Assembly: GCA_048939995.1 (NCBI GenBank)
Contig: JBHLOY010000012.1
Coordinates: 16,281 to 80,280 of the forward strand
DNA: 64,000 nt
Reading direction: 5' to 3'
Source of the DNA: Promethearchaeota archaeon
GTDB lineage: Archaea; Asgardarchaeota; Lokiarchaeia; Sigyniarchaeales; SOKP01
Part shown: one piece after another, positions 1 through 64,000 of the stretch
Numbering within the stretch: position 1 is the first letter of the stretch
Layout: every line of letters starts with the position of its first letter
Translations under genes and position numbers: made by a program
The notes under the pieces: generated by a model
What the model was told of the DNA's origin: nothing
What the model saw: only the letters and a program-made list of their open reading frames with translations
The model's database searches: none

Positions 1-883
1 TTTGTTCGGAGAATAAGGGTTTTTCATATTGTTGTAGGTTTTCGGGAATCGGGAATGGGGCCATACCTTCTGGATACTCAAAAACAAAATAATATTGTGA
101 TACTCCTCTCAAAGTCCTCTGATTAATAAGCATTAAATTTTCATAGTCCCTACTATAAAGTCCAAATTTTATTAGTTGAAGTGGAACCTTTAATTCTAAA
201 AGCTTAGCTCGGATATTGGTTAAGATATCATTTACAAAACTCTTTAAAATCATGACATCCCCACGATTTTGAGCATATACCTCATTTTTATTCTCCTCTT
301 TAAATTTTATCCATTTCTTGAAAACAGAATTCCTAACAAATTGAGGTATGATACAAAAAACACATAAAATAGGAAAAATGAATAAATAGAAGTCTCCAAT
401 GTTTGGGATAAACATTAATACCGTAATTGCAGCAATAAGGGGGATCGTTAAAATTAAATTTAAATTTCTTAATCGTTTATCTACTGAATTCTTTAATCCT
501 TTACTCAAAGCAATTTCCTCTGCTCGAACTTTGAGTCTATAAATAGTGTCAAGAATTTTCTTTTCATCATAGCTTAATTTTAATAATATATCTTCTTCCG
601 TTCCTATTTCAGCCCTATCAATTTTTTCAGTTAATCTTTTGACATATTGGTCGAGACTTCGGTCTTTATAAATAAAATCTAAGGTTTCCTCAACAAAATA
701 ATCAAGAAATCTGGCAATAAATAATTTTTCTTCAATATCTTGAATGTCTTCTGGCTTTAAACCTAACGCTTCTTGAATCATTTGACCTTGTGTTTTTTTC
801 ACTGATCTCTTCCGTTTTGATTTTTCCTTTTTTCTATCAGAAGTATCTTCTTCTTCAATTTCATTCTTTTCGATTTCGTTCAT
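1..883 (-). CDS. Hypothetical membrane protein, runs off the left edge (partial)
   Basis: Not in the ORF track. ATG at 883 opens a frame (MNEIEKNEIEEEDTSDRKKEKSKRK...) with no stop seen before base 1. Two adjacent hydrophobic segments (LILTIPLIAAITVLMFI / FYLFIFPILCVFCII). Confidence 0.75.
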   Translation of the reverse strand, partial: MNEIEKNEIEEEDTSDRKKEKSKRKRSVKKTQGQMIQEALGLKPEDIQDIEEKLFIARFLDYFVEETLDFIYKDRSLDQYVKRLTEKIDRAEIGTEEDILLKLSYDEKKILDTIYRLKVRAEEIALSKGLKNSVDKRLRNLNLILTIPLIAAITVLMFIPNIGDFYLFIFPILCVFCIIPQFVRNSVFKKWIKFKEENKNEVYAQNRGDVMILKSFVNDILTNIRAKLLELKVPLQLIKFGLYSRDYENLMLINQRTLRGVSQYYFVFEYPEGMAPFPIPENLQQYEKPLFSEQ

Positions 884-1026
884 AATTCTTAAAAAAGCAT
901 ATCTAAATTAATATTTAGTCAATAATAGTTGTAAAATAATTAACTTTATGAATTTTTCGTTGAATAATAATAATTATCTGTTTTTTAGATTATATCTATA
1001 AATAATTATTAGAAAAAATAATAATT

Positions 1027-1860
1027 ATGAACAAATTAACCACAACAGTCTTGGTAAAAGATTTGAAATTTCCAGAAGCCCCAAGATGGCATGATGACAG
1101 ATTATGGTTTTCTGATATGGAAGATCGCAAAGTTATATCTGTTAATATAAAAGGAGAGATAGAATCAGTACTCAAAGTACCAAATCGCCCCTCTGGTCTA
1201 GGATGGTTGCCTGATGGGAAAATGTTAGTGGTCTCTATGGAAGATCGAAAATTGTTTCAACTCGAATTAGGAGTCTTAAAAGAATTCGTCGATTTAAGTA
1301 AATTAGCAACTTATCATTTAAATGACATGGTTGTTGGTAAGCATGGATATACATATATTGGAAATTTTGGATTTGATTATATTAACAACCAACCATTTAT
1401 TCCTGCTGCGATTATTATGGTTACTCCTGATAAGGAAATTAAAATTGTAGCTGAAAATATGTCGTTTCCAAACGGCATGGTTATTACACCCGATGGCAAA
1501 ACAATTATTATAGCAGAAACGCTTTCAGCTCGATTAACTGCTTTTGATATAAAAAACGATGGAACTCTTATCAACCGGAGATTATGGGCTGATTTAAAAT
1601 CTATTCCCCCCGATGGAATTTGTCTTGATGAAGAAGAAGCTATCTGGGTTGCTGCTCCGGGACAACATAGAGCAGTAAGAGTTCTTGAGGGAGGGTCGAT
1701 AACTCATATTGTAGAAGTAAAGAATGAAGCCTATGCTTGCATGTTAGGGGGTTCAAATTTGACAACCTTATTTATTGCGACAGCAACAAGTCATCTTATA
1801 AGAGAAAAAGGTCAGATTGAATATGTGGAAGTTGATGTGCCTAAAGCAGGATTTCCATAA
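1027..1860 (+). CDS. SMP-30/gluconolactonase/LRE family beta-propeller protein
   Basis: FPEAPRWH, NDMVV, FPNGMVITPDG and PDGICLD motifs. Confidence 0.9.
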   Translation: MNKLTTTVLVKDLKFPEAPRWHDDRLWFSDMEDRKVISVNIKGEIESVLKVPNRPSGLGWLPDGKMLVVSMEDRKLFQLELGVLKEFVDLSKLATYHLNDMVVGKHGYTYIGNFGFDYINNQPFIPAAIIMVTPDKEIKIVAENMSFPNGMVITPDGKTIIIAETLSARLTAFDIKNDGTLINRRLWADLKSIPPDGICLDEEEAIWVAAPGQHRAVRVLEGGSITHIVEVKNEAYACMLGGSNLTTLFIATATSHLIREKGQIEYVEVDVPKAGFP

Positions 1861-1970
1861 AAATTTCAGTTTTGTTTAAATAACCATTAAAAAAAAGGAA
1901 TTAGATTTTTAAACCTTCATTCTAATCTTCCATTATTTAATTTTAATATTAACAAACTAAAGGTGATTAA

Positions 1971-2852
1971 ATGACAGCTATTCGAAAACCTGGAAAGATA
2001 AATGATCATACATTTTTAATTGATGCAAATATGATGGGGATTCCTGGAATATTGAGCATTTTTCTCATAGATGATGATAAAACGTGTTTAATAGACACAG
2101 GAACCCATATAGAAGCACGGAAGACTCTCAGAAAACTAAAAGAGTTGAATATGTTCCCTCCAGATATGATTATTTTGACCCATTCTCACTGGGATCATGT
2201 TCAAGCAATGCCCTTTCTAAGCCAGCGAGCAAAAAAAGAGGGAAAAGAAATTGAAATCTTCGCAGCAGCCTCTGCAATCCCCCATTTAAGAGACCAATCC
2301 TTTAATGCGGTATTTGAGACCGGACCCTTTAATAATATTGAAGACGAAATCATTCCTCTTAAAGAAGGCGATTCAATTGAATTGAGAAACATATCCTTAC
2401 ATATAATTGAGACTCCGGGCCATATGGATGATGAGATCGCTATTTTGGATGAGAAAAATAAGAATCTATTCATTGGAGATGTACTTGGCATGAAAGTAAC
2501 AGATACGGTTTTTGTCCCACCTTTTATGCCTCCGCGATGGGATAAAACCGCTTACTTAAAATCCGTCGAAAAACTAAAGGAAATCGATTACGAAACCTTG
2601 TGTCTTGATCATTTTGGATATTTTTATGGAACTGAGGCCAAAACAATCCTAGATGAATCTGTGCAAAATTGTAATCAATTTTGGAAGAGCTATGAAGAAA
2701 ATGTAGGCCATATAGATGACGTTCCTTATTTAATCGAAAATGTTCTTGAAAAACATATTTCTAAATCTGATATCCAAAATTTCCCTGAAAAATTAGTTCA
2801 AGGTGTGATTTATTGGCTTAGTCAAGGCTTTAAAATCTATAAAGCGCTATAA
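1971..2852 (+). CDS. Metallo-beta-lactamase-fold hydrolase
   Basis: LIDTG, THSHWDH, TPGH, GD and C-terminal H motifs; AAGGTGA Shine-Dalgarno-like sequence upstream. Confidence 0.88.
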   Translation: MTAIRKPGKINDHTFLIDANMMGIPGILSIFLIDDDKTCLIDTGTHIEARKTLRKLKELNMFPPDMIILTHSHWDHVQAMPFLSQRAKKEGKEIEIFAAASAIPHLRDQSFNAVFETGPFNNIEDEIIPLKEGDSIELRNISLHIIETPGHMDDEIAILDEKNKNLFIGDVLGMKVTDTVFVPPFMPPRWDKTAYLKSVEKLKEIDYETLCLDHFGYFYGTEAKTILDESVQNCNQFWKSYEENVGHIDDVPYLIENVLEKHISKSDIQNFPEKLVQGVIYWLSQGFKIYKAL

Positions 2853-2994
2853 AATAAATTAAGTCTCTTTTTTTATATTGCAGAAAAAAATAGACATTTT
2901 TATCAAAACATCTCCTTATCGCATAAATATAAAAATACAATTGATTATCAATAGTAATAATCTATTTAATTTATTTTAAAAAGTGTTAAGGGAT

Positions 2995-5397
2995 ATGAAA
3001 TCAAAAAACAACAAATTAAAATCATTATTATTTATTCTTTTTTTCATGGTTTCGATGGCTTCTATGACTAATTTTATATCGAACATTAAAGCAGATACAT
3101 ATATTCCTGAAGAGAATGAATACAATGGCTGGCATTGGGCATTAAGTGAGGGAGACCAGATCTATTTTGAAGCAGAGTTTATTCTGACTAACTATACTAC
3201 ATCCGAAATAGAATTAATGTTTAGAGATATTTGGATTTATAATATTACAGCTATTGGGAATGTTACTACCGATTGGTTAGGAGTACACTCATTTTCTCAA
3301 ATAAATGCGACACAATGCTATTATAATATAACATCTGGAGAACTAGAAGCATATGATATTCCATCAGAGTTTGCTCTATTTGGATATAATAATTCTGATC
3401 CAATTACACATAGATATCGAGCAGGTCAAATGGGTATGGCTTTAGTTTTACCTTTGAATAGTTCAAATATAGAAGTTGATATTCTAGATGATATTATAAA
3501 TGAAACGATGTATTATCCTGCCTCTCAAATGGGGGTTTTTAATCAATTCGATCATTATGAGTCTGATCCCTATCAAAATAGGATTTTGTTCACTAATTCT
3601 ACGGATGGATATTTTTCAGAAGCATATTACTATGATAATGGTACTTTAAGAAGTGGAAGCGCATTTTTAATGGCTCAATTTGGTACAGGCCCAATGTTAA
3701 TAAATGCCACCTTTACTCAGGTGTTTGATTATAATATAACGGATCAAGTAGAATGGGGTGTTAATGTTGGAGATAATCTTTATTTTGATTGGTATGAGGG
3801 TTATGATTGGGGGGGGGATGCTGATGATTATAGGATGAATATTGTGGATATTTCTGAAGAAATACTCGAAAAATCTAAAAATACCTTTAGTGATAACTTG
3901 ATTTACATGACATACCAAGTGGTATATGCTGATATATATGCCTGGAATGGAGCTAATTATATACTTGTTGAATCCAACTATGAAATTGGATTTGCTAATA
4001 ACTTCTATCCATTGTATTTTGATGAGTTAAACTTTGAAGCTGGATTTTACGCATTTCTTTATCCAAATAATTTTGCTATGGAGGATTATGAATTTACATT
4101 AAATAATAATACTCTAGATATTTCTGAATTTATTGTGGATGAAATCTCCTATTCACAAAATACATTTTTTGAAACCTTCATTAGAAATTCTACGAATAAT
4201 GATTTTGTAAAAATTGCTTTTGACAAATCGACGGGAATAATTCAGTCAAATTTAATGATTTTTGATGATTACATTTCGTTTATCGAATTAAAACAACAGA
4301 GTTTAGTAGATTGGTCCGTTAATGTAGGAGATGTCCTATACTATAAACAGAATAGTGATTATGTAGTTGATCAAAGAGTAAATATAACAGGAACTTTCAC
4401 TTTATTTGTTAATTTGACTGAACTCTACAATCAATTCAGTTCTATGGGAATGCCATTAACCTTTCCCACTTCTCAGCCAGAATTACAATTCTATTCATAC
4501 GTTGAGGCTAATTTTGAAGAATGGGATCCTACTACAGAATCTTGGCATTACACTGGTAATTATCCTCTAGCTATTGCAAATATATATTGGCCTATATCTC
4601 CAATGCAATTTGAATTTGGTCCACCATTGTTAATGCCTGAAAATACTGATAGTTCCGAACTCCTGGAACTATTTAGTGTATATAGTGCTGTTTATGATGA
4701 AATTACTTACGGTCCTGGTTATGTAATACTCAAAAATTCTACTTTAGATCGATCATTATATTATTACTTTGATGGAGCTTCAGGCAGAGCTACTATGATA
4801 TATGGATGGACTACCCAACCGATTCCAGGATCAGAGTGGTCTTATATGTCAATTTACCCAAAATTTTATAGAACTTGTCCTGCGGGTTCTAACTTATTTC
4901 AATTACAATCATATTTTCCGATGGATATAACAGTAAACGTAGCGTTTAATGTAACTCCTCTTAGTCCTGATGTTGAATATATATATTCAATGTTGCCTTA
5001 CAACCCTATTAATGAAACCTTACCTGAAGGAACAGCTTTAGTTTATTTTGATCAATTAACTACTAATTACATATATATTGATGGGAATCTTAGCATGACT
5101 ATTACACTTCCATCTTCAATAGATTTGAGTTCTATTACATTATATTTCTTTGCCTGGAACATTACTGGAACTGAAGAATGGATTCAACCACCTCCAGAAT
5201 TCTATGACTCTATTATATATGATTATAGTAGTAATTCATTTACAATACAAACGCCTTCATGGGGCTCTAGTTCAATTATTTCAGCAATTTCGTATACAGG
5301 AGGGGAGGCAATACCCGGATATAATCCTATTTTCCTTTTAATTGGAATGATAGGTATATCAAGTATCTTCTTGATAAAAAGAAAGCGATCTAAATAA
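2995..5397 (+). CDS. Secreted cell-surface glycoprotein with C-terminal PGY-TM-basic sorting signal
   Basis: N-terminal signal peptide (ATG at 2995 preferred to GTG 2983); many N-x-S/T sequons; three W-x-[LV]-x-x-GD-x-[IL]-Y repeats; ends IPGYN + hydrophobic helix + KRKRSK. Confidence 0.8.
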   Translation: MKSKNNKLKSLLFILFFMVSMASMTNFISNIKADTYIPEENEYNGWHWALSEGDQIYFEAEFILTNYTTSEIELMFRDIWIYNITAIGNVTTDWLGVHSFSQINATQCYYNITSGELEAYDIPSEFALFGYNNSDPITHRYRAGQMGMALVLPLNSSNIEVDILDDIINETMYYPASQMGVFNQFDHYESDPYQNRILFTNSTDGYFSEAYYYDNGTLRSGSAFLMAQFGTGPMLINATFTQVFDYNITDQVEWGVNVGDNLYFDWYEGYDWGGDADDYRMNIVDISEEILEKSKNTFSDNLIYMTYQVVYADIYAWNGANYILVESNYEIGFANNFYPLYFDELNFEAGFYAFLYPNNFAMEDYEFTLNNNTLDISEFIVDEISYSQNTFFETFIRNSTNNDFVKIAFDKSTGIIQSNLMIFDDYISFIELKQQSLVDWSVNVGDVLYYKQNSDYVVDQRVNITGTFTLFVNLTELYNQFSSMGMPLTFPTSQPELQFYSYVEANFEEWDPTTESWHYTGNYPLAIANIYWPISPMQFEFGPPLLMPENTDSSELLELFSVYSAVYDEITYGPGYVILKNSTLDRSLYYYFDGASGRATMIYGWTTQPIPGSEWSYMSIYPKFYRTCPAGSNLFQLQSYFPMDITVNVAFNVTPLSPDVEYIYSMLPYNPINETLPEGTALVYFDQLTTNYIYIDGNLSMTITLPSSIDLSSITLYFFAWNITGTEEWIQPPPEFYDSIIYDYSSNSFTIQTPSWGSSSIISAISYTGGEAIPGYNPIFLLIGMIGISSIFLIKRKRSK

Positions 5398-5481
5398 TTT
5401 CTAATTTTTTTTTTAATTTATCTGAAATAGGATAAAAATAGATGGTAATAATTAAATAAAAAAGAATTTAAATAATTAATT

Positions 5482-5808
5482 TTATATTTCGGGCATTTCA
5501 AGACCCACAAGCGGCAAGGCTTCAGCACCTGACATAAAAACTTCGAAATCTACCTTATATCCTTCTATGTCGAAATATTCGAGTATATTCTGATAAAACC
5601 GCTTCATATACTCTTTGAACTTGCCATCTTTAACTTCAGTAACAGAAATTGCCTTCATTCCCTTTTTTGTTGTTCTTACAGCTACAGGTACAATTGGCTT
5701 ATCTATGGATCTATCTGTAGGGAACTTTTTTAAAACTTCAAGGTACTTTTTTCCAACTTCAGTTGACTTGTCTGCTGGAAAGTAGGTTGTTGCCACTACT
5801 AAAACCAT
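5482..5808 (-). CDS. Small hypothetical protein, possible ferredoxin-like/dimeric alpha-beta barrel fold
   Basis: Clean ORF; GAGGTG SD-like sequence just upstream of ATG 5808. Confidence 0.7.
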   Translation of the reverse strand: MVLVVATTYFPADKSTEVGKKYLEVLKKFPTDRSIDKPIVPVAVRTTKKGMKAISVTEVKDGKFKEYMKRFYQNILEYFDIEGYKVDFEVFMSGAEALPLVGLEMPEI

Positions 5809-6051
5809 ACAATACACCTCTATTTTTTTTTGGTTAATTGGATTAAGCAGTACTGTATGATTATTTCAAATTTATAAAAACTTTTGCAATTTTGTCCAAG
5901 TAGAAGAAGTAGGTAGAAATATAATCCCATTTTAGGATAGTATTTAAACCACAATTCTTAAAAAAGCAATTTGTAAAGGATTTTAAAAAAATTGATCAAG
6001 ATATATAAACTTTTTACTTAAAAAGAAGATAATATTATAGAAAAAAGCTTC

Positions 6052-6279
6052 TTACATAACATTCTGAACTGCTTTTACCTCGGGTACAAATTGTTTCACA
6101 GCTCGTTCAATTCCTTGTGAAAGAGTCATTTGAGAGTAAGGACAGCCGGCACAATGCCCCACTAATCTAACCTTCACAATTCCATCGTCTGTGATTTCAA
6201 CTATTTCAACGTCTCCGCCATCAGCTTGCAATTGAGGTCTGATTTTCTCTATAACTTGTTTAACTTTTTCTTTATCCAT
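6052..6279 (-). CDS. NifU/NfuA-like Fe-S cluster carrier domain protein
   Basis: IRPQLQADGGDVE...VRLVGHCAGCPYSQMTL is the Nfu-domain signature with CxxC. Confidence 0.92.
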   Translation of the reverse strand: MDKEKVKQVIEKIRPQLQADGGDVEIVEITDDGIVKVRLVGHCAGCPYSQMTLSQGIERAVKQFVPEVKAVQNVM

Positions 6280-6626
6280 AATTAATCCTCATATTTTTTG
6301 ATTATTTCTTAATAATATAAATAAAAATTGCTATATAAAACATAGTATAATATTTTATGGAATTTTTTTTCATTAGAATTATCGTTAGGAATGAACTTCT
6401 ATCCTTAGCTAATAAATTAAAAACTGAAGGATATTTTGAAAATAAAATCTTTAATTCTATTACTTAAAGGACTAAAAATGCCTAAAAGTAAGCTAGTTCA
6501 ATATTCTTAATTTACACTTTGCTTGAACAAGCAAAGCTTATAAAATATTGAAAATTAGAAGCTTTTAGGTATCAATAAATTAACGAAAAATCAAAAGTTG
6601 TATTTACTTTATAGGAGAGATCTTAG

Positions 6627-7922
6627 ATGAATGAATATGATGTTATTGTCGTAGGAGCTGGATGTGCTGGACCAGCAGCAGCTAAAAAAGCAGCTGAATT
6701 AGGATTAAAAGTTTTACTCCTCGAGAAAGCACAATTCCCTGGTGAAAAAAACATATCTGGGACTTGCTTAAACGGAGCTGCTTTAATCATTCCTGATTTA
6801 CATTATTTAGTAGAAGGTCCTATTGAAAGAGTAATACGAGAGATGAGAACCTATCACATCAATAAGGATCGAACAACAATTTTTCATGAAATACCTTCAG
6901 AAGGTATTTTACTTCTTTCTATTCGAAGAGATAAGTTCGATGCTTGGCATACCGAAAAAGCCAAGGAAGCAGGAGCGGAGGTTAAACTCTCAACAACCGT
7001 AGTTGATATAATCGAAGAAAACAGCTATATAAAAGGAATTATAACCAATAGCGGAGAAAAGTATTATTCTAAAGTTCTAATTGATGCAGGAGGAGTAAAT
7101 TCTATTGTGGGAAGAAAAGCAGGTCTGATTCCAAAAAGAAAAGGCAAAAATATGATATTATATGTCACTGTCTGTGTTCATTTAGGGAAAGAAACCGTTG
7201 ATGAGCGAATTGGAGAGTGTATTGAGTATTATTTATCACCAGGAATTCAATATAAAACATGGCCTTGGATTTTTCCTAAAAAAGATACGGTAACTCTTGG
7301 AACTGGTGGATATATGGATGAGAATCTAATAAATGATGACTTTCCAAATGTAAATAAATACATGGAAAATTTTCTCAATTTACCTTTGGTAAAAGAAAAA
7401 TTAGAAGGCGGGAAAATCGTTGCTTGGGGATGCCATTTAGAGTATGATGAAGCCATAGAAAAAAGAGTGAAAAATGGATTAATTTTAACAGGAGAAGCTG
7501 GAGGTTTTGTCGTTCCCTTCTTAGGCGAAGGAATGCCTGAAGCTTTCTTTACTGGAATTTATGCTGCTCAATCAGCGGCGAATGCAATTAAAGCCAACGA
7601 CTTTTCAGAAGCTAAGTTATTTGAAACATATCAAGAACTAATTGCTAGTAATTTCTTTATGCAAGCTTTTCGCCATATTGGTGCTGTAAATAAAGAAACA
7701 GCTTTAAGCAAATCTGATGAGGAGATTACAAAAATGATGCAAAATGTAATAATGGGAGGAGGATTTATTTCAAATGCAATACACACTAAATGGATGAAAG
7801 GAGTTGAGGATCAGGACATGGACCTTCTGCAGGAAGCATATGATTTATTAGAGCTTATACAACCTTACGCAAATGTAGATCCAGATTTTGAAAATTTATA
7901 TAACGAGAGGGGAAGACAATGA
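6627..7922 (+). CDS. FAD-dependent oxidoreductase, FixC/geranylgeranyl reductase family
   Basis: VVGAGCAG, GEKNISG, RDKFDAW, WIFPK and GEAGG...GEG motifs. Confidence 0.85.
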   Translation: MNEYDVIVVGAGCAGPAAAKKAAELGLKVLLLEKAQFPGEKNISGTCLNGAALIIPDLHYLVEGPIERVIREMRTYHINKDRTTIFHEIPSEGILLLSIRRDKFDAWHTEKAKEAGAEVKLSTTVVDIIEENSYIKGIITNSGEKYYSKVLIDAGGVNSIVGRKAGLIPKRKGKNMILYVTVCVHLGKETVDERIGECIEYYLSPGIQYKTWPWIFPKKDTVTLGTGGYMDENLINDDFPNVNKYMENFLNLPLVKEKLEGGKIVAWGCHLEYDEAIEKRVKNGLILTGEAGGFVVPFLGEGMPEAFFTGIYAAQSAANAIKANDFSEAKLFETYQELIASNFFMQAFRHIGAVNKETALSKSDEEITKMMQNVIMGGGFISNAIHTKWMKGVEDQDMDLLQEAYDLLELIQPYANVDPDFENLYNERGRQ

Positions 7923-8179
7923 AAGTGGAAATGAAAGTTGATTATTATCCTGGAGATACGGGAGAGTTCATAAAAGTTGATGAGGAAAAATGTACTGGAT
8001 GCGGGGACTGTGCTAAATTTTGTACAAGAGAAGTGTGGAAACCAGATGGGCCTATATATCGCCCTATAAATTTGAAACTGTGTGTTGAATGTGGTGCTTG
8101 TTGGAATGTTTGCTCAGATGATGCAGTTATATTTGAAGAACCTAAAGGAGGAACTGGAGTTCGCTTCAGTTATGGATAA
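7919..8179 (+). CDS. FixX-like 2[4Fe-4S] ferredoxin
   Basis: CTGCGDC...C and CVECGAC...C; C-terminal PKGGTGVRFSYG typical of FixX; ATGA overlap with the upstream gene. Confidence 0.88.
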   Translation: MKVEMKVDYYPGDTGEFIKVDEEKCTGCGDCAKFCTREVWKPDGPIYRPINLKLCVECGACWNVCSDDAVIFEEPKGGTGVRFSYG

Positions 8180-8187
8180 TTTAGTAG

Positions 8188-8547
8188 GTGATTGAAATGG
8201 TAAATCGAGATGAATTAATGAAAATCTTAGATGACCAACTAAAAAAGTATACACACAAAGATGTAGCACGGCATTTCAAGGACTGGAATAAAACTCTCCA
8301 ATACTACTTTACTGATATTGAGGAATATTATGTTATTGAATTAGTTAATGGAAATCCTAAACCAGTTGTCAAAGAAAAGCTAGAAAATCCTGATATTATG
8401 TATTCCATGAGTTCAGACACATTCATGGCTCTTAATAAAGGAGAAATAACTGGATTCAAAGCATATCAACAGGGTAAATTGAAAATCAAGGCTACTATGG
8501 CAGAAATAATGAAATTACAAAAACTTGATAAATTAAAAATTGAATAG
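8188..8547 (+). CDS. SCP2 sterol/lipid-binding domain protein
   Basis: PD...S.DTF..L..GE....AY.QGKLKI pattern of SCP2 domains. Confidence 0.82.
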   Translation: MIEMVNRDELMKILDDQLKKYTHKDVARHFKDWNKTLQYYFTDIEEYYVIELVNGNPKPVVKEKLENPDIMYSMSSDTFMALNKGEITGFKAYQQGKLKIKATMAEIMKLQKLDKLKIE

Positions 8548-8716
8548 TATGAATACTTACTAAAAGTTAATTTTTATCCTAAATTTGATAATTAATATCA
8601 ATTATAAAGCAGGCGTTCAAAAATAGATTACTTTACTTTTAGATTTTGAATTGTAAATACTTATAAATTAGAAATTATTAAATTCCAATAACTTAAAAAT
8701 CAAAACTGAGTTAACT

Positions 8717-9094
8717 ATGGAATCTAAAGAATTCATGGAGGATTTAAGTAAAGTTCAAAAGCTGATGTCTCAAGAAATGTACAAAGATGCTCTTATATTG
8801 CTTGAGAGACTAAAAAAGATTGAAAAGCAAGGCAACTTTGATTACAATTTAACTCATAAACTATATCAGTTATATTCTAATGCTCAATCACTTTATAATC
8901 AACAAAAAATACTGAACTTAATTTCTGAGATCTCTCAACAACATAAGTCAATGAATTTTACCGAGCTTCGAAAGAAATTAAAGGAAAAAGAGCAGATTGA
9001 TCTTGATGAGCCAAGTTTAAGAAGAGAAATAGAAATTCTCATTTTACGAGAGCTTTTATTTTGTAAAATCAAGGAAGATAAATTATTCTTTTAA
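8717..9094 (+). CDS. Hypothetical helical protein with a possible winged-helix (PCI-like) C-terminus
   Basis: Helical hairpin followed by MNFTELRKKL...LRREIEILILRELLFCKIKEDKLFF. Confidence 0.6.
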   Translation: MESKEFMEDLSKVQKLMSQEMYKDALILLERLKKIEKQGNFDYNLTHKLYQLYSNAQSLYNQQKILNLISEISQQHKSMNFTELRKKLKEKEQIDLDEPSLRREIEILILRELLFCKIKEDKLFF

Positions 9095-9172
9095 GAATTT
9101 AATATTAGAGAAATTCTTGGATTTTATAAATCTAAATATAGAATCAATATAAAACCCAATTATTATCTTAAA

Positions 9173-9778
9173 ATGATAATAAATTCACTTGAACGTTCGA
9201 TACAAATTAAAGTCTGTTATTATGGACCTGCAATGTCCGGGAAGACAACTACACTTAAATCTTTATTCAATCATTTTGGAAAAAAGAAACTGGTCGAAAG
9301 TATTGAGACATCACATGAACCCGCGAAAAGAAGGACTCTATTCTTTGATTATGGAACAATAAGCTTCCAGAACCAGGAATGGATGCTGAAAGTTCATTTA
9401 TACTCAACTACAGGTCAAGATTACTATATAATTACCCGGCCTGCTACACTCCAAGGCGTTGATGGCATAATATTCGTAGCAGATTCTCAAAGAGATGTAT
9501 ATGACCGAAACTTGATTTCATGGAATGAATTAGCTACTTATTTTGGAGATGCTATTTCAAATATGCCTAAAGTTATGGCATTTAATAAACAAGATCTGCC
9601 TGAAAAGTTCAATCCGAATATTTTTCTGCACCAGATTGATTACTATAAATTCTCAAATATTGATGTAAAAAAGACGATTGCGATTAATGGAGAGGGCGTT
9701 TTGGACTCCTTTGAGGAAATAATAAGTTTAATCTTTAAAAATTTGTATAAGAGTCAGCTTGTATCAGTATTTCAATAA
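9173..9778 (+). CDS. MglA-like small GTPase
   Basis: KVCYYGPAMSGKTTTL (G1), RTLFFDY (MglA switch I), TTGQ (G3), GVDGIIFVADSQ, NKQD (G4). Confidence 0.88.
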   Translation: MIINSLERSIQIKVCYYGPAMSGKTTTLKSLFNHFGKKKLVESIETSHEPAKRRTLFFDYGTISFQNQEWMLKVHLYSTTGQDYYIITRPATLQGVDGIIFVADSQRDVYDRNLISWNELATYFGDAISNMPKVMAFNKQDLPEKFNPNIFLHQIDYYKFSNIDVKKTIAINGEGVLDSFEEIISLIFKNLYKSQLVSVFQ

Positions 9779-9845
9779 TTTTTGTTATTTTTACCTTTTT
9801 TGCAATAACTATAAAGAAATTATACCAAGTTAGATTAAATTATAA

Positions 9846-10649
9846 TCATAATCGTAGAGTTTTTGGATTAACAGTCTCAGTTTCTCCAAAAGTTGGGATA
9901 ATCCACATATACATTACATAGTTTAGCTTTTTATAGAGTGGTCGAGCAAAGTTACTATGACCTAGACTTCCAGGGAAAAAGAGGCCATCTCCATTAGAAA
10001 GGTTTTTACAAACTGAATCTCCTTCTTGATTAATTAAGTATTGAGTAATAGCGTACTTATCATCATCAATACACATAATATATACTTCAGGATATTCGGG
10101 GTGAATGTGTGAGTAAATCTCAACATTATTATCCGCGTTTAGCTCAAGATTCACGCTAGTTATAACTCCACATCTAAGGGACTCATTAGGAATTTTTGTA
10201 AAACCAGACATAAAAAAAGAATTTTTAATTGCTGTCCATACAGTTCTATATGTTGTTATATTTCCTTTAGAGCCAAATTCTCCTCTTGGTAAAAACTTCT
10301 GTGGGCTATACGATTTAACTATAAATTTAAAATTAATAATTTTATCCGTTTTATATCTACATACACATAACTTAGAAAATTGAGGTTTGTATGTAATTTT
10401 AACTTCGGTTTCTGGTGGCATCAAAAAAAAATCAAACTGTTGTAGGTCATAGGATTCATTTTTATATCTTAATTTAACATTTCCAGATAGTAAGCAACCA
10501 TTAAGAATTTCTTGAGAATTAGTTTTAATAGTGAGATCTCCATTCAGATAAAAATATTGTATTTTTGTATTATTTAATTTTCTTTCAACAAAACTCTCTT
10601 TAGGGTCTTCGAAAAAATACGAAAGCATTTCTGTTGTAGAAGCAGGCAT
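9846..10649 (-). CDS. Cupin-fold protein (KduI/IolB-like isomerase superfamily)
   Basis: SHIHPEYPEVY...GDGLFFP...GH metal-binding cupin pattern. Confidence 0.6.
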   Translation of the reverse strand: MPASTTEMLSYFFEDPKESFVERKLNNTKIQYFYLNGDLTIKTNSQEILNGCLLSGNVKLRYKNESYDLQQFDFFLMPPETEVKITYKPQFSKLCVCRYKTDKIINFKFIVKSYSPQKFLPRGEFGSKGNITTYRTVWTAIKNSFFMSGFTKIPNESLRCGVITSVNLELNADNNVEIYSHIHPEYPEVYIMCIDDDKYAITQYLINQEGDSVCKNLSNGDGLFFPGSLGHSNFARPLYKKLNYVMYMWIIPTFGETETVNPKTLRL

Positions 10650-10676
10650 AATTTTCCGGTATTAAACTATTAATAT

Positions 10677-11885
10677 TCAGAAGAAACCAGATGATACAGG
10701 AGATTGTAATCGTATTAGTTTCTGGCTATTATCTTCTAATATAGTGATTAAGGCTGAAATATCTTGTTTTGTTCTAAAAATTACTTCTTTTTCTTCATTA
10801 ATTTTCCAAATATTAAAACCAGTTAAATTAGGAGCAGTCTCGAATAGACCTTCTTGAAGTCCAGAAATTCTCACTGTAACTCCTTTTAGATTTTCTTTTG
10901 AAATATTTTTGATTTTGACCTTATATTTCTCCAAATCAGAGTCTATTGAGACTACCTTATAAGTTTTCTGAAATTTAGAGGAAATTCCATCAAATAAAGT
11001 AGGGGCTGCTGATGGTGTTCCAGAGAATAAATCAATTTCTTTCTTATTATCTCCAGTTGGTTTTGAAACTATTGTTATTGGAAGTTCAAAACTGATTGGC
11101 TCACGGCCATATTCGAATTTTGTTTTTCCAATGATTAATAATGAATATTGTGTATAATCTCCGAATTTAAATCCCCAGTACTCTTTTTCAGTTGGTTCCC
11201 ATAGGTAATTATGAGAAGGTTCAGCAATTTCCGGAACTTTTAATAATAAAAATCCCTTTTCAATGTCTGAAGTTTTCGCATCACCAGCAATCGCAGGAGG
11301 TAGCTCTTCCACCTTTCTACATTTTTGACCATATGTATCACAGAAACACACTAGATTTGATTTTTGTAAAAGCCGTACCTCGATATGTTTAAGTACATCA
11401 GATGAAAAGCTAACTTTAATTGTTTCTCCTGGTTTAAACAAATCCTTACTAAGGAGCACATTAAGTCCAGAAATTGAAAAGGAAATAGGGTTAGATTGTT
11501 TTCGTTGAGCAACTGAATCTCGTGATCTTATTTCTACTTTTTGTGTTCTATTAATAACTAAATCATCATCTGGATCAGTAGGATGTGGTTGCCTAACAAT
11601 TAATTTGAGTTCATATTCCAAATTACGATTCTTGATTGTCGGTACTACATTAGTTTTTATTAATAGAGAGCGTTCTCTAGTATATTCTCCAGCCTCAAAA
11701 TGGCCCTTTGAGAAGATTTCTTCTTTTGAGATTTGTAATTCCTTTACGCAAGGTGGTTGTGTGATTAATTTAATCCCAGCCCATAGAATAGATGTATCCT
11801 CTTCAAATTTGAAATTAGTTCTCACATTAAGTTTATCTCCTATAGAAACCGAACCGTTATTTAAATCTTGGAGCTCTAATTTCAT
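10677..11885 (-). CDS. Arrestin-like beta-sandwich protein with an extra C-terminal Ig-like domain
   Basis: All-beta pattern: SVSIGDKLNV (N-domain start), LEYELKLIV, LSKDLFKPGETIKV (C-domain start), FELPITIV (domain end); Cys-rich insert CFC-x6-C. Confidence 0.6.
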   Translation of the reverse strand: MKLELQDLNNGSVSIGDKLNVRTNFKFEEDTSILWAGIKLITQPPCVKELQISKEEIFSKGHFEAGEYTRERSLLIKTNVVPTIKNRNLEYELKLIVRQPHPTDPDDDLVINRTQKVEIRSRDSVAQRKQSNPISFSISGLNVLLSKDLFKPGETIKVSFSSDVLKHIEVRLLQKSNLVCFCDTYGQKCRKVEELPPAIAGDAKTSDIEKGFLLLKVPEIAEPSHNYLWEPTEKEYWGFKFGDYTQYSLLIIGKTKFEYGREPISFELPITIVSKPTGDNKKEIDLFSGTPSAAPTLFDGISSKFQKTYKVVSIDSDLEKYKVKIKNISKENLKGVTVRISGLQEGLFETAPNLTGFNIWKINEEKEVIFRTKQDISALITILEDNSQKLIRLQSPVSSGFF

Positions 11886-12088
11886 AATTTTAATTAGCTT
11901 ATGAGCTTATGAAGTTCACTATATTATAATCAATAGTTGAATTTTCTTAATATATATTATTAATTGCTAAAAAAAATAGAAGTTCTGCTTTTATTATTTA
12001 TGATTTCTTTCATTTTTAGAAAGATAAATAGTGAATTACATATTCTATCACTTAATAAGAAAACATCAGATAAAAAATTAGAATTAAC

Positions 12089-12790
12089 GTGATACAGTAC
12101 GAATATAAAGCAATCCTATTTGACCTAGATGGAACTCTGATTGATGTAGACTTGAAAAAATTTATTCCAAATTACTTAAAGCTTTTAGCAAATAGTATTT
12201 CCCATTTAGTCCCTCCAAACAAAGTAATTCCTAAAATTTTAAAAGTTTCAGAGGAAATTAATCAAAATGACGGAAAAATTACCAATGAACAAATCTTTAT
12301 TAATAAATTTTTTCCGATAGAAGGCTTTAATCAAGAAGAAATTCAACCATTGTTTGATAATTTTTATGAAACTAAATTTTCAGAATTACGTCAATACACC
12401 ATTAAAAAACCTGAAACACGAGCATTAATGCATAAGGTATTTAAAAAGGGATACCAAGTAGTCATTGCAACAACCCCTGTACTTCCTTTGACAGCAATCC
12501 AGCAAAGACTTGATTGGGCTGATGTTGGAGACTTTGAATACAATTTGATTACTACTATAGAAAATTCTCGAGCAAATAAACCAAATCCTATTTATTATAG
12601 ACAAATTATAGATTATTTAGGACATTCTGCAAAGGATTGCTTAATGGTTGGTGATGAAGATAAAGATATGGCAGCTAAAAATATTGGATGCCAAACTTTT
12701 CTAATTTATAGTTCTAATACGGATGTAAATAACGAAACTCCCAAGCCTAATTACACTGGAACTTTAGAAGATTTAATTAAAATGCTCTAA
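12089..12790 (+). CDS. HAD-superfamily hydrolase
   Basis: FDLDGTL, ATT, KP and VGDEDKD motifs. Confidence 0.92.
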   Translation: MIQYEYKAILFDLDGTLIDVDLKKFIPNYLKLLANSISHLVPPNKVIPKILKVSEEINQNDGKITNEQIFINKFFPIEGFNQEEIQPLFDNFYETKFSELRQYTIKKPETRALMHKVFKKGYQVVIATTPVLPLTAIQQRLDWADVGDFEYNLITTIENSRANKPNPIYYRQIIDYLGHSAKDCLMVGDEDKDMAAKNIGCQTFLIYSSNTDVNNETPKPNYTGTLEDLIKML

Positions 12791-12812
12791 TCTTAATTAA
12801 AAAATAAAGATA

Positions 12813-12968
12813 TTATTTAAGATAACTCACTCTTCTTACTTTTTTAACTTGTTCTTCTTTAGAGGGATCAAGGAGTTGCTCATGGTTCTTCTCAAGTTTA
12901 GATTTTACACATTCTTCGCAATATTTCAACCAAATTTCAGAATTTTTTTCTGGTTTTCGATTACTCAT
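12813..12968 (-). CDS. Possible small protein (51 aa) with CxxC
   Basis: Below the ORF-track cut-off: MSNRKPEKNSEIWLKYCEECVKSKLEKNHEQLLDPSKEEQVKKVRRVSYLK; fills an otherwise empty gap. Confidence 0.45.
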   Translation of the reverse strand: MSNRKPEKNSEIWLKYCEECVKSKLEKNHEQLLDPSKEEQVKKVRRVSYLK

Positions 12969-13154
12969 GATATATGCCTTGATTAGGATAATTAGAAAAT
13001 CTCATTATTCTAACATAGTTTTTTAATTAAAAACTTTTTTAAAACGATATAATATCTATGGATATGTTACAAAAATTACATATATGAAAAAATTTAAATA
13101 AAAATTCTAATGTATGAGAAAGAGTTGGTTATAAGTAAAAATAATTTTTCTAAT

Positions 13155-13745
13155 TTAGAATTTCCAAGTGACTAAGTCGTCATCATATTCTTCAAACTTA
13201 AGATTTTTAATAAATTGATAGGATTTAGGATTCTTCTTGTATACTTTACATCTTAATTCTTTAACACTTCGTTTTTTGAAGTATTCCCAAACTGTTAAGC
13301 CTAATAATGTACCTAATCCTTTATGCTGAAATTTAGGAATAACTCCTAAACCAGCGATTACACCTACTTCATTATTACGCCCAGAAAAATATATAAGAGC
13401 AAAACCGCAATCAATAGAGTTCGCTTGAGCTATTAAGAAAATAATATCAGGGTCTTCCATCATTTCACTTAAGTTTTGTTCATTTAGGTTATGATAAGGC
13501 ATTGAAGTAGAATTCCATGCTAATTTATATAGCTTAGTTATACTTTTAATATCTTCCTTATTAGCTTCTCTAATATTATATCGTATATTGTTCTCATTTA
13601 TTCTTTGTCTCAACTTATTCTCAAAATCTTCTGTAATCGCATCTACAAGAAGTCTCATCTGAATATAATCAGATTCACTTTTCAAAGTTTCTTCTACATT
13701 TGAAGTAATTCTTGTAATAAGGTTTCTAAACCATTCCATAATCAA
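13155..13745 (-). CDS. GNAT family N-acetyltransferase
   Basis: IREANKED, LGVIPKFQHKGLG (motif A), N..SY.F...L.F. Confidence 0.88.
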   Translation of the reverse strand: MIMEWFRNLITRITSNVEETLKSESDYIQMRLLVDAITEDFENKLRQRINENNIRYNIREANKEDIKSITKLYKLAWNSTSMPYHNLNEQNLSEMMEDPDIIFLIAQANSIDCGFALIYFSGRNNEVGVIAGLGVIPKFQHKGLGTLLGLTVWEYFKKRSVKELRCKVYKKNPKSYQFIKNLKFEEYDDDLVTWKF

Positions 13746-13871
13746 AAGAATTGGAAATTATAATAATTATAATAATAAAGAGTGAAGAACTCATAAACTC
13801 ATTCAAATTGTATTAAGATATCAAAATAATAAATAATAATATTTTTTAGAATAAAAAAAATTTTTTTATTT

Positions 13872-14696
13872 TTATTCATAGAGAGGTGAACCACAGGTTC
13901 CACAATACCTACCACCTTTTTCAACTTCTGATCCACAGTGTGGACAGAAATTCATGGATACGCTTGCTTTTGGTTGTTCTGGGGTATATGGAGTTGAATA
14001 AGTAGATGGAACAGGAACCTTAGGAGGTTGTGGTGCTTCTGGGATAGTAGGAGGAACAACCTTTTTTGAAAATGTTGGAGCGACTTCAGCAAGAGAAGAC
14101 AGCTTAAAATATCCTACTATATACATTATATATCCAATTATGATAGGGACAATTAAAAATCCGAGTGCCCATAATAGTGCAGCTGAGCTTAAATTGCTTG
14201 CTCCCTCATTGATACGAATATACCATCCGGGAGGAAATTGATCTTTACTTACATAAAAGTAGCTTTTAAGATTTTCCCAGCCACCTTTTTCTATTCCGCA
14301 ACCGATAATCATAAGAATAAATCCAGGAACTAATGCGCTTAGGATTAAGGGATTGAAAATTCCTAGCGGAAATGGAAAGTAATAATAATAATACATATAA
14401 GAACCTGTGATAAATCGCCCAAGTATAAATATAAAAGCAATATTAACCAATATCAGACCTATAAATTTAATTATCGCAGCTGCTAAATATTTCGAACTAA
14501 AACTACTGAGATATGGACTTCTTAATTGCTGATTTATCGCTTTGATGCGGCTAACTGCTATACAAACAAAGATTAGAATAATTAGATTAGCAACAAAGGC
14601 AAAAAAAGGTATTACGATGAAAATGCTAAAAATAGCTACGATTCGAATATTCTTCCCGAAGCTATACCATTTCAGTTCTAAATTATCATTTGACAT
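13872..14696 (-). CDS. Multi-pass membrane protein with C-terminal double zinc ribbon (DUF973-like)
   Basis: About 6 TM segments, Pro-rich linker, CPHCG...CGTCG. Confidence 0.8.
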   Translation of the reverse strand: MSNDNLELKWYSFGKNIRIVAIFSIFIVIPFFAFVANLIILIFVCIAVSRIKAINQQLRSPYLSSFSSKYLAAAIIKFIGLILVNIAFIFILGRFITGSYMYYYYYFPFPLGIFNPLILSALVPGFILMIIGCGIEKGGWENLKSYFYVSKDQFPPGWYIRINEGASNLSSAALLWALGFLIVPIIIGYIMYIVGYFKLSSLAEVAPTFSKKVVPPTIPEAPQPPKVPVPSTYSTPYTPEQPKASVSMNFCPHCGSEVEKGGRYCGTCGSPLYE

Positions 14697-14831
14697 TTAT
14701 TTAAACCTTCTAATTAATTGGTTTCTTTAAGGATAATAACACTAAAATAATTTAAATAGTTTTAGGAGACCAATTTTTTTTTGTCAATCTTTCTTAAATG
14801 AAAAGTAATAAGAAAAAATTTTAATTAGAAC

Positions 14832-15650
14832 TTATTCTTTCTTTAATGAAGAACCACATACTCCACAAAATCTCGCTTCTAATGGTACTCTTTCTCCGCA
14901 CATTGGGCAAAATTTAGCTAAACTAACTGGTGCTTCCTCTAAGGAGTCCGTTGATGGTAATTGTGGCTCAGGTTTTAGCTCAACTTCTGCTTTGACTTTT
15001 AAAGTTTCTACAGGCTTATGAATTTCTGCTACTCGATAGAAAGATGCCAATTTGAAGTAACCTATAGCCTGAAAAATGAAGCCTATAAATATTGTGATAA
15101 CTAAAAATCCTAAAGCTAACAATAATGCTCCAGTATGGGATTTATTCGCACCATCTATTAGATCTCCATAAACTGACTGTGGAACTAAATCTTGATTTTG
15201 CTGTAAAAAAGATGTGAAAAGTTTCCAAGCGCTCATTTCAGTTGAGGATCCAACAATAATAAGAATATATCCTATAAAAATTGCAATTGCTGCACCGATT
15301 ATAAAAACTGTGGAAGGTGTGAAATAAAACCAAGGAATACCTCCATATATTCTATTTCGAATGAAGATGAGGATGGGAATCATTAAACTTCCAATTATAC
15401 ATATAATCATTCCGACTACTCTAGTTAGAATTCCATTAAGCAACTTTCTACGAAATTCCTCGAGTGTTGGATTGTTAAGCCCTTTATTTATATCTCTAAG
15501 ATCGGCTGACATTAATATAATGATTATGAATGTAATAACCATACCTATTAAAGAGAGATAAGGAAAAATACTAAGAATAGCAGCAATTCCTAAGATTCGC
15601 ATGTATCTTCCAAAATCATAAAATATGTTTATTTTCCTTTCAGATGACAT
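14832..15650 (-). CDS. Paralogous multi-pass membrane protein with C-terminal double zinc ribbon
   Basis: Shares FG..RI, ALL.ALGFL..I.IG.I....GYFKL with its neighbour; CPMCG...CGVCG. Confidence 0.8.
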   Translation of the reverse strand: MSSERKINIFYDFGRYMRILGIAAILSIFPYLSLIGMVITFIIIILMSADLRDINKGLNNPTLEEFRRKLLNGILTRVVGMIICIIGSLMIPILIFIRNRIYGGIPWFYFTPSTVFIIGAAIAIFIGYILIIVGSSTEMSAWKLFTSFLQQNQDLVPQSVYGDLIDGANKSHTGALLLALGFLVITIFIGFIFQAIGYFKLASFYRVAEIHKPVETLKVKAEVELKPEPQLPSTDSLEEAPVSLAKFCPMCGERVPLEARFCGVCGSSLKKE

Positions 15651-15769
15651 AATAAATCAACTTTAAATAATATTCTAGTTTAGGTAAAAATGGAATCTAA
15701 TATATATATAATTATAGTAGTCTGATCTTTGATTGTCAGCTTTATAATATATTTTAGGAATAGTAATAA

Positions 15770-16984
15770 TTAGCTAAATAATTCTAATTTATCTGACTCT
15801 TGTGAAGTTTTTTTCATAATTTTCGATGTGGCTTTTACAAAATCATCATTATTTATTTTATTTGAATCTCTTCTGATAGCAAACATTCCCGCTTCAGTGC
15901 AAATTGATTTAATATCTGCTCCAGTGGCATTTTCAGTTAGTTTAATTAATTCTTTATAATCAACATTCTCCTCAACATTTAGGAATCGTGTATGAATTTT
16001 AAAAATTTCTGTTCTTGATGCCTTATTAGGCATTGGTAATTCTATAATTCTATCAAACCTCCCAGGTCTTAATAAAGCACGATCTAAAATGTCAATACGA
16101 TTTGTAGCTCCAATAAATTTAACATTCCCCCTCATGTTAAAACCATCTAATTCACTTAACAATTGCATTAATGTTCTTTGAACTTCTCTGTCTCCAGAAG
16201 TGGCATCTTCCATCCTCTCGGCAGCTATTGCATCTAATTCATCAATAAATAGAATTGTTGGGGCTTTTTTTCTTGCTAATGTAAAAATTTCTCGTACATA
16301 ACGAGCACCCTCACCAATAAACTTTTGTACTAATTCTGAGGCGATTACCCTAATAAAGGTCGCTTTTGTTTCATGAGCTACAGCTTTTGCTAATAATGTT
16401 TTACCTGTACCTGGAGGACCATGAAGTAGAACTCCTCTCGGAGGATCAATTCCCACTTTCTCAAATAATTCTGGTTTTAATAAAGGTAATTCTACTGTTT
16501 CTCTTACTTCCTGTATTTGGTCATCTAAACCACCAATATCATTGTAAGATACATCCGGTATAGTATCAACTAATTCCATTCCTCTGATAATTGGATCTAA
16601 ATGTGTGGGTAATATTTCCATAACAGAATAAGTATTTTGATTTAAGGCAACATTTAATCCGGTAGTAAGGTTTTCTTCTCTCACATTTTTACTTGTATTT
16701 ACAACAAAACTGGAGCCAGTAGAAATATTTATTATTACTCTCTCTTTTTTCTCATCCAAAATGTCTATTATAGTACCAGTTATTAGAGGAGCCTCTCTTA
16801 GATGCCCCATTTCATTTCTTAAAGTATTTAAATCATGTTCTAATTTTAAGCATTCAGTTTTTAGAGTTCGCCTTTCACTTTCAAGATCTTTTATACGTTT
16901 CTCTAAATGATTGACATAATTTGTGAGGTATTCCTCATCTTTCATGTCTTTCCTTTTTCTATCGTCTCTTCCTGTAGATTGCAT
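15770..16984 (-). CDS. pan: Proteasome-activating nucleotidase (AAA+ ATPase)
   Basis: N-terminal coiled coil and OB domain, GPPGTGKT, ELVQKFIGEG pore loop, FIDELD, LLRPGRFDR, GADIKSICTEAGMFAIR. Confidence 0.95.
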   Translation of the reverse strand: MQSTGRDDRKRKDMKDEEYLTNYVNHLEKRIKDLESERRTLKTECLKLEHDLNTLRNEMGHLREAPLITGTIIDILDEKKERVIINISTGSSFVVNTSKNVREENLTTGLNVALNQNTYSVMEILPTHLDPIIRGMELVDTIPDVSYNDIGGLDDQIQEVRETVELPLLKPELFEKVGIDPPRGVLLHGPPGTGKTLLAKAVAHETKATFIRVIASELVQKFIGEGARYVREIFTLARKKAPTILFIDELDAIAAERMEDATSGDREVQRTLMQLLSELDGFNMRGNVKFIGATNRIDILDRALLRPGRFDRIIELPMPNKASRTEIFKIHTRFLNVEENVDYKELIKLTENATGADIKSICTEAGMFAIRRDSNKINNDDFVKATSKIMKKTSQESDKLELFS

Positions 16985-17240
16985 GTAAAAATAAAGTAAA
17001 TTTATGTTATTATCTGCTTTTTATAAAATTATTCCAAGTATTTATTCTTTGTTTATTGCTTTCAAAATTCTAAAAGTAACTTTACAGATAAAAACTAAGT
17101 CTTTTCTCAAATATGTAAATGATTATTAATTAATACTTTTATAATTATATGTATAGGATCTCAATAATCTAATCAATATGTCTAATACCAAAATTAGAAA
17201 AATTAGATATTTGGATAGATAAATAACATTGTAGACAATT

Positions 17241-17900
17241 ATGACTAGTTTCAAAACTGTGGTTAATAATTTACAAAAACATTATAAAGATGCTGAATCG
17301 GTTGCAATTATCAGTAAATCAGGAAAGTTGTTATATTGTACAAAAAATTGGAACATAAAAGGGGATATAAGTAATTTATTATCAAGATGGGCTAGTGGGT
17401 CAGCACAATCAGTATCAGTAGATTCAATTCGATATTCCATAGTTCAAATGGAACCAGAAAGGTTTATAGCTACAAATCGGCATAATAAAGGACATTTAAT
17501 TGGTGCTACTACCCCTGATGGAGAAAATTGTATGGTTGCTCACATTAGGTCTAAGGCAAAGGGTTGGTTTCACCTGGCATATCCTGCAGTTGCCAGGGCA
17601 GCAGCTATGTTAAAGAAGGGATCTACTTCTGAATTTGTTAAAACTGAGATCGACTTTTCAGAAGAACCAACAAAAGGAAAAATCAAAAAATCGGAACAAT
17701 ATACCACGTATGGTTATACTACTTCTGCTCCTATGATGGATCTAAATCTAAAGGCAGAAATAGAAGCATTTTTAGAATGGATCAAAAATCCAGATGGACT
17801 GAGAGGCTATCTTTCTTACTACTTACAAACAAATGATCAATATTTCCTTTCTAAACTTGCTGAAATTTATCAAGATTTATATAGAATCTTTTATCCTTAA
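17241..17900 (+). CDS. Asgard profilin-domain protein with about 95-aa C-terminal extension
   Basis: Residues ~1-125 (AIISKSGKLLYCTKNWNI...SVSVDSIRYSIVQMEPERFIATNRHNKGHLI) match the remembered Loki profilin pattern (AII.K.G.....T.NWNI...S.S...I.Y.IV....ER.I.TN...KGH). Confidence 0.8.
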   Translation: MTSFKTVVNNLQKHYKDAESVAIISKSGKLLYCTKNWNIKGDISNLLSRWASGSAQSVSVDSIRYSIVQMEPERFIATNRHNKGHLIGATTPDGENCMVAHIRSKAKGWFHLAYPAVARAAAMLKKGSTSEFVKTEIDFSEEPTKGKIKKSEQYTTYGYTTSAPMMDLNLKAEIEAFLEWIKNPDGLRGYLSYYLQTNDQYFLSKLAEIYQDLYRIFYP

Positions 17901-17960
17901 TTCAATAGCTGTCAATTATTAATAAATCTACTTTTAAAAAGAATAAGATATAAATTTTTT

Positions 17961-18878
17961 TCAATCTGTATGAGCAGATATAATTAAATCTGCAAATAGT
18001 TTCATATCATTTAATAGCGTATTTAGCTTATCTTGAGATGTTCTATCTAAATCTCCGGTCTTCATTATTAATACTGAAATAATATATTTGAATATATGTA
18101 GTTCAACTTCTTTTCCTTCATCGTTTCTTCCTTTAAATACAGCCGAGTCTGACATAAAAATATTCTCTCTTACTGTATTACATGAATTTATGAAATCCCT
18201 TAAATCTCCTCTTAAAGTTAGACCACTACTTACACCTTGTACATTGTGTACAATAACATTACCGGAAACATCAGAGATTATGATTTTTGCTTTAATTTCT
18301 TCTAATTGCTCTTCGGCTTTCTCAACATGAGCTTTTAATTCTGAATAGCTTGAAATTAATATATCTCTAAAAACTTTAGCTAACTCATCTTGTAAGTAAA
18401 TGCTTGTGAGCTTATAATCAAAATCATATTCTTTAAACATATCTAAGAAAATTTCTTTTGCCTTCTTAACATTTGTATCAAGAAGCTCTTTTTGATAATC
18501 TTCAGTATCATATTTATGAAGGAAAAGGAAGATTTTCGGCTTTTCATTATTTTTTCGATATATATCTAGCAATCCATTGAAGTATTCCTTAGCTTGTATA
18601 AAATCTTTAGGTGAATGTAGGTCCACCACAGGGATTAGAATATCTGTTCCTCTTATTACTTCCGGTTTTTCCATATACTCTTTTCGATATTGTTCTTGTC
18701 CGCCAAAGTCAAAAATTCCGACTTGCAAGCCTAGAAATGGATGTCTTCTAGTTTCATACAATATGGTTGGGCTTAAACTTTTTGTGTCTTCTGCACTTTT
18801 TTCAGCAAAAGCAACTGAATAAAGACTCGTTTTACCACAACCACTCAAGCCAACTAAACTTATTTTCAAGGAGCACAC
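17961..18878 (-). CDS. Rag/Gtr-like small GTPase with C-terminal roadblock/longin-like domain
   Basis: GLSGCGKTS, T..L.PT, DFGGQ, HKYD (Rag-type G4), TSIY (G5); about 120-aa C-terminal alpha/beta domain (IIISDVSGNVI). Confidence 0.85.
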   Translation of the reverse strand: MCSLKISLVGLSGCGKTSLYSVAFAEKSAEDTKSLSPTILYETRRHPFLGLQVGIFDFGGQEQYRKEYMEKPEVIRGTDILIPVVDLHSPKDFIQAKEYFNGLLDIYRKNNEKPKIFLFLHKYDTEDYQKELLDTNVKKAKEIFLDMFKEYDFDYKLTSIYLQDELAKVFRDILISSYSELKAHVEKAEEQLEEIKAKIIISDVSGNVIVHNVQGVSSGLTLRGDLRDFINSCNTVRENIFMSDSAVFKGRNDEGKEVELHIFKYIISVLIMKTGDLDRTSQDKLNTLLNDMKLFADLIISAHTD

Positions 18879-18958
18879 ACCTTTTTATGGGTTCTTTACT
18901 ATTTTCTTTTTTTATATAATTAATTATTTCATTTAATCTTTTATTAAATTAGATCGTT

Positions 18959-20458
18959 TTATTTTTCTTCTTTAGGTGTTAGTTTAAAAGTCCTTGAGAA
19001 GATTTTACCATAATCCTCAGTTGAAGCTTCAACTAATACATTTCCATATACAATTTGTCCATCCTTTTCTTCAAGAGGATATCCAATTTCTATAGTTTCG
19101 AATGGAAATAATTCTTTTATGGTAGTAACCCATGGTCGTTTTTCAAATAACTCTTCTAAACTAACAATTCTAATTTTTGCGTCTTCTAAAACATAACCAA
19201 TAGTATTTGTAATTGAAATATTTAGAATTTTATTTTCTTCATCAATATCTTTAGATACGCTTAAGAATTTTTTACTTCCTAAAGTTGGTGTTACTGCAAC
19301 TTGATCGTCCTCAGGTTTAGTTTCAATTCTAGGTTCTTCCTCTGCCATGTCTTTCACTATAAAGACCTTACGTTTTTGAACTGTATATTGGGATACCTTC
19401 TTTAATTTTGCTAAAAATAAGACTGAATTCAAATTAATTGCATTGAATGAATCTATTTTTAAATATCCTTTCTTGGCAGCATCTTCAATTATTTCTGCCC
19501 CAAGACCAGATCTAGCGAAAACAGTATTTTTATTAGGACCACTACCAACAGAACCCACAGAAATATCTGCTTTTTCAGAAGTCAAGTCTACGCAAAAATT
19601 GCAACTTGAAGACTTAAATTTATCTAGCTCTTTTATAGTGTAGGATTTCACCGGATTACTCTCGGGATCATAATAAATATGAAATTTACCTTTATTAATA
19701 TCCATTTTCTTAACTTTTGAGAGATCAATTCCATCTTTTTCAAAAAAAGGATAAATAGCCTCCGGGGCAAAAGAATCCATACAGAAGATACCAATCGTAA
19801 AGATATGAGCTCGCATGAAATATTTAAGCATTCCAGCTGGAGAATTCAGCATTTTATATACCGCATCGATATTACATGGAGTACCCACGAATGCTATTGA
19901 ATGGAATCCTTGTCGGATAGCCTCCATTAGAGCCTCTACTGTTTGGGAATGACAATAAATTGAACCACTTGCTTTAATTGCATCATTTTTATTTGTGACT
20001 ATTTGAGCTACGGGATACCATGGTTTTTTGGGATCCTTCATAGTTACAACAGCAGCATCAATTAAATGTTCATCAAATAAATAAGAGAGGAGTGAAGTAA
20101 CTGTACCACCATCTTGAGCTCCAATTACTTCCGGAATATTAGTATTTGCTACATAACCATTTTTGAATTCACCCATTAGTTGGATTGGGTCAGTAATAGT
20201 ACGTGGACACTGATTATAACAGATTCCACACCCAGTACACTTGCCTATTAACTTTGGTTGACTTGTAACATAGTCCCATTCAAGGACAGGACATACAGCA
20301 GCACAAGTCCCGCATTCCGTACAAATACCAGCACGGATTATTTCTTTCATTAGCATTCCATAGGAATCCTTTTTACCTTCCAGTTTCTTTTGAATATAAT
20401 CGAAAGAATATTCGTATTGGGACGATTTTTGATTTTCCTCAGTTTTATTCTCAGTCAT
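18959..20458 (-). CDS. F420 hydrogenase/dehydrogenase beta-subunit (FrhB/FdhB) family protein with ferredoxin domain and C-terminal Ig-like extension
   Basis: CTECGTCAAVCP, CTGCGICYNQCP, QDGGTVT, VGTPC, IGIFCM, CNFCVD...ADISVGSVG. Confidence 0.88.
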   Translation of the reverse strand: MTENKTEENQKSSQYEYSFDYIQKKLEGKKDSYGMLMKEIIRAGICTECGTCAAVCPVLEWDYVTSQPKLIGKCTGCGICYNQCPRTITDPIQLMGEFKNGYVANTNIPEVIGAQDGGTVTSLLSYLFDEHLIDAAVVTMKDPKKPWYPVAQIVTNKNDAIKASGSIYCHSQTVEALMEAIRQGFHSIAFVGTPCNIDAVYKMLNSPAGMLKYFMRAHIFTIGIFCMDSFAPEAIYPFFEKDGIDLSKVKKMDINKGKFHIYYDPESNPVKSYTIKELDKFKSSSCNFCVDLTSEKADISVGSVGSGPNKNTVFARSGLGAEIIEDAAKKGYLKIDSFNAINLNSVLFLAKLKKVSQYTVQKRKVFIVKDMAEEEPRIETKPEDDQVAVTPTLGSKKFLSVSKDIDEENKILNISITNTIGYVLEDAKIRIVSLEELFEKRPWVTTIKELFPFETIEIGYPLEEKDGQIVYGNVLVEASTEDYGKIFSRTFKLTPKEEK

Positions 20459-20640
20459 AATTATTTAATAAAGATTTAATTAAGAATTTCAACAATTCAA
20501 AATCTATGTAAAAGAAATGGAATACTGAAAATAAAATTTATTAATTAATTTAATAGATTTAGGAGAGGATAAGCTTAATTTTAATAAACAGAATTAAGTC
20601 ACCTATAAAATTTTACTTAGACATAATATGGAATTAGGTT

Positions 20641-22239
20641 TTAGGGTTTTTCTAATTCAAGCTTTTCTTCGATTCTTTTTATTGCGTTCGAAGCATGGAT
20701 TCTTACAACCCTGTGAAAGTCATTTATCCTTCGAAGTAATGCCTCTAGGGCTTTTTCTCCACCAAAAGTTTCTAAAAATTTAATTAAGCTTAATTTAACT
20801 TTAAAATCTTCGTCATCATTAACTTTTAGATATTCTATTAATGTCGCGAGATGGATATTCAATTCTCGCTTTAAATCGGGTGCTTGTTCTTTTAATTTAT
20901 ACCAATTGCGATGGAAAATGTTAAAGATGGCATCTACAGCCACCTTTTTAATTAGCCAATAAACTTCTTTATTATCTAATAAGCTAATTAAATCATCAAG
21001 AGGTTTAAGATTTCCAATTTTCCCTAGGGCGATAATTGAATTTTTCTTTATTTCCAAATTTCTTTCATGCAATAAATTGAGTAGTGGATTGACAAAATCT
21101 TCCTTTCCTAATTCGCCAAATAAAAAAGCAACACTTTCTTTAATAGTATCATTATCTTTTTCCAAATAAGAATACAGATGGTCATATCGTGGTTTTTTAT
21201 TGTTTAAATAAATACTTTTTACAGCATCTAATATAAATAACCTCATATCCAAGTCTGTATATTCAAAACTCACATCTTCTATATCTAATACACTTAATAG
21301 ATCGGGAATTGCTGAAACATCACCAATTTCTCCCAACGCTTTAATTGAAGCAACACTGACTTCGTTGTAAATATTATCGAGATTTGTAATTAATAAATCT
21401 ACAGCATCAGTTAACTTTAATTTTCCACTTAGTTTTATAGCATTTTGTTTAACTATAAAATCATCCATAAGTATAAGCTTTATAATTTCATCCTTAATCT
21501 CTGGTTCAATCAGTTTTGTAATAGTCAATATTGCATCCATTAACTCAGCATCTTCTTCTTTTAAAATCCGTGTTATCTCATCTAATAATATATTCTTATT
21601 TGCGATTAATTCTGAAATTACTTTTGGATATTTTTGTTTTAAATAACTTACATCTTCAAAAGAAATGTCAATAGTGGATAATTCAGTCCCAAGTAGCTTT
21701 ATAATCTCAGTATTATGCTCATCAGAGAATTCTTTTTCTTTCAGGGATTTTAATAGGATTTTAATTAATTTTTCAGGATTAAGGGCTATAAGTTGATTTA
21801 GTATAAAATCTCTAACAGAATTGTGAGGGCTATCTAACTCACGGATAAATAATTCAATTTCTTCGTCGTCAAATTTAATTTTCTTTATTGCTTTTAATAC
21901 AGAGAGTTTAATTTCCAAATTATCTGATTTCTCTTCTAAAATCCACTTCAAAGGTTTAAGGGCTTTATCGTATTTGAGTTTCCCTAAGGCTTTAGCAGCT
22001 TCGCATTTGAATTCAATACTCTCTTCAGAAACCAATATATTTTCTAAAGTGCTAAAACATTCTTTTATTGATAAAGGAGCTTCTCTACCCACTAAACCTA
22101 AATATTTTATAGCCCCCCTTCTTTTGCTTTCTACTTTTTCATTATTAATGATCTCTCTTAAAATCTTAATAGAATTGTCTATCCCAAGCTCCTCTCTTCT
22201 CTGAAATATTTCTTCTGGAGGAGGTTTTTGTTCTACCAT
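20641..22239 (-). CDS. HEAT/PBS-lyase repeat protein
   Basis: Repeated A..ALG.(I/L)G...A...L units. Confidence 0.88.
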   Translation of the reverse strand: MVEQKPPPEEIFQRREELGIDNSIKILREIINNEKVESKRRGAIKYLGLVGREAPLSIKECFSTLENILVSEESIEFKCEAAKALGKLKYDKALKPLKWILEEKSDNLEIKLSVLKAIKKIKFDDEEIELFIRELDSPHNSVRDFILNQLIALNPEKLIKILLKSLKEKEFSDEHNTEIIKLLGTELSTIDISFEDVSYLKQKYPKVISELIANKNILLDEITRILKEEDAELMDAILTITKLIEPEIKDEIIKLILMDDFIVKQNAIKLSGKLKLTDAVDLLITNLDNIYNEVSVASIKALGEIGDVSAIPDLLSVLDIEDVSFEYTDLDMRLFILDAVKSIYLNNKKPRYDHLYSYLEKDNDTIKESVAFLFGELGKEDFVNPLLNLLHERNLEIKKNSIIALGKIGNLKPLDDLISLLDNKEVYWLIKKVAVDAIFNIFHRNWYKLKEQAPDLKRELNIHLATLIEYLKVNDDEDFKVKLSLIKFLETFGGEKALEALLRRINDFHRVVRIHASNAIKRIEEKLELEKP

Positions 22240-22452
22240 TATGAGCTGTTAATTTATTATAAAAGCCAATTTTTTTGTTAATTATTATGATTTTAGGTCG
22301 TTCCTTTATAAAAATATTTTCAAATTAAATCAAAAGTCTCAAAAAATTCAGTAGAAAATAGATAAAAATTTTGAATTTATACTCAAAATTTTTTATTAAA
22401 TAACTTTTTATTAATTTATTCTTTAAATAATCAAAATTTATCGAGGCTTTTT

Positions 22453-23148
22453 ATGACTATAAGAAAATCTATAAATAAATTAAGAGCAAATATATTTGAG
22501 AAAACTATTAACTTAAAAATTGTCAGAATCTGCGGGATTATAGTTATTGTTACCTACCTATCTTTACTTATAATTGGTGTTTTGGTCGCTTCATTGTTAC
22601 ACCCCGGTGGTTATTCAATCATTGATAATTGGATTAGTGATCTTGGAAGTTTTAATCATACACCTGCACCTTATTTATACGATATTGCCTGTATAATTGC
22701 TGGTGTGTTCACTATCCCCATAACATTTTACCTGGAAAACTTACTTCTTCCAATTCCACAGAAGACAGTAAAAAATTATACTAGGTTGAGGATCAGACTA
22801 ACAAGCGGTGCTTTTATCTTTGGACTGATAGGAAGTTTAGCTTATATTGGTGTTGGTATATTTAGTGAAGATAGAAGTTATTTTGGGCTTCATGGAGTGA
22901 TGTCGGAATTAGCATTTGTGGGTTTTGTACTTTCTGCTTTCTTTATGGGATGGTTTATTGTGCTTTACAAAACAAGAGTGCCAAAATTATTAGGCCTTTA
23001 TGGCATTATTGTTCCATTTACTACTATCATAATCTTTCTGATATTCAGTAATGAATTATGGGAATGGTTACTCCTCTTTTCTATTCTTCTATGGATTATT
23101 CCGTTAGCATTATTTGTCTTTATAAAAAAGTTGGAACCTGAAAGATAA
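22453..23148 (+). CDS. DUF998-like membrane protein
   Basis: YSIIDNWISDLG, VGIFSED and H motifs; 6 TM segments. Confidence 0.75.
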   Translation: MTIRKSINKLRANIFEKTINLKIVRICGIIVIVTYLSLLIIGVLVASLLHPGGYSIIDNWISDLGSFNHTPAPYLYDIACIIAGVFTIPITFYLENLLLPIPQKTVKNYTRLRIRLTSGAFIFGLIGSLAYIGVGIFSEDRSYFGLHGVMSELAFVGFVLSAFFMGWFIVLYKTRVPKLLGLYGIIVPFTTIIIFLIFSNELWEWLLLFSILLWIIPLALFVFIKKLEPER

Positions 23149-23174
23149 TTAACTTAAAATCTTTTTTATTTTTT

Positions 23175-23855
23175 TTAGATATATTTTCCAAAAAAGTATT
23201 CCATTGCAAGATTTCGAGTATTCTTTAGATGTTTATTCACAGTAGCTTCATTAATTTTAAAATGCGTAGCGATTTCCTTCCCAGAAATTTCTTTTGGAGT
23301 TTTAAAATAACCCTTTTTTGCTGCATAACTAGCAATTTCTCTTTGTCTTTTTGTAAAATGAGGGAGAGGAATAAATGTTCTCCAAATTGCTTCATCAAAC
23401 TCATTAGTTTTATTAAGGTCAAACATCCCAATTATTTTAAAATCGTTAGTGTAAGATGATAGAATATCAAATAAATTTTCTATATAATCTTTATGGGAAA
23501 TAATAGAAAGCAAAACTAGTTCACTTGAGACCTGAATAGGAAAGAGAAATGCCCATGGACCTGAATCTATTATTGGAAAGAAACCAGAAGTCCTACTTTG
23601 ATCCATAATACAGATTATTTCATCTCCAGATTGATTTAAAACTTGCAAAGATTCAGGTTTAAAGTAGTCCATGATAAATTCTTTAATATCTATATTAATA
23701 TTACGTTTAAAACGAATCTTCTGCAAAGCAAAAAAATGAGTTTGGTCATATTGAAATGCATTTAAAATTTCTACAAATTCAACTTTGTCAAATAGATCTT
23801 TAAAACCTATTTGTTCTAAGAAATTACCTGGAATTTGTAATCTTACTATTTTCAT
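23175..23855 (-). CDS. Transcriptional regulator with C-terminal HTH_10 (bacterio-opsin activator-type) domain
   Basis: TKRQREI...A...GYFKTPKEIS..EIA..F.I...TV..HL. Confidence 0.85.
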   Translation of the reverse strand: MKIVRLQIPGNFLEQIGFKDLFDKVEFVEILNAFQYDQTHFFALQKIRFKRNINIDIKEFIMDYFKPESLQVLNQSGDEIICIMDQSRTSGFFPIIDSGPWAFLFPIQVSSELVLLSIISHKDYIENLFDILSSYTNDFKIIGMFDLNKTNEFDEAIWRTFIPLPHFTKRQREIASYAAKKGYFKTPKEISGKEIATHFKINEATVNKHLKNTRNLAMEYFFGKYI

Positions 23856-24010
23856 TTATATTCAGAATTTTCAAGAATTTTACCTTGTTTAATTAAATTT
23901 TCTCATAATTTTTATAGGTTGCGATTGCTACCATTTAACTCTTTAGATAGTAATAATTATATAAAATAGGGTTTTTGTTTTGGTTTTGCAGTCTAACTTA
24001 ATTTATAGTA

Positions 24011-25162
24011 ATGAAGGAGGAGAAATATTTGAAAATTTTAATAACAGGAGCATTTGGCAACGTTGGATTAAGCTCACTAAAAGAGTTACTTAAGAAAAAC
24101 CATGAAGTAAGAGTAATTGAAATAAATAGTAAAAAGAATAAAAGATTAGCTAAAAATTTCAAAAATGAAATAGAAATCATATGGGGAGATCTTAGAAATA
24201 GTAAGGATGTTGAAAAAGCTGTAGAAGGGCAAGATTTAGTTATTCATTTAGCCGCTATCATTCCTCCTTTGGCGGACTACCATCCAGAATTAGCAGAAGC
24301 CGTGAATGTTGGAGGAACTATTAATCTTTTAAATGCAATTAAAAAACAAGATAAACTACCAAAATTAATCTTCACCTCCTCAATTGCAGTATATGGAGAT
24401 AGAAGAATGAATCCAATGATTAGTCTTAAAGATCCTTTAAATCCAAATGAAGGAGACTTTTATGCTTTTACAAAAATATCAGCTGAAAAGGCTATTAGAG
24501 AATCTGGAATAGACTTTGCTATTTTTAGATTAACTTACATCACCTCAGTCAATAAACTTGATATGGATCCATTAATGTTTCATATGCCCTTAGATACATG
24601 CATAGAAATATGTGATTCTAAAGATGTTGCCTTGGCATTATCTAATGCAATTGAATGTAATCAGATATGGGGTGAAACATTTCACATAGCTGGAGGGGTG
24701 CGATGCAGAACTACTTATAGAGAATACATTAATAAAATGATGGAAATCTTTGGATTGGGGAAAAATTTTTTACCTGAACAAGCTTTTGCTAAGAAAGATT
24801 TCCATTGTGGTTATATGGACACCAAAAAGTCCCAATACCTATTAAATTATCAAACTCATACACTAGACGATTATTTTAATGAAGTAAGAGAAAAAGTAGG
24901 ATCGAAAAAACATTTTATGAAAATATTTAAAAATGCAATAAAAGTTCTGTTATTGAAAAGCTCAGAACCATACCGTAAGTATAGATTCTTTAAACATAAA
25001 TTAGGAGCATTCACTGTATCTGAGAACAAGCTTATAAGGAAGTTATTATCTAGTAACTATGAAAAGATTGATCTCCTTGAACATAGAATTATTCAATTAG
25101 AAAATGTAATTCAAAAGTTAACTGAAAATGATCCCAAAAATGAAATAATGACAATTAATTGA
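24011..25162 (+). CDS. NAD-dependent epimerase/dehydratase (extended SDR, 3-beta-HSD-like)
   Basis: TGAFGNVG, HLAA, TSS, YAFTK. Confidence 0.9.
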   Translation: MKEEKYLKILITGAFGNVGLSSLKELLKKNHEVRVIEINSKKNKRLAKNFKNEIEIIWGDLRNSKDVEKAVEGQDLVIHLAAIIPPLADYHPELAEAVNVGGTINLLNAIKKQDKLPKLIFTSSIAVYGDRRMNPMISLKDPLNPNEGDFYAFTKISAEKAIRESGIDFAIFRLTYITSVNKLDMDPLMFHMPLDTCIEICDSKDVALALSNAIECNQIWGETFHIAGGVRCRTTYREYINKMMEIFGLGKNFLPEQAFAKKDFHCGYMDTKKSQYLLNYQTHTLDDYFNEVREKVGSKKHFMKIFKNAIKVLLLKSSEPYRKYRFFKHKLGAFTVSENKLIRKLLSSNYEKIDLLEHRIIQLENVIQKLTENDPKNEIMTIN

Positions 25163-25184
25163 AGAAGATACCTTAAAGGATTAA

Positions 25185-25853
25185 TTATGGATATAATATA
25201 AAGAGATAATTTAAGAGGATACTATAAATGAAATTTGTAGCAAATGCGGTTAACCCTAAAATCCCTACAACCAAAAGATTTTTATGTTTATTTTTAGCTC
25301 CGTCAATTATTAATAAAATAAAAGCATTCAGGTTTACAATAATAAAGCTAAATCTAACAAAATTGTAAATGTTATTTTGTATGATAGGGAAACCGTAAAG
25401 TAAACTTATAACTGCTAATATACTCTCAACAATCATTACAAAACCATAATAACTCATCCAAAGAATCCCAGCAATCATCGAATATACATTAATCTCTTCC
25501 TTATTTCTTTTACCAAAAACATAAAAAAAGACTCCATAAGCAATAAAAAATGGTACAGATGACATTAATTCAAAAATAAGGATATAACTAATTAAAATTA
25601 GGGTCTCAAATGCAGTTTCTGAGTAAGCTTGAACTCCTGGAAGTGCAAAAGGTAATAATTTAAAAATAATTATTAAAATCCCTGCAACCTTTAATAAGTT
25701 TGAAGATTGAATTGTTTCCTTTCGAGATCTATGAACCCTAAATAGGAAAATGGAAATAATAATTGCAAAATTTGCTGAGATTATCGCTGGTACGACAGTA
25801 TAAAGAAAAATAAATAAATTAAGATATTGAAAATAGCCAAATATAATCGTCAT
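25185..25853 (-). CDS. Hypothetical polytopic membrane protein
   Basis: About 6 hydrophobic segments. Confidence 0.65.
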   Translation of the reverse strand: MTIIFGYFQYLNLFIFLYTVVPAIISANFAIIISIFLFRVHRSRKETIQSSNLLKVAGILIIIFKLLPFALPGVQAYSETAFETLILISYILIFELMSSVPFFIAYGVFFYVFGKRNKEEINVYSMIAGILWMSYYGFVMIVESILAVISLLYGFPIIQNNIYNFVRFSFIIVNLNAFILLIIDGAKNKHKNLLVVGILGLTAFATNFIYSILLNYLFILYP

Positions 25854-26223
25854 TTAAAATACCTTTTGAACTTGGATTTACTTAATTATAAGAAAATTCG
25901 ATTAAAAACCTTTTTTATATTATGATTAAATCCAATTATTTTTTAGTTTTATATTATTTAATTTCTCAATCAATTAACGTATAGTTTTCAAAATAGGATA
26001 AAACTACCTATTTCTTTAATTTAACTTTCAGATTTAACTTATAACGCTAAATAACAAATTATTTAAATAAATACAACATAAGAATTAAAATGAGTATAAA
26101 AAAAATAAGCTTCTCGATATTTAATATATTTTCAATATCAGAAGTTTATCAATATCAGTTTTTAAAAAAGCTAAGTAAAGATATAGACATAATTGTTAAT
26201 CAAGAGGTGGATGTGTAAAGAAG

Positions 26224-28167
26224 ATGGAAAAATCTGATACTCAACGGATTGGATACTATGCTTGTCAATGAGGAATAAATATTCGTGGAAAAGTTGATTG
26301 CAGTAAGCTAGTGGAATACGCTAAAGATATAGATGGAGTTGTTGTTTCTAAGCAACACAGCTTCCTCTGCACTGAGAGTGGACAAAACGAAATTATCGAA
26401 GATATCAAAGAAAAGAAACTTAGTTGCATTGTTGTTTCTGCTTGAACTCCACGTACTCATGAACCTGTTTATAGAGGATCGATCGCTAAAACTGATTTAA
26501 ACCCCTATTACTTTCAAATGGTAAATGTGCGTGAACATTGTTCTTGGTGCACTGAAAGTAATGAAGAGGCTTTAGAAAAAGCTAAAATTCTAGTAAAGAG
26601 TGGTATTGAACGTGGAAAGTTATTAGAAGTCGTTCCAATTAGAACTGTTCCTGTAGAGAAGGCCACTTTAGTTGTGGGTGGAGGAATAGCAGGTATGAAT
26701 GCAGCTTTGGACCTTGCAAATCAAGGAATTAAAGTATATTTAGTTGATAAAAATACAACCATTGGAGGTCGAATGGCGCAATTAGACAGAACATTTCCTA
26801 CGGACGACTGTGCTATTTGAATTTGCGGGCCTAAGATGCTTGAAGTAAATCGTAATGAAAATATTGAGATTCTTAGTTATTCAGAAGTTAAAAAAGTCGA
26901 AGGTTATGTGGGTAATTACGAAATTACTATTGAAAAGAAGCCTCGATATATAAATCCAGAAACTTGTAACGGATGTGGAGCCTGCGCAGAAGTCTGTCCA
27001 ACCTACACTACAAATTACTTTGATGAATATTTAGGAGCAAGGAAAACAATTGATATTGCTTTTGGTCAGGCAGTCCCTTTTCTATATGATGTTAATAGAG
27101 ATACTTGCGTGGAATGTTTTAATTGTGTCGATGCTTGTGAGTTAGATGCAATAGATTTCAGCCAAATACCAGAAGAAGTTAAATTTAAAGTTGGAACCAT
27201 TATCATTGCTACTGGTTGGGATATATATGAACCATACGGAGAATACGGCTATGGGGAATATGCCAATGTAATTACCCAATCTCAACTCGAGCGAATGTTG
27301 GCTCCAAATGGACCATTAGAAGGACATGTTCGAAGAATTTCCGATGATAAAAAATTGAATGAGATTGTTTTTATTCAATGTGTTGGAAGTCGAGATACTG
27401 AAAGAACTTACTGTAGCGGTGTCTGTTGCATGCTTGCTTTAAAAAATGGAAAGTTACTTAAGGAAGAATTTCCTGATGCTAATATTACTATTTGTTATAT
27501 TGACATTAGGACTAATGAGAAAGGTTTTGAAGAATATTACCAACGAGCTAAGGATTCGGATATTCGAATGATTCGTGGTAAAGTAGGTGAGATTTCAGAA
27601 GATCCAGATACAAAAAATGTTAAGATACGTGTATATTCGTCGTTAACTGATGAAATAATTAACATCGATGCCGATTTAGTGGTTTTGTCAACAGCAGCAT
27701 TACCATCTAGAGGCACTCAACAAATTGCAAAGGTTTTAAATTTAGATACTGATAAAAATGGATTTCTAACTGAATCCCACTTCGGTTTAATGCCACAAGA
27801 AACAAAAACTAAGGGTATTTTTATAGCTGGATTCGCACAAGGACCTAAAGATATCGCATATTCAGTGTCACAAGCAAGAGCAGCTGCGAGTAAAGTTGCC
27901 GAACTAACTTCTGCTGGTGAAATTGATCTCGAATTAATTGTGGCGGAAGTAGATAAAGATTTCTGCATTTCATGTAAAAGGTGTGAAAAGGAATGCCCAA
28001 AAGGTGCAATAAAGATTCTAGACAAAGAGGGAGCTGTTGTAGATGAAATTAATTGTGATGGATGTGGTATATGTGCTTCCTGCTGCCCAACTCGGGCAAT
28101 TGATATACGATATTACAGAGATTATCAGTTATATGCTGAAATTGAAGCACTACTAGGAGGAGATTAA
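26224..28167 (+). CDS. hdrA: Selenocysteine-containing heterodisulfide reductase subunit A (647 aa; Sec16, Sec74, Sec199)
   Basis: One frame from ATG 26224 to TAA 28167 with TGA at 26269 (RIGYYACQ*GINI), 26443 (VVSA*TPRTHE) and 26818 (FPTDDCAI*ICGPKM). The paralogue at 32617 has Cys at all three (ICHCGINI, VASCTPRTHE, NDCSLCILAPKM). Joins ORF-track fragments 26518-26820 and 26836-28167. Confidence 0.93.
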
Positions 28168-28171
28168 ACAA

Positions 28172-28612
28172 ATGGAGAAAAATTTTAATATATTAATGTT
28201 TGCTTGCTTAAAGTGAGGTTATAGTGCTGCTGATTTAGCTGGTGTCTCTCGTTTAAAGTATACTCCTTCAGTAAAAATCATAAAAGTTAGGTGCACTGGG
28301 CGAGTTGACTTAAAGCACATTTTATATGCTATTAAATCTGGAGCTGATGGGGTAATGATAGTTGGATGACGACCAGATGAATGTCAATTTAAGAATGGCA
28401 ATTTTAAAGCTCAAACTCATGTCGATTTAGCCAATAGAATATTAGAACGCAGAGGATTTGGAAACCAGAGAGTTAATCAATATTGGTTAAGTGGTGCTGA
28501 ATCTGAAAAATTAGTTAAAAGTGTTGAAGATACAATGGAAAAAGTGAGTCGCATGGGTAAAAATCCTATCCACGAAAAAAAAACAAAAAAAGTAAAAAGT
28601 GCAGCCTCTTAG
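28172..28612 (+). CDS. mvhD: Selenocysteine-containing MvhD/VhuD [2Fe-2S] subunit (146 aa; Sec15, Sec66)
   Basis: Absent from the ORF track. MEKNFNILMFACLK*GYSAADLAGVSR...VRCTGRVD...GADGVMIVG*RPDECQF...; TGA at 28214 and 28367 align to Cys in the paralogue at 35720 (FCCNWCSYAGADLAG; GCHIGDCHY). GGAGG SD at 28156; TAG stop. Confidence 0.93.
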
Positions 28613-28652
28613 AATGACTCTTATAAAAAAATATTCGTTATAAGATGACTAA
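28609..28652 (+). promoter_or_regulatory. SECIS element, eukaryote-like kink-turn type
   Basis: TTAG-AAT-GA-C-TCTTATAA-AAAAATATTCG-TTATAAGA-T-GA-CTAA: helix I TTAG/CTAA, 3-nt bulge, tandem G.A/A.G (ATGA at 28614-17, GA at 28647-48), perfect 8-bp helix II, A-rich apical loop. Confidence 0.85.
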
Positions 28653-28724
28653 CCATGTGTTGGTGTAGAGGTATTTTAATAGAATTAAATTTCAATTGTT
28701 AATAAATAAAATAGAAGAAAAAAT

Positions 28725-30224
28725 ATGGTACAGGTTGTGAATGAGAAATCATTCAGTGGAATTTCTCCAAAAAATTTGCTTGAAGCAACATTTAAGGCGT
28801 CCGAAAATTTCCAAATTAGAGCTTTTTATGAATCAAAAAAGGAGATATTAAACACATCCAAATATACCGAAAGTGAATTTTTTGAAATATATGATGCAAT
28901 GTTAGATGCGGAAACAGAAAGAAGGATTGTCTTAGAGAGGCTTAGAGGAAATAAACCATTATTTTTAGAAGAAATAATTAAGCTTATAAAAGAATTTCCT
29001 CCTGATAATGTTGTAAGAGATGTTATCTATTTAAAAGAACAAGGTTATATCGAGGAACAGGTCGAGATTAAAACTAAATTAGTCATAAAAAAAATAAAAG
29101 GAGAAGAAAAAGAAGTAGAAGAAAAAGAATATTTTTATAGATATCAAGTGAAAAATTTATCAGAGGATTTTGTTGAAAAATATTTTGAACCCGTTTCAAT
29201 CGTGTTTGAAGCAGAAGTATGTTGTCAATGTGGTTGGTGTTCTTCTATATGTCCAGTGAATGCAATAAGTGTGACATCAGATTTGCTTGAAATTGATGAA
29301 GACAAATGTATGAAATGTGGTTTATGTTTTTCGGTGTGTCCTCGTTCATTTTCAATTGATCAAGCCTATAAAACTATCCGGCAATTGGATAAAAAACTTA
29401 ATTGGTCAGATAAAATTGGAGGCTATTTTAATGCGTATTCGGGTTCAACAACAAAAGATGCAATAAAAAAGGTGAAACAGGATGGAGGTGTGGTAACCTC
29501 ATTATTAGAATACTTATTAGAGAATAAGTTAGTGGATGCCATAATTGCTGTCAAACATTCAAAGGATTTATGGAAACCTGAACCAGTAATCGTCGATAAT
29601 GTTAAGGATCTTTACATTACTGGTGGTACTAAATATGCAAACGCTGCTACATTATCATTCATCGAAGCAGCTAAAAATTATGAAAGAATTGCTGTCGTGG
29701 GAGTACCTTGTATGATGAAGGCAATTGAAAAAGGTATTCTCTTTCCAAGTGGACTCCCTTTCTTCAAAAATATCAAATATACAATTGGATTATTCTGCAT
29801 GGAATCCTTTCCTTATGAAGGAGTAGTACAATTAACTAAAGACAAATTTGATAAGGATATTAATGATCTAACAAAAATGAATATTGATAGTGGAAAATTC
29901 ATTATTAAATTGAAATCTGGAGAAGAATTGAGTGTAGATTTGAAAGAAATTAAATCATATGCTCGTCATAATTGTCACTATTGTGAAGATTTAACTTCAG
30001 ATTATGCTGATATTTCTGTTGGATCAATAGGTTCTCAAGGAGGTTGGTCTTCAGTTGTTACTCGATCTAAAGAAGGAGATGAGATTTATCAAGGTGCTAT
30101 AGATGCTGGATTGATTGAATCTCAAAGTTTAAAAGATGTAAAACCGGGGCTAGGACTTTTGGAACGAATTGCTGGAACAAAACGAAAAAATTGCAAATTG
30201 ATTGAACTTAAAAGGAGTGAATAA
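28725..30224 (+). CDS. FrhB/FdhB-family protein with N-terminal helical/winged-helix extension and ferredoxin domain
   Basis: CCQCGWCSSICP, CMKCGLCFSVCP, QDGGVVT, VGVPC, IGLFCME, CHYCED...ADISVGSIG. Confidence 0.88.
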   Translation: MVQVVNEKSFSGISPKNLLEATFKASENFQIRAFYESKKEILNTSKYTESEFFEIYDAMLDAETERRIVLERLRGNKPLFLEEIIKLIKEFPPDNVVRDVIYLKEQGYIEEQVEIKTKLVIKKIKGEEKEVEEKEYFYRYQVKNLSEDFVEKYFEPVSIVFEAEVCCQCGWCSSICPVNAISVTSDLLEIDEDKCMKCGLCFSVCPRSFSIDQAYKTIRQLDKKLNWSDKIGGYFNAYSGSTTKDAIKKVKQDGGVVTSLLEYLLENKLVDAIIAVKHSKDLWKPEPVIVDNVKDLYITGGTKYANAATLSFIEAAKNYERIAVVGVPCMMKAIEKGILFPSGLPFFKNIKYTIGLFCMESFPYEGVVQLTKDKFDKDINDLTKMNIDSGKFIIKLKSGEELSVDLKEIKSYARHNCHYCEDLTSDYADISVGSIGSQGGWSSVVTRSKEGDEIYQGAIDAGLIESQSLKDVKPGLGLLERIAGTKRKNCKLIELKRSE

Positions 30225-30225
30225 G

Positions 30226-31338
30226 ATGAGTTCCAAAACTTTTGAGGATTTAATTAAAGAAGTTCATGAAAAGGGTATCTGCCAAGAATGTGGAGGTTGT
30301 GTATCCTTTTGTTCCTCAGCAGAGTATGATGTAATAGGATTAAAGGACCCATACAAGCCTCCTGAATATATTAATAAAGAAAAATGCCTGGAATGTGGAA
30401 TTTGTTACCATATTTGTCCACAAACCCATATCTTAGATGATGATTTAAATGAGATATATAATTTCTCAGACTTTTCAGCAACTCCTATAGGATATTATGA
30501 AGATATCTATTCATGTCAAGCAACAGATCCAGAATTTTTAAAATATGGAACAGATGGAGGAGTTGTTAATTCTATTATTAATTTTCTAATTGAAAAGAAA
30601 ATGGTTGATGGTGCAATAGTATCTAAAACTGATGCTCCATTTTCCAGAGAAGCAACATTTGCTGATAGTAAATACGATCTATTAAAAGCCTCTGGAGCAA
30701 AATTAGATATCACCCCACAATTAAATGAAATACAAAAGTTTTGCACCTACACTCATTCTATTCCCGAATTAAATCATTATAAGTTTAAAAAATTAGCAAT
30801 AGTTGGAACTCCATGTCAAATTTATACTATCAGGTGTATGCAAGATTTAGGAGTTACTCCTTCAGAAAATGTTGAAATTTGTCTTGGATTATTTTGTTAT
30901 GAAAACTTTCTATTTGAAAAATTTCAAATTGAGAAATTTGAAAAAGATTTTAATATAAGATTTAGAGACATTGTTAAGATAAATATTAAGGAAGATGTGA
31001 TTTTTAAATTACGGAGTGAGGCTCCTACAGAAAAAATTGTACATGTTCCTTTTAATCATTTGAATGATTATATGCGTCCAGCTTGTAATGCTTGTGGGGA
31101 TTTTACTAATATCTTTGCGGATATATCATTTGGAGGTTTAGGGTCTCAAGATAAATATACTACTGTAATAACTCGAACTAAAAAAGGAAAAGAAATCTTT
31201 TCTAAAGTTGTTAATGAAGGAGTAATTACTAGCAAAGAATTAGATGCAACTAAAAGAAAGAAAATGCTAGATTCAATTATAGAATATTCGAAATTAAAAG
31301 TATTGCGTAAAGAAAAGTTTATGCAGAAATTAACATAA
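30226..31338 (+). CDS. Second FrhB/FdhB-family protein
   Basis: CQECGGCVSFC, CLECGICYHICP, TDGGVV, VGTPC, LGLFCYE, CNACGD...ADISFGG; ATG 30226 follows the upstream stop. Confidence 0.88.
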   Translation: MSSKTFEDLIKEVHEKGICQECGGCVSFCSSAEYDVIGLKDPYKPPEYINKEKCLECGICYHICPQTHILDDDLNEIYNFSDFSATPIGYYEDIYSCQATDPEFLKYGTDGGVVNSIINFLIEKKMVDGAIVSKTDAPFSREATFADSKYDLLKASGAKLDITPQLNEIQKFCTYTHSIPELNHYKFKKLAIVGTPCQIYTIRCMQDLGVTPSENVEICLGLFCYENFLFEKFQIEKFEKDFNIRFRDIVKINIKEDVIFKLRSEAPTEKIVHVPFNHLNDYMRPACNACGDFTNIFADISFGGLGSQDKYTTVITRTKKGKEIFSKVVNEGVITSKELDATKRKKMLDSIIEYSKLKVLRKEKFMQKLT

Positions 31339-31341
31339 AAT

Positions 31342-32598
31342 GTGAGAAGTATAACAGAATCGAAAAGAGATATTGAAAGGAAAAAATTCTTTGGTGATAC
31401 ATTAGATTATTTAGATAAAGTTTACGAATCTAACCTAAGAAATTTATTAAAAAAATGTTATCAATGTGGACGTTGTAGTAGTGTCTGCCAACTAAGCAAA
31501 GTTCAAAAATTTCCCCCAAGTAGGATTATTCAGTTAATCTTGGAAGGATTTGAAGATAAAGTATTGAATTCTGGGGTTTTATGGGATTGCCTTACATGTA
31601 ACCAATGTTTAAAAGACTGCCCAGAAAAAATTAATTTCGCAGATATCGTTAGAATTGCACGATATAAAATGAGACACGAAGCTAATCAAAAATCTGACGA
31701 TTTAGTTGCTCATAAGGGCATTTATACTACAATAGCTGAAATTATGAGTAGACCATACATTACACCAGAAAGATCATTAGAATGGATACCAAAAGATTGC
31801 GGCGTGTCAGATAAAGGAGATATACTTTATTATATTGGATGTTTACCTTTCTATGAATATGAATTTGAAGGTTCAAATAATATTGCTACAAGTACCATAA
31901 AACTCTTATGCCAAATTGAAAAGAAATCAATAGTAGTTTTGAAAGAAGAAAGTTGTTGTGGGCATGATATTTACTGGGGACAGGGCAAATTGAAGACTTT
32001 TATCAAATTGGCAAAGAAAAATTTAGATAAATTTGAAAAAGCGGGAGTCTCTACAATAATCACCGCATGTGCTGAATGTTATAGAACTCTTAAAATTGAT
32101 TATTCGAATATTTTTGAGAATTTTTCATCTAAGTTTAAAGTAAAGCATATTATTGAATACATTTATGATAAATGGAAACAAAATGAAATAGCATTTAAGG
32201 GACCAGTAGAAGAGGATAAAGATACCACATTTACCTACCATGATCCCTGTAGGTTGAGTAGATTTTTACCTGAGGAGGTGAATTTAACTAAAAAAATTAG
32301 AGAAATTTTTAACGAATTAATGAAGTTAGGATTCAACTTTAAAGAAATGAAACACAATCAAGAAAATTCTCTTTGTTGTGGAGTAAATTCATGGATGAAT
32401 TGTAATGAAAAATCTAAAGCACTCAGATATAAACGTATGCTAGAGGCAAAATCAGTAGCAACTATAATGGTTACTTCGTGCCCGAAATGTGAGCTACACT
32501 TTAAATGTCTTCAAAATGATTTTGAAGATATTGCAAGTATTAAAATCTTGGATTTTTCAGAGTTTATTATAAACAATGTTGAGATAATTGGTACCTAA
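31342..32598 (+). CDS. hdrD: HdrD-like (HdrC+HdrB fusion) Fe-S/CCG-domain protein
   Basis: CYQCGRCSSVC, CLTCNQCLKDCP, two CCG domains (GC...CCG...CAEC; HDPC...CCG...CPKC). Confidence 0.85.
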   Translation: MRSITESKRDIERKKFFGDTLDYLDKVYESNLRNLLKKCYQCGRCSSVCQLSKVQKFPPSRIIQLILEGFEDKVLNSGVLWDCLTCNQCLKDCPEKINFADIVRIARYKMRHEANQKSDDLVAHKGIYTTIAEIMSRPYITPERSLEWIPKDCGVSDKGDILYYIGCLPFYEYEFEGSNNIATSTIKLLCQIEKKSIVVLKEESCCGHDIYWGQGKLKTFIKLAKKNLDKFEKAGVSTIITACAECYRTLKIDYSNIFENFSSKFKVKHIIEYIYDKWKQNEIAFKGPVEEDKDTTFTYHDPCRLSRFLPEEVNLTKKIREIFNELMKLGFNFKEMKHNQENSLCCGVNSWMNCNEKSKALRYKRMLEAKSVATIMVTSCPKCELHFKCLQNDFEDIASIKILDFSEFIINNVEIIGT

Positions 32599-32616
32599 AA
32601 GGTGAGAGATAACAGA

Positions 32617-35600
32617 ATGGAAGGGTCTGTTTTAGTAATAGGCGGTGGTATTGCCGGAATCCAAACTTCATTAGATTTAACAGAATTGGGGTTTAAAGTA
32701 TATCTAGTGGAGAGAAACCCATCAATTGGAGGCCGCATGGCTCAACTTGATAAAACTTTTCCAACAAATGATTGTAGCTTATGTATTTTAGCTCCAAAAA
32801 TGGTCGAAGTCTTTAGAAATTCAAATATAGAACTCATGACATATCATGAAGTATTAAGCATATCTGGGGAAGCGGGAGATTTTACAGTAAATATTTTGAA
32901 AAAACCAAGATACATAGACGAAACTAAATGTAAGGGTTGTGGTGATTGTTCTCAGCGCTGTCCTAAAATAGAAGTACCAAATCTATTTGATATGAAATTA
33001 GGTAAAAGAAAATCCATTTATATCCCCTTTCCACAAGCTGTTCCCCCTATTTATCTAATTGATCCTGAAATCTGTCTTAAATTAACTAAGGGCGTATGTG
33101 GTGTATGTGAGAAAGTATGTAAAGCTGAAGCAATCGATTATGAACAGAAGCCTAAAGAAATTCAAATCAAAGTGGGAGCGATTGTAGTTGCTACTGGTTT
33201 TGATATGCCCGCAGAGCGTTTAACTTCCAGATGGGGTTATCACTATAAAAATGTAGTCAGCGCTTTAGAATATGAAAGAATTCTGTGTGCTTCTGGTCCA
33301 TTTGGTGGACATGTACTACGTCCAAGTGATGAAACTGAGCCCGAAAATATAGCTTTTATACAATGTGCAGGATCACGGGATCTACATGAAAATATTCCTT
33401 ATTGTTCAAGTGTGTGTTGTATGTATACAGCAAAGGAAGCTATTATCACAAAGGAACATTCTGAAAAGTCTAAGTGTTATGTTTTTAGACACGATATTAG
33501 AGCCTATGGTAAAAATTTCTATGAATTCACCCAAAGAGCACAAGATGAATACGGTGTGCAATACTTTCAGACTAAAGTAAGTAAAGTCGAAGAGGACCCC
33601 GATAATAATGATTTAATCATGCATTATGAAGATTTAAAAACAGGAGAATTTAAAAATTTTAGAAGTAACTTGGTAGTATTAGCAACACCATTAGTTCCAT
33701 CACAAGGCACCGTGGAAATGGCAAAAATTTTAGGGGTTGAATTAGATAAGTATGATTTTTTTAAAGAAAGCTCTTATTTCAATAAATCACTATCGTCTAG
33801 GGAAGGTATATATTTAAGCGGTTTCTGCCAAGGACCAATGGATATTCCAGAAACCGTGGCAGATGCGAGTGGAGTAGCATCTCAAATCGCTTCATTGCTT
33901 AATTCTGTAAAGTTTAAAGGCATAAAAGAAAAACTTCGAGAAAAGTCTGAGTTAGAGGTTAAAATTTCTGATGAACCTCGAATTGGAGTGTTAATATGTC
34001 ATTGTGGGATAAATATCGGTAAATATATTGATGTTTCCGAAGTTGTTGAATATGTAAAAACTTTGCCTTATGTAGCTCATTGTGAAGCTAATTTGTATTC
34101 TTGTTCAAGTGATTCTCAAGCAAGAATTAAAGAAATGATTGAAGAATATAATCTAAATAGATTTATTGTTGCTTCTTGTACGCCTCGAACTCATGAAGCT
34201 CTGTTCCAAGAAACTTGTCAAGAGGCAGGTTTGAATAAATATTTGTTCGAAATGGTAAATATTCGTGATCAATGTTCTTGGGTTCATATGAATGAATATG
34301 AATTTGCTACCGAAAAAGCTAAAGACTTAATTAGAATGGCTATTGCAAAAGCACGGTTATTAAAGCCTCTTAAAGAAGCGCGATTAGATATAACTCCAAC
34401 AGCCTTAATAATTGGTGGTGGAGTTTCGGGTATGACTGCAGCTTTAAATATTTCAAATCAGGGATTTAAAGTATTTTTAGTGGAGAAAGAAAACCAATTA
34501 GGCGGAAATTTAAATCGATTAAATATTTTGTACCCCATTCATGAAGATGCTTCAAAATTTTTAAAAGATATAACGGGTCAAGTAAAAAGCAATAAAAATA
34601 TTGAATTATATTTAAACTCTCAAATTAAGAGTATAAAAGGTTATATTGGTAATTATGATGTTTCAATCGTCGACTCAAAACAGAAAATTCATGATTTAAA
34701 AATTGGTACGATTATAGTAGCAACTGGGGCTCAAGAATTAAAACCAACGGGGGTATTTCAATATAATGAAAAAAATGAAAATGTTATTACTCAGCTTGAG
34801 TTGGAAAAAAAACTAAAAAGCAAAGATTTATCATGGTTAGATAAAATTGAAAGAGCAGCAATAATTTTATGCGTAAACGCAAGGCAAAAGGAGGGAATTA
34901 CATATTGTTCTAACGTTTGCTGTGGAGTAAGTATTAAGAATCTAAGTCTGTTAAAAGAATTAAAGCCTGAAATTGAGATTGTTGTTCTTTACAGAGATTT
35001 TCAAATGGCTAAAAAAGAATTTGAGGAGTATTATCGTGAGCGTAGGAAGAATGCTATTTTTCTTAGATACGATTTAGAAAACTTGCCAAAAATTGATAAA
35101 TTAAATGATAAACCAGAAAAGTACAGAATTAGTTTATTTGATACAAATTTACAAGATGATATTAATTTTGATACAGATCTAATTATATTATCAACTCCTA
35201 TGGTTCCTAATAACAATTTGACAGAATTAGCAAAAATGCTAAAAGTACCTCTAGATAAAAATGGATTTTTTTTGGAAGCACATGTAAAGCTTCGACCTTT
35301 AGATTTTGCTACTGATGGAATATTTTTAAGTGGCTGTGCTCAATGGCCGAAAAATGTTCAAGATTCTATCGCTCAAGCAAATGGTGCTGCTGGAAGGGCT
35401 AGTAGATTTTTAAGCGCAAAAACGATAACAACTTCTGGCTTAATAGCAGAAGTGAATACAAATAGATGCATTGGTTGTGGAAAATGCGAATCTGTTTGTC
35501 CATATAATGCGATTGAGATTAAAGAAGCATTAATGGAGTTCGAAGAGATCAGTATAAAAGTAGCAAAATCTTATATAAATTCAGCCTTATGTAAGGGATG

Positions 35601-35700
35601 TGGTACTTGTGCTGCTACTTGTCCTAATGGTGCTATTTCAGTTAAACATTATGACTTTGATCAAATTTATGCAATGATAGAATCATATTTATTAGAATAG
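32617..35700 (+). CDS. hdrA: Large HdrA-family protein with two FAD modules (Cys type)
   Basis: Two GGG.(A/S)G FAD motifs, QLDKTFPTNDC, internal CHCG/CTPRTHE/CSWVH domain, two CS.VCC motifs, inserted and C-terminal ferredoxins; ATG 32617 preferred. Confidence 0.92.
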   Translation: MEGSVLVIGGGIAGIQTSLDLTELGFKVYLVERNPSIGGRMAQLDKTFPTNDCSLCILAPKMVEVFRNSNIELMTYHEVLSISGEAGDFTVNILKKPRYIDETKCKGCGDCSQRCPKIEVPNLFDMKLGKRKSIYIPFPQAVPPIYLIDPEICLKLTKGVCGVCEKVCKAEAIDYEQKPKEIQIKVGAIVVATGFDMPAERLTSRWGYHYKNVVSALEYERILCASGPFGGHVLRPSDETEPENIAFIQCAGSRDLHENIPYCSSVCCMYTAKEAIITKEHSEKSKCYVFRHDIRAYGKNFYEFTQRAQDEYGVQYFQTKVSKVEEDPDNNDLIMHYEDLKTGEFKNFRSNLVVLATPLVPSQGTVEMAKILGVELDKYDFFKESSYFNKSLSSREGIYLSGFCQGPMDIPETVADASGVASQIASLLNSVKFKGIKEKLREKSELEVKISDEPRIGVLICHCGINIGKYIDVSEVVEYVKTLPYVAHCEANLYSCSSDSQARIKEMIEEYNLNRFIVASCTPRTHEALFQETCQEAGLNKYLFEMVNIRDQCSWVHMNEYEFATEKAKDLIRMAIAKARLLKPLKEARLDITPTALIIGGGVSGMTAALNISNQGFKVFLVEKENQLGGNLNRLNILYPIHEDASKFLKDITGQVKSNKNIELYLNSQIKSIKGYIGNYDVSIVDSKQKIHDLKIGTIIVATGAQELKPTGVFQYNEKNENVITQLELEKKLKSKDLSWLDKIERAAIILCVNARQKEGITYCSNVCCGVSIKNLSLLKELKPEIEIVVLYRDFQMAKKEFEEYYRERRKNAIFLRYDLENLPKIDKLNDKPEKYRISLFDTNLQDDINFDTDLIILSTPMVPNNNLTELAKMLKVPLDKNGFFLEAHVKLRPLDFATDGIFLSGCAQWPKNVQDSIAQANGAAGRASRFLSAKTITTSGLIAEVNTNRCIGCGKCESVCPYNAIEIKEALMEFEEISIKVAKSYINSALCKGCGTCAATCPNGAISVKHYDFDQIYAMIESYLLE

Positions 35701-35719
35701 AAACAAAATGTGAACTTAT

Positions 35720-36157
35720 ATGCCAAAAGCAAAAACTAAATCAAAAACCGTGCAATTTAATCCCGAAATTTTAGTGTTTTGTTGTAATTGGTGTAGTTAT
35801 GCAGGGGCAGATTTAGCTGGGGTTTCAAGGTTCCAATACCCTCCTAATATGAGAATAGTTAGAGTTATGTGCTCGGGAAGAGTAGATCCTGCATTTGTTA
35901 TAAAGGCTTTAAAGGAAGGGGCCGATGGTATATTAATAACTGGTTGCCATATTGGTGATTGTCATTATATTTCAGGGAATGAATATGCAAAAGAGCGATT
36001 CGAAAGATTACATAGTATTATTATTAAGCAACTTGGTATTAATGAAAAAAGAGTAAGGTTAGAATGGGTTTCTGCTTCAGAAGGAAAGCGTTTTGCAGAT
36101 TTGATTACAGAATTTACAAATCAAATCAAAGAATTAGGACCACTTAAAATACTTTAA
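35720..36157 (+). CDS. mvhD: MvhD [2Fe-2S] subunit (Cys type)
   Basis: FCCNWCSYAGADLAG, MCSGRVDP, GCHIGDCHY, WVSASEG. Confidence 0.95.
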   Translation: MPKAKTKSKTVQFNPEILVFCCNWCSYAGADLAGVSRFQYPPNMRIVRVMCSGRVDPAFVIKALKEGADGILITGCHIGDCHYISGNEYAKERFERLHSIIIKQLGINEKRVRLEWVSASEGKRFADLITEFTNQIKELGPLKIL

Positions 36158-36418
36158 TTCTAAATTTAAGATTTTCAAACATTTTTGTTTTTTGTAACAT
36201 TATTAAAAATAAAGATATGAATCTGAATTAAATAAAATATTTTTGGACGAGTTGTTATATTAAAAAGTAAACAGAAAAAAGCAATATCGGTAACCTACTG
36301 CACGAATTTTCAAAATTCTGATGGAAATAAGCATTTCATGGAAATCCTAATTGAAAATTTAATTAACGCAAAATTAATTTATATTTAATATATTAAAATT
36401 TAATCAGTGTAATTTGTT

Positions 36419-36976
36419 ATGACAAAGAACTCTAACTTTTCAGAAGAGGATGATTGGTTTCAATTGGCTCTATTTTATAATAAAAAAGAAGACTATAATG
36501 AAGTCATTGAGAATTGTAAAAAAATATTAGCCATTAATCCAAATTATATAAAAGCATGGTTCTTGTTATCTATAGCTTATAAGCAAACTGGAAAAATAGA
36601 AGATTCTGTGAATGCTTTTAAAAGAACCTTTGAAGTAGAATCACTCGAAAAAACAGATTGGTATGAAGTTGCAGTAGAATATTATGAACAGAACGATATA
36701 AATAACCTTGTTGAATCTATTAAGAATTTATTATTTTTTAATAAAGATAAAAAAGAAGAATGGCTCCAGCTTGCATCGAATTTTGAAAATTTTAATCTTT
36801 TCATTAATGCATATCACGCTTATAAGAAAGCATTAGCACTAGATCCTCTTGATATGCAAGTTTTAAATAAAATTGGTCATCTTTATAATGAAATTCAAGA
36901 AATCTCGGAAAAAGATATAAAAAAAAGAGAAAAAATATTATTTAAAAATTATAAGGTTAAGCCTAAAAATTATTAA
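36419..36976 (+). CDS. Tetratricopeptide repeat protein
   Basis: W..LA..Y......A.....K.L...P repeats. Confidence 0.82.
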   Translation: MTKNSNFSEEDDWFQLALFYNKKEDYNEVIENCKKILAINPNYIKAWFLLSIAYKQTGKIEDSVNAFKRTFEVESLEKTDWYEVAVEYYEQNDINNLVESIKNLLFFNKDKKEEWLQLASNFENFNLFINAYHAYKKALALDPLDMQVLNKIGHLYNEIQEISEKDIKKREKILFKNYKVKPKNY

Positions 36977-37298
36977 TAAAAAAAAAACCAAGTAAAGGCG
37001 AACTTAAGCTAGAAATTATCTTAAAAATAGTTCAATAAATTGACATTTTCATTAATTTAATTGAACTTAATTTAGTTTTTCAGTAAATAATAAAAAATTT
37101 TTTTTTGACTTGGTACAAATTTAAAGAAAAGGATCGCGATTTCTGATCATAATTTCGATATCTGATAGATAACTAATCATTTAATTTATCATATTGAAAA
37201 TATTTCATTAAATCATGATCGATTTGGATCAAAAGATTTAAAAGTGTAAATATCTCATTTTGATAGTAAAATTCTATTTTGAAATTGGGGATAAAAAA

Positions 37299-40043
37299 AT
37301 GGAAGGTTCTGTTTTAGTTATTGGTGGAGGTATCGCTGGAATTCAGACATCGTTAGATTTAACGGAATTAGGGTTTAAAGTCTTTTTGGTTGAGAAAGAA
37401 CCATCAATTGGAGGTCATATGGCCCAATTTGACAGACTTTTTCCAAACGATGATTGTAGCCTCTGTATCTTGGCTCCAAAAATGGTGAGTGTATATAGAA
37501 ATCCCAATATTGAGCTTTTTACCCTATCGGAAATAACAGAAGTTGAAGGAGAAGTAGGAAATTTCAAAGTTACGATAAAACAGCGTCCAAGATATATTGA
37601 TGAAAATAAGTGTAAAGGTTGTGGCGATTGTGCTAAGCGTTGTCCAAAGATAGAAGTACCTAATTTATTTGATATGAACTTAGGGAAGAGAAAATCAATA
37701 TATATGCCTTTTCCTCAAGCAACACCTCCTGTATATATTATAGATCATGAAATATGTTTATATTTAAACAGAGAAGTATGTGGAGTGTGTAAAAAAGTAT
37801 GTAAAGGTGATGCAATTGATTTTGAACAAGAAGAGCGAGAAATTACAATAATAGTTGGAGCAATTGTTATAGCTACTGGATTCGATATGATTGGTGAAGA
37901 TTTGCACCCAAAATGGGGTTATCAATATAAAAACGTAATTAATGCTTTAGAATATGAAAGGATATTATCACCCACAGGTCCATTTGGTAATCAAATTCTT
38001 AGACCTAGCGATGAAACAGAACCCGAAGTAATAGCGTTCATTCAATGTGCAGGTTCTGGTTACTTAAGAGAGAATATACCCTATTGTTCACGTGTTTGCT
38101 GTATGTATATTGCTAAAAATGCTATATTAAGTAAAACATATGTTGAAAATGCTCAAATAACCATATTCAGACATAATATTCGAGTATTTGGGAGGAATTT
38201 TTATGAGTATACCAAATCTGCTCAAGATGAATATGGTATTAACTACATAAATTCAGGAGTCAACTTTATTGAAGAGAATCCCGAAACTAATGATCTAATT
38301 ATAAATTATGATAATTTAAAAACAGGAAAAAAAAATCTATCTTTTCACGCTAATCTAGTTGTGCTAGCAGCTCCTTTAGTCCCTTCAAATGGAACGTCTC
38401 ATTTAGCAAAACTATTAGGGATTGAGCTTGACAATTATGGCTTTTTTAAGGAATCTTCTTATTTCAATAAATCTCTTTCTTTAAGAGAGGGAATTTATCT
38501 TTGTGGATTTTGTAAAGAACCGATGAATATCACGGAAACAGTTGCTCACGCTAGTGGAGTAGCTTCACAGGTTGCAACATTATTAAATTCAGTTAGATCT
38601 ACTTTAATAAGAGAAAAAGAAGTAGACATCCGCCCTGAAGAAGAAATCATAGAAATTATCCCAAGAGCATTAATAATTGGGGGAGGTGTTTCAGGCATGA
38701 CTGCAGCATTAAATATAAGTAGTCAAGGATTTGGTGCAATTGTTATTGAAAAAGAAAGTATGCTAGGAGGGAATCTAAATCAACTAAACCAAATTTATCC
38801 AATAAAGCAAGATCCATCATCTCTTATGCAAAAACTAAAAGAAAGCGTGCACACTGCAAGGAATATTGAAGTGCTTTTAAATTCTAAAGTTGAAAAAGTG
38901 AGTGGATCTATAGGTAAGTATGAAATCACAATTAGAAAGGCTAGTTCTGAAGTGATAATGAAGATTGTTGGGGTTATAATTATAGCTACTGGTAGTCAAG
39001 AATTCAAACCTTACGGATTCTTCCAATACGGAGCTTATAAAAATATTCTTACTCAGATGGATTTAGAGAAGAAATTAAAGACTAAAGATTTATCATGGTT
39101 GAAGAATATAAACCACTTTACAACAATTATGTGTGTAAATGCAAGACAGAAAGGAGGATTCCCATATTGTTCGAATATATGTTGTAGTAATACAATTAAA
39201 AATATCAATATTCTGAAGGAATTAAAGCCAAAACTTGAAGCTGTTGTCCTTTTTAGGGAATTACATATGGCCAAAAAGGAATTTGAGGACTATGTAAGTA
39301 AAAGGAAGAAGTTAGCTAACTATTTAAAATACGATTTAGAAAATTTACCTGAAATAATTAATGTTAAAGAACAACCTGAAAGGTTTGAAATTAAGTTAAG
39401 ATATAATCAGAATACAGAAAAAATGATCAGCTTTAAAACTGATTTAGTAATATTATCAACCCCTATGATTCCTCCCAAAGGAATAGAGAATCTAGCTGAT
39501 ATATTAAACGTACCCATAGATAAAAACGGCTTCTTTATAGAAGCTCATAAAAAGTTAAGGCCTTTAGACTTTTCATCTCAAGGAATTTTTGTTTGTGGAT
39601 GTGCTCAATGGCCAAAAACGGTTCAAGATTCAATTTCGGAAGCTAATGGGGCTGCGGGGCGGGCAAGTAGATTTTTAAATATTAGAAAAATATCCACGAC
39701 CAAATTAGAATTACTCTCATTTTTACTTTCAATTGAATGCTATTTTAAGGATATTAAAGTGAATTCAGAAAAATGTAATGGATGCGGAAGGTGTGTAGAA
39801 GTATGCGAATTTAGAGCGATTTCCCTTAATCAGTTAAAGCAAGAATATGAGGATATTAGTATTGCTACAAAGAAAGCCGTAATCAATCCAGCAATTTGCA
39901 AGGGATGTGGAAAATGCTCAGCAACATGCAGATTAAAAGCAATATATCCGCGACATTATGATTTCAAACAAATTTCGGCTATAATTGACCCCTATTTTAT
40001 AGAAAAAGCTAAAACTGAAGAGTTGTCCTTAATTAATATTTGA
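37299..40043 (+). CDS. hdrA: HdrA-family two-FAD-module paralogue lacking the internal CHCG/CTP/CSW domain
   Basis: Colinear with 32617-35700 (same MEGSVLVIGGGIAGIQTSLDLTELGFKV start; ATG 37299) except for the missing central segment. Confidence 0.9.
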   Translation: MEGSVLVIGGGIAGIQTSLDLTELGFKVFLVEKEPSIGGHMAQFDRLFPNDDCSLCILAPKMVSVYRNPNIELFTLSEITEVEGEVGNFKVTIKQRPRYIDENKCKGCGDCAKRCPKIEVPNLFDMNLGKRKSIYMPFPQATPPVYIIDHEICLYLNREVCGVCKKVCKGDAIDFEQEEREITIIVGAIVIATGFDMIGEDLHPKWGYQYKNVINALEYERILSPTGPFGNQILRPSDETEPEVIAFIQCAGSGYLRENIPYCSRVCCMYIAKNAILSKTYVENAQITIFRHNIRVFGRNFYEYTKSAQDEYGINYINSGVNFIEENPETNDLIINYDNLKTGKKNLSFHANLVVLAAPLVPSNGTSHLAKLLGIELDNYGFFKESSYFNKSLSLREGIYLCGFCKEPMNITETVAHASGVASQVATLLNSVRSTLIREKEVDIRPEEEIIEIIPRALIIGGGVSGMTAALNISSQGFGAIVIEKESMLGGNLNQLNQIYPIKQDPSSLMQKLKESVHTARNIEVLLNSKVEKVSGSIGKYEITIRKASSEVIMKIVGVIIIATGSQEFKPYGFFQYGAYKNILTQMDLEKKLKTKDLSWLKNINHFTTIMCVNARQKGGFPYCSNICCSNTIKNINILKELKPKLEAVVLFRELHMAKKEFEDYVSKRKKLANYLKYDLENLPEIINVKEQPERFEIKLRYNQNTEKMISFKTDLVILSTPMIPPKGIENLADILNVPIDKNGFFIEAHKKLRPLDFSSQGIFVCGCAQWPKTVQDSISEANGAAGRASRFLNIRKISTTKLELLSFLLSIECYFKDIKVNSEKCNGCGRCVEVCEFRAISLNQLKQEYEDISIATKKAVINPAICKGCGKCSATCRLKAIYPRHYDFKQISAIIDPYFIEKAKTEELSLINI

Positions 40044-40054
40044 CTCTTAATTCT

Positions 40055-41248
40055 TTATTTTTTCGAAAAAAAATATAACAATATTATGATAAAAACTAAG
40101 AAAAAAGAAACAATTAAAACAACAAAATAGACCATTTGAATTCCACCGAAATGGTAAAATACATCATAAATTATTGGAACAAGAGCAATCCCTATAAACT
40201 GCCCCGCTGTGACCAATCCTGCTAAAGCTCCCCTTCTTTCCTTAGAAAGGGTCTGACTATAGTACATCATTGTAGGTATTAAAATACCCCCTGCTGCTCC
40301 AGTAAAAATTAAGGCTAGTGTTGAATAAAAAAGAAGGCTTAAATTTGTTATATCTCCCAAAATTAAGAATATTAAGATACTTATATAGAGTGAAATCAAA
40401 CCTGAGATAATAGCAATTTTCACACCCTTAATTTTAATGGCATTCCCAATTATTAACCCTGCAATAGCACCAGTTATTCCTGATGAACCAATCACTAACC
40501 CAACAATAGCTTCTGGTAATATACCCGTAAAAGCTCTTGAAGTCCAAGTAATTATTGCTAAATAAGTTTGAGTAATCAAAAATGAAGTAAAAACCAACAA
40601 TATAACAACAGGACGGCGAATCTCTTGTGAGAAATGTTTTAGAAACATACGAATCCCTGCATTCTGAGTTGATACTTGAGAGGGTTGTTTTAAAATTAAC
40701 AAAATAATAAAGCCGATAAATGTAATTACAATAAAAATCAAATATAAATATCTCCATCCGAAGAAAGCTATTTGGCCTGCTATTATTGGGCCAAATCCCA
40801 CACCTAAATTTGCGACAGCGCCTAAGTACCCCATTTTTTTTGGAATATTTGGAATATTGGTAATATCTGTCATTAAAGCAATTAAGACAGGATTCACAAA
40901 ACCAAAACCAACCCCTCCCAAAACGTTTGCAATAATATACATTGGTAAAGATATTGACAAAATTGCAATAACCATGCCTAATCCAAAAATAGACAAACCA
41001 ATTAATATCACTTTGAACCGTCCTTTAATATCTGAAATTGCTCCAGAGAATAATTGGATAATAGCGAATGGAAACATAAATGAAGGAATTGAAATCAGAA
41101 TTGCACTTGTAGCTACGCTAAACTCTAGTGAAAGTACTCCAAAAAGAACCAATATCACATTTCCAGTTAATGGTCCTAAAGCAAAAAGAAGATAAATTAC
41201 AATCTCAACAAATACATATTTTTTGGTACTTTGTTCAATATCTTGCAT
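40055..41248 (-). CDS. MFS transporter (drug/H+ antiporter-like)
   Basis: 12 TM segments; GAISDIKGRF motif A. Confidence 0.9.
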   Translation of the reverse strand: MQDIEQSTKKYVFVEIVIYLLFALGPLTGNVILVLFGVLSLEFSVATSAILISIPSFMFPFAIIQLFSGAISDIKGRFKVILIGLSIFGLGMVIAILSISLPMYIIANVLGGVGFGFVNPVLIALMTDITNIPNIPKKMGYLGAVANLGVGFGPIIAGQIAFFGWRYLYLIFIVITFIGFIILLILKQPSQVSTQNAGIRMFLKHFSQEIRRPVVILLVFTSFLITQTYLAIITWTSRAFTGILPEAIVGLVIGSSGITGAIAGLIIGNAIKIKGVKIAIISGLISLYISILIFLILGDITNLSLLFYSTLALIFTGAAGGILIPTMMYYSQTLSKERRGALAGLVTAGQFIGIALVPIIYDVFYHFGGIQMVYFVVLIVSFFLVFIIILLYFFSKK

Positions 41249-41703
41249 AGTACTTCATCATTTTCAAACTAGTTAATCTGAATTAAACTTAACAATAATT
41301 AAAGTTTTAGTTTATAGAATTATTCGTGAAAGGATGGATATACGAAATTGTGGATCAATAGAGTTCGATTGTCAATAAGTTTAAAAAGGCACATATCGGT
41401 CAATTTATTGATTATATTTGAAGTTAAAACTCAAAGATATGGATGAATTTCTATTTTAAAAGTTGCTTTTTCTAGATCTATGAGTTGATTAGGTTCAAAA
41501 TGCGAAAATATTAAATATTGGATTGTGATTAATCTAATTTGTTCATATTTGATCGTCGATCCAATGTTGGTCTAAATTAAGCATTTAATTTCATTAATAT
41601 CCCCCAAAGATATGCACATAATCAATTTTTGATCATAGATCAAATAATGAATAATCAATTTCACAAAAAAATATATCAAAATTAAAAATTTGGAGAAATA
41701 AAA

Positions 41704-44700
41704 ATGAAAAGAAAAGCTATGTTAGTAGTAATATGCTTAACGTTGGTAATTACTGTATTTACTATATTCCCTTCGAATGTTAGTGCTGTTACTGAAGATG
41801 AAATTGAGCAAGCAATAGAAGATGGAGTTGTTTGGCTTGCCGGTGATCAAGAACTTGATGGAAGTTGGCCGGCTTTTTGGGAAGATGTTGCTACTACAGG
41901 TCTAGCTGTTTTAAAACTTGAGACTTATGCATATGAGGTAGGTTATGAGTCACCATTCGATCCTGCGTACCCATATCATGAGAATGTTATCAATGGATTA
42001 AATTATCTTTTTGGATCAACAGTAATGTACATAGAGAGTTTATCACTACAGGATCACACTACTGGTGCTACAGGTACAGTTGATGACCCAGATGTTAGAA
42101 ATAATGGTATTGGGGTATATTCACTTGGTTCACCATATTACTTTGAGGTATATGATACAGGGATTGTGTTAGCAGCAATATCAGCCAGTGGTACCCCAGA
42201 TAGAATAGTAAATGTACCGGGAAGTATTGTCGATGGATGGAAATACAGCGAGGTAGCCCAAGATATGATTGATTGGCTAGCATATGCTCAGGCAGATCTT
42301 GGTGTAGGACAAGGTGGATGGGAATACAAGGCAGCGGATAATAGTCCAGGGAAAAGGCCTGAAGATCCCAATGCAATTTCGAGTTATGGTCCAGATAACT
42401 CTAACTCAGGATATGCGGTTTTAGGACTTGCTTATGCACAAGATTTTGGATGTATAATTCCAAATTGGGTGAAGATAGAACTCAATGCTTATATTAACAA
42501 TATTCAAGATCCTGTTAACGGAGATGATGATGATGGCGGATCATGGTATACCGCTTATAGTACAGCAATTGGGACAAATATTTTGAAAACTGGAAACCTA
42601 ATCTTCGAAATGGCACTTGTTGGAGATTCACCAACAACACCAAGAGTTGTTGACGCGTTGGATTATCTAGAACGCCATTGGGGCGATGCAAGTGGAGGTA
42701 ATCTGCCACCAGGATGGGATGGAAACCCTGCACAGTATCAAGCAATGTTCTGTGCGATGAAAGGTCTTGAATACATAGGAATAGATGTCTTTAACGGTAT
42801 AGATTGGTATCAGGACTTTGCCCAAAAAATTGTTGAACAACAAAGTGGTGATGGTTCATGGCAGTTATCATCAGGACGTGGAAATCCTACGATAATCACA
42901 GCCTGGGCACTACTTGTTCTTGAAAAGGTTGCTCCGCCACCACCACAAGAGATTCTTCCACCCGAGGTTACTAAGACTGTTTCACCCGAAGATATCATTA
43001 TTGGATCTGGAGAGAAAGCCACAGTAACCATAGAAGTTACAGGTGCGGGTGGTACTGAGTCGACAATTACACCTATGGATGTTGTATTTGCCATCGATAG
43101 CTCTGGAAGTATGACCTCGAGTGATCCCTATAATTTACGCTTGGATGCAGCTAAAGATTTTGTTGATAAAATGGTGGACACACGAGATCAGGCTGGAGTA
43201 GTAAGTTGGGACATGATTTATCCACCCACCTGGCCAACAGGTATAGATTTCACGTTTGGTCTTTCTAATGATTTTGATGATATAGATGGGGTAAAATACT
43301 GGATTGACCAAGTTGATGCTTCTGGTGGTACTGACCTTAACCTTGGTCTCGATACAGCAATAGATATGCTTGACGCTGGAAAACAGACTGAAGCATCCTG
43401 GATTATTATCTTTCTTACAGATGGAATGGGGTTATATACACCTTCAGGTTCTCCTGGATCACCAGCTGATGAAGCTGCGTCTAAAGGATATATAATATAT
43501 TCTATAGGCCTAGGATCAGGGCATTCTCCTGTACCTTTGCAAGACATGGCAGCAGCTACAGGAGGAGTATATTATGATTCACCCGATCCAGAAAATCTAG
43601 AGGAAATATATAACGCGATATATGAAGAAATAACCACGAGTACAGTGCCACACTATGTTAATGTTACTGAAGTTACCGAGAGTTATGTCGTCGTTGATGA
43701 GACTAGCTTTAACGTTGAGCCAGATAGTATCACCCATAATCCTGATGGAACCACCACAATCATCTGGGAAAATATCGGTATGTATACTGATGACGATCCA
43801 GATATGTCAGCTGATGAAATTGTAACTCTAACGTTCGATATAAAATTCAGAACAATAGGAGTTGATTTAGATGTTGATGTCGAAGGAGAATCAATAGTAG
43901 AGTATGGTGATAAAGATGGAAACTATATAGGTTATGTTGAGATCCCTCAGGCTACAATCAACGTTCTTCCATTTGTTACTGATTTGATTGCTGGTGGTGG
44001 AAATCCTAAAAGTGCCATTGATGTGGGTGATGTTGTTATTTGGAATGATGAAGACTTTCTCTATATTACATATGTAACATATGGTGATTGGTTTATATCT
44101 GGGACGCACTTGCATGTTGCTGCTGATTTAGGGGATATTCCTCAAACTAAGAAGGGTAACCCCATTCCAGGACATTTTGATTATAACACTTGTCATGATC
44201 CACCTGTCCAGAATGTTTTATATACCATTCCATGGACATGGGCTCCAGAAACAACGCTTTACATTGCCGCTCATGCTGATGTAGTAAAAATTATCGAGGA
44301 TTGCTTTGAAATTGTAAGTGATCAGTCAGTTCTTTGGTCATCAGATGGGATTTCTTGGGAAAATTCATACTCAACTTATGTTCATCCGAGTTGGCCATCA
44401 GATCCTTCGATTGAGGGAGCTACATGGATTTGGAGAACATCTATAACAGATCCTGCTCTCGAATATGCTACAGTACCAGATGGAGGATGGTATTTCCAGA
44501 AAAACTTCTTAATCCCCGGTGTTCCTACTTCAGGCGAGATTTCAATAAATGTAGATAATGCTTATGAACTTTATTTGAATAATGTAATGATTGGTGGAGA
44601 AGGTTCAATGAGTAAAGATGGTCCAGATTTCTATGAATGGAATACAATTCAATCTTTTGATCTCCTCGATTATCTTAACTCTGATGATAATACTATACTT

Positions 44701-44874
44701 ATCCGAGCTTTAAACTTTTTTGACGCGGGTACTGCTTACAGCAACCCAGCAGGGATAATTTTCAAGATGCAGGTGTGTTATGAATATATTGAAAAGGAGG
44801 AGACTGCGTGGGGCGATGGTGAAATTTTTGAAGGTGCAAACTGGGCAACATACATAGTATATGTGGATCCTTAA
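41704..44874 (+). CDS. Large secreted multidomain protein: prenyltransferase/squalene-cyclase-like alpha/alpha barrel, vWA domain and beta-sandwich/carbohydrate-binding-like domains
   Basis: Signal peptide; Q..DGSW repeats; vWA MIDAS DSSGSM...GGT...LTDG; C-terminal WIW...FQKNF...VDNAYELYLN module. Confidence 0.8.
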   Translation: MKRKAMLVVICLTLVITVFTIFPSNVSAVTEDEIEQAIEDGVVWLAGDQELDGSWPAFWEDVATTGLAVLKLETYAYEVGYESPFDPAYPYHENVINGLNYLFGSTVMYIESLSLQDHTTGATGTVDDPDVRNNGIGVYSLGSPYYFEVYDTGIVLAAISASGTPDRIVNVPGSIVDGWKYSEVAQDMIDWLAYAQADLGVGQGGWEYKAADNSPGKRPEDPNAISSYGPDNSNSGYAVLGLAYAQDFGCIIPNWVKIELNAYINNIQDPVNGDDDDGGSWYTAYSTAIGTNILKTGNLIFEMALVGDSPTTPRVVDALDYLERHWGDASGGNLPPGWDGNPAQYQAMFCAMKGLEYIGIDVFNGIDWYQDFAQKIVEQQSGDGSWQLSSGRGNPTIITAWALLVLEKVAPPPPQEILPPEVTKTVSPEDIIIGSGEKATVTIEVTGAGGTESTITPMDVVFAIDSSGSMTSSDPYNLRLDAAKDFVDKMVDTRDQAGVVSWDMIYPPTWPTGIDFTFGLSNDFDDIDGVKYWIDQVDASGGTDLNLGLDTAIDMLDAGKQTEASWIIIFLTDGMGLYTPSGSPGSPADEAASKGYIIYSIGLGSGHSPVPLQDMAAATGGVYYDSPDPENLEEIYNAIYEEITTSTVPHYVNVTEVTESYVVVDETSFNVEPDSITHNPDGTTTIIWENIGMYTDDDPDMSADEIVTLTFDIKFRTIGVDLDVDVEGESIVEYGDKDGNYIGYVEIPQATINVLPFVTDLIAGGGNPKSAIDVGDVVIWNDEDFLYITYVTYGDWFISGTHLHVAADLGDIPQTKKGNPIPGHFDYNTCHDPPVQNVLYTIPWTWAPETTLYIAAHADVVKIIEDCFEIVSDQSVLWSSDGISWENSYSTYVHPSWPSDPSIEGATWIWRTSITDPALEYATVPDGGWYFQKNFLIPGVPTSGEISINVDNAYELYLNNVMIGGEGSMSKDGPDFYEWNTIQSFDLLDYLNSDDNTILIRALNFFDAGTAYSNPAGIIFKMQVCYEYIEKEETAWGDGEIFEGANWATYIVYVDP

Positions 44875-45144
44875 AGGAAAAAGAGAGAATACCCGAAAAG
44901 TAAACAAGTATGGCAGTTTAAAATATCCAAAAATTTCTTTTTTTTTTTCTTATTAACTTTTCATGCTTTATGAAATTGAAAAAAGATTAAACAACTTAAC
45001 CAATAAATCTTATTTCTTTCTGAAAGTGAAAGATTGGTTTCATGAAGTTCTTAAAAGCAGAACTAATAATTTACTCCTAATCAGAAACTATTAATATAAT
45101 TTTGATTAATCTATATTCAATATTCAAAATTTACTACAAGTAAG

Positions 45145-46497
45145 GTGACTAGAGTGTCAAAAAGTGACAGAGAAAGGTTCTCTATAGGACATACATTAGC
45201 ATACAGTGCTGGTTTATTTTCAGATGTAGCATCATACCAATTTTTTACTTTCTTAATTTTTACGTTTTATTATTCAGTAGTTGGCTTACCTACTGATTGG
45301 ATAACCTGGGCATTTATAGCTTGGAGCATCTGGAATGCATTAAATGACCCTATGTGGGGTATTATTTCAGATAGGACAAATACTAAATGGGGGAAACGAC
45401 GCCCATATATTATAATAAGCTTCATCCCGTTATGCCTTATTATGATTCTTCTATGGACGCCAATAAGAACTAATCAAGTTTCTTCTTTTATCTACTTTTT
45501 TATCATAATAATGGCCTTCGATACAATTTATACCCTCTATAGTATTAATCAGACTTCTCTTTTTCCAGAAATGTTTCAATCATTAGAAATTAGAACCAAA
45601 GTGAACAATATTAGGCAAATTTTCTCTGTATTAGCTTTGATTTTTGCATTTATAATGCCAAGCTTTTTTATTTCAGACTATACTTTACCTGAGAATGCCC
45701 CCGGTTATGTAATTACCGGAATAGTCATGGCTATTATGATGGCTATTGGAGCAATTATTTTTATTCTTTTCGGCATTAAAGAGAAACCTGAATTCTCGGT
45801 TGATAAAGAGACATTCCCCTCCTTCTTTTATTCGTTATGGATTACACTAATCAATAAATCATTTATTTGTTATGCTTTAACTGCTTTAGCAAATTGGTAT
45901 GTATTTGGAATGCTTCCAACAATCGTCCCAATATATGCAAAATTTGTACTTAATACCCCCAGTTCACTCCTTCAGTCTATTTTACTTGGTTTAGCTTTCA
46001 TTTCATCTATTATATTTATTTTTCTGTGGCGTTTTGTTACTCTTAAAATTGGTTTAAGAAAGGGTTTCATACTTTCAATGTTAATGTTTATAGTTGTTCT
46101 TATCCCCTTTATGTTTATCTCTGACTTTCTTTCGGGTTTAATCGCATACTTTTTTGTTGGTCTTGGATTATCTGGCTCATTGTTTTTTAGAGACCCACTA
46201 GTTTCAGCTATAGCAGACGAGGATGAACTTGAAACAGGAGATCGTAGAGAAGGAAGTTTTTATGGTGTAAATGCTTTAATAGTAAGGCTTTCGACTATAT
46301 TCATCTTTGTTACTATTAACTCTGTATTTCAAAGTGTAGGTTGGAGAGTCTTCACGCCCGCAACAGTGGGACCAGAGACTATTTTCGGTCTAAGAATGCT
46401 AATGTTTGGTTTTCCTGCAATTGCACTAGGTTTCGGAATCATTATGATGTTGCTCTTCCCCATTACTAAGAAGAAATTTGAAGTAATAAAAGAATAA
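45145..46497 (+). CDS. Glycoside-pentoside-hexuronide (MelB-like, MFS_2) symporter
   Basis: WNALNDPMWGIISDRTNTKWGKRRPY and DEDELETGDRREGSFYG. Confidence 0.92.
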   Translation: MTRVSKSDRERFSIGHTLAYSAGLFSDVASYQFFTFLIFTFYYSVVGLPTDWITWAFIAWSIWNALNDPMWGIISDRTNTKWGKRRPYIIISFIPLCLIMILLWTPIRTNQVSSFIYFFIIIMAFDTIYTLYSINQTSLFPEMFQSLEIRTKVNNIRQIFSVLALIFAFIMPSFFISDYTLPENAPGYVITGIVMAIMMAIGAIIFILFGIKEKPEFSVDKETFPSFFYSLWITLINKSFICYALTALANWYVFGMLPTIVPIYAKFVLNTPSSLLQSILLGLAFISSIIFIFLWRFVTLKIGLRKGFILSMLMFIVVLIPFMFISDFLSGLIAYFFVGLGLSGSLFFRDPLVSAIADEDELETGDRREGSFYGVNALIVRLSTIFIFVTINSVFQSVGWRVFTPATVGPETIFGLRMLMFGFPAIALGFGIIMMLLFPITKKKFEVIKE

Positions 46498-46592
46498 GTA
46501 AATAAGCTCCATGAGGAGAAACAAGCCAAATTATTATCCTCCTAACTTTAAATTTTTTTATTTTTTAAGTTAATTATTCATTTCTCATAGCC

Positions 46593-47888
46593 ATGACAGA
46601 AAAACCCAATATTATTTTATTTATAACCCATGATCAAGGTCAATTTATAGGTTGTTATGACTCACCACAAACACCAAACTCATTAAACACTCCTAATTTA
46701 GACAAACTAGCCAAAGAAGGGGTTAGATTTACTAACCATTTTTGTACAGCCCCTCAATGTAGTCCAAGTAGGGGAAGTATTCAGACATCTTTATATCCAC
46801 ACCAGCATGGATTAATGGGACTAGTAGATCGTGGTTGGACTCTCCCCTCTAACAATAAAACATTACCAATCTATTTAAAAGAAAACGGCTACACTACACA
46901 CTTGATAGGATTACAACATGAAAGTAAAGATGTTAAAATATTAGGATATGATACCAACACAAAGCGAAAAAGAGAATTTTCCTATTCATGTAAAAAAATG
47001 GAAAGTCAATACTTAGAATTTTTGAAAGAACATAAGAATGATCCCAAACCTTTTTATGTTTGCATAGGTACATGGGAGATTCACAGACCATTTGATGGAT
47101 GGGGAATACCGGTGAAACCTGATGAGGTTAATGTGCCTCCTTATTTGCCTGATCACGAAATGATAAGAAAAGATTTAGCCAATTATTATAGTGCTATTCA
47201 TATCTTAGATAAATCAATTGGAAAGGTTACAAATCTGTTAAATGATCTAAGTCTAAGAGAAAATACTGTAATTTGTTTTACAACAGATCATGGAGAACCA
47301 TTCCCTAGGGCTAAATGTACATTATATGATCCCGGAATTAAAACTGCTCTTCTGCTCTCATATCCTAATATTGATGATTTAAGCAATGGTAAAATAGTAA
47401 ATCACATGATTAGCAATTTAGATTTGTTACCCACTTTACTAGACTTAATTGGTGTAAAAATACCTAAATCTATTCAAGGAAAGAGTTTTTTAAATTATGC
47501 TCAAGAAGAAACCTTTAGAACTGAGATATTTACTGAAAAAACATTTCATGAGTACTATGATCCAATAAGAAGTATTAGAACCGAGAGATATAAATATATC
47601 ATCAATTTTGAAAAAATGAACAATCTATATCAGATAGATTTATTCACTGCTCATGATTCTGCGGGTAAATATATGGAAAATTTAATTAAAGCACCCCGAC
47701 CTAACGAAGAATTCTACGATTTGAAGGAAGATCCAATGGAACTTAATAATATAGTTAACGATTCTAGCTTTCGAGATATGATTCTGGAGTTAAAAAACCA
47801 ACTCTTTAAATGGATGAAAGACACCAATGATCCTATCCTTAAAGGTAAGATTGAGGATAAACGAACTGAGCCTATAAAAAGATATTAA
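46593..47888 (+). CDS. Sulfatase (N-sulfoglucosamine sulfohydrolase-like)
   Basis: KPNIILFITHD, CSPSRGS (formylglycine site), TDHG, K.TLYD.G. Confidence 0.92.
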   Translation: MTEKPNIILFITHDQGQFIGCYDSPQTPNSLNTPNLDKLAKEGVRFTNHFCTAPQCSPSRGSIQTSLYPHQHGLMGLVDRGWTLPSNNKTLPIYLKENGYTTHLIGLQHESKDVKILGYDTNTKRKREFSYSCKKMESQYLEFLKEHKNDPKPFYVCIGTWEIHRPFDGWGIPVKPDEVNVPPYLPDHEMIRKDLANYYSAIHILDKSIGKVTNLLNDLSLRENTVICFTTDHGEPFPRAKCTLYDPGIKTALLLSYPNIDDLSNGKIVNHMISNLDLLPTLLDLIGVKIPKSIQGKSFLNYAQEETFRTEIFTEKTFHEYYDPIRSIRTERYKYIINFEKMNNLYQIDLFTAHDSAGKYMENLIKAPRPNEEFYDLKEDPMELNNIVNDSSFRDMILELKNQLFKWMKDTNDPILKGKIEDKRTEPIKRY

Positions 47889-47915
47889 AAAAATAAAAAA
47901 AAATAGTTAGAATTT

Positions 47916-49013
47916 TTATTCTCTTTTAAACATAGCTTTAATATCCTTCTCACACAAGAAAAAAGCAATTGCGATTGGAAATCCGAAGACAATGAAGTAG
48001 CAAGAAGCTGCAATTGCCATATAGCGGCAAAAGTTTACTTTAAACAGCGTTCCTATTGAACCGATTAAAAGAATAAGAGAAATTGTGAGGTAAAAATACC
48101 CTAATATTGAAATAGCAATCTCATCAGCGGGAGTGGGGAAGTCTGTATAGAGCGCGGCAACAACATCAGCCATTAATATTGCCAATAATGCATATAATAA
48201 GATAAATACTGCAAAGATTAATGAAACTGATGATACGACCTTTAAAGCAGTTTTTCTATTGATTTTTGGCACATCAGGATTCTCTCTTGGATGTTCCTGC
48301 ACATTACGTGCTCCATACATGAGTAACATCAATGGTAAGAATGTATAAAGTGTCATCTCAAACATTACAGCAAACTCCCTTTCACCGTAATAAACTAATG
48401 GTGTAAGTGCAAACATTAATACAAGAGAGAGTGCCGTTGATATTATAAACAACCAGAATGTATCTTTATAGCCTTTTCTCAAGAAATAAAATGCAAGCAG
48501 AAGCGTCACGACGACTACAACATCACCAATTAGATAAAGTCCACTGAGAGTATGCTGAGGAATCCAAGTCCAATTAAGGATATCAGAATGAAAAAGTTGA
48601 AAGTTACCCCAGAAGCTAATCCTACTTGACCAAAAGTTCATTTCATGTAAATCATGAAAAAATTGATCAATAAAGAAATGAGAAAATCCAGCAGCAGCTA
48701 CAATACAATAAGCATTTTTCCAACTAATCTCTCGTATTCCACTATCCTCAAATTTTAAGCGAATGCCTTTTTCTGATCTTACTAAAGAAAATCTTGAAGA
48801 ATAAGTCCAAACCAAAGAATAAGGAATTGCTAGAATAAGAAATCCAAAGATTGAATGAAATGGCGTGACGAAAAATAGATTAACTAAATCTGGGCCCCAA
48901 AGACAGTTGATTAAGAAAATAATTGCAACTTTATAGCTAAACTTGTTTCTTGTAAAATACATTATGGGAATTAATAAACATAGTCCATAAAAAATATGTC
49001 CAAAAGTTGGCAT
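47916..49013 (-). CDS. Membrane protein, possible membrane-bound metal-dependent hydrolase
   Basis: MPTFGH...GPD...FHS...SHFFID pattern; many TM segments; ATG 49013 preferred. Confidence 0.65.
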   Translation of the reverse strand: MPTFGHIFYGLCLLIPIMYFTRNKFSYKVAIIFLINCLWGPDLVNLFFVTPFHSIFGFLILAIPYSLVWTYSSRFSLVRSEKGIRLKFEDSGIREISWKNAYCIVAAAGFSHFFIDQFFHDLHEMNFWSSRISFWGNFQLFHSDILNWTWIPQHTLSGLYLIGDVVVVVTLLLAFYFLRKGYKDTFWLFIISTALSLVLMFALTPLVYYGEREFAVMFEMTLYTFLPLMLLMYGARNVQEHPRENPDVPKINRKTALKVVSSVSLIFAVFILLYALLAILMADVVAALYTDFPTPADEIAISILGYFYLTISLILLIGSIGTLFKVNFCRYMAIAASCYFIVFGFPIAIAFFLCEKDIKAMFKRE

Positions 49014-49156
49014 ATTATCCCTCAAAAGTTTTAATATAAATTTTATTAAACATAATTCGAGAAGGTTATATATAAAGATTAATTTTGGTTAAAACATTAA
49101 CTTCCTAAATTAACTTTAATTCTTTAATATCATATATCTGAATTAGTCGAATTATT

Positions 49157-50125
49157 ATGTCATTTCAAGGTATAAAAAATGCATCTAAGAGAATTGGCTA
49201 TTCAGCTAATAATACACCAGTAATGACGTCTCGTACCTTAGATAATTTAACAGCCGCAAATATCTATCTAAAATGTGAGAATTTTCAAAGAGCAGGATCC
49301 TTTAAATTTCGTGGAGCATTTAATGCAATGGGTATTCTTTCTAAGGATAAAAGTAAGCGGGGAATAATTACACATTCTAGTGGAAATCATGCGCAAGCTG
49401 TTGCTCTAGCTGCATCTATTTTAGGTATGAAAGCCACAATAGTTATGCCAAAGGGCGCTCCTAAAAATAAAATAAAAGCTACTGAAGGATATGGAGCTAA
49501 GATTGTATTTTGTGAAAATACACTTGAAGCCAGAATTCAAAAAACAGAAGAACTAATAGAACAAGAGGGGTATACACTAATTCATCCCTTTGACAATGAT
49601 TATATTATTTATGGTCAAGGAACTGCAGCATTCGAGTTAATCCAACAAGTAGGTAAACTAGATTCAATTGGAGCTCCCATTGGTGGCGGTGGTTTGTTAA
49701 GTGGAACAGCTATTGCTGCTAAAGGCTTAGATCCAAGGATTAAAGTATTTGGGGTTGAACCTTCAATGGCAGATGATGCTCTAAGGTCAATTAATGAGGG
49801 ACATATCATTGCAAGTACTTACCCAAATACGATTGCAGATGGTCTTCGGACTTCTCTTTGTGAACGAACTTTCAAAATTATTCAGTCTTATGTTGATGAA
49901 ATCGTTACTGTATCAGAAAAAGAAATAATTGATGCTATGAGATTCTTATGGGAGCGTATGAAAATAATCGTTGAGCCTTCTGGGGCCGTTCCGTTGGCAG
50001 CATTGATGACAAAGAGGATAAAAATTGAAGGTAAAAAGGTAGGTGTCATTATAAGCGGAGGAAACATCGATATTGAGCCTTTTTTCCAGCTACTTGAGCA
50101 AAAGATTGACGTAAATCCGGAATAA
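49157..50125 (+). CDS. PLP-dependent serine/threonine dehydratase / serine racemase family protein
   Basis: KCENFQRAGSFKFRGA, SSGNHAQ, GGGGLLSG, EPSGA, SGGNID. Confidence 0.93.
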   Translation: MSFQGIKNASKRIGYSANNTPVMTSRTLDNLTAANIYLKCENFQRAGSFKFRGAFNAMGILSKDKSKRGIITHSSGNHAQAVALAASILGMKATIVMPKGAPKNKIKATEGYGAKIVFCENTLEARIQKTEELIEQEGYTLIHPFDNDYIIYGQGTAAFELIQQVGKLDSIGAPIGGGGLLSGTAIAAKGLDPRIKVFGVEPSMADDALRSINEGHIIASTYPNTIADGLRTSLCERTFKIIQSYVDEIVTVSEKEIIDAMRFLWERMKIIVEPSGAVPLAALMTKRIKIEGKKVGVIISGGNIDIEPFFQLLEQKIDVNPE

Positions 50126-50136
50126 GGTGCGATTCT

Positions 50137-50862
50137 TTGTTTTTTAAAATTAAAGGAGAAAACATTCCTTTAGTGATGGCAGGAACTTCTCCATTCATTG
50201 GCGCAGGTCAATTTGGGGTGAAAGCTTACGAGTATCGTAGAAAATTTTTATTTAATATTGATGCAATGTTAGATATTTTAGAGAATTCTTATAAATTTGG
50301 AAGCCGTGGGATTGAAGTGATTCCAGATGGAAAAATTTGTGATGCAGTAAAAATTATGACGGAAACCTACAACGATTACGTTGTAACTGGTTCTACTTTC
50401 CCTGGAACGGATCCACTTATCGAAGAATTGATAAATATCAGTGCTAAAATAATATTTGTCCACGGAATGGTCTCAGATAATCTCGATAAAAGACTTTCAA
50501 GATTATTAGATGATATCTCTTCCAGAGGTGTGATTCCAGGAATTGCAGTACATAATCCTATTCCTACCTTGGAATTTTGTTTTAAAAATCTAAAAGAAAT
50601 TAAAACTTATTTAATACCGTTTAATGTGAAAGGCTTCATTATGGGAAACCAATTAAAATTAGAAACTATGATAGATAATAAAAAAGATTACTTTTTTGTT
50701 GGAATGAAAACGTTAGCAGCAGGACATATTGATCCAAAAGTAGCATTTGATTATATTTCCAGACATAATATTTGTTCAGTAACTATTGGTATGACTACTA
50801 CCCAGGAGGCGATAAATTCAACTAAAATTGCCTTAGAAAGCCTAACTAGGAAAGTAACCTAA
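50137..50862 (+). CDS. Hypothetical TIM-barrel protein (aldo/keto-reductase-like)
   Basis: GTSPFIGAGQFG, PGIAVH, MKTLAAG, TIGM. Confidence 0.65.
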   Translation: MFFKIKGENIPLVMAGTSPFIGAGQFGVKAYEYRRKFLFNIDAMLDILENSYKFGSRGIEVIPDGKICDAVKIMTETYNDYVVTGSTFPGTDPLIEELINISAKIIFVHGMVSDNLDKRLSRLLDDISSRGVIPGIAVHNPIPTLEFCFKNLKEIKTYLIPFNVKGFIMGNQLKLETMIDNKKDYFFVGMKTLAAGHIDPKVAFDYISRHNICSVTIGMTTTQEAINSTKIALESLTRKVT

Positions 50863-50896
50863 TAAACTTTTAAGTTATCACTCAAAGAATATACTT

Positions 50897-51721
50897 ATGC
50901 TATGTAAGTTACCAAATATTGAAATCTATTATGAAATCTATGGAGAAGGTATCCCCATCTTAATGATTCATGGCTTTACCCCCGATCATCATGTAGTAAA
51001 GGGACCCATGGAACCGATTTTTCAAAATAGATCTGGATTTAAACGCATATATTTTGATTTACCTGGCATGGGTAAAACTGAAGGAAAGAAATGGATTAAA
51101 AATTCGGACCAAATTCTTGAAATAGTAACACAATTCATTGAAAAAATTATCCCTAATGAAAAATTTTTAATTGTGTCCGAATCTTACGGAGGCTATCTCG
51201 CAAGAGGACTTATCTACAAAAATCTTTACCAAATCTTAGGAATTTGCTTTATTTGCCCTTTAATTGTCCCCGATCCTCAGAAGAGAGAATTACCCGAATT
51301 TACACCTATCATACAGGAAAAATCCTTTTTAGAGACACTAGATCCTAAAAATAAAGATGATTTTGAAAATTTCGTGATTCTTCAAAACGAACGCGTTTGG
51401 AAAGGATATAAAGATAATGTTCTTATAGGTTTACAAGCTGCAGATGAAAAATTCTTAGATGACATATTTTCTAAAGGATATGCGTTCTCATTTGATGTTG
51501 ATAAAATGAAAAGAAAGTTTGAAAAGCCTGTATTATTTTTGCTTGGGAAACAAGACATTGCAGTTGGATATAAAGATGCTTGGAAAATTCTTGAGAGTTA
51601 TCCACGTGCTTCTTTTGTGATATTAGACAAAGCAGGACATTTACTGGAGGTAGAGCAAAAAAATCTGTTTGAATCACTTGTAAATGAATGGCTGGATAGA
51701 GTAATAGAAGCAATTAATTAA
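50897..51721 (+). CDS. Alpha/beta hydrolase
   Basis: IHGF, DLPGMG, ESYGG nucleophile elbow, G.QD, AGH. Confidence 0.92.
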   Translation: MLCKLPNIEIYYEIYGEGIPILMIHGFTPDHHVVKGPMEPIFQNRSGFKRIYFDLPGMGKTEGKKWIKNSDQILEIVTQFIEKIIPNEKFLIVSESYGGYLARGLIYKNLYQILGICFICPLIVPDPQKRELPEFTPIIQEKSFLETLDPKNKDDFENFVILQNERVWKGYKDNVLIGLQAADEKFLDDIFSKGYAFSFDVDKMKRKFEKPVLFLLGKQDIAVGYKDAWKILESYPRASFVILDKAGHLLEVEQKNLFESLVNEWLDRVIEAIN

Positions 51722-51769
51722 TTTTTAGATTTTCGGATTAATTTTAAGATAAAGTTTACTATATTCATT

Positions 51770-52954
51770 ATGAGTGAGAAGTTATACTGGAAGAATCCCT
51801 ATGATACCGAATTCGAGGCAAATATCGTAGCAATTACTAAAAATGGATTAATTTTTGATCGTACTCTTTTTTATCCAAAAAGTGGTAATCAAGCAAGTGA
51901 TGTTGGATATATTGTATCTAACAATGAAAAATTTGAAGTAAATAAGGTATCTCTTGAAGGAAAAGATATTATCCATGAAATACCTTTAAAAGAAATTGCC
52001 AAATTCAAGATCGGTGATAAAATTAAAGGGATTATTAATTGGGAAAATCGTTATGGAATAATGAAAGCTCATTCTTCTCAGCATATATTTTCAGCTTTAA
52101 TTAAAAACAAATATAACATCAATACTTCAAGGGCTTTTATTGAAAATGAAGAAGTAATAATTCAATTTGATAAGGCTATTAACTTTACAAAATTAAATAA
52201 TATTTTGACTGAATTCTTATTATTTTGCACAATTAAAAATCTAGAAATTAAAACAGAAATTTTAACGACTGAACACGCAGAAAATATTGGTAATTTAGCG
52301 AGGAGTGAAAAACCAGAAGTTGATCAAATCCGTGTAGTAAATGTAAAAGGTATCGATGTCAACTTCTGTGGAGGAACACATGTACGAAATTCGACTGAAA
52401 TTGGACCTCCGTTTTTAATTGATTTTAAAAAAAATCTTGAGATTAAATACTTAGTTGGAAATAAAGCAATTGAGAAGATTTCTCAATTAAATCTTGAACT
52501 ATTAAAAATATCAAATAAACTTAACACAAACATAAATAAGTGCTATGAAAATCTTGAAAAACTAATGGAAGCGAATCAAAAACTACAGAAGAATCATGAT
52601 TTGGTAATAAATGAATTTTTTAATCAAAAAATAATGAATCCTGATTTTAAATTTGATGATATTAAACTATTTTTGATAAATTTTGAAATCGAATATAAGT
52701 TATTAAAAGGTCTCCTAGCCTTATTGCCCGGGAATTCCTTACTATTGATTATGTCAGAAAAAAAGAAAGTTAGAATTTACTCAAATGTAGAAAAGATAAG
52801 ATCAAATGAACTAGTCAATGAACTAATCAATAGATATCAAGGAAAAGGAGGAGGGAATCCAAAAAATGCTCAATGTTCATTGGAAAAAGAACCTAAAAAT
52901 ATAATTCAAGATATCCAACAGATAATAAAGAATGATTTAGCTTATAAAGTTTAA
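51770..52954 (+). CDS. alaX: Alanyl-tRNA editing protein AlaX (long form with C-Ala/DHHA1 domain)
   Basis: RTLFYP..G.Q..D.G, HSSQH, CGGTHV, GKGGG. Confidence 0.88.
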   Translation: MSEKLYWKNPYDTEFEANIVAITKNGLIFDRTLFYPKSGNQASDVGYIVSNNEKFEVNKVSLEGKDIIHEIPLKEIAKFKIGDKIKGIINWENRYGIMKAHSSQHIFSALIKNKYNINTSRAFIENEEVIIQFDKAINFTKLNNILTEFLLFCTIKNLEIKTEILTTEHAENIGNLARSEKPEVDQIRVVNVKGIDVNFCGGTHVRNSTEIGPPFLIDFKKNLEIKYLVGNKAIEKISQLNLELLKISNKLNTNINKCYENLEKLMEANQKLQKNHDLVINEFFNQKIMNPDFKFDDIKLFLINFEIEYKLLKGLLALLPGNSLLLIMSEKKKVRIYSNVEKIRSNELVNELINRYQGKGGGNPKNAQCSLEKEPKNIIQDIQQIIKNDLAYKV

Positions 52955-52968
52955 AAATTGGAGAAATT

Positions 52969-54363
52969 CTATTTTTTATGGTCTAATATGATATTTGAGC
53001 ATTCAATTGCACTATTTGCAGCCATTTCCGTTCCAATACCCCAACCTCCCGCATCGCCACCCACTATAAATAAACCTTCTATCGGGAGGTTGCATTTTAA
53101 TCGATTGCTTCCCGTCTGACCAATAATCTGTGAAATCCCTACAACAGCGGCTTCTTTTCCTCCAAATATATTGATATCTTCTGGTGTAGTTAAATCTACC
53201 CATAATATATTTTCGGAAAGACCGGGAAAAATAGTATTTAGATTTTCTAGGGAATTTTTGACCCATAACTCTCGATTTTTCTCAAAATTTTCCTGAGCTA
53301 CAATTGTCCCTGCCGTTATCAATTGCTTTCCCTGTGGAGCTAAACCAGGATCATAATTAGAAGGAACAGGAATAAAGAAGTCCAAATCATCAGGGACCTT
53401 TCCATGAATTATTTTGTTGAAATATTCAATAGGATCTTCTGATGATATCGTCATTAGGACTTTTAAATCGGTTATGGGTTTCTTTAAGGCGATCTTTAGT
53501 GTAATTGCACTCATAGAATACTTGAGATTATCAATTTCTTTAAGGAAGTCATTACTGAAGTATTTTCTTCCAACAATGCTATTGATAGTCTCTTTTATCC
53601 CTGAATTGCTAATCACAAAATTGGAAGATATCAATTCTCCTGAGTTTAATTCGACACCTTTTACCCTTCCATCTTCGATTATTATCTTTTCAACAAGACT
53701 ATTAGTATTTATATCACCCCCAAATTGTTTAATTGCCATGGTATAGGCTAAAGGAATTGATATACACCCCCCTCTGGGGTATCCTGTAAGTAGATCTTTC
53801 GAGAGTGATGAAAGACATTTCACGAATTCACCTGCCGATGCCTCAAAATGCGGGACAACGAAATACATCCAACATAGAGCTTTAAAGAATGAATGAATGG
53901 AAATATTGTTTGTATACTGCGACACCCATGTTTTTAAGTCAATATTTTCTAAATCCGCAGTATCTTTTATATTCATGATATCTTTAAGAATTTTCATGAG
54001 AATTTTAGAATCTGAAGGAGCTAATAACTTTGCAAATTCAAGAGGAAACCTTAGAAATCGTCCCTTATAGTACCAACGAGGCCCCGGACTCTTTGCTATT
54101 ATCCAATCAATCGCATCTTCTTTTCCTATCATATTAAGAATTTTACCAAGTGGTCCTCTGCCCGATCTCCCGAAAGAATGGACTCCTACATCAACTTTAA
54201 ATCCCTCTTTTTCATAAGTACTACATCTTCCACCAATTAGTTCGTTCTTTTCTAAAATTAAAGTTTTTAAACCACTCGAAGCTAAAATTGCTCCTACAGC
54301 AGAACCCCCAATCCCACTTCCAATTACAATTATATCATAGTCAGCCAAATTACACACACTCAA
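52969..54363 (-). CDS. Phytoene desaturase-like FAD-dependent oxidoreductase
   Basis: GSGIGG, LEKN..IGGRC, D.G.H, YPRGG, IEGLFIVG. Confidence 0.85.
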   Translation of the reverse strand: MSVCNLADYDIIVIGSGIGGSAVGAILASSGLKTLILEKNELIGGRCSTYEKEGFKVDVGVHSFGRSGRGPLGKILNMIGKEDAIDWIIAKSPGPRWYYKGRFLRFPLEFAKLLAPSDSKILMKILKDIMNIKDTADLENIDLKTWVSQYTNNISIHSFFKALCWMYFVVPHFEASAGEFVKCLSSLSKDLLTGYPRGGCISIPLAYTMAIKQFGGDINTNSLVEKIIIEDGRVKGVELNSGELISSNFVISNSGIKETINSIVGRKYFSNDFLKEIDNLKYSMSAITLKIALKKPITDLKVLMTISSEDPIEYFNKIIHGKVPDDLDFFIPVPSNYDPGLAPQGKQLITAGTIVAQENFEKNRELWVKNSLENLNTIFPGLSENILWVDLTTPEDINIFGGKEAAVVGISQIIGQTGSNRLKCNLPIEGLFIVGGDAGGWGIGTEMAANSAIECSNIILDHKK

Positions 54364-54406
54364 GTATACTTAACAATGAGATTCAAATCATAGATAAATA
54401 AATTAA

Positions 54407-56299
54407 TTATAAAATATCTATTTTCTGAAGATAAAGGGTCGATACAGTAAAGCAAACAATTGTAATTGATAACAGTATTAATATAATGTATATAGGATCA
54501 ATCTCTAAAGTAGTAATTGTAAACCCTAATAATTCAGAATAAGGTGATAGAATGCTACTTAACCCTCCACCAGTATTCGAAATCCAAAAGCTTCCCAACT
54601 TTTCAAAATAATAGGAATATGAAAAGAGAAGTGGCCATTCATGACGAAAAAGAATTGGAAGAAAGCTAGTCAATGTAGGGAGAATCATCACGATTAATAT
54701 TGGTAAAAATATTGCAAGACCTGCTTTTTTAAATAGAGTGGAAAATGAAATGCCTATCGCTGTTAAAGGAATCAATGTTAGGAGACCAATAAGAAATACA
54801 AATCCTCCTATTGATAGAATATCTGGAATATATATTGCATCAACATAAGAAATTGCCCCGATTGTAAATGAAATAGATGTCGCAACCATAACAACAATAA
54901 TAATAAAGAGATATGCTAGAATTTTACCCCAAAGATATTCCCAACGTCTTACTGGTTTACTTAGAAACCAGGAAAGTGATCCATTTCTTTTTGTATTTAT
55001 AATACCTGTAGATGCAAATGCTATTGAAAATGCAATTCCAAAATATAAAAGATAATAACTTAGGATCATATTCACCAACATTCTAATTTGATCAATCCCA
55101 ATCCCCCCTAATAACCGGTTCATCACTCCAAATATGAAATATAATATTATACCTGGTGCGACTCCTATTAAACTGAAAATAATAGTTTTGATTTTACTAT
55201 CAGCTAATTCTTTCTTGAATATAATCCCCAAAGTACTATAATATCTGCGATTTTGTTTGAACCGCAAAAAAATAAGAGTAATTACAATAACTAGCCCAAT
55301 AACTCCCGTTCCTATTCCAAAATATATCCAGTTAAATGAAGGATAGCTAATTATTTCAATTGATATCATTGAAGTATAGTTATTTCCAATGCTATCGATA
55401 CTTGTAAGAGAGATATTATGAACACCTGTAGATGTAAAATTAATGATTAAACTACCAATGTATCTTTGATAAAACCCTGAACCATTAATTTCTCTGTACA
55501 AATGCCCATCAACGAAGATATGGAAGTTAGTATTGAGATATCCATCAATTAAGGGACTATCCCACCCAATCCATGTAAAATTTATTGAACGTTCAGAAGT
55601 TCTATATAAACCACTAAATAGCAATACGCTTAAACTATAAGGTCCAGTGATATAGTGTAGGGGTATAGCTAAATCATTAAGAAATAAAATATTAGAATTT
55701 TCTATCAAAGTAATAGAGGAAGATACTCCATTTAACATAACGTTAGTAATTGAAGAATTCAAAATTGAAATTGTTCCACCTATTCCAAATTCATTAAGTT
55801 GAAATAATGAAGATTCCGTTATTGAGAGATTAGCAGAATCAAATTTCCATATGGTAGTCAATGGACTATTACTTGAAAGAATCTCCAAAATTGATGAATC
55901 ACGACATTCAATACTTCCCCCAACTGTAGAATTGTTGATAGTTACTTCTGAAGAATCTGAAATAATTATATTGACAGTAATATTTGACTTTTCTTTTATG
56001 GATAGTTTTCCTGTATTGAACATGTAAATACTATTAATAACTGTGGTATTGATAAGGGAAACATTGGCATTCCCCATTATAAAAATGCTTTCATAGATAA
56101 TTTCATCTTGACGGACTTCATTTCCACTATCAAATACAATTGATGTTTTTAAGGATTTATCTAATTCATTTGAAGAGTGACCATTTAGACCTTTTAACAT
56201 AGAGACATTTTGAACAATTAGGCATAATATAATTATTACAATTAAAGATAAAATTGAAATTTTAGCCTCTTTAATGAATGTATAATTTCTATTCAACAT
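54407..56299 (-). CDS. ABC-2 type permease fused to an N-terminal extracellular beta-helix-like domain
   Basis: N-terminal TM, I..S.I-rich repeats, second TM, then IFKKEL...LSKPVRRWEYLWGKIL ABC-2 permease. Confidence 0.82.
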   Translation of the reverse strand: MLNRNYTFIKEAKISILSLIVIIILCLIVQNVSMLKGLNGHSSNELDKSLKTSIVFDSGNEVRQDEIIYESIFIMGNANVSLINTTVINSIYMFNTGKLSIKEKSNITVNIIISDSSEVTINNSTVGGSIECRDSSILEILSSNSPLTTIWKFDSANLSITESSLFQLNEFGIGGTISILNSSITNVMLNGVSSSITLIENSNILFLNDLAIPLHYITGPYSLSVLLFSGLYRTSERSINFTWIGWDSPLIDGYLNTNFHIFVDGHLYREINGSGFYQRYIGSLIINFTSTGVHNISLTSIDSIGNNYTSMISIEIISYPSFNWIYFGIGTGVIGLVIVITLIFLRFKQNRRYYSTLGIIFKKELADSKIKTIIFSLIGVAPGIILYFIFGVMNRLLGGIGIDQIRMLVNMILSYYLLYFGIAFSIAFASTGIINTKRNGSLSWFLSKPVRRWEYLWGKILAYLFIIIVVMVATSISFTIGAISYVDAIYIPDILSIGGFVFLIGLLTLIPLTAIGISFSTLFKKAGLAIFLPILIVMILPTLTSFLPILFRHEWPLLFSYSYYFEKLGSFWISNTGGGLSSILSPYSELLGFTITTLEIDPIYIILILLSITIVCFTVSTLYLQKIDIL

Positions 56300-57242
56300 G
56301 CTTCAGCTCCACACTTTTATTTTCCTTCTCCAAAGCTTTCATAAAAATTTGTTCAATCTCTAACCCACTAGATCGAAATTCATTTACAATTATATTATTC
56401 TTTAGTGAAATCTCGGCGATAACCTGCCAAACTTTTGCTAAATTATGCGTTTCAATAACGAGGGTATCATATTCTTCAGTTATTTTTGATACAAAAGGCT
56501 TGAGAGAATTGCGAAATAAATCAATATTTGGGCTAATTTTCACTAATTTAACTCCAAGCTTTTCATTTAGTTCTTGAATAGATCCTTCCATAATAAGTTG
56601 ACCTCGATCAATGATCCCAATCGAATCAGCATTCATTTTTTGAATTTCTGGAAGTATATGCGTCGAAATCAACATTGTTTTTCCCTCTTGACGTAGATCT
56701 TTAAGTAAATCAATCATTTGGTTTCGACCAAGAGGATCGAGATTAGAAGTAATTTCATCTAATATTAATAATTCGGGATCATTCATTAAAGCTTGAGCAA
56801 TTCCTATTCTCTGCTTCATCCCCGCAGAAAACTTTGCAATTACACGATGTCTTGCATCTGACAATTCAACCAGTCGTAACAAATTTGTAATACGACTAGT
56901 CATTTCTTGTTTGGATAAGCGAAAAACTGAACCAATATATATGAGCAATTTCTCTGCAGTCATTCCCATAAAGTAAGTCGGATTTTCTGGGACATAGCCA
57001 ATACGCTTATGAATGTTCATTTTCTCATGACTGGTAATATCCTCTCCGAACAATTCAATTCTCCCTGATGTAGGAAAGAGCGAACCAATGAGCATTTTAA
57101 TCGTAGTTGTTTTTCCAGCACCATTTGGTCCCAAAAATCCATAGATTCCTTTATTTACCGTTATATTCAGATTATTAACTGCAACAGTCTCAAGACCAAA
57201 TCTTTTAGTTAAATTAAATGTTTGAATAATTGGATTCTTCAT
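56289..57242 (-). CDS. ABC transporter ATP-binding protein
   Basis: GPNGAGKTT, FSAGMKQR, LILDE, STH. Confidence 0.95.
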   Translation of the reverse strand: MKNPIIQTFNLTKRFGLETVAVNNLNITVNKGIYGFLGPNGAGKTTTIKMLIGSLFPTSGRIELFGEDITSHEKMNIHKRIGYVPENPTYFMGMTAEKLLIYIGSVFRLSKQEMTSRITNLLRLVELSDARHRVIAKFSAGMKQRIGIAQALMNDPELLILDEITSNLDPLGRNQMIDLLKDLRQEGKTMLISTHILPEIQKMNADSIGIIDRGQLIMEGSIQELNEKLGVKLVKISPNIDLFRNSLKPFVSKITEEYDTLVIETHNLAKVWQVIAEISLKNNIIVNEFRSSGLEIEQIFMKALEKENKSVELKHVE

Positions 57243-57302
57243 TATTATATCAATAAAAATACATAGTATAAATAGAATATTTATTTTAAAAATTTTAAAT
57301 TC

Positions 57303-58448
57303 TCAGACTTTAATATATTTTGAATGCGTAATGACCTCAACTTTACCATTCCATATTAGAAAATCATTTTCAAGTCTTTGTCCTCCTAATCCTTGTTTGA
57401 AAACGCTAGGTTCGATTGTAAAGACCATTCCCTCTTGAAATCTCTCTTCTTTCCAATGCTTTAATGAATATTCATCAGTTGGTTTACGACTTATAATTGG
57501 AGAATCATGAACAGTTAAACCTAGCCCATGACCCAACGCGTAAGGCATAGAAAATCCCTCTTTCTTTAATATCTGCTCTACTCTATCATGAACTTTCCAT
57601 AAAGGTACATCTAAGTCAATCATTTCAATCGCAGCTTCATATGCTTTTATCGTCAGATTATTCATTTTAATCTGTTCATTTGATAACTTTCCAAAACTAA
57701 TTGGCACAGTAATGTCTGAATTATAGCCTTGATATTTAGCTCCAAAGTCAATTAATGCTAAACCTGGTAAACTAAATTTCTGATCACTAGCATAAGGATA
57801 TTGATGAAGTTCATGAGCACGGGATGAATTTGCAACGAGCGGTTCAAAAGCAACATCATCAGCACCGTAATCTGCCATTTTCTTCCTTATGAGAAAAGAT
57901 AATTCTTTTTCTGTCCCGTTGGGTGTATTCTCACAAAAATTCCTAATCTCTCTAATAGTTTTCGTCCCTATTTGAGCAGCAATCTTTAATTGTTTGATCT
58001 CTATTTCACTTTTTGTTGCTCTTAACTCACCTAAAAATCTAGAAATCTGAATTGGCTCCTTGTAAAATTTAACACCTGAAATTAATGCTTTCATTCTAAC
58101 AATAAAACCGTATGGGATTGATTCATGAGTCCCGATTGTAATCGTAGCTTTTTTCCACCTTTTCTCGAATAAATCTTTCATTACCAGAAACATATTATAT
58201 TTAAAATTCGAATAATCTACGAGTTCATCTACTTCAGAATGTTTTTTAGCTAAAGCGACATCCCACGGAATCAAAATTGATTCACCACTTGAAGTTATTA
58301 ATACAAAGGCATCTGTAGGATGTCCTGAAAGATATTGTAAATTAATATTTTCACTATCTTCAAAATCAGATATTAAGAGAATATCAATTTGTCTTTCTTG
58401 CAAAAATTGTAAAAGAAATTCAAATTTCTCATCTGTAATAAATCTCAT
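57303..58448 (-). CDS. Xaa-Pro aminopeptidase/prolidase (M24B)
   Basis: K...EI, DFGA...Y.SDIT, GHGLGL.VHD, TIEP, RLEND; ATG 58448 preferred. Confidence 0.9.
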   Translation of the reverse strand: MRFITDEKFEFLLQFLQERQIDILLISDFEDSENINLQYLSGHPTDAFVLITSSGESILIPWDVALAKKHSEVDELVDYSNFKYNMFLVMKDLFEKRWKKATITIGTHESIPYGFIVRMKALISGVKFYKEPIQISRFLGELRATKSEIEIKQLKIAAQIGTKTIREIRNFCENTPNGTEKELSFLIRKKMADYGADDVAFEPLVANSSRAHELHQYPYASDQKFSLPGLALIDFGAKYQGYNSDITVPISFGKLSNEQIKMNNLTIKAYEAAIEMIDLDVPLWKVHDRVEQILKKEGFSMPYALGHGLGLTVHDSPIISRKPTDEYSLKHWKEERFQEGMVFTIEPSVFKQGLGGQRLENDFLIWNGKVEVITHSKYIKV

Positions 58449-58616
58449 TTTATAACATTTTTTTAAATTTGATTGAAAATTTATATATATTTTCATTTTA
58501 AACTTCCTCTAGGAATTTAAATTGACAGAATAAAAATATTTGAAAAAATCGATTACAAGGGACAGGATCAGTTTGATTAGACGTTATTAGCTAAAATAGA
58601 AAAAAAGAGACTTCTT

Positions 58617-58841
58617 TTAATAAGAATTTTGATTAATTAAAACTTTCTTAATCTTATTTAGATAACTCAACACTTTTAATTTTACATCATTATTCCTTTT
58701 ATTATAACCACAATTCCAAGGGTGCTCTATACGATCCCCACATAAAAGAGCACCATGATACATTGAAAAACCTTCACAGCTATGATAGATTTTTCTGCCT
58801 ATTGAATATTCTTCACCACATTTAGGACACTTTATCATCAT
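58617..58841 (-). CDS. Small Cys/His-rich zinc-finger-like protein
   Basis: CPKCG...HSC...H...C...H.WNC. Confidence 0.55.
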   Translation of the reverse strand: MMIKCPKCGEEYSIGRKIYHSCEGFSMYHGALLCGDRIEHPWNCGYNKRNNDVKLKVLSYLNKIKKVLINQNSY

Positions 58842-59117
58842 AAGTGACTCATCTTTTTTAATATTTTTTTGATTTATTTATAAAAATTCTTGAATATGAT
58901 TCAATTTTTTTTTAAAAATAACAACAATTATTTTAACATCTTATCTAGATTAAATACATCATTCATATTATTTAAATATGATGTACAATATTCGATTACA
59001 CGAGACCCCATAGAATCCCATTCGGCACATTTATAAACAGCAAATAACATATATATCATGAGAATGTGCTATTTGATTAATTAATTTGAATAACGATAAA
59101 CCGAATATTATTCGAAA

Positions 59118-60464
59118 ATGATAGAAAATAATAAAAATGAAAATGTTGGAATTATTTACAAGGTTCCCGTAGATGAAGTGGAACATCCTAAAAGGATAAT
59201 GGAGACTTTATTAGTAGAAGAGAATCCTTTTGAAATTGTAAAGCGTCAGATCGATATTGTTTCTGAAAAAATGGGTTTAAACTATAACATTAAAAAATAT
59301 CTCAAAAAAGTTGAGCGCTGTTTAATCGTATCAATCCCTATTAAAATGGATAATGGAAGGCTTGAAATTTTTGAGGGTTATAGAGTTCATCACTCAACTA
59401 TTCGTGGTCCTGGTAAAGGGGGAATACGATATTCTCCTAATGTTAGTTTAGATGAAGTAAAAGCGCTTGCAACTTGGATGACTTTTAAAACAAGTTTATT
59501 AAATTTACCTCTTGGAGGAGCAAAGGGTGGTATATGTGTTGACCCAGGAAAATTATCTAAAGCAGAATTAGAAAGGTTGACCCGTAGATATACCTCTGAG
59601 ATAATCAATATTATTGGACCTGACATAGATATTCCTGCTCCAGATATTAATACTAATGCCCAAATTATGGCTTGGATTATGGATACCTATTCTATGCATA
59701 AAGGTAGAGCCGTTCCAGGAGTAGTAACAGGAAAACCAATTGAAATAGGAGGATCAGTCGGGAGAGAATCAGCAACGGGAATGGGTTTATATTATATCCT
59801 CAAAGCTTTATTTAAAAAAATTGGTTTTAACCTAAAAAATTCTAAAGTTGTGATTCAAGGATTTGGTAATGTAGGTGGGACTATTGCTGAAATACTCTTT
59901 GAAGAAGGAGTTAAAATAGTAGCTATTTCAGATATCAGTGGTGCACTATATGCTGAAGAGGGGCTGGACATAAAAGAATTGGTAAAATGGAGGGATTCTC
60001 ACTATTTCTTAAAAGATTATACAAAAAGAAATTATAAGTTTCTTAGAAATGATAAACTACTCACTATCAAATGTGACATTTTAATCCCAGCTGCTATTGA
60101 AAATCAAATAAATAGTTCAAATGTAGAGGAAATAAATTGTAAAATTATATTAGAAGGAGCAAATGGGCCAACAACTCCTAAAGCGGATGAAATCTTGAAT
60201 AAGAAGGGAATCATTGTTGTTCCAGATATTCTTGCCAACTCTGGAGGTGTATGTGTTTCTTATTTTGAATATATTCAAGATATACACAGCTACTTTTGGA
60301 AATTAGATAGAATAAATCAAGAGCTCAAAAATATTCTTGTAAGCACATTCGAGAATGTATATAGTCTATCAAAAGAAAAGAATGTCTCTTTACGCACAGC
60401 TGCATATATGATAGCTATTTCACGATTAGCTAAGGCAATTGAACTACGAGGAATATTTCCATAA
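59118..60464 (+). CDS. gdhA: Glutamate dehydrogenase
   Basis: GPGKGGIRY, MTFK, GGAKGG, PAPD, TGKP..GGS.GR..ATG, QGFGNVG, EGANGP. Confidence 0.96.
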   Translation: MIENNKNENVGIIYKVPVDEVEHPKRIMETLLVEENPFEIVKRQIDIVSEKMGLNYNIKKYLKKVERCLIVSIPIKMDNGRLEIFEGYRVHHSTIRGPGKGGIRYSPNVSLDEVKALATWMTFKTSLLNLPLGGAKGGICVDPGKLSKAELERLTRRYTSEIINIIGPDIDIPAPDINTNAQIMAWIMDTYSMHKGRAVPGVVTGKPIEIGGSVGRESATGMGLYYILKALFKKIGFNLKNSKVVIQGFGNVGGTIAEILFEEGVKIVAISDISGALYAEEGLDIKELVKWRDSHYFLKDYTKRNYKFLRNDKLLTIKCDILIPAAIENQINSSNVEEINCKIILEGANGPTTPKADEILNKKGIIVVPDILANSGGVCVSYFEYIQDIHSYFWKLDRINQELKNILVSTFENVYSLSKEKNVSLRTAAYMIAISRLAKAIELRGIFP

Positions 60465-60466
60465 TT

Positions 60467-61354
60467 TTATTCCGTTTTAAAATGAACTTTTTGAGTCATT
60501 TTAAAAATGTCTATAAAACTTGATACACTAATTAGTGGGTGAACTCCTTCCATTGTTTTAATTTTTTCGTTAATAAATTTCCAAAGATTTTTCTCATTTT
60601 GAGTAACTGTTTGTATCAAAAGACTGTGATCTCCTGTTGAGGAAGCTACTAGCTGAACTTCATCGAAGGTTATTAATATATTCACAACATCATCCAACTT
60701 CAATGGATCCACTGAAAGCCCAAGAATTGCAATGGATTGATAACCTGCCTTAGATGGATCTACAATAGTATCCACTTTTTTTATGATTCCCTCTTTTATC
60801 ATACTCTGCACACGGTTATGTACGGTACTAGCTGCTAAATTTACCTTTTTACTTAATTCTTTATAAGACATCTTATAATTATTTTGTAATAGGTTAAGTA
60901 TTTCTTTATCTTTTCCATCTAACTGTACTTTTTGTAGCTTTTCTCTTAATTTCTCATTTTCTATTCTATGCCGTTCAATCCCATATAGAATCGCGCGTGT
61001 TAATCTATTTTCGTCAAGATCATTCTTAACTAAATAATCTTGAACTCCTTTTTGTAAAGATTGCAATGCGAACTCTCTGTCATCTAATCCAGTTAAAATA
61101 ACAATGGGAATTACCTTTGTAAAATTAAGTACTTTATCTAATGTAGAATCTCTATCACTATCGGGTAATGTTAAATCTAATAACATTAAATCAAATTTTT
61201 TTGTCTTTAAATGTTCTAATCCTTCAGAAAGGCGATTACAAGATTCTAAATTAAAGAAGATTCCCTTAGAATTCCTCAGAAACTCTTTAATAAGGCGGAT
61301 ATCCGCATTATTATCTTCTATTAATAATATATTGATCTTCTTATTTTCTATCAA
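60467..61354 (-). CDS. Response regulator: receiver domain fused to an Lrp/AsnC HTH and RAM domain
   Basis: LLIEDN...LLDLTLPD...ILTG...DYLVK, then LDGKDKEILNLLQ...SYKELSKKVNLAASTVHNRV...GII and AsnC ligand domain. TTG 61354 after GGTGG preferred; ORF track starts at 61402. Confidence 0.88.
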   Translation of the reverse strand: MIENKKINILLIEDNNADIRLIKEFLRNSKGIFFNLESCNRLSEGLEHLKTKKFDLMLLDLTLPDSDRDSTLDKVLNFTKVIPIVILTGLDDREFALQSLQKGVQDYLVKNDLDENRLTRAILYGIERHRIENEKLREKLQKVQLDGKDKEILNLLQNNYKMSYKELSKKVNLAASTVHNRVQSMIKEGIIKKVDTIVDPSKAGYQSIAILGLSVDPLKLDDVVNILITFDEVQLVASSTGDHSLLIQTVTQNEKNLWKFINEKIKTMEGVHPLISVSSFIDIFKMTQKVHFKTE

Positions 61355-61672
61355 AATCCACCCAATAAATATTAATTTTAATCTGAATAATATTCGGTAC
61401 AATAAAAAATTATTTTATTAATGATTTAGATAAATTAATGTCAGTTATATTTTGTTTAAGGAATATAATGATTCACATTTTTAATTATATTGAATTGAAG
61501 ATCTTAGTGAAAGGAAAATCTAATAGTGTTCGATTATATCACAATTATATTGAACAAGTTTCCTAAAAATGAATTCTTATCCCTATGGTATTTAAATATA
61601 GTATTTCACTTTCTTACTTAAAAATTCTAATAGCTATTAAGAGTATTTAATAAAATAGGGGACTAAATTATA

Positions 61673-62749
61673 ATGAACGTAAAATTTAAAGAAATATATG
61701 CAGAAGCATTGGTTATTCTAATTTTAATTATAGTTTCATTTATATTAATCTATTATGTCGAAATTATCCTTAGAACAACTCTCCTTATTGCTCATTTTTT
61801 CTACTTCCCTTCTATTTTGTCCTGTATATGGTGGAAAAAACGAGGTTTAGTAGTTCCCATTTTATTAACTATTCTATTAATAACTATTCACAGTATTGCA
61901 CTTGAAGATTTTTTTAATCCAGATTTAATTAATAATTTGTTGAGAGGATTTTCATTAATACTCGTCTCAATAGTCGTTGCATATCTATCAGAAAAAATTT
62001 CTAAAAAGGAAATAGAATTAAATGATATTATAAACGATTTGAAGCGCTCAAATGAAGATTTACAACAATTTGCTTATGTTGCTTCACATGATCTACAAGA
62101 ACCTTTACGAGCAATTACTAGTTTTTCTCAACTTCTCGAAGATAAATTTTGGGATAAATTAGATCAAGATGGCAAGGATTTCATTTCCTTTATTACAGAT
62201 GGTGCTAAAAAAATGAATACTCTCATCAAAGATCTATTAACATATTCACGGATTACGACACATGCTAAACCTCCTAAATTGATTGATCTTGAGATCATTT
62301 TAAAAGAAGCCATATTTAATTTACATGAAGCAATCAAAGAGAGTAGTGCAAATATAACTTATGATAAAATGCCAACACTGAAAGTTGATAAAACTCAATT
62401 TGTGCAACTTTTTCAAAATCTCATAAGCAATGGTATAAAATTTCGAAGAGAAGAACCACCAAGAATACATATAGGTGCAAAATTGCTTAATAAAGACTGG
62501 ATATTTTCTGTATCAGATAATGGGATTGGGATTGAAGCTAAATATTTTGATCGTATTTATAATATTTTTTATAGATTACATACTAAAGAAGAATATCCCG
62601 GTACAGGAATAGGGTTACCTATATGTAAAAAAATTATTAATAGATATGGTGGAAAAATATGGGTAAAATCAGAGATAGGTAAAGGATCGACTTTCTTTTT
62701 TAATATTCCAGTTAAAAAAACTAAAAGTACATTAATCAAGAGGGAGTGA
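61673..62749 (+). CDS. Membrane sensor histidine kinase (Cph1/BphP-type kinase core)
   Basis: 3-4 TM segments; SNEDLQQFAYVASHDLQEPLR, QNLISNGIKF, DNGIGI, GTGIGL, GKGSTF. Confidence 0.93.
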   Translation: MNVKFKEIYAEALVILILIIVSFILIYYVEIILRTTLLIAHFFYFPSILSCIWWKKRGLVVPILLTILLITIHSIALEDFFNPDLINNLLRGFSLILVSIVVAYLSEKISKKEIELNDIINDLKRSNEDLQQFAYVASHDLQEPLRAITSFSQLLEDKFWDKLDQDGKDFISFITDGAKKMNTLIKDLLTYSRITTHAKPPKLIDLEIILKEAIFNLHEAIKESSANITYDKMPTLKVDKTQFVQLFQNLISNGIKFRREEPPRIHIGAKLLNKDWIFSVSDNGIGIEAKYFDRIYNIFYRLHTKEEYPGTGIGLPICKKIINRYGGKIWVKSEIGKGSTFFFNIPVKKTKSTLIKRE

Positions 62750-62755
62750 GGATAT

Positions 62756-63202
62756 ATGATAAATATAAAAAGAAAAAAAAGTTTCAATATTTTACTTGTT
62801 GAAGACAATTTAGCAGATATTCGTCTTACAGAGGAGGCTATTAGCAAAAGCCAAATCATTAGTAATTTAAATGTTGTTAAGGACGGAGTCGAAGCAATTA
62901 ATTTCTTAAAAAAAGTAGGAAAATATTCTAAGATGACCAGACCTGATTTGATCTTGTTAGATTTAAATTTACCAAAGAAGAATGGTCTTGAAGTTCTAAA
63001 GGAGATTAAACAAGATGATCACTTAAAACGAATTCCTATCATTGTTCTAACTATTTCAGGTGCTGAAGAAGATTTAGTAAAAGCATATGATCTTCATGCT
63101 AACTGTTTAATAAATAAACCAATAGATGTTAAAGATTTTTATAGAATTATGAAAATAATGGAAGAATTTTGGTTTAGGATAGTTAAACTTCCTGAAGATT
63201 AA
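62756..63202 (+). CDS. Single-domain response regulator (Rcp1-like)
   Basis: LLVEDN, PDLILLDLNLP, IPIIVLT, AN..I.KP, FW. Confidence 0.93.
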   Translation: MINIKRKKSFNILLVEDNLADIRLTEEAISKSQIISNLNVVKDGVEAINFLKKVGKYSKMTRPDLILLDLNLPKKNGLEVLKEIKQDDHLKRIPIIVLTISGAEEDLVKAYDLHANCLINKPIDVKDFYRIMKIMEEFWFRIVKLPED

Positions 63203-63290
63203 TTATAACTGACGCTGTTTTAACTGGTTAAAGTGAATTCATAAACCCATAAAATCTTTGAAGTTCAAAATCCTAAAATAAAAAAAAAGA

Positions 63291-63917
63291 TTAAGGGAAA
63301 AAAGTTTGAGCGTCTCTCTGGGTAAAATAGTTAAGCCACGCATCGTATCTTATCCACTCACCTTCTCCTCTCGGTTTTACGTATGTCCTTTGCCCTCGGA
63401 ATTTGATATAACGGTGAGGACTATCATCTTGGTGCTTTAATTTCTGTCTGTGAGCCATATAAATAAATACTGCTATTATAATAACAAAAATAATAATAGA
63501 AATCGGCCACAATGGGATTGGAACGAAAAGAAAGCCTATTCCAAATGCTAATCCACATAAAAGAGAAGTAATTACATCATAATAAGAACTTCTTGATGAT
63601 TTATGTTGACTACTCCATAGACTAAGCTCCCTATTACAATTCTCGCATAATGGAACTCTAATTGATCTCGTTTTATACGAAGTATATCTCCTATGTGTTG
63701 TACTCACAGTTTCAGAATGATTAAACACCGTTAAGAAGGAAGTTGATCCGCATTTTAAGCATTCTAAACCTAATGACCTTGTTTGTTCCATATTACTCTG
63801 TACATTTACTAGGCCTTCCATTTGGGTCTTTTGAATTTGGGTTAGATCATATCCGCATTCGCCACAAAACTCCCATGATTCCTTTAAAACAGTTCCACAT
63901 TTAGGACAATAACTCAT
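63291..63917 (-). CDS. Zinc-ribbon membrane protein
   Basis: CPKCG...CGECG, CLKCG...CENC, two TM helices. Confidence 0.78.
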   Translation of the reverse strand: MSYCPKCGTVLKESWEFCGECGYDLTQIQKTQMEGLVNVQSNMEQTRSLGLECLKCGSTSFLTVFNHSETVSTTHRRYTSYKTRSIRVPLCENCNRELSLWSSQHKSSRSSYYDVITSLLCGLAFGIGFLFVPIPLWPISIIIFVIIIAVFIYMAHRQKLKHQDDSPHRYIKFRGQRTYVKPRGEGEWIRYDAWLNYFTQRDAQTFFP

Positions 63918-64000
63918 AATGTTTCATCCTCTAGGTTTTTGTCTATAAATTAATTTTTGATTAACTTTATATATAAATCTTATTAGTGATAAGGATCTTA

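Follow-up and report, generated by a model that had tools for sequence, protein, structure and literature searches.

A homologous C-terminal domain on an arrestin-fold protein, an FrhB-type flavoprotein and a longin protein of Asgard archaea and its possible connection to a Rag-like GTPase

Asgard genomes encode dozens of small GTPases and longins, the partners of which, according to two papers, are unknown or cannot be read from the gene layout (PMC10933270, PMC12290439). Rag-like GTPases have already been described in Asgard archaea, as have longins that bear GAP-like motifs (10.1101/2020.10.19.343400; PMC12290439; PMC10933270). In the available parts of these sources the partner GTPase of the FLCN/NPRL2-like proteins is left open (PMC12290439), GTPases are seldom paired with regulators in the gene layout (PMC10933270), and a shared Ig tail, FrhB or arrestin is mentioned in none of the three. 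The operon of Liu et al. (10.1101/2020.10.19.343400), as given in the part available, combines a roadblock protein and a DENN protein with a Rab-like, non-Rag GTPase, unlike the Asgard Rag module reported here. In eukaryotes, Rag/Gtr GTPases work with FLCN-FNIP and GATOR1 NPRL2-NPRL3, to which SMCR8-C9orf72 is related. Two further systems are of interest for comparison. In the BBSome, GAE domains (BBS1, BBS9), like adaptin ears, are beta-sandwiches of about 100 aa which follow a linker, are common to several subunits and can pair with each other (PMC7018512). The alpha-arrestin TXNIP carries a redox switch formed by Cys63, Cys190 and Cys247 (PMC3941024). No paper describing a module with a shared tail was found.

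The window analyzed here is a stretch of 64,000 nucleotides from a Promethearchaeota archaeon. The following features are relevant:

10677-11885, minus strand: probable arrestin/Vps26-fold protein, 402 aa (Arrestin_C, E 7e-5, below the Pfam cut-off)
about 10680-10982, minus strand: shared Ig-like tail of about 100 aa, arrestin copy (profile searches, conservation)
10839-10844, minus strand: Phe-Glu tip of the arrestin copy, F348 and E349 (conservation)
11319-11750, minus strand: four invariant body cysteines, C46, C180, C182 and C189 (alignment)
17961-18878, minus strand: Rag/Gtr1-like GTPase, 305 aa, with C-terminal domain (Gtr1_RagA, E 3e-24)
18959-20458, minus strand: FrhB/FpoF-type iron-sulfur flavoprotein, 499 aa, with linker and shared tail (FrhB_N, FrhB_C, Fer4)
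about 18962-19288, minus strand: shared Ig-like tail of about 100 aa, FrhB copy (AlphaFold2, fold searches, conservation)
19142-19147, minus strand: Phe-Glu tip of the FrhB copy, F438 and E439 (tip of the long C-D hairpin)
20641-22239, minus strand: HEAT-repeat gene, accessory, membership unsure (co-oriented upstream of FrhB)
26518-36157, plus strand: HdrA pieces, two tail-less FrhB paralogues, HdrC/B-like, HdrA and MvhD genes (context)
C13:244290-245351, other contig: longin protein with the shared tail, the third host (tail HMM, E 9e-6)

The sequence-only reading had proposed that the arrestin-like and the FrhB-like protein share a C-terminal domain placed behind a flexible linker. The tail sequences it quoted were correct and both linkers are of low complexity. 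Direct comparison of the two proteins gave a BLASTP E value of 0.056 and shuffle p values of 0.0024 for the tails and 0.016 at full length. This pairwise match is not significant; two sequences alone are thus insufficient as proof of homology, which was supplied by the family profiles. Separately built alignments of 24 arrestin tails and 26 FrhB tails matched in HHalign with a probability of 97.5% and an E value of 5e-12 over 80 columns, and the longin tails matched those of arrestin and FrhB with 98.3% and 99.5%, respectively. Searched against the 13,727 ORFs of the genome, the arrestin-tail HMM recovered nothing but its own protein, the longin protein at E 9e-6 and the FrhB tail at E 2e-4. 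Judged from these profiles, the arrestin-fold, FrhB-type and longin proteins end in one homologous, unnamed domain. The proposed common domain was consequently borne out. Although overall identity among the tails is only 15–30%, Asn28, Phe48 and Glu49 are conserved to at least 91% in each of the three host families. Ig repeat proteins of generic type gave only partial matches to the tail profile. By its conserved residues the tail signature exceeds a generic Ig pattern.

A model of the FrhB-copy tail (AlphaFold2, pLDDT 91) showed an Ig-like beta-sandwich of seven strands with a long C-D hairpin, which carries the Phe-Glu pair at its tip. Against Pfam, nothing better than an E value of 3.5e-4 was obtained for the 54 tail members, and that in two of them. 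As had been suggested, the domain is an unnamed Ig-like sandwich; it has no Pfam family. The additional description as an appendage or ear fold holds as to the sandwich; the specific likeness is one among many tied fold matches. Superposition with BBS1 (residues 483-588) gave Z 8.5, rmsd 3.7 and 98 aligned residues, and unrelated Ig domains of transglutaminase, GH2 and Fanconi-core type scored equal to or above BBS1. GAE_BBS1 sequence matches were weak (3/54 members, best E 0.002), so that sequence support for the BBSome likeness is marginal, and the Asgard hosts differ from BBSome subunits in having neither beta-propellers nor platform domains. Foldseek returned generic GH3, RhoGDI and NPC2-type matches only. 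Arrestin and adaptin ears were absent from the best 50 VIA matches, which does not amount to an exclusion. Derivation of the tail from an arrestin C-lobe was considered separately and is unsupported (beta-arrestin matches E 0.36–1.6; HHalign 20–22% over 25 columns).

The distribution of the domain was surveyed in 400 Asgard genomes. A limited number of candidates was scored per genome search, and "not found" is therefore not equal to absence. Tail matches occurred in 181 of the 400 genomes, most positive genomes having three copies (range 1–5). Only three hosts were found, the arrestin-fold protein, the FrhB/FpoF-type flavoprotein and the longin, usually one each per genome. Among representatives, full-length non-fragment proteins with an identifiable body comprised 33 longins, 20 arrestins and 8 FrhB proteins; everything else was either a fragment or a long repeat protein that matched weakly. 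In a quick tree of the tails (103 columns) the arrestin tails lay on one side of a branch with an SH-aLRT support of 99, and the host label changed 3 times compared to 37 in shuffles. The domain had been called mobile, which did not hold because it was found on three hosts only, its copies cluster by host and different Asgard classes have retained the same gene order.

The arrestin-fold protein has a putative two-lobed arrestin-like body (aa 1 to ~290), a linker and the tail. The below-cut-off Arrestin_C match recurred in 10 of 18 homologues, and no Arrestin_N match was obtained. Its nearest named Atlas clusters, arrestin and Vps26 (0.85), serve as a lead only. The protein probably resembles alpha-arrestins and Vps26 in its body and differs from them by the third, C-terminal sandwich domain. 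Its four body cysteines, which are invariant in all 18 aligned homologues (23–60% identity), are a candidate metal or thiol site. They lie in both lobes and loosely recall the TXNIP switch, with positional equivalence unestablished; the arrestin profile gave no match to TXNIP.

The FrhB-type protein retains two ferredoxin-type cluster motifs, the QDGG and GTPC motifs and the C-terminal cluster motif, and these cofactor motifs are kept in 31 tailed homologues. It matched a solved F420-type beta subunit with an E value of 2e-46 and resembles the N-terminal F420-flavoprotein part of FrhB, FpoF and Fsr. In contrast to these, it stays below every curated frhB and fpoF cut-off (frhB 167 versus 331.5 bits; FpoF 111 versus 475), carries an Ig-like tail, and is encoded beside a GTPase gene and not beside frhAG or fpo genes.

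This GTPase gene, located 80 bp downstream of the FrhB gene and between it and the arrestin gene, had been missed by the sequence-only reading, as had the longin host; its product is the likely hub. The protein has intact G1, G2 (PT), G3 (DFGGQ), G4 (HKYD) and G5 (TSIY) motifs and a C-terminal region of ~110 aa. Its best solved relatives are Gtr1 and RagA (E 2e-16 to 3e-15). The gene order CBS-longin-FrhB-Rag-arrestin was observed in Jordarchaeia/Freyarchaeia and in Helarchaeales-like and related Lokiarchaeia, and the tailed FrhB gene lies directly upstream of the Rag gene in 58 of 72 testable loci. No second Rag gene was present in the cluster. Between classes, the Rag ortholog has 46–64% identity. 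The ten families in which it occurs are those with the multi-copy tail domain, and searches of the remaining families did not find it. In the genome studied the cluster is broken up, with the arrestin gene 6 kb from the Rag gene and the longin gene on another contig, and a search for close partners of the CBS and GNAT types found none; this arrangement weighs against the explanation preferred below.

Several lineages deviate from the common set. In the Heimdallarchaeota-labelled family no arrestin was found and a second longin restores the tail count to three. Three genomes of the Atabeyarchaeia family contain a tailed FrhB only, with no Rag ortholog found, and all three tails have lost the Phe-Glu tip and retained the core residues. 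This comparison represents one lineage, which is without the other tails as well as without Rag. In three further genomes (G219, G240 and G249, completeness 92–99%) a longin with intact tip was detected and no Rag ortholog, and in G043 a Rag and no tailed protein; both observations run against the explanation preferred below.

The longin protein model contains a longin domain, helices, a linker and the Ig tail only. The longin profile yielded no match to PDB or Pfam by sequence. By fold, the top matches were NPRL2 with Z 10.8 over 138 aligned residues and the folliculin complex with Z 10.6 over 146, both at rmsd 3.5; they were tied with the longins of Sec22, SRP receptor and VAMP7. In GAP longins a GP motif is placed before strand 2, as stated in the available part of PMC12290439. 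The corresponding Gly30 at the start of strand 2 is invariant (49/49) and is followed by His in 33 and by Pro in 3 of the 49 sequences, including the copy of the genome studied. The loop between strands 4 and 5 has conserved R91 (37/49), K93 (38/49), R95 (35/49) and G97 (36/49). In eukaryotic GAP longins the Arg finger lies in this loop; R91 and R95 are its candidate equivalents. Unlike FLCN and SMCR8, the Asgard longins have no cDENN/dDENN (no DENN Pfam match in 49 members, none in the model). The tied fold matches, the GP pair in only 3/49 and the missing cDENN/dDENN speak against a GAP function of this longin. One Heimdall-type lineage possesses a tandem longin pair in which only one member has the Arg loop, an arrangement reminiscent of catalytic/non-catalytic pairs.

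Three unrelated tailed hosts and the GTPase thus have genes that form a conserved cluster and co-occur. We tentatively favor, with slightly less than even confidence, the explanation that the tail is ancient, was inherited vertically and serves for docking in an Asgard signalling unit built around one Rag/Gtr1-like GTPase. The exposed hairpin tip with its Phe-Glu pair would be what all tails present to one shared partner, which is most probably the GTPase. The three proteins would then be recruited to the GTPase one after another, or to a dimer of it. With its conserved Arg loop, the longin may serve as a GAP of the folliculin/NPRL2 type. The flavoprotein may signal the redox state of F420/ferredoxin and the CBS proteins encoded nearby may signal the adenylate state, and the cysteine-bearing arrestin could be effector or adaptor. 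The earlier suggestion that the tail links a redox enzyme to a trafficking-type protein is plausible; their physical interaction is putative.

Pairing of the tails with one another is an unlikely alternative, yet one with several observations on its side. Usually one copy of each host is present per genome, the second longin of the Heimdallarchaeota-labelled family again makes three tails, GAE domains pair in the BBSome (PMC7018512) and BBS1 is found among both the weak sequence matches and the tied folds. Tip loss in the orphan Atabeyarchaeia copy would fit as well. However, the same tip on three hosts would suit a common partner better than complementary faces, copy number varies (1–5), and the tip is retained by longin tails that occur alone. 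Complex prediction for three tails, with the FrhB tail as partner, scored 0.00 (mark 0.32) and speaks neither for nor against binding.

It is improbable that the hosts are docked by the tail on a different common scaffold, for which the electron-bifurcating Hdr/Mvh complex, a membrane protein or the HEAT protein could be considered, so that the unit would regulate or localise energy-conserving complexes and not signal in the manner of a Rag hub. The module adjoins Hdr-type (hdrA) clusters in several lineages, and the longin gene of the genome studied overlaps the end of an hdrA-mvhD/mvhG/mvhA operon. Against this, hdrA was lacking in the stretches examined of Freyarchaeia and of the main Heimdall-type operons, Hdr/Mvh genes were located within 1.5 kb at only 4 of 34 longin loci of this family, and the HEAT gene, although present upstream of FrhB in many genomes, is confined to this one family. 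Least probable is a relic of duplications among operon neighbours, each copy serving its own host (stability, separate partners) outside any common complex. In its favor, the operon is scattered in this family, and Ig-like sandwiches are common, this one giving generic matches. Against it, the surface motif persists in all three hosts despite their divergence and has disappeared precisely in the lineage that has lost the partners, and co-occurrence with Rag holds at the family level.

The docking module around the Rag-like GTPase can be compared with eukaryotic Rag-GAP systems. Likenesses are the Rag/Gtr1-like GTPase, the NPRL2 and folliculin matches, Gly at the GP position and the conserved Arg loop. 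In contrast to eukaryotes, the Asgard cluster has one Rag gene and not an A/C pair, lacks a Ragulator or TOR gene, encodes longins with GH instead of GP in most cases, and adds the Ig-like tail, the FrhB-type flavoprotein, the arrestin and CBS partners. A further-reaching proposal, which we regard as doubtful, is a Rag switch encoded by an Asgard operon, whose single Rag GTPase recruits, by means of one private domain, a GAP of folliculin/NPRL2 type, an F420/ferredoxin redox sensor and a cysteine-switched arrestin effector. Such a switch would be related to Rag-GAP nutrient signalling, yet prokaryotic and driven by redox state, and a Heimdallarchaeia-type lineage would already possess a catalytic/non-catalytic longin pair. 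Gene order, co-occurrence and the shared domain single out, for one Rag-like GTPase, a GAP candidate, a redox enzyme and an adaptor, all soluble, as candidate partners in what would be an archaeal counterpart of the eukaryotic nutrient switch. If this is right, Rag GTPases and longin GAPs were paired before eukaryotes arose, and the input of the pair was redox or energy state.

A scan for sigma-70 promoters remained at chance level, this model being ill-suited to archaea. The module was found in none of 14 genomes of one Lokiarchaeia family. Marginal single tail matches occurred in two other families, with E values of 4e-5 and 9e-5.

The sequence-only reading had placed the same C-terminal domain, here called the tail, on an arrestin-like and an FrhB-like protein. 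It did not mention the Rag GTPase gene next to the latter. The organism is a Lokiarchaeia-type Asgard archaeon with named homologues from Promethearchaeota. The genes concerned are:

10677-11885, minus strand: arrestin-like gene, 402 aa
18959-20458, minus strand: FrhB-like gene, 499 aa
17961-18878: Gtr1/RagA-family GTPase gene (Rag), 305 aa, 80 bp directly downstream of the FrhB-like gene

Pairwise comparison of the two tails gave a weak match (BLASTP E 0.056; shuffle p 0.0024 for the tails and 0.016 for the whole proteins). Orthologues were gathered from relatives and a separate alignment was made for each host. The resulting arrestin and FrhB tail profiles aligned over 80 columns with 97.5% probability and an E of 5e-12, which bore out the claim of a common tail. 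An HMM search of Asgard sequences, as suggested in that reading, was also performed. Each single-host HMM ranked the other hosts at the top of 13,727 ORFs from the window's genome, and the combined profile matched 181 of 400 Asgard genomes, most commonly with three matches (range 1-5). The homology of the tails between hosts is real. In a library of 1.84 billion representatives a recognisable body accompanied the tail in 33 longin, 20 arrestin and 8 FrhB proteins; all others were either fragments or matched long surface proteins weakly and in part.

AlphaFold2 modelled the tail confidently (pLDDT 91) as a seven-strand sandwich in which a long hairpin joins the third and fourth strands. Fold searches returned Ig-like domains, among them transglutaminase (Z 10.4), BBS1 (Z 8.5), TRAPPII (Z 8.0), GH2 enzymes and the Fanconi core complex, with no single winner. 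No Pfam family covers the domain. The proposed unnamed Ig-like fold held, while a specific appendage assignment did not emerge. The closest Atlas models were the tailed FrhB cluster and unnamed Promethearchaeota proteins of 344-346 aa. Overall tail identity between hosts is 15-30%; a Phe-Glu pair at the hairpin tip, besides a usual Asn, is 91-97% conserved within each host family. Judged from the secondary structure this tip is probably exposed. The tail domain family is real and new.

The third host is a protein of about 340 aa, encoded in the window's genome on another contig at the end of an hdrA-mvhD/mvhG/mvhA operon. Its model comprises a longin domain, helices, a linker and the tail. The top structural matches were NPRL2 (Z 10.8) and a folliculin-complex chain (Z 10.6), with Sec22 and further longins scoring level; the yeast SEA complex was also among the Foldseek matches. 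The Arg finger of eukaryotic longin GAPs is located in the loop between strands 4 and 5. The loop between these strands of the Asgard longin, S-x-R-x-K-x-R-x-G, is kept in about three quarters of 49 sequences. Use of an Arg finger by eukaryotic longin GAPs has been described (PMC9473554, 10.1101/2020.04.15.042515). Gly30, usually followed by His, is invariant at the position of the GP motif carried by these GAP longins (PMC12290439). The protein may function in the manner of FLCN or NPRL2. It is not an FLCN, since the DENN domains found there beyond the longin are absent.

In three loci of the Heimdallarchaeota-labelled family (L082:10811-12906, L092:6445-8557, L093:10093-12143) two tailed longins stand in tandem, of which a single one has the Arg loop, an arrangement reminiscent of the FLCN-FNIP or NPRL2-NPRL3 pairs.

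In Jordarchaeia, Freyarchaeia and several Lokiarchaeia families (Helarchaeota-labelled and related) the order is CBS, tailed longin, an optional CBS or peptidase gene, tailed FrhB, Rag and tailed arrestin. The Heimdallarchaeota-labelled family has two longins, the second without the Arg loop, CBS, FrhB and Rag; the arrestin was not found there. The cluster is loosened in the window's family, where the tailed FrhB still lies directly upstream of Rag in 58 of 72 testable loci. Fusion of the tailed longin to four CBS domains in proteins of 630-640 aa from Helarchaeota-type genomes (L065:10777-12672, L077:9196-11115, L078:2508-4397) supports the assignment of the CBS genes to the module. The Rag ortholog and the multi-copy tail occur in the same ten families, and the ortholog was not found in other families of the Asgard genomes searched; the genomes being related, this co-occurrence is descriptive and carries no statistical test. 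In a quick tree the tails grouped by host, with the arrestin tails on one branch (SH-aLRT 99). Consequently, the sharing is older than the split of these Asgard classes and the domain no longer moves between hosts, contrary to its earlier description as mobile.

The analysis establishes that the tails are homologous, what class of fold they have, that they sit on three hosts, that the gene order is conserved, that they co-occur with a single Rag and that the motifs are intact. The tail would act as a docking domain, and its most likely partner, named tentatively, is Rag. In three of three putative Atabeyarchaeia-family genomes, in which the tailed FrhB is the only tail host and neither Rag ortholog nor longin was found, the Phe-Glu tip is lost and the core retained. 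This suggests the tip as a candidate partner-binding site. The loss would also fit another tail as partner; docking of the tails to one another is less likely, and Rag is preferred because the tip is common to the hosts. Docking to another scaffold such as Hdr/Mvh appears improbable, and tails serving nothing in common still more so. Against a strict link to Rag, three genomes (G219, G240, G249) have a longin with intact tip and no Rag ortholog found, and one (G043) has Rag and no tails found; recent loss or assembly gaps are possible reasons. GAP, sensor and effector roles of the module proteins would follow from family knowledge.

Both ferredoxin motifs, QDGG, GTPC and the C-terminal cluster motif are intact in all 31 tailed flavoprotein copies checked; the protein is therefore probably redox-active. 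Its assignment as frhB or fpoF proper was rejected. Four cysteines of the arrestin body, at 11319-11750, are invariant and make up a candidate metal or thiol site; one lies in the N-lobe, the other three in the C-lobe. Weak SWIM zinc-finger matches occurred in 3 of 18 homologues, and the comparison with the redox-switched TXNIP is no more than an analogy.

Asgard Rags, longins and FLCN/NPRL2-like proteins have been described (Liu et al., 10.1101/2020.10.19.343400; PMC12290439; PMC10933270), and PMC12290439 states the partner question for the longins as open. The operon of Liu et al. differs in make-up and contains a non-Rag GTPase. Our literature search, which covered few subscription journals, turned up no publication describing this tail or cluster. 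The tail family may mark a new variant of the Rag/longin-GAP hub.

A GNAT acetyltransferase gene, possibly a further module component, comes after the longin gene at each of the 34 loci sampled in the window's family, and it does so in two related families as well; a close copy was not found in the window's genome.

8684-9178 of locus L090, and loci L194-L223, L176-L179, L066 and L067: GNAT acetyltransferase gene

Upstream of the longin, the stop-to-stop ORF list shows an mvhA-like gene (L081:9014-10318) as a pair of frames that overlap, with lengths of 434 aa for the open frame and 339 aa counted from the first ATG. The window itself holds split HdrA pieces, two tail-less FrhB paralogues, an HdrC/B-like fusion, HdrA and MvhD at 26518-36157, with no hydrogenase large subunit found among the genes checked. 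The 219-aa protein at 17241-17900 had no Pfam match. A small winged-helix-like gene, an Arf/MglA-like GTPase (9173-9778) and a cupin gene (together 8717-10649) flank the arrestin in several genomes of the family.

In three related genomes of two genera, though not in the window, a 31-nt insert splits the module's Rag gene, each time at the same codon immediately ahead of DFGGQ:

1508-1538 of locus L192 (genome G043): insert
1508-1538 of locus L193 (genome G212): insert
about 1786-1816 of locus L187, minus strand (genome G003): insert

The insert has a bulge-helix-bulge shape (4/4 central pairs, 6 exon pairs) and looks like a tRNA-type intron within an mRNA; if each bulge is cut behind its second base, the conserved frame is regained.

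Follow-up and report, generated by a model that had tools for sequence, protein, structure and literature searches.

The frame at 26224-28167 on the forward strand of the 64,000-nucleotide stretch analysed here (the window) contains three in-frame TGA codons, which raises the question of whether it is a decayed gene or a heterodisulfide reductase subunit A (HdrA) carrying three selenocysteines (Sec). A sequence-only reading had noted the three codons in one frame, at 26269, 26443 and 26818, and had favoured the latter. When the region was translated with TGA as U, a single unbroken 647-residue HdrA was obtained, with no frameshifts and no stops besides the three TGAs. The features of the frame are as follows.

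26224-28167, forward strand: hdrA coding sequence, 647 codons and a TAA stop, with predicted Sec codons at 16, 74 and 199
26269-26271, forward strand: UGA predicted as Sec16, motif C14-Q-U16-G-I-N, N-terminal Fe-S domain; aligns to Cys13 of 5ODC_A
26368-26370, forward strand: codon 49, TGC (Cys) here; in the orthologue group, a fourth site that can be Sec
26443-26445, forward strand: UGA predicted as Sec74, motif S-A-U74-T-P-R-T-H-E-P, N-terminal Fe-S domain; aligns to Cys71 of 5ODC_A
26818-26820, forward strand: UGA predicted as Sec199, motif D-D-C196-A-I-U199-I-C, thioredoxin-reductase-like FAD domain; aligns to Cys197 of 5ODC_A

Under the standard code, the same frame is reduced to two ORFs, 26518-26820 (100 aa) and 26836-28167 (443 aa). 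Because the standard code breaks the frame, codons 1-98 are absent from all listed ORFs, which is the loss of the first 98 residues that had been anticipated for automatic annotation.

The identity of the reconstructed protein was examined with phmmer against the PDB, where it matched the solved HdrA chains 9sfi_A (E 1e-201, query residues 7-645) and 5odc_A (E 2e-195, full-length alignment). Pfam domains were a FAD/NAD Rossmann domain and two Fer4 domains. The NCBIfam model HdrA2 scored 768 bits over profile positions 1-641 of 777, below its cut-off of 1100 bits because the model also spans a fused MvhD part that is here the separate next gene. The domain order is collinear with that of solved HdrA: N-terminal cluster domain, thioredoxin-reductase-like FAD domain, inserted ferredoxin and C-terminal ferredoxin. 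The cofactor Cys set is complete, comprising four residues in the N-domain, the FAD-side CxxC, two CxxCxxCxxxC motifs in the inserted ferredoxin, the C-x10-C-x3-CC cluster and two four-Cys motifs in the C-terminal ferredoxin. In 23 congeneric orthologues, the cofactor positions 14, 16, 49, 74, 196, 199, 248-258 and 295-305 are invariably Cys or Sec, and so are positions 386/397/401/402, 581-591 and 611-621. By homology and motif content, 26224-28167 is assigned as encoding subunit A, the flavin-based electron-bifurcating component of a heterodisulfide-reductase-type complex. Neither hdrB nor hdrC was found as a separate gene adjacent to hdrA in the gene cluster in the window; the same cluster encodes, at 31342-32598, a protein of 418 aa that combines a ferredoxin domain with two CCG domains (HdrCB/HdrD-like).

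Sec199 aligns to the "X" (Sec) of the solved chain 9sfi_A and, by this alignment, is the canonical methanococcal Sec position, as had been proposed from the DC..U motif. It is the second residue of the CxxC/U pair beside the bifurcating FAD. The other two sites had been placed in the N-terminal Fe-S domain, and the alignment to 5ODC_A, the all-Cys HdrA of Methanothermococcus thermolithotrophicus, puts them there. An AlphaFold model of the N-domain superimposes on 5ODC_A with a TM score of 0.95 and an rmsd of 1.1 Å. Each TGA had also been said to replace a Cys kept by a neighbouring paralogue, and this holds for the fused double HdrA at 32602-35700 (1032 aa), which has Cys at all three sites. 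Both 5ODC_A and the fused protein share the domains and the cofactor Cys motifs of the HdrA at 26224-28167, but have Cys where it has Sec. Unlike this HdrA, the fused protein carries the CxxC pair (aa 57/60) in its first half and the N-domain, with the CHC and SCTPR motifs, in its second half. Elsewhere in the genome, three other Sec-type HdrA paralogues also have Sec at the codon 16 site, whereas the codon 74 site is Cys in every other HdrA paralogue.

The possibility that hdrA is a pseudogene, in which three TGY codons became TGA by nonsense mutation while Cys-type paralogues carry the function, has some initial appeal, as at least four full-length all-Cys HdrA paralogues are present in the genome and TGY to TGA needs only one base change. 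It is contradicted by the orthologues, a set of about 80 sequences from independent Asgard (Promethearchaeota) MAGs of one genus. TGA is invariant in these assemblies, at codon 16 in 78/78, codon 74 in 79/79 and codon 199 in 81/81, although synonymous sites among the hdrA orthologues are near saturation (pS ~0.75, or a difference at ~75% of synonymous sites). Fixation of the three TGAs against this background is therefore far beyond chance, and the judgement that three random nonsense hits would be implausible stands. Codon 49 behaves differently from the three fixed sites: it is TGA in 55 orthologues, TGT or TGC in 24 and no other codon in any, with at least eight Sec/Cys switches by parsimony on the gene tree. 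The four-Sec form is found in 51 of the 81 orthologues, the form here being three-Sec with Cys49. Relaxed selection around the TGAs was also looked for among the orthologues and none was seen: pN/pS is 0.24 for codons 17-73, 0.12 for codons 75-198 and 0.13 for codons 205-647, so that purifying selection between the TGAs is as strong as in the remainder of hdrA. Together with the absence of frameshifts and further stops, and with the SECIS element and Sec machinery described below, these results leave the pseudogene reading extremely improbable. Judged from sequence comparison, the three-TGA hdrA is a genuine selenoprotein gene.

If the three TGAs are to be decoded as Sec, a SECIS element would be expected, and it was found beyond the next gene.

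28172-28612, forward strand: vhuD/mvhD coding sequence, 146 codons and a TAG stop, with predicted Sec15 at 28214-28216 and Sec66 at 28367-28369
28614-28648, forward strand: Loki-type (eukaryote-like) SECIS hairpin, identified by sequence and fold, starting 2 nt past the vhuD stop

The vhuD start lies 4 nt from the hdrA stop. Its product scored 149 bits with NCBIfam VhuD, and in an alignment with the solved VhuD chain 9sfi_K both Sec15 and Sec66 coincide with residues given as X. Of the 81 orthologous loci, 79 have a vhuD carrying the first Sec 3' of hdrA, and 72 of those 79 also showed the second. The SECIS consists of AUGA (28614-28617), a 9-position stem (28618-28626 / 28638-28646), an A-rich apical loop of 11 nt (AAAAAUAUUCG, 28627-28637) and GA (28647-28648). 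This architecture is kept in all 77 orthologous loci that include downstream DNA. Eight of the nine pairs covary, and 94% of cells are paired, versus 39-56% in slid controls. The fold alone is thermodynamically unexceptional (z = -1.3), and support for the SECIS therefore comes from covariation and not from energy. A covariance model built for the element gave one match in the 64-kb window, at 28608-28656, and thus no SECIS between or inside hdrA and vhuD; further matches were found elsewhere in the genome, 3' of two more hdrA-vhuD pairs of the Sec type. An Rfam scan of 25800-29000 with an E-value threshold returned chance matches only and no SECIS family. The five UGA codons lie 2345, 2171, 1796, 400 and 247 nt upstream of the SECIS AUGA. 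The arrangement suggests that hdrA and the two-Sec vhuD are most likely translated from a common bicistronic mRNA, on which the single kink-turn-type SECIS 3' of vhuD would recruit EFsec and Sec-tRNA(Sec) for all five UGA codons.

The machinery for such decoding, which the sequence-only reading had named as a thing to look for, is encoded in the genome. SepSecS scored 482 bits, above its cut-off, and SelD, itself Sec-containing (HGUSCK motif), 195 bits versus a cut-off of 125. Against the NCBIfam equivalog models, EFsec scored 237 bits versus a cut-off of 242 and PSTK 162 bits versus 290; each is the best family for the respective protein, and the EFsec score is 100 bits above those of the EF-Tu models. 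A candidate intron-bearing tRNA-Sec adjoins SepSecS; its anticodon is UCA, its acceptor stem has 9 bp, its discriminator base is G, and it contains two inserts. It surfaced only in a search of the DNA around EFsec and SepSecS: as unspliced DNA it scored 26.7 bits, below the Rfam gathering score, and ARAGORN called it tRNA-SeC only after the two inserts had been removed in silico. On the raw genome, ARAGORN reported no tRNA-Sec with or without intron search, among 9-21 tRNAs in total. The Rfam tRNA-Sec match in the whole genome, at 33.5 bits, proved to be a tRNA-Arg.

The residue inserted at a recoded UGA cannot be read from sequence, and the paralogues have Cys at the three sites, so one may ask whether near-cognate or reassigned decoding instead places a standard amino acid, Cys or Trp, at the UGA codons. 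TGA, however, closes 254 of the 1552 long frames in the genome, as well as neighbouring genes in the window, and as an ordinary stop for so many frames it cannot have been generally reassigned. Moreover, a conserved, covarying SECIS stands at the usual place for Loki-type selenoprotein genes, the Sec pathway is complete including the Sec-containing SelD, and a solved Methanococcus structure has Sec modelled at the canonical site. We consider this reading very unlikely, though somewhat less so than the pseudogene. The hdrA stop itself is TAA in 65 orthologues, TAG in 14 and TGA in none. At two further places in the window, 56292-58508 (reverse strand) and 61667-63199 (forward strand), in-frame TGA junctions were considered as selenoproteins and ruled out, being ordinary adjacent genes.

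A third reading would supplement Sec coding and not replace it. Recoding could be partial and condition-dependent, such that at low Se translation stops at UGA16 and the role passes to N-terminally truncated products starting at Met99 or Met205, or else to the all-Cys paralogues, the TGAs thereby serving as a selenium-sensing switch as well. In-frame ATGs after the TGAs do yield the two standard-code ORFs given above, the same cluster contains, 4.4 kb downstream, a fused hdrA-mvhD set of the all-Cys type, and Methanococcus has been reported to exchange Sec and Cys isoforms with Se supply (PMC11097638; PMC13518236). Against truncated products in particular, a protein without the N-domain or the FAD-site Sec would miss conserved cofactor ligands, and we regard such a switch as improbable, while giving it more weight than either of the other alternatives. 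Taken as a whole, the locus is very probably best explained by an intact HdrA in which UGA codons 16, 74 and 199 would be decoded as Sec through one vhuD-side SECIS, the N-domain Sec presumably serving as cluster ligands.

The Sec-HdrA of Methanococcales and Methanopyrus (9sfi_A) is a full-length match with Sec at the identical CxxU beside the FAD, and its VhuD partner has Sec at the same two positions as the VhuD here; the M. maripaludis Hdr-Vhu-Fwd structure is described in PMC13518236. Methanogen HdrA, however, has a single Sec and an archaeal-type SECIS, whereas the HdrA here has two extra Sec in the N-terminal cluster domain and its SECIS is of the eukaryote-like Loki type and serves two cistrons. 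The host, represented by a MAG only, belongs to the Asgard archaea and is not a methanogen. In contrast, nothing differs in kind from the hdrA-vhuD tandems of Lokiarchaeota (PMC4989117, PMC11227280). These share a same-strand order of hdrA before vhuD with a very small gap between them, multiple Sec in HdrA at sites of conserved Cys that always include the canonical one at about residue 200, two Sec in VhuD, an hdrA stop that is never UGA, and a SECIS only 3' of vhuD with an AUGA...GA core, 9-bp stem and 11-nt A-rich loop. The one difference is in number, three Sec with Cys49 versus four in most orthologues.

The possible novelty of these exact Sec positions, which had been left to a literature check, did not survive it. 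Mariotti et al. 2016 (PMC4989117) had described multi-Sec Loki HdrA with up to four Sec in five positions, as well as the hdrA-vhuD tandem with a common SECIS, and a 2024 study in ISME J (PMC11227280) extended the catalogue to 1439 Asgard selenoproteins. In the supplement of the latter, whose files write Sec as X, the same motifs occur with Sec (CQ-X-GIN 95 times, SA-X-TPR 57 and DDCAI-X-ICG 35), and a three-Sec HdrA with Cys at the fourth site is likewise present. Multi-Sec HdrA with exactly these positions was thus already published in 2016 and 2024 for Loki-type Asgard archaea.

The N-terminal domain, in which Sec16 and Sec74 lie, is mobile and holds the low-potential [4Fe-4S] cluster HA3, the shuttle cluster of the HdrA N-terminal domain (PMC13580544, PMC13518236). 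Among 14 paralogous N-domains, and among 19 aligned sequences, the only invariant Cys/Sec positions of this domain are 14, 16, 49 and 74. A [4Fe-4S] cluster requires four ligands; with four conserved N-domain Cys/Sec available, at least one of Sec16 and Sec74 would therefore bind Fe, even if Cys197 of the partner were a ligand. By this count of conserved cysteines we infer that at least one, and probably both, are HA3 ligands, where Se would tune the low-potential branch of electron bifurcation. We put the chances at about even that HA3 is ligated directly by selenolates, the Se-ligated Fe-S chemistry that the sequence-only reading had implied. In this HdrA the selenolates would be those of Sec16 and Sec74; in orthologues with four Sec, they would make up three out of the four ligands that the N-domain supplies.

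The literature points in several directions. Mariotti et al. 2016 (PMC4989117), writing before HdrA structures were available, stated that the cluster is not ligated by these Sec, and in the later literature on HdrA, as far as we surveyed it, that statement was not taken up again. On the chemistry of the canonical site the published views disagree: PMC9012536 reads Cys197 as ligating the N-terminal cluster of the partner, whereas in two 2026 cryo-EM papers (PMC13518236, PMC13580544) the CxxC pair is instead seen to form a Cys-Sec selenylsulfide or to carry an unidentified ligand. The 2026 structural papers explicitly term the role of Sec in HdrA and VhuD unresolved. A comparison of the HdrA N-domain with VhuD/MvhD gave no similarity by BLASTP and a weak match by hhalign (probability 8%, P 0.004) with the four Cys/Sec paired in register, and Foldseek returned MvhD chains at a TM of ~0.5 among other flavodoxin-like folds. 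The positional equivalence of Sec16/Sec74 with VhuD Sec15/Sec66 is suggestive only, and was set aside as evidence.

For the annotation of these archaea, the consequence is that standard gene callers split hdrA, overlook vhuD altogether and leave an apparent 550-bp gap, so that the number of intact Hdr/Mvh modules comes out too low when metabolism is reconstructed from Asgard MAGs. Biologically, little is added, as the ~80 genomes of one genus confirm the publications of 2016 and 2024; what they contribute is numbers, with three Sec sites fixed and the fourth repeatedly switched. They also sharpen a question, that of whether the iron-sulfur cluster receiving the low-potential electron during flavin-based bifurcation carries Se. 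If it does, HA3 would be a natural Se-ligated iron-sulfur cluster exactly at the receipt point of the bifurcated low-potential electron.

With TGA read as selenocysteine (Sec, U), the hdrA frame at 26224-28167 (+) translates into a single protein of 647 residues with no other stop. The three in-frame TGA codons lie where the sequence-only reading had placed them, and each aligns with a Cys of the solved all-Cys HdrA of M. thermolithotrophicus (5ODC_A):

26269, + strand: TGA at hdrA codon 16 (U16), aligned with Cys13 of 5ODC_A
26443, + strand: TGA at hdrA codon 74 (U74), aligned with Cys71 of 5ODC_A
26818, + strand: TGA at hdrA codon 199 (U199), aligned with Cys197 of 5ODC_A and with the 'X' (Sec) of 9sfi_A, a solved methanogen HdrA

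Under the standard code the frame is split into ORFs 26518-26820 (100 aa) and 26836-28167 (443 aa), and codons 1-98 fall outside every listed ORF, as had been predicted for automatic annotation. The product aligns end to end with both solved chains (9sfi_A, E 1e-201; 5ODC_A, E 2e-195), and Pfam finds an FAD Rossmann domain and two ferredoxin domains. Against NCBIfam HdrA2 it reaches 768 bits, the match spanning positions 1-641 of the 777-position profile, whose remainder is matched by the separate next gene. Judged by these comparisons, the product is full-length HdrA.

That next gene is a selenoprotein gene of the VhuD type, followed by a hairpin:

28172-28612, + strand: vhuD/mvhD, 146 codons, starting 4 bases past the hdrA stop, with TGA at codons 15 and 66
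28614-28648, + strand: SECIS hairpin, beginning two bases past the vhuD stop
28614-28617, + strand: AUGA core
28618-28626, + strand: 5' side of the stem, nine positions
between 28618-28626 and 28638-28646, + strand: apical loop of 11 nt, AAAAAUAUUCG
28638-28646, + strand: 3' side of the stem, nine positions
28647-28648, + strand: closing GA

In the solved VhuD chain 9sfi_K, X is written at both of these vhuD TGA positions. Of 81 hdrA orthologues, 79 have downstream a vhuD carrying the first Sec; in 72 of those the second Sec was seen as well. The hairpin is the lokiSECIS of Mariotti et al. 2016 (PMC4989117). Every one of the 77 orthologous loci whose sequence extends into the downstream DNA has it, with an 11-nt loop in 73 and a core ending in GA (64) or AA (13). 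Among 46 distinct sequences, two-sided changes occur in 8 of the 9 pairs, and 94% of cells are paired, versus 39-56% with the partner strand slid. A covariance model made from the orthologous SECIS sequences has a single match in the whole window (67 bits) and five in the genome, two of them directly 3' of the vhuD of Sec-type paralogues on contigs 8 and 21. Matches away from the examined hdrA-vhuD pairs, at contig 17 215780-215828 (+) and contig 36 9827-9875 (+), scored 43.8 and 30.8 bits and probably mark other selenoprotein genes, perhaps VhuU/FrhA or Prx-like. For the hdrA-vhuD pair of Sec type at contig 17 74340-76256 (-), this model gave no match.

Could the TGA codons instead be nonsense mutations in a decaying gene? 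For the genus, 23 species genomes were compared. Their hdrA orthologues (80-94% identity) carry 3, 4 or 5 TGAs each, with TGA at codons 16, 74 and 199 in every one; at codon 49, 18 have TGA and 5, the window copy included, have TGY. The wider set added 80 orthologous loci taken from public MAGs that bear the title Promethearchaeota archaeon or Promethearchaeia archaeon.

Codon use at four hdrA sites in the wider set
Codon 16: TGA 78 of 78; TGT/TGC 0
Codon 74: TGA 79 of 79; TGT/TGC 0
Codon 199: TGA 81 of 81; TGT/TGC 0
Codon 49: TGA 55 of 79; TGT/TGC 24

The comparison across Asgard genomes that the sequence-only reading had proposed thus gives TGA without exception at its three sites, and a fourth Sec-capable site at codon 49 (26368-26370), which is TGC (Cys) here. 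Parsimony on the gene tree requires at least 8 Sec/Cys switches at codon 49 inside one genus-level orthologue group, across which codons 16, 74 and 199 are invariant. Sec likewise occupies codon 49 in a B-type HdrA paralogue of another genome (locus L056). Synonymous divergence of the window hdrA from its orthologues is near saturation (pS ~0.75), and the view that three nonsense mutations at conserved Cys codons are implausible is upheld by the fixation of TGA despite it. Nor is selection relaxed around the TGAs: codons 17-73 have a pN/pS of 0.24 and codons 75-198 one of 0.12, versus 0.13 for codons 205-647, so that segments which would be untranslated if TGA were a stop share the same purifying selection.

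General reassignment of TGA does not occur in this genome. TGA ends 254 of its 1552 long frames, and the hdrA orthologues themselves stop with TAA (65) or TAG (14) and never with TGA. Two further TGA-read-through frames in the window were rejected as selenoproteins, each being two adjacent unrelated genes in the same frame:

56292-58508, - strand: M24 peptidase then ABC ATPase, the TGA junction being a gene boundary
61667-63199, + strand: histidine kinase then response regulator, the TGA junction being a gene boundary

These plain boundaries serve as in-window controls in which TGA is a normal stop.

The Sec machinery sought by the sequence-only reading was found in the genome, tRNA-Sec as a candidate:

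genome: SepSecS, 482 bits, over its cut-off
genome: EFsec, 480 aa, top family selB at 237 bits, 100 bits over any EF-Tu/EF-1α model
genome: PSTK, 162 bits, top family for the protein
genome: SelD, with its own Sec within an HGUSCK motif
contig 23 113473-113630 (15476-15632 of locus L021): tRNA-Sec candidate; SepSecS follows after ~80 nt, and EFsec is 4 kb away

Standard scans of the genome did not detect a tRNA-Sec. In the candidate, a 6-bp stem presents the anticodon UCA, the variable arm is long, 8 of the 9 acceptor-stem positions pair, and the discriminator base is G, with CCA after it. Two inserts seem to interrupt the gene, one in the D-arm region (~33-40 nt) and the other in the T-loop (~30-32 nt). 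With the inserts removed in silico, ARAGORN called tRNA-SeC(tca) in 1418 of 14529 splice variants and another identity in none. A T-loop intron has been reported for Loki tRNA-Sec, and the recovery of only 9 tRNAs from the whole genome without an intron search suggests that its tRNA genes are intron-rich.

In this genome of 3.75 Mb (38 contigs, 98% complete), in-frame TGA occurs in four HdrA paralogues, the window copy with three such codons and the others with two each, beside at least four full-length paralogues of the all-Cys kind. Where there are two TGAs, they fall at the equivalents of sites 16 and 199; Sec at site 74 is confined to the window copy. The Sec-type pair of hdrA and vhuD heads a cluster of genes on one strand that continues over 28725-36157, a stretch in which no hydrogenase large or small subunit was found:

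28725-30224 and 30202-31338, same strand: FrhB-like genes
31342-32598, same strand: HdrCB/HdrD-like CCG protein
32602-35700, same strand: fused double HdrA
35720-36157, same strand: all-Cys MvhD

The 1032-aa fusion comprises two HdrA modules. In its first half the FAD domain bears C-S-L-C, whose two Cys correspond to C196 and U199; in its second, the N-domain bears C-H-C, S-C-S and S-C-T-P-R-T-H-E, and the CxxC pair is missing. It does keep Cys at all three Sec sites, as had been claimed, divided between its halves. Fused HdrA of ANME archaea and Moorella show the same complementary arrangement (PMC9012536), with N-domain and CxxC pair in opposite halves.

The sequence data show an intact and conserved reading frame, two neighbouring cistrons that together hold five UGA codons, a single conserved SECIS and the full Sec pathway. 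The two genes would be translated from one mRNA, and the single SECIS would act on UGA codons that precede it by 247 to 2345 nt, as Mariotti et al. 2016 (PMC4989117) also proposed. Next to the bifurcating FAD, Sec199 takes second place in the CxxC/U pair, a site for which three readings have been published: Cys197 ligates the N-terminal cluster of the partner protomer (PMC9012536), Cys and Sec form a selenylsulfide relay (PMC13518236), or the Cys pair carries an unidentified ligand (PMC13580544). Sec16 and Sec74 lie within the mobile N-terminal domain, home of the [4Fe-4S] cluster HA3, the 'shuttle' that accepts the low-potential electron (PMC13580544). Across 14 paralogous N-domains of the genome and a 19-sequence alignment, only positions 14, 16, 49 and 74 are invariant Cys/Sec. 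Since a [4Fe-4S] cluster needs four ligands, this count of conserved Cys implies that at least one of Sec16 and Sec74 would ligate iron of HA3 even if the partner's Cys197 gives one, and that both would do so if the partner supplies none. Rare additional TGAs at codons 298, 301 and 614 (1, 3 and 2 loci, respectively, among loci L063-L142) yield five-Sec HdrA and lie inside canonical ferredoxin CxxCxxCxxxC motifs; these are undoubted [4Fe-4S] ligand positions, and Sec is therefore apparently tolerated as a cluster ligand in the family. The statement that these Sec positions are not cluster ligands (Mariotti et al. 2016, PMC4989117), which predates any HdrA structure, is probably outdated.

The observation of three in-frame TGAs is confirmed and the selenoprotein reading of hdrA supported. 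Lokiarchaeota are known for HdrA with as many as four Sec distributed over five sites, an obligatory hdrA-vhuD tandem, a lone SECIS 3' of vhuD that acts on as many as six UGAs across ~2 kb, and avoidance of UGA as the hdrA stop (Mariotti et al. 2016, PMC4989117); the window pair resembles them in its single downstream SECIS and non-UGA hdrA stop. HdrA is among the most abundant Asgard selenoproteins (PMC11227280). The supplementary FASTA of that 2024 study, with Sec written X, contains for Lokiarchaeia HdrA the motifs CQ-X-GIN (95 times), SA-X-TPR (57) and DDCAI-X-ICG (35), together with the fourth-site motif FL-X-TESG (25) and three-Sec HdrA with Cys at the fourth site. The literature check on novelty therefore places the exact Sec positions already on record. 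Their kind, arrangement and positions are all already known.

Follow-up and report, generated by a model that had tools for sequence, protein, structure and literature searches.

A Lokiarchaeia-type, eukaryote-like SECIS element with a covarying three-way junction very likely serves both genes of an hdrA-mvhD pair

Introduction

How can five in-frame UGA codons, spread over two neighbouring genes, be read as selenocysteine (Sec) if a single SECIS element lies behind them? The question is raised by an hdrA-mvhD pair in the 64-kb stretch of DNA analysed here, which we refer to as the window. A first-pass annotation of this stretch, made from the letters alone, had proposed that one eukaryote-type SECIS at the end of mvhD recodes UGA codons in both genes. 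The idea of a shared SECIS was published in 2016 and extended in 2024, and our locus is a further instance of it. Mariotti et al. (2016) described a single SECIS, located after VhuD, in all HdrA-VhuD tandems, considered that the two genes are most likely translated from one polycistronic mRNA, and pointed out that this lokiSECIS would serve up to six UGAs over ~2 kb (PMC4989117). Huang et al. (2024) restated the shared hdrA-vhuD SECIS in a survey of more than 400 Asgard genomes, in which it is named the Asgard type I eSECIS-like element and given a generic lower stem with an internal loop (PMC11227280). Here, we describe the element of the window in its genomic context and compare it with related elements.

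Results

The upstream gene of the pair, hdrA (26224-28167, + strand), is a selenoprotein gene of 647 codons that ends in UAA and contains three in-frame UGAs at 26269-26271, 26443-26445 and 26818-26820, corresponding to residues U16, U74 and U199. Its product carries Fer4 and FAD/NAD-binding domains (Pfam), as expected for a flavo-iron-sulfur protein of the HdrA type. The downstream gene, mvhD or vhuD (28172-28612, + strand), encodes 146 residues of the FlpD family (PF02662, E = 2e-43), with two in-frame UGAs at 28214-28216 and 28367-28369 (U15 and U66) and a UAG stop at 28610-28612. All five UGAs align with cysteine in Cys-type paralogues of the same genome, and both mvhD codons correspond to Cys in 10 such paralogues. 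Apart from these five codons at conserved Cys positions, neither gene contains a lesion.

The genome also encodes most of the machinery expected for Sec insertion. SepSecS (374 bits), a PSTK-like gene (161 bits) and a SelD gene that itself contains one in-frame UGA are present, and an EFSec-like factor (236 bits) is encoded nearby, 5 kb away. No tRNA-Sec was found in the assembly, which is 98% complete, with either ARAGORN run genome-wide or the Rfam model RF01852, whose best match in the genome is a tRNA-Arg (33.5 bits); we treat this as a gap in the metagenome-assembled genome and not as a true absence.

The arrangement of the two genes favours their presence on one bicistronic mRNA, because the 4-nt spacer noted in the first-pass annotation is indeed there (hdrA ends at 28167 and mvhD begins at 28172), the GGAGG Shine-Dalgarno motif of mvhD (28156-28160, + strand) lies within the final hdrA codons, and 63 of 67 related loci have a similarly short spacer (-11 to +22 nt). 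A motif resembling a Shine-Dalgarno sequence precedes mvhD in 54 of those 67 loci. All or part of the window is found in 20 public sequencing runs, all of them DNA metagenomes, which come from sediment, mangrove and soil and belong to 7 studies. A scan for sigma-70 promoters and intrinsic terminators, which is uninformative for an archaeon, gave fewer promoter-like sites than shuffled sequence.

The element itself spans 28604-28672 on the + strand and begins inside mvhD. Its outermost part is a closing helix, in which CCUCU (28605-28609), within the last mvhD codons, pairs with AGAGG (28667-28671) and a G28604.U28672 pair is added, making the strands GCCUCU (28604-28609) and AGAGGU (28667-28672); the latter is followed by a run of four U (28674-28677). 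Next comes a 3-bp helix formed by the UAG stop codon of mvhD (28610-28612) and its complement CUA (28649-28651). Above it, A28613 and the AUGA motif (28614-28617) provide three bulged nucleotides (A, A, U) and then a G and an A, which face the core GA (28647-28648) and, from the sequence pattern, are predicted to form the tandem sheared pairs G28616.A28648 and A28617.G28647. The upper helix (28618-28646) starts with a C28618.U28646 non-Watson-Crick pair and continues for 8 bp (28619-28626 with 28638-28645); it is capped by the 11-nt A-rich loop AAAAAUAUUCG (28627-28637), which begins with AAAAA and has G as its last base. On the 3' side, between CUA and the closing helix, lies a mini-hairpin (28652-28664) in which ACCA (28652-28655) pairs with UGGU (28661-28664) around a UGUGU loop. 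The AUGA/GA core, the 8-bp upper stem, the A-rich loop and the involvement of the UAG stop in the lower helix had all been read off in the first-pass annotation, and the sequence agrees on each.

A kink-turn consists of a canonical helix closed by a G-C pair, a 3-nt bulge, tandem sheared G.A pairs and a non-Watson-Crick third pair. The UAG/CUA helix, the A-A-U bulge, the G.A and A.G pairs and the C.U pair reproduce this pattern in order, and the pair next to the bulge is G-C in 76 of 77 sequences; the core may adopt kink-turn geometry. RNAfold returned the upper, closing and mini-hairpin helices as described for the window element, with a folding energy that was unremarkable (-14.5 kcal/mol, z = -0.92 against shuffled sequences). 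Evidence that the structure did not arise by chance must therefore come from related sequences.

To obtain these, an MvhD alignment was used to search a set with a single genome for each species, which gave 80 loci, nearly all from Asgard metagenome-assembled genomes. Aligning the elements of related loci with those of own-genome paralogues and the window gave 75 distinct sequences, which were scored both in a plain MAFFT alignment, unfitted to any structure, and separately in a model-fitted alignment (75-79 elements in all). In the unfitted alignment of 75 elements, 85.5% of the cells in the proposed structure are paired. Shuffles gave 71% and none of 500 reached 85.5%, a count that is not a probability, since the aligned sequences share ancestry; when the partners were slid against each other, pairing dropped to 33-56%. 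It is these slide controls, together with the variety of pair types, that make the structure secure. Double-sided changes occur at 23 of 23 pairs, in all four helices and in both alignments. Given only the unfitted alignment, RNAalifold recovers the upper helix as well as the mini-hairpin unaided.

Each helix contributes to this signal in the model-fitted alignment. The upper helix is paired in 99.2% of cells, with all 8 pairs covarying, and the mini-hairpin in 80.5%, with 5 of 5 pairs covarying. The closing helix is paired in 80.6% of cells, shows double-sided changes at 7 of 7 pairs, and occurs in five or more compensated forms: CCGAA/UUCGG, CCUCU/AGAGG, CUCCC/GGGAG, CCCCC/GGGGG and GUGUU/AACAC. 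The UAG/CUA helix is paired in 88%; among 77 sequences its positions are G-C in 76, A-U in 61 and U-A or U-G in 53, and the UAG persists also in elements where it is not in frame and translation stops at the UGA of AUGA instead. In the 75 sequences, the UGA of AUGA is invariant and its first A nearly so, the A of the core GA is invariant, and the C that follows it is at least 90% conserved. The hairpin is thus conserved across hdrA-mvhD loci with strong covariation, which is the comparison that the first-pass annotation had suggested as a check.

We then looked at which genes the element accompanies. Within its own genome, it lies behind 4 of 4 Sec-type hdrA-mvhD pairs and 0 of 10 Cys-type pairs. 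Every locus that has the element also has a UGA in hdrA, at position 16, 49, 74, 199, 301 or 591 (window numbering), and the Sec positions of the window HdrA are found again in 74 related loci. Of the 74 hdrA genes that precede the element, 53 end in UAA, 21 in UAG and none in UGA, which is what one would predict for an element that recodes UGA in the reading frame of hdrA. UGA does serve as the stop codon of three Cys-type hdrA genes in the own genome.

A central claim of the first-pass annotation was that no other convincing SECIS is present. We searched all 64 kb, with filters off, using two covariance models, one of the whole junction and one of the core only. Each returned a single significant match, the element described above (74.1 bits, E = 1e-17 and 47.1 bits, E = 2e-8, respectively), and the runners-up in the window, at 18 and 17 bits (E 0.1-0.2), provided no second element. 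Applied to related loci of ~6 kb each, all including a complete hdrA, the whole-junction model gave exactly one match per matching locus. In total it found 79 matches in 86 sources, comprising 73 hdrA-mvhD loci and 6 other selenoprotein genes of the own genome; 7 divergent loci fell below threshold, most of which show an AUGA-stem-loop-GA arrangement after mvhD by eye or pattern scan. No SECIS family of Rfam matched the window at gathering score, and a search of 25000-31000 with SECIS_1 to SECIS_5 at E up to 10 yielded no SECIS, only two chance matches.

Consensus folding gave the same answer. Sliding RNAalifold windows over 11 orthologues detected no conserved structure 3' of any hdrA UGA (z = -0.1 to +0.9), and the SECIS junction had the largest covariation term of all windows. 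A bacterial-type SECIS was ruled out, as there is no local hairpin just 3' of each UGA. A SECIS in the 5'-UTR, as found in some methanococcal genes, was likewise rejected: the 400 nt upstream of hdrA are without conserved structure, the best consensus among the orthologues reaching -0.3 kcal/mol. One consensus stem inside hdrA (26647-26696) is, at -12.3 kcal/mol in the 11 orthologues, stronger than the SECIS junction. We rejected it as a second recoding element because its covariation is only 0.13, it lacks AUGA/GA, and it encodes the conserved VPV...GGGIAGM motif. The covariance-model scans, the related loci and the consensus folding therefore agree with the initial claim; a second SECIS within or upstream of hdrA was looked for by all three routes and none was found.

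The first-pass annotation had also proposed that CCTCT/AGAGG and a small ACCA/TGGT hairpin could extend the element into a three-way junction. As described above, the closing, UAG/CUA and mini-hairpin helices all covary. To determine how general the junction is, we sampled 41 genomes with the core-only model, which is blind to the junction flanks. All 24 other genomes of the genus gave 3-9 matches each, and 0 of 16 genomes from other families of the order matched this model; cultured Lokiarchaeia of other families likewise gave no match. We collected 135 distinct SECIS elements with their flanks from 25 genomes and folded them with only the upper helix fixed. The genes ahead of them encode MvhD (55), VhuU (14), PrxL (15), Trx/AhpC-like proteins (5), lone HdrA (7), small zinc-ribbon ORFs (7), small membrane proteins bearing a GGGU motif (about 15), among others.

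Of the 135 elements, 118 form a mini-hairpin with 4 or more base pairs, compared with ~37 when the flanks were shuffled, and 111 have a closing helix enclosing it, compared with ~31; the proposed junction is therefore real. Both features occur in every selenoprotein gene family of the sample. Of 127 mini-hairpin loops, 107 contain a GC dinucleotide, whereas the shuffled control gave 22. We considered whether the loop is a GNRA tetraloop, but this holds for only 33 of 135 elements (29 have GCAA or GCGA), and GC in the loop is the broader rule. The UGUGU loop of the window copy is a minor variant, neither GC nor GNRA. The SECIS of the own-genome SelD gene, although differently built, is also followed by a hairpin, CCACC-CGCAA-GGUGG. 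We could therefore reject the idea that the junction is a speciality of long-range SECIS elements serving two genes: it is found equally after VhuU, PrxL, Trx-like, small-ORF, lone-hdrA and SelD genes, and so characterises these SECIS elements in general instead of being an adaptation to two cistrons.

Discussion

Having established the anatomy of the element, its covariation, its uniqueness and its strict association with UGA-containing genes, we consider it very likely that 28604-28672 is a Lokiarchaeia-type, eukaryote-like SECIS, the only one of the hdrA-mvhD pair, and that it acts on both genes. The single-element interpretation of the first-pass annotation is supported, since we looked both for a second SECIS and for a lack of conservation and found neither. 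We picture its function as follows. The two genes would be transcribed together, with mvhD translated from its own Shine-Dalgarno sequence. The folded element, probably through a SECIS-binding factor and the EFSec-like factor, would deliver Sec-tRNA to ribosomes paused at UGA, acting on all five codons, which lie 247 to 2345 nt upstream, and so presumably across the cistron boundary. Recoding at a distance of 2.3 kb and past a stop/start boundary has, to our knowledge, been demonstrated in no organism. The last mvhD codons contain or adjoin the 5' strands of three parts of the element, namely the closing helix, the stop-codon helix and the core. Given how much mRNA a ribosome is known to cover, we infer that each ribosome terminating at mvhD would have to unfold the element, which would then refold.

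Could the element serve only mvhD, with the hdrA UGAs recoded by another type of element or independently of any SECIS? Loki-type models and thermodynamic consensus folding would miss a small, sequence-only or trans-acting signal, and hdrA does contain the conserved stem at 26647-26696. Yet that stem has the features of a coding motif, with little covariation and no AUGA/GA, no structure follows any hdrA UGA in the 11 orthologues, and UGA is never the stop codon of hdrA in the 74 loci. Furthermore, in relatives there are 7 lone hdrA genes, with no mvhD behind them, that have the element directly after hdrA, which shows that hdrA uses such a SECIS and that it stands at the end of the unit. We therefore regard an element restricted to mvhD as improbable. 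Even less probable, to the point that we give it hardly any weight, is that the UGAs are not Sec codons at all but pseudogene lesions or sites of Cys or Trp suppression, with the hairpin acting as a terminator or stability element. The tRNA-Sec missing from the assembly and the U-runs 3' of the element in some orthologues would fit such a scenario. However, each of the five UGAs coincides with a conserved Cys position and there is no further lesion, UGAs are conserved in 74 loci of many genomes, SepSecS, the EFSec-like factor, SelD and the PSTK-like gene are all present, and the AUGA/GA element lies behind at least 8 unrelated UGA-containing gene families and behind no Cys-type paralogue.

Where the transcript ends is a separate matter, which leaves the identity of the SECIS unaffected. 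Instead of being 3'-terminal, the element could, in line with the polycistronic mRNA of the first-pass annotation, be intercistronic within a longer hdrA-mvhD-frhB-... mRNA. An frhB-like gene of 499 codons (28725-30224, + strand; Pfam FrhB_FdhB_N/C) follows it in the window, and next in order come an hdrD-like gene and a Cys-type hdrA-mvhD pair, all on the + strand. In most of the 75 loci, an frhB-like ORF of ~500 aa begins on the same strand 42-88 nt after the core GA, so that only ~25-55 nt separate it from the closing helix, a tight and conserved synteny; the next gene is on the opposite strand or different in a few loci, though frhB-like in nearly all. On the other hand, the frhB-like gene, unlike mvhD, has no Shine-Dalgarno sequence, and the spacer ahead of it is AT-rich and TATA-like. 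In many archaea, an AT-rich upstream region without a Shine-Dalgarno sequence marks the first, often leaderless, gene of a transcription unit. There are also runs of U 3' of the G-rich closing strand, U4 in the window and U5 in its closest orthologues, and such a run might serve as a terminator. We consider the longer mRNA quite possible but lean somewhat against it. In either case, our preferred reading remains that the one SECIS serves both hdrA and mvhD.

The element matches the published lokiSECIS in every essential respect. The AUGA lies directly 5' of the stem and GA (AA in some cases) directly 3' of it, and the window has both; the 9-position stem and the 11-nt loop, with A at its first five positions and G at its last, match exactly. 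As published, there is one element per hdrA-vhuD pair, it overlaps the end of vhuD/mvhD, and HdrA contains several Sec residues and is encoded by a gene that never ends in UGA. The element agrees with the published lokiSECIS and with the published inferences; the interpretation, though supported, is not novel. Counting positions 301 and 591 of relatives, there are six HdrA Sec sites, compared with the five reported in 2016 (PMC4989117). What we may add is the 3' mini-hairpin and the three-way junction. In the literature covered, as here, Asgard SECIS elements are described from sequence.

With eukaryotic SECIS elements, the element shares the AUGA...GA core with its kink-turn-like tandem G.A quartet, unpaired A residues in the apical loop, a location downstream of the coding region and, as we propose here, action at a distance on several UGAs. 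It differs from them (RF00031 and relatives) in its upper helix, which has 9 positions instead of ~12-15, and the Rfam eukaryotic models do not match it even at E up to 10. It also overlaps a stop codon, follows a two-gene unit whose second cistron is coupled through a Shine-Dalgarno sequence, and carries the 3' mini-hairpin where the eukaryotic elements have just an internal loop. Eukaryotic SECIS elements are read by SBP2 and eEFSec. An SBP2 homologue is absent from more than 400 Asgard genomes (PMC11227280).

Similarities to the SECIS elements of Euryarchaeota (Methanococcales and Methanopyrus) lie in the 3'-UTR location and the tolerance of distance (PMC9622424). Peiter et al. reported that a Methanococcus 3'-UTR SECIS acts over 520-679 nt with no strict distance limit, and that it also works when directly abutting the coding region (PMC9622424). 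The SECIS of methanogen VhuD combines an AUGA with a GAC/AAC trinucleotide and a short additional stem (PMC4989117), and the trinucleotide matches the nearly invariant C after GA in our elements. In contrast, the euryarchaeal GAA_A bulge and short G-C-rich upper stem are absent here, where the helix is continuous and A-U rich, and methanogens have one SECIS for hdrA and another for vhuD, whereas here there is one per pair. Another structural relative is the k-junction, in which a kink-turn pattern is embedded in a three-way junction, as is the case here judging from the letters. In a k-junction the third helix enters at the kink, while here the 3-bp UAG/CUA helix separates the kink from the junction. 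A TPP-riboswitch comparison is cited for the kink-turn/k-junction motif (PMC11227280).

A full-text literature search for SECIS together with "three-way junction" returned no mention of a closing helix with a 3' mini-hairpin. The main texts of the two Asgard studies (PMC4989117 and PMC11227280) contain neither a 3' mini-hairpin nor a three-way junction, which their supplements might draw. It is almost an even call, in our judgement, whether the closing helix and mini-hairpin constitute an undescribed, integral module of the Asgard SECIS, such that the junction and not the hairpin is the functional unit. If they do, the junction could dock a factor that replaces SBP2, or it could act as a clamp for fast refolding of the kink-turn after each terminating ribosome. 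It would then be shared by every selenoprotein gene of the lineage, the type II SECIS of SelD included. Since published models of Asgard SECIS elements consist of the hairpin and a generic lower stem, they may miss or mis-score elements.

The contribution of this analysis is structural: across 135 elements from 25 genomes, the SECIS forms a three-way junction that covaries and includes a conserved mini-hairpin on its 3' side. The junction offers a defined structure with which to look for the SECIS-binding factor and to build reporter constructs. One eukaryote-like SECIS that would serve two cistrons over more than 2 kb bears on the origin of the eukaryotic Sec system.

The SECIS junction and the selenocysteine sites of hdrA

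The Loki-type SECIS junction (the AUGA/GA core within its three-way junction, with a 3' mini-hairpin) follows not only hdrA-mvhD pairs. In some retrieved loci hdrA has no downstream mvhD (L102, L117, L122, L131, L142, L159, L204) and carries a C-terminal extension (...EEIKGICSTELEYKEE...). Each of these genes has its own SECIS junction immediately on its 3' side, and therefore the element comes after the unit's end, not after mvhD as such. In the window, the Sec-type hdrA-mvhD pair is followed on the same strand (28725-36157) by two frhB-like genes, a gene for an hdrD-like CCG-domain protein, and a Cys-type hdrA-mvhD pair, with Cys at the sites that are UGA in the Sec-type pair. Sec-type and Cys-type isoforms thus share one cluster, near which a hydrogenase large subunit gene is absent.

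Position 301 of HdrA (window numbering throughout) is a Sec site in relatives L024, L026, L030, L037, L042, L049 and L078, and position 591 is one in L070. This brings the HdrA Sec sites to six (16, 49, 74, 199, 301 and 591), against five in the 2016 publication (PMC4989117). The top consensus stem inside hdrA among 11 orthologues lies at window positions 26647-26696 (-12.3 kcal/mol). Because it overlaps the codons of the FAD-binding GGGIAGM motif and shows almost no covariation, we consider this stem probably a by-product of protein conservation.

Short ORFs upstream of SECIS elements

Single-pass membrane proteins of 60–85 aa with a GGGU(x)xC motif located C-terminal to the membrane helix are found across many genomes of the window's genus, and a Loki-type SECIS lies downstream of each of their genes. 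The copy in the window's own genome (L093:1321-1581, C36:9816 region, plus strand) has this motif and is followed by such a SECIS; further loci are L097, L101, L118, L120, L128, L137, L138, L157, L162, L163 and L172. These proteins had no Pfam matches, and PMC11227280 does not name them among its seven families of Asgard selenoproteins. They may represent a new small selenoprotein family.

Other short ORFs were also seen upstream of SECIS elements. Two groups of UGA-containing ORFs, with the motifs LAUGNRV (L199, L215) and SESUxxxFCGN (L173, L183), lie immediately 5' of a SECIS core match, and neither could be placed in any recognised selenoprotein family. The own genome also has a 36-aa zinc-ribbon ORF (L092:1372-1485, C17:215766 region, plus strand) that is conserved in six relatives (L177, L179, L190, L192, L201, L220) and has a full SECIS junction downstream. 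In its called frame this ORF lacks an internal UGA; its stop codon is UGA, about 36 nt 5' of the junction.

Sec machinery and distribution of the SECIS

SelD contains one in-frame UGA. The SECIS downstream of selD (L226:1290-1350, own-genome contig C11, minus strand) is type II, differing in its apical build from the other elements, and is followed by a CCACC-CGCAA-GGUGG mini-hairpin that resembles theirs. Neither ARAGORN nor Rfam RF01852 detected a tRNA-Sec gene on any contig of the own genome (38 contigs, 98% complete), in contrast to the remaining Sec machinery, which is present.

Whole genomes (G001-G040) were searched under stricter filters with the covariance model of the SECIS core. Each of the 24 further genomes from the window's genus had matches, at three to nine sites. 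Three other families of the order were represented by 16 genomes, three of them single-contig, and these had no match. Within the order, the Sec trait (or, at a minimum, this form of SECIS) appears to be sharply bounded.
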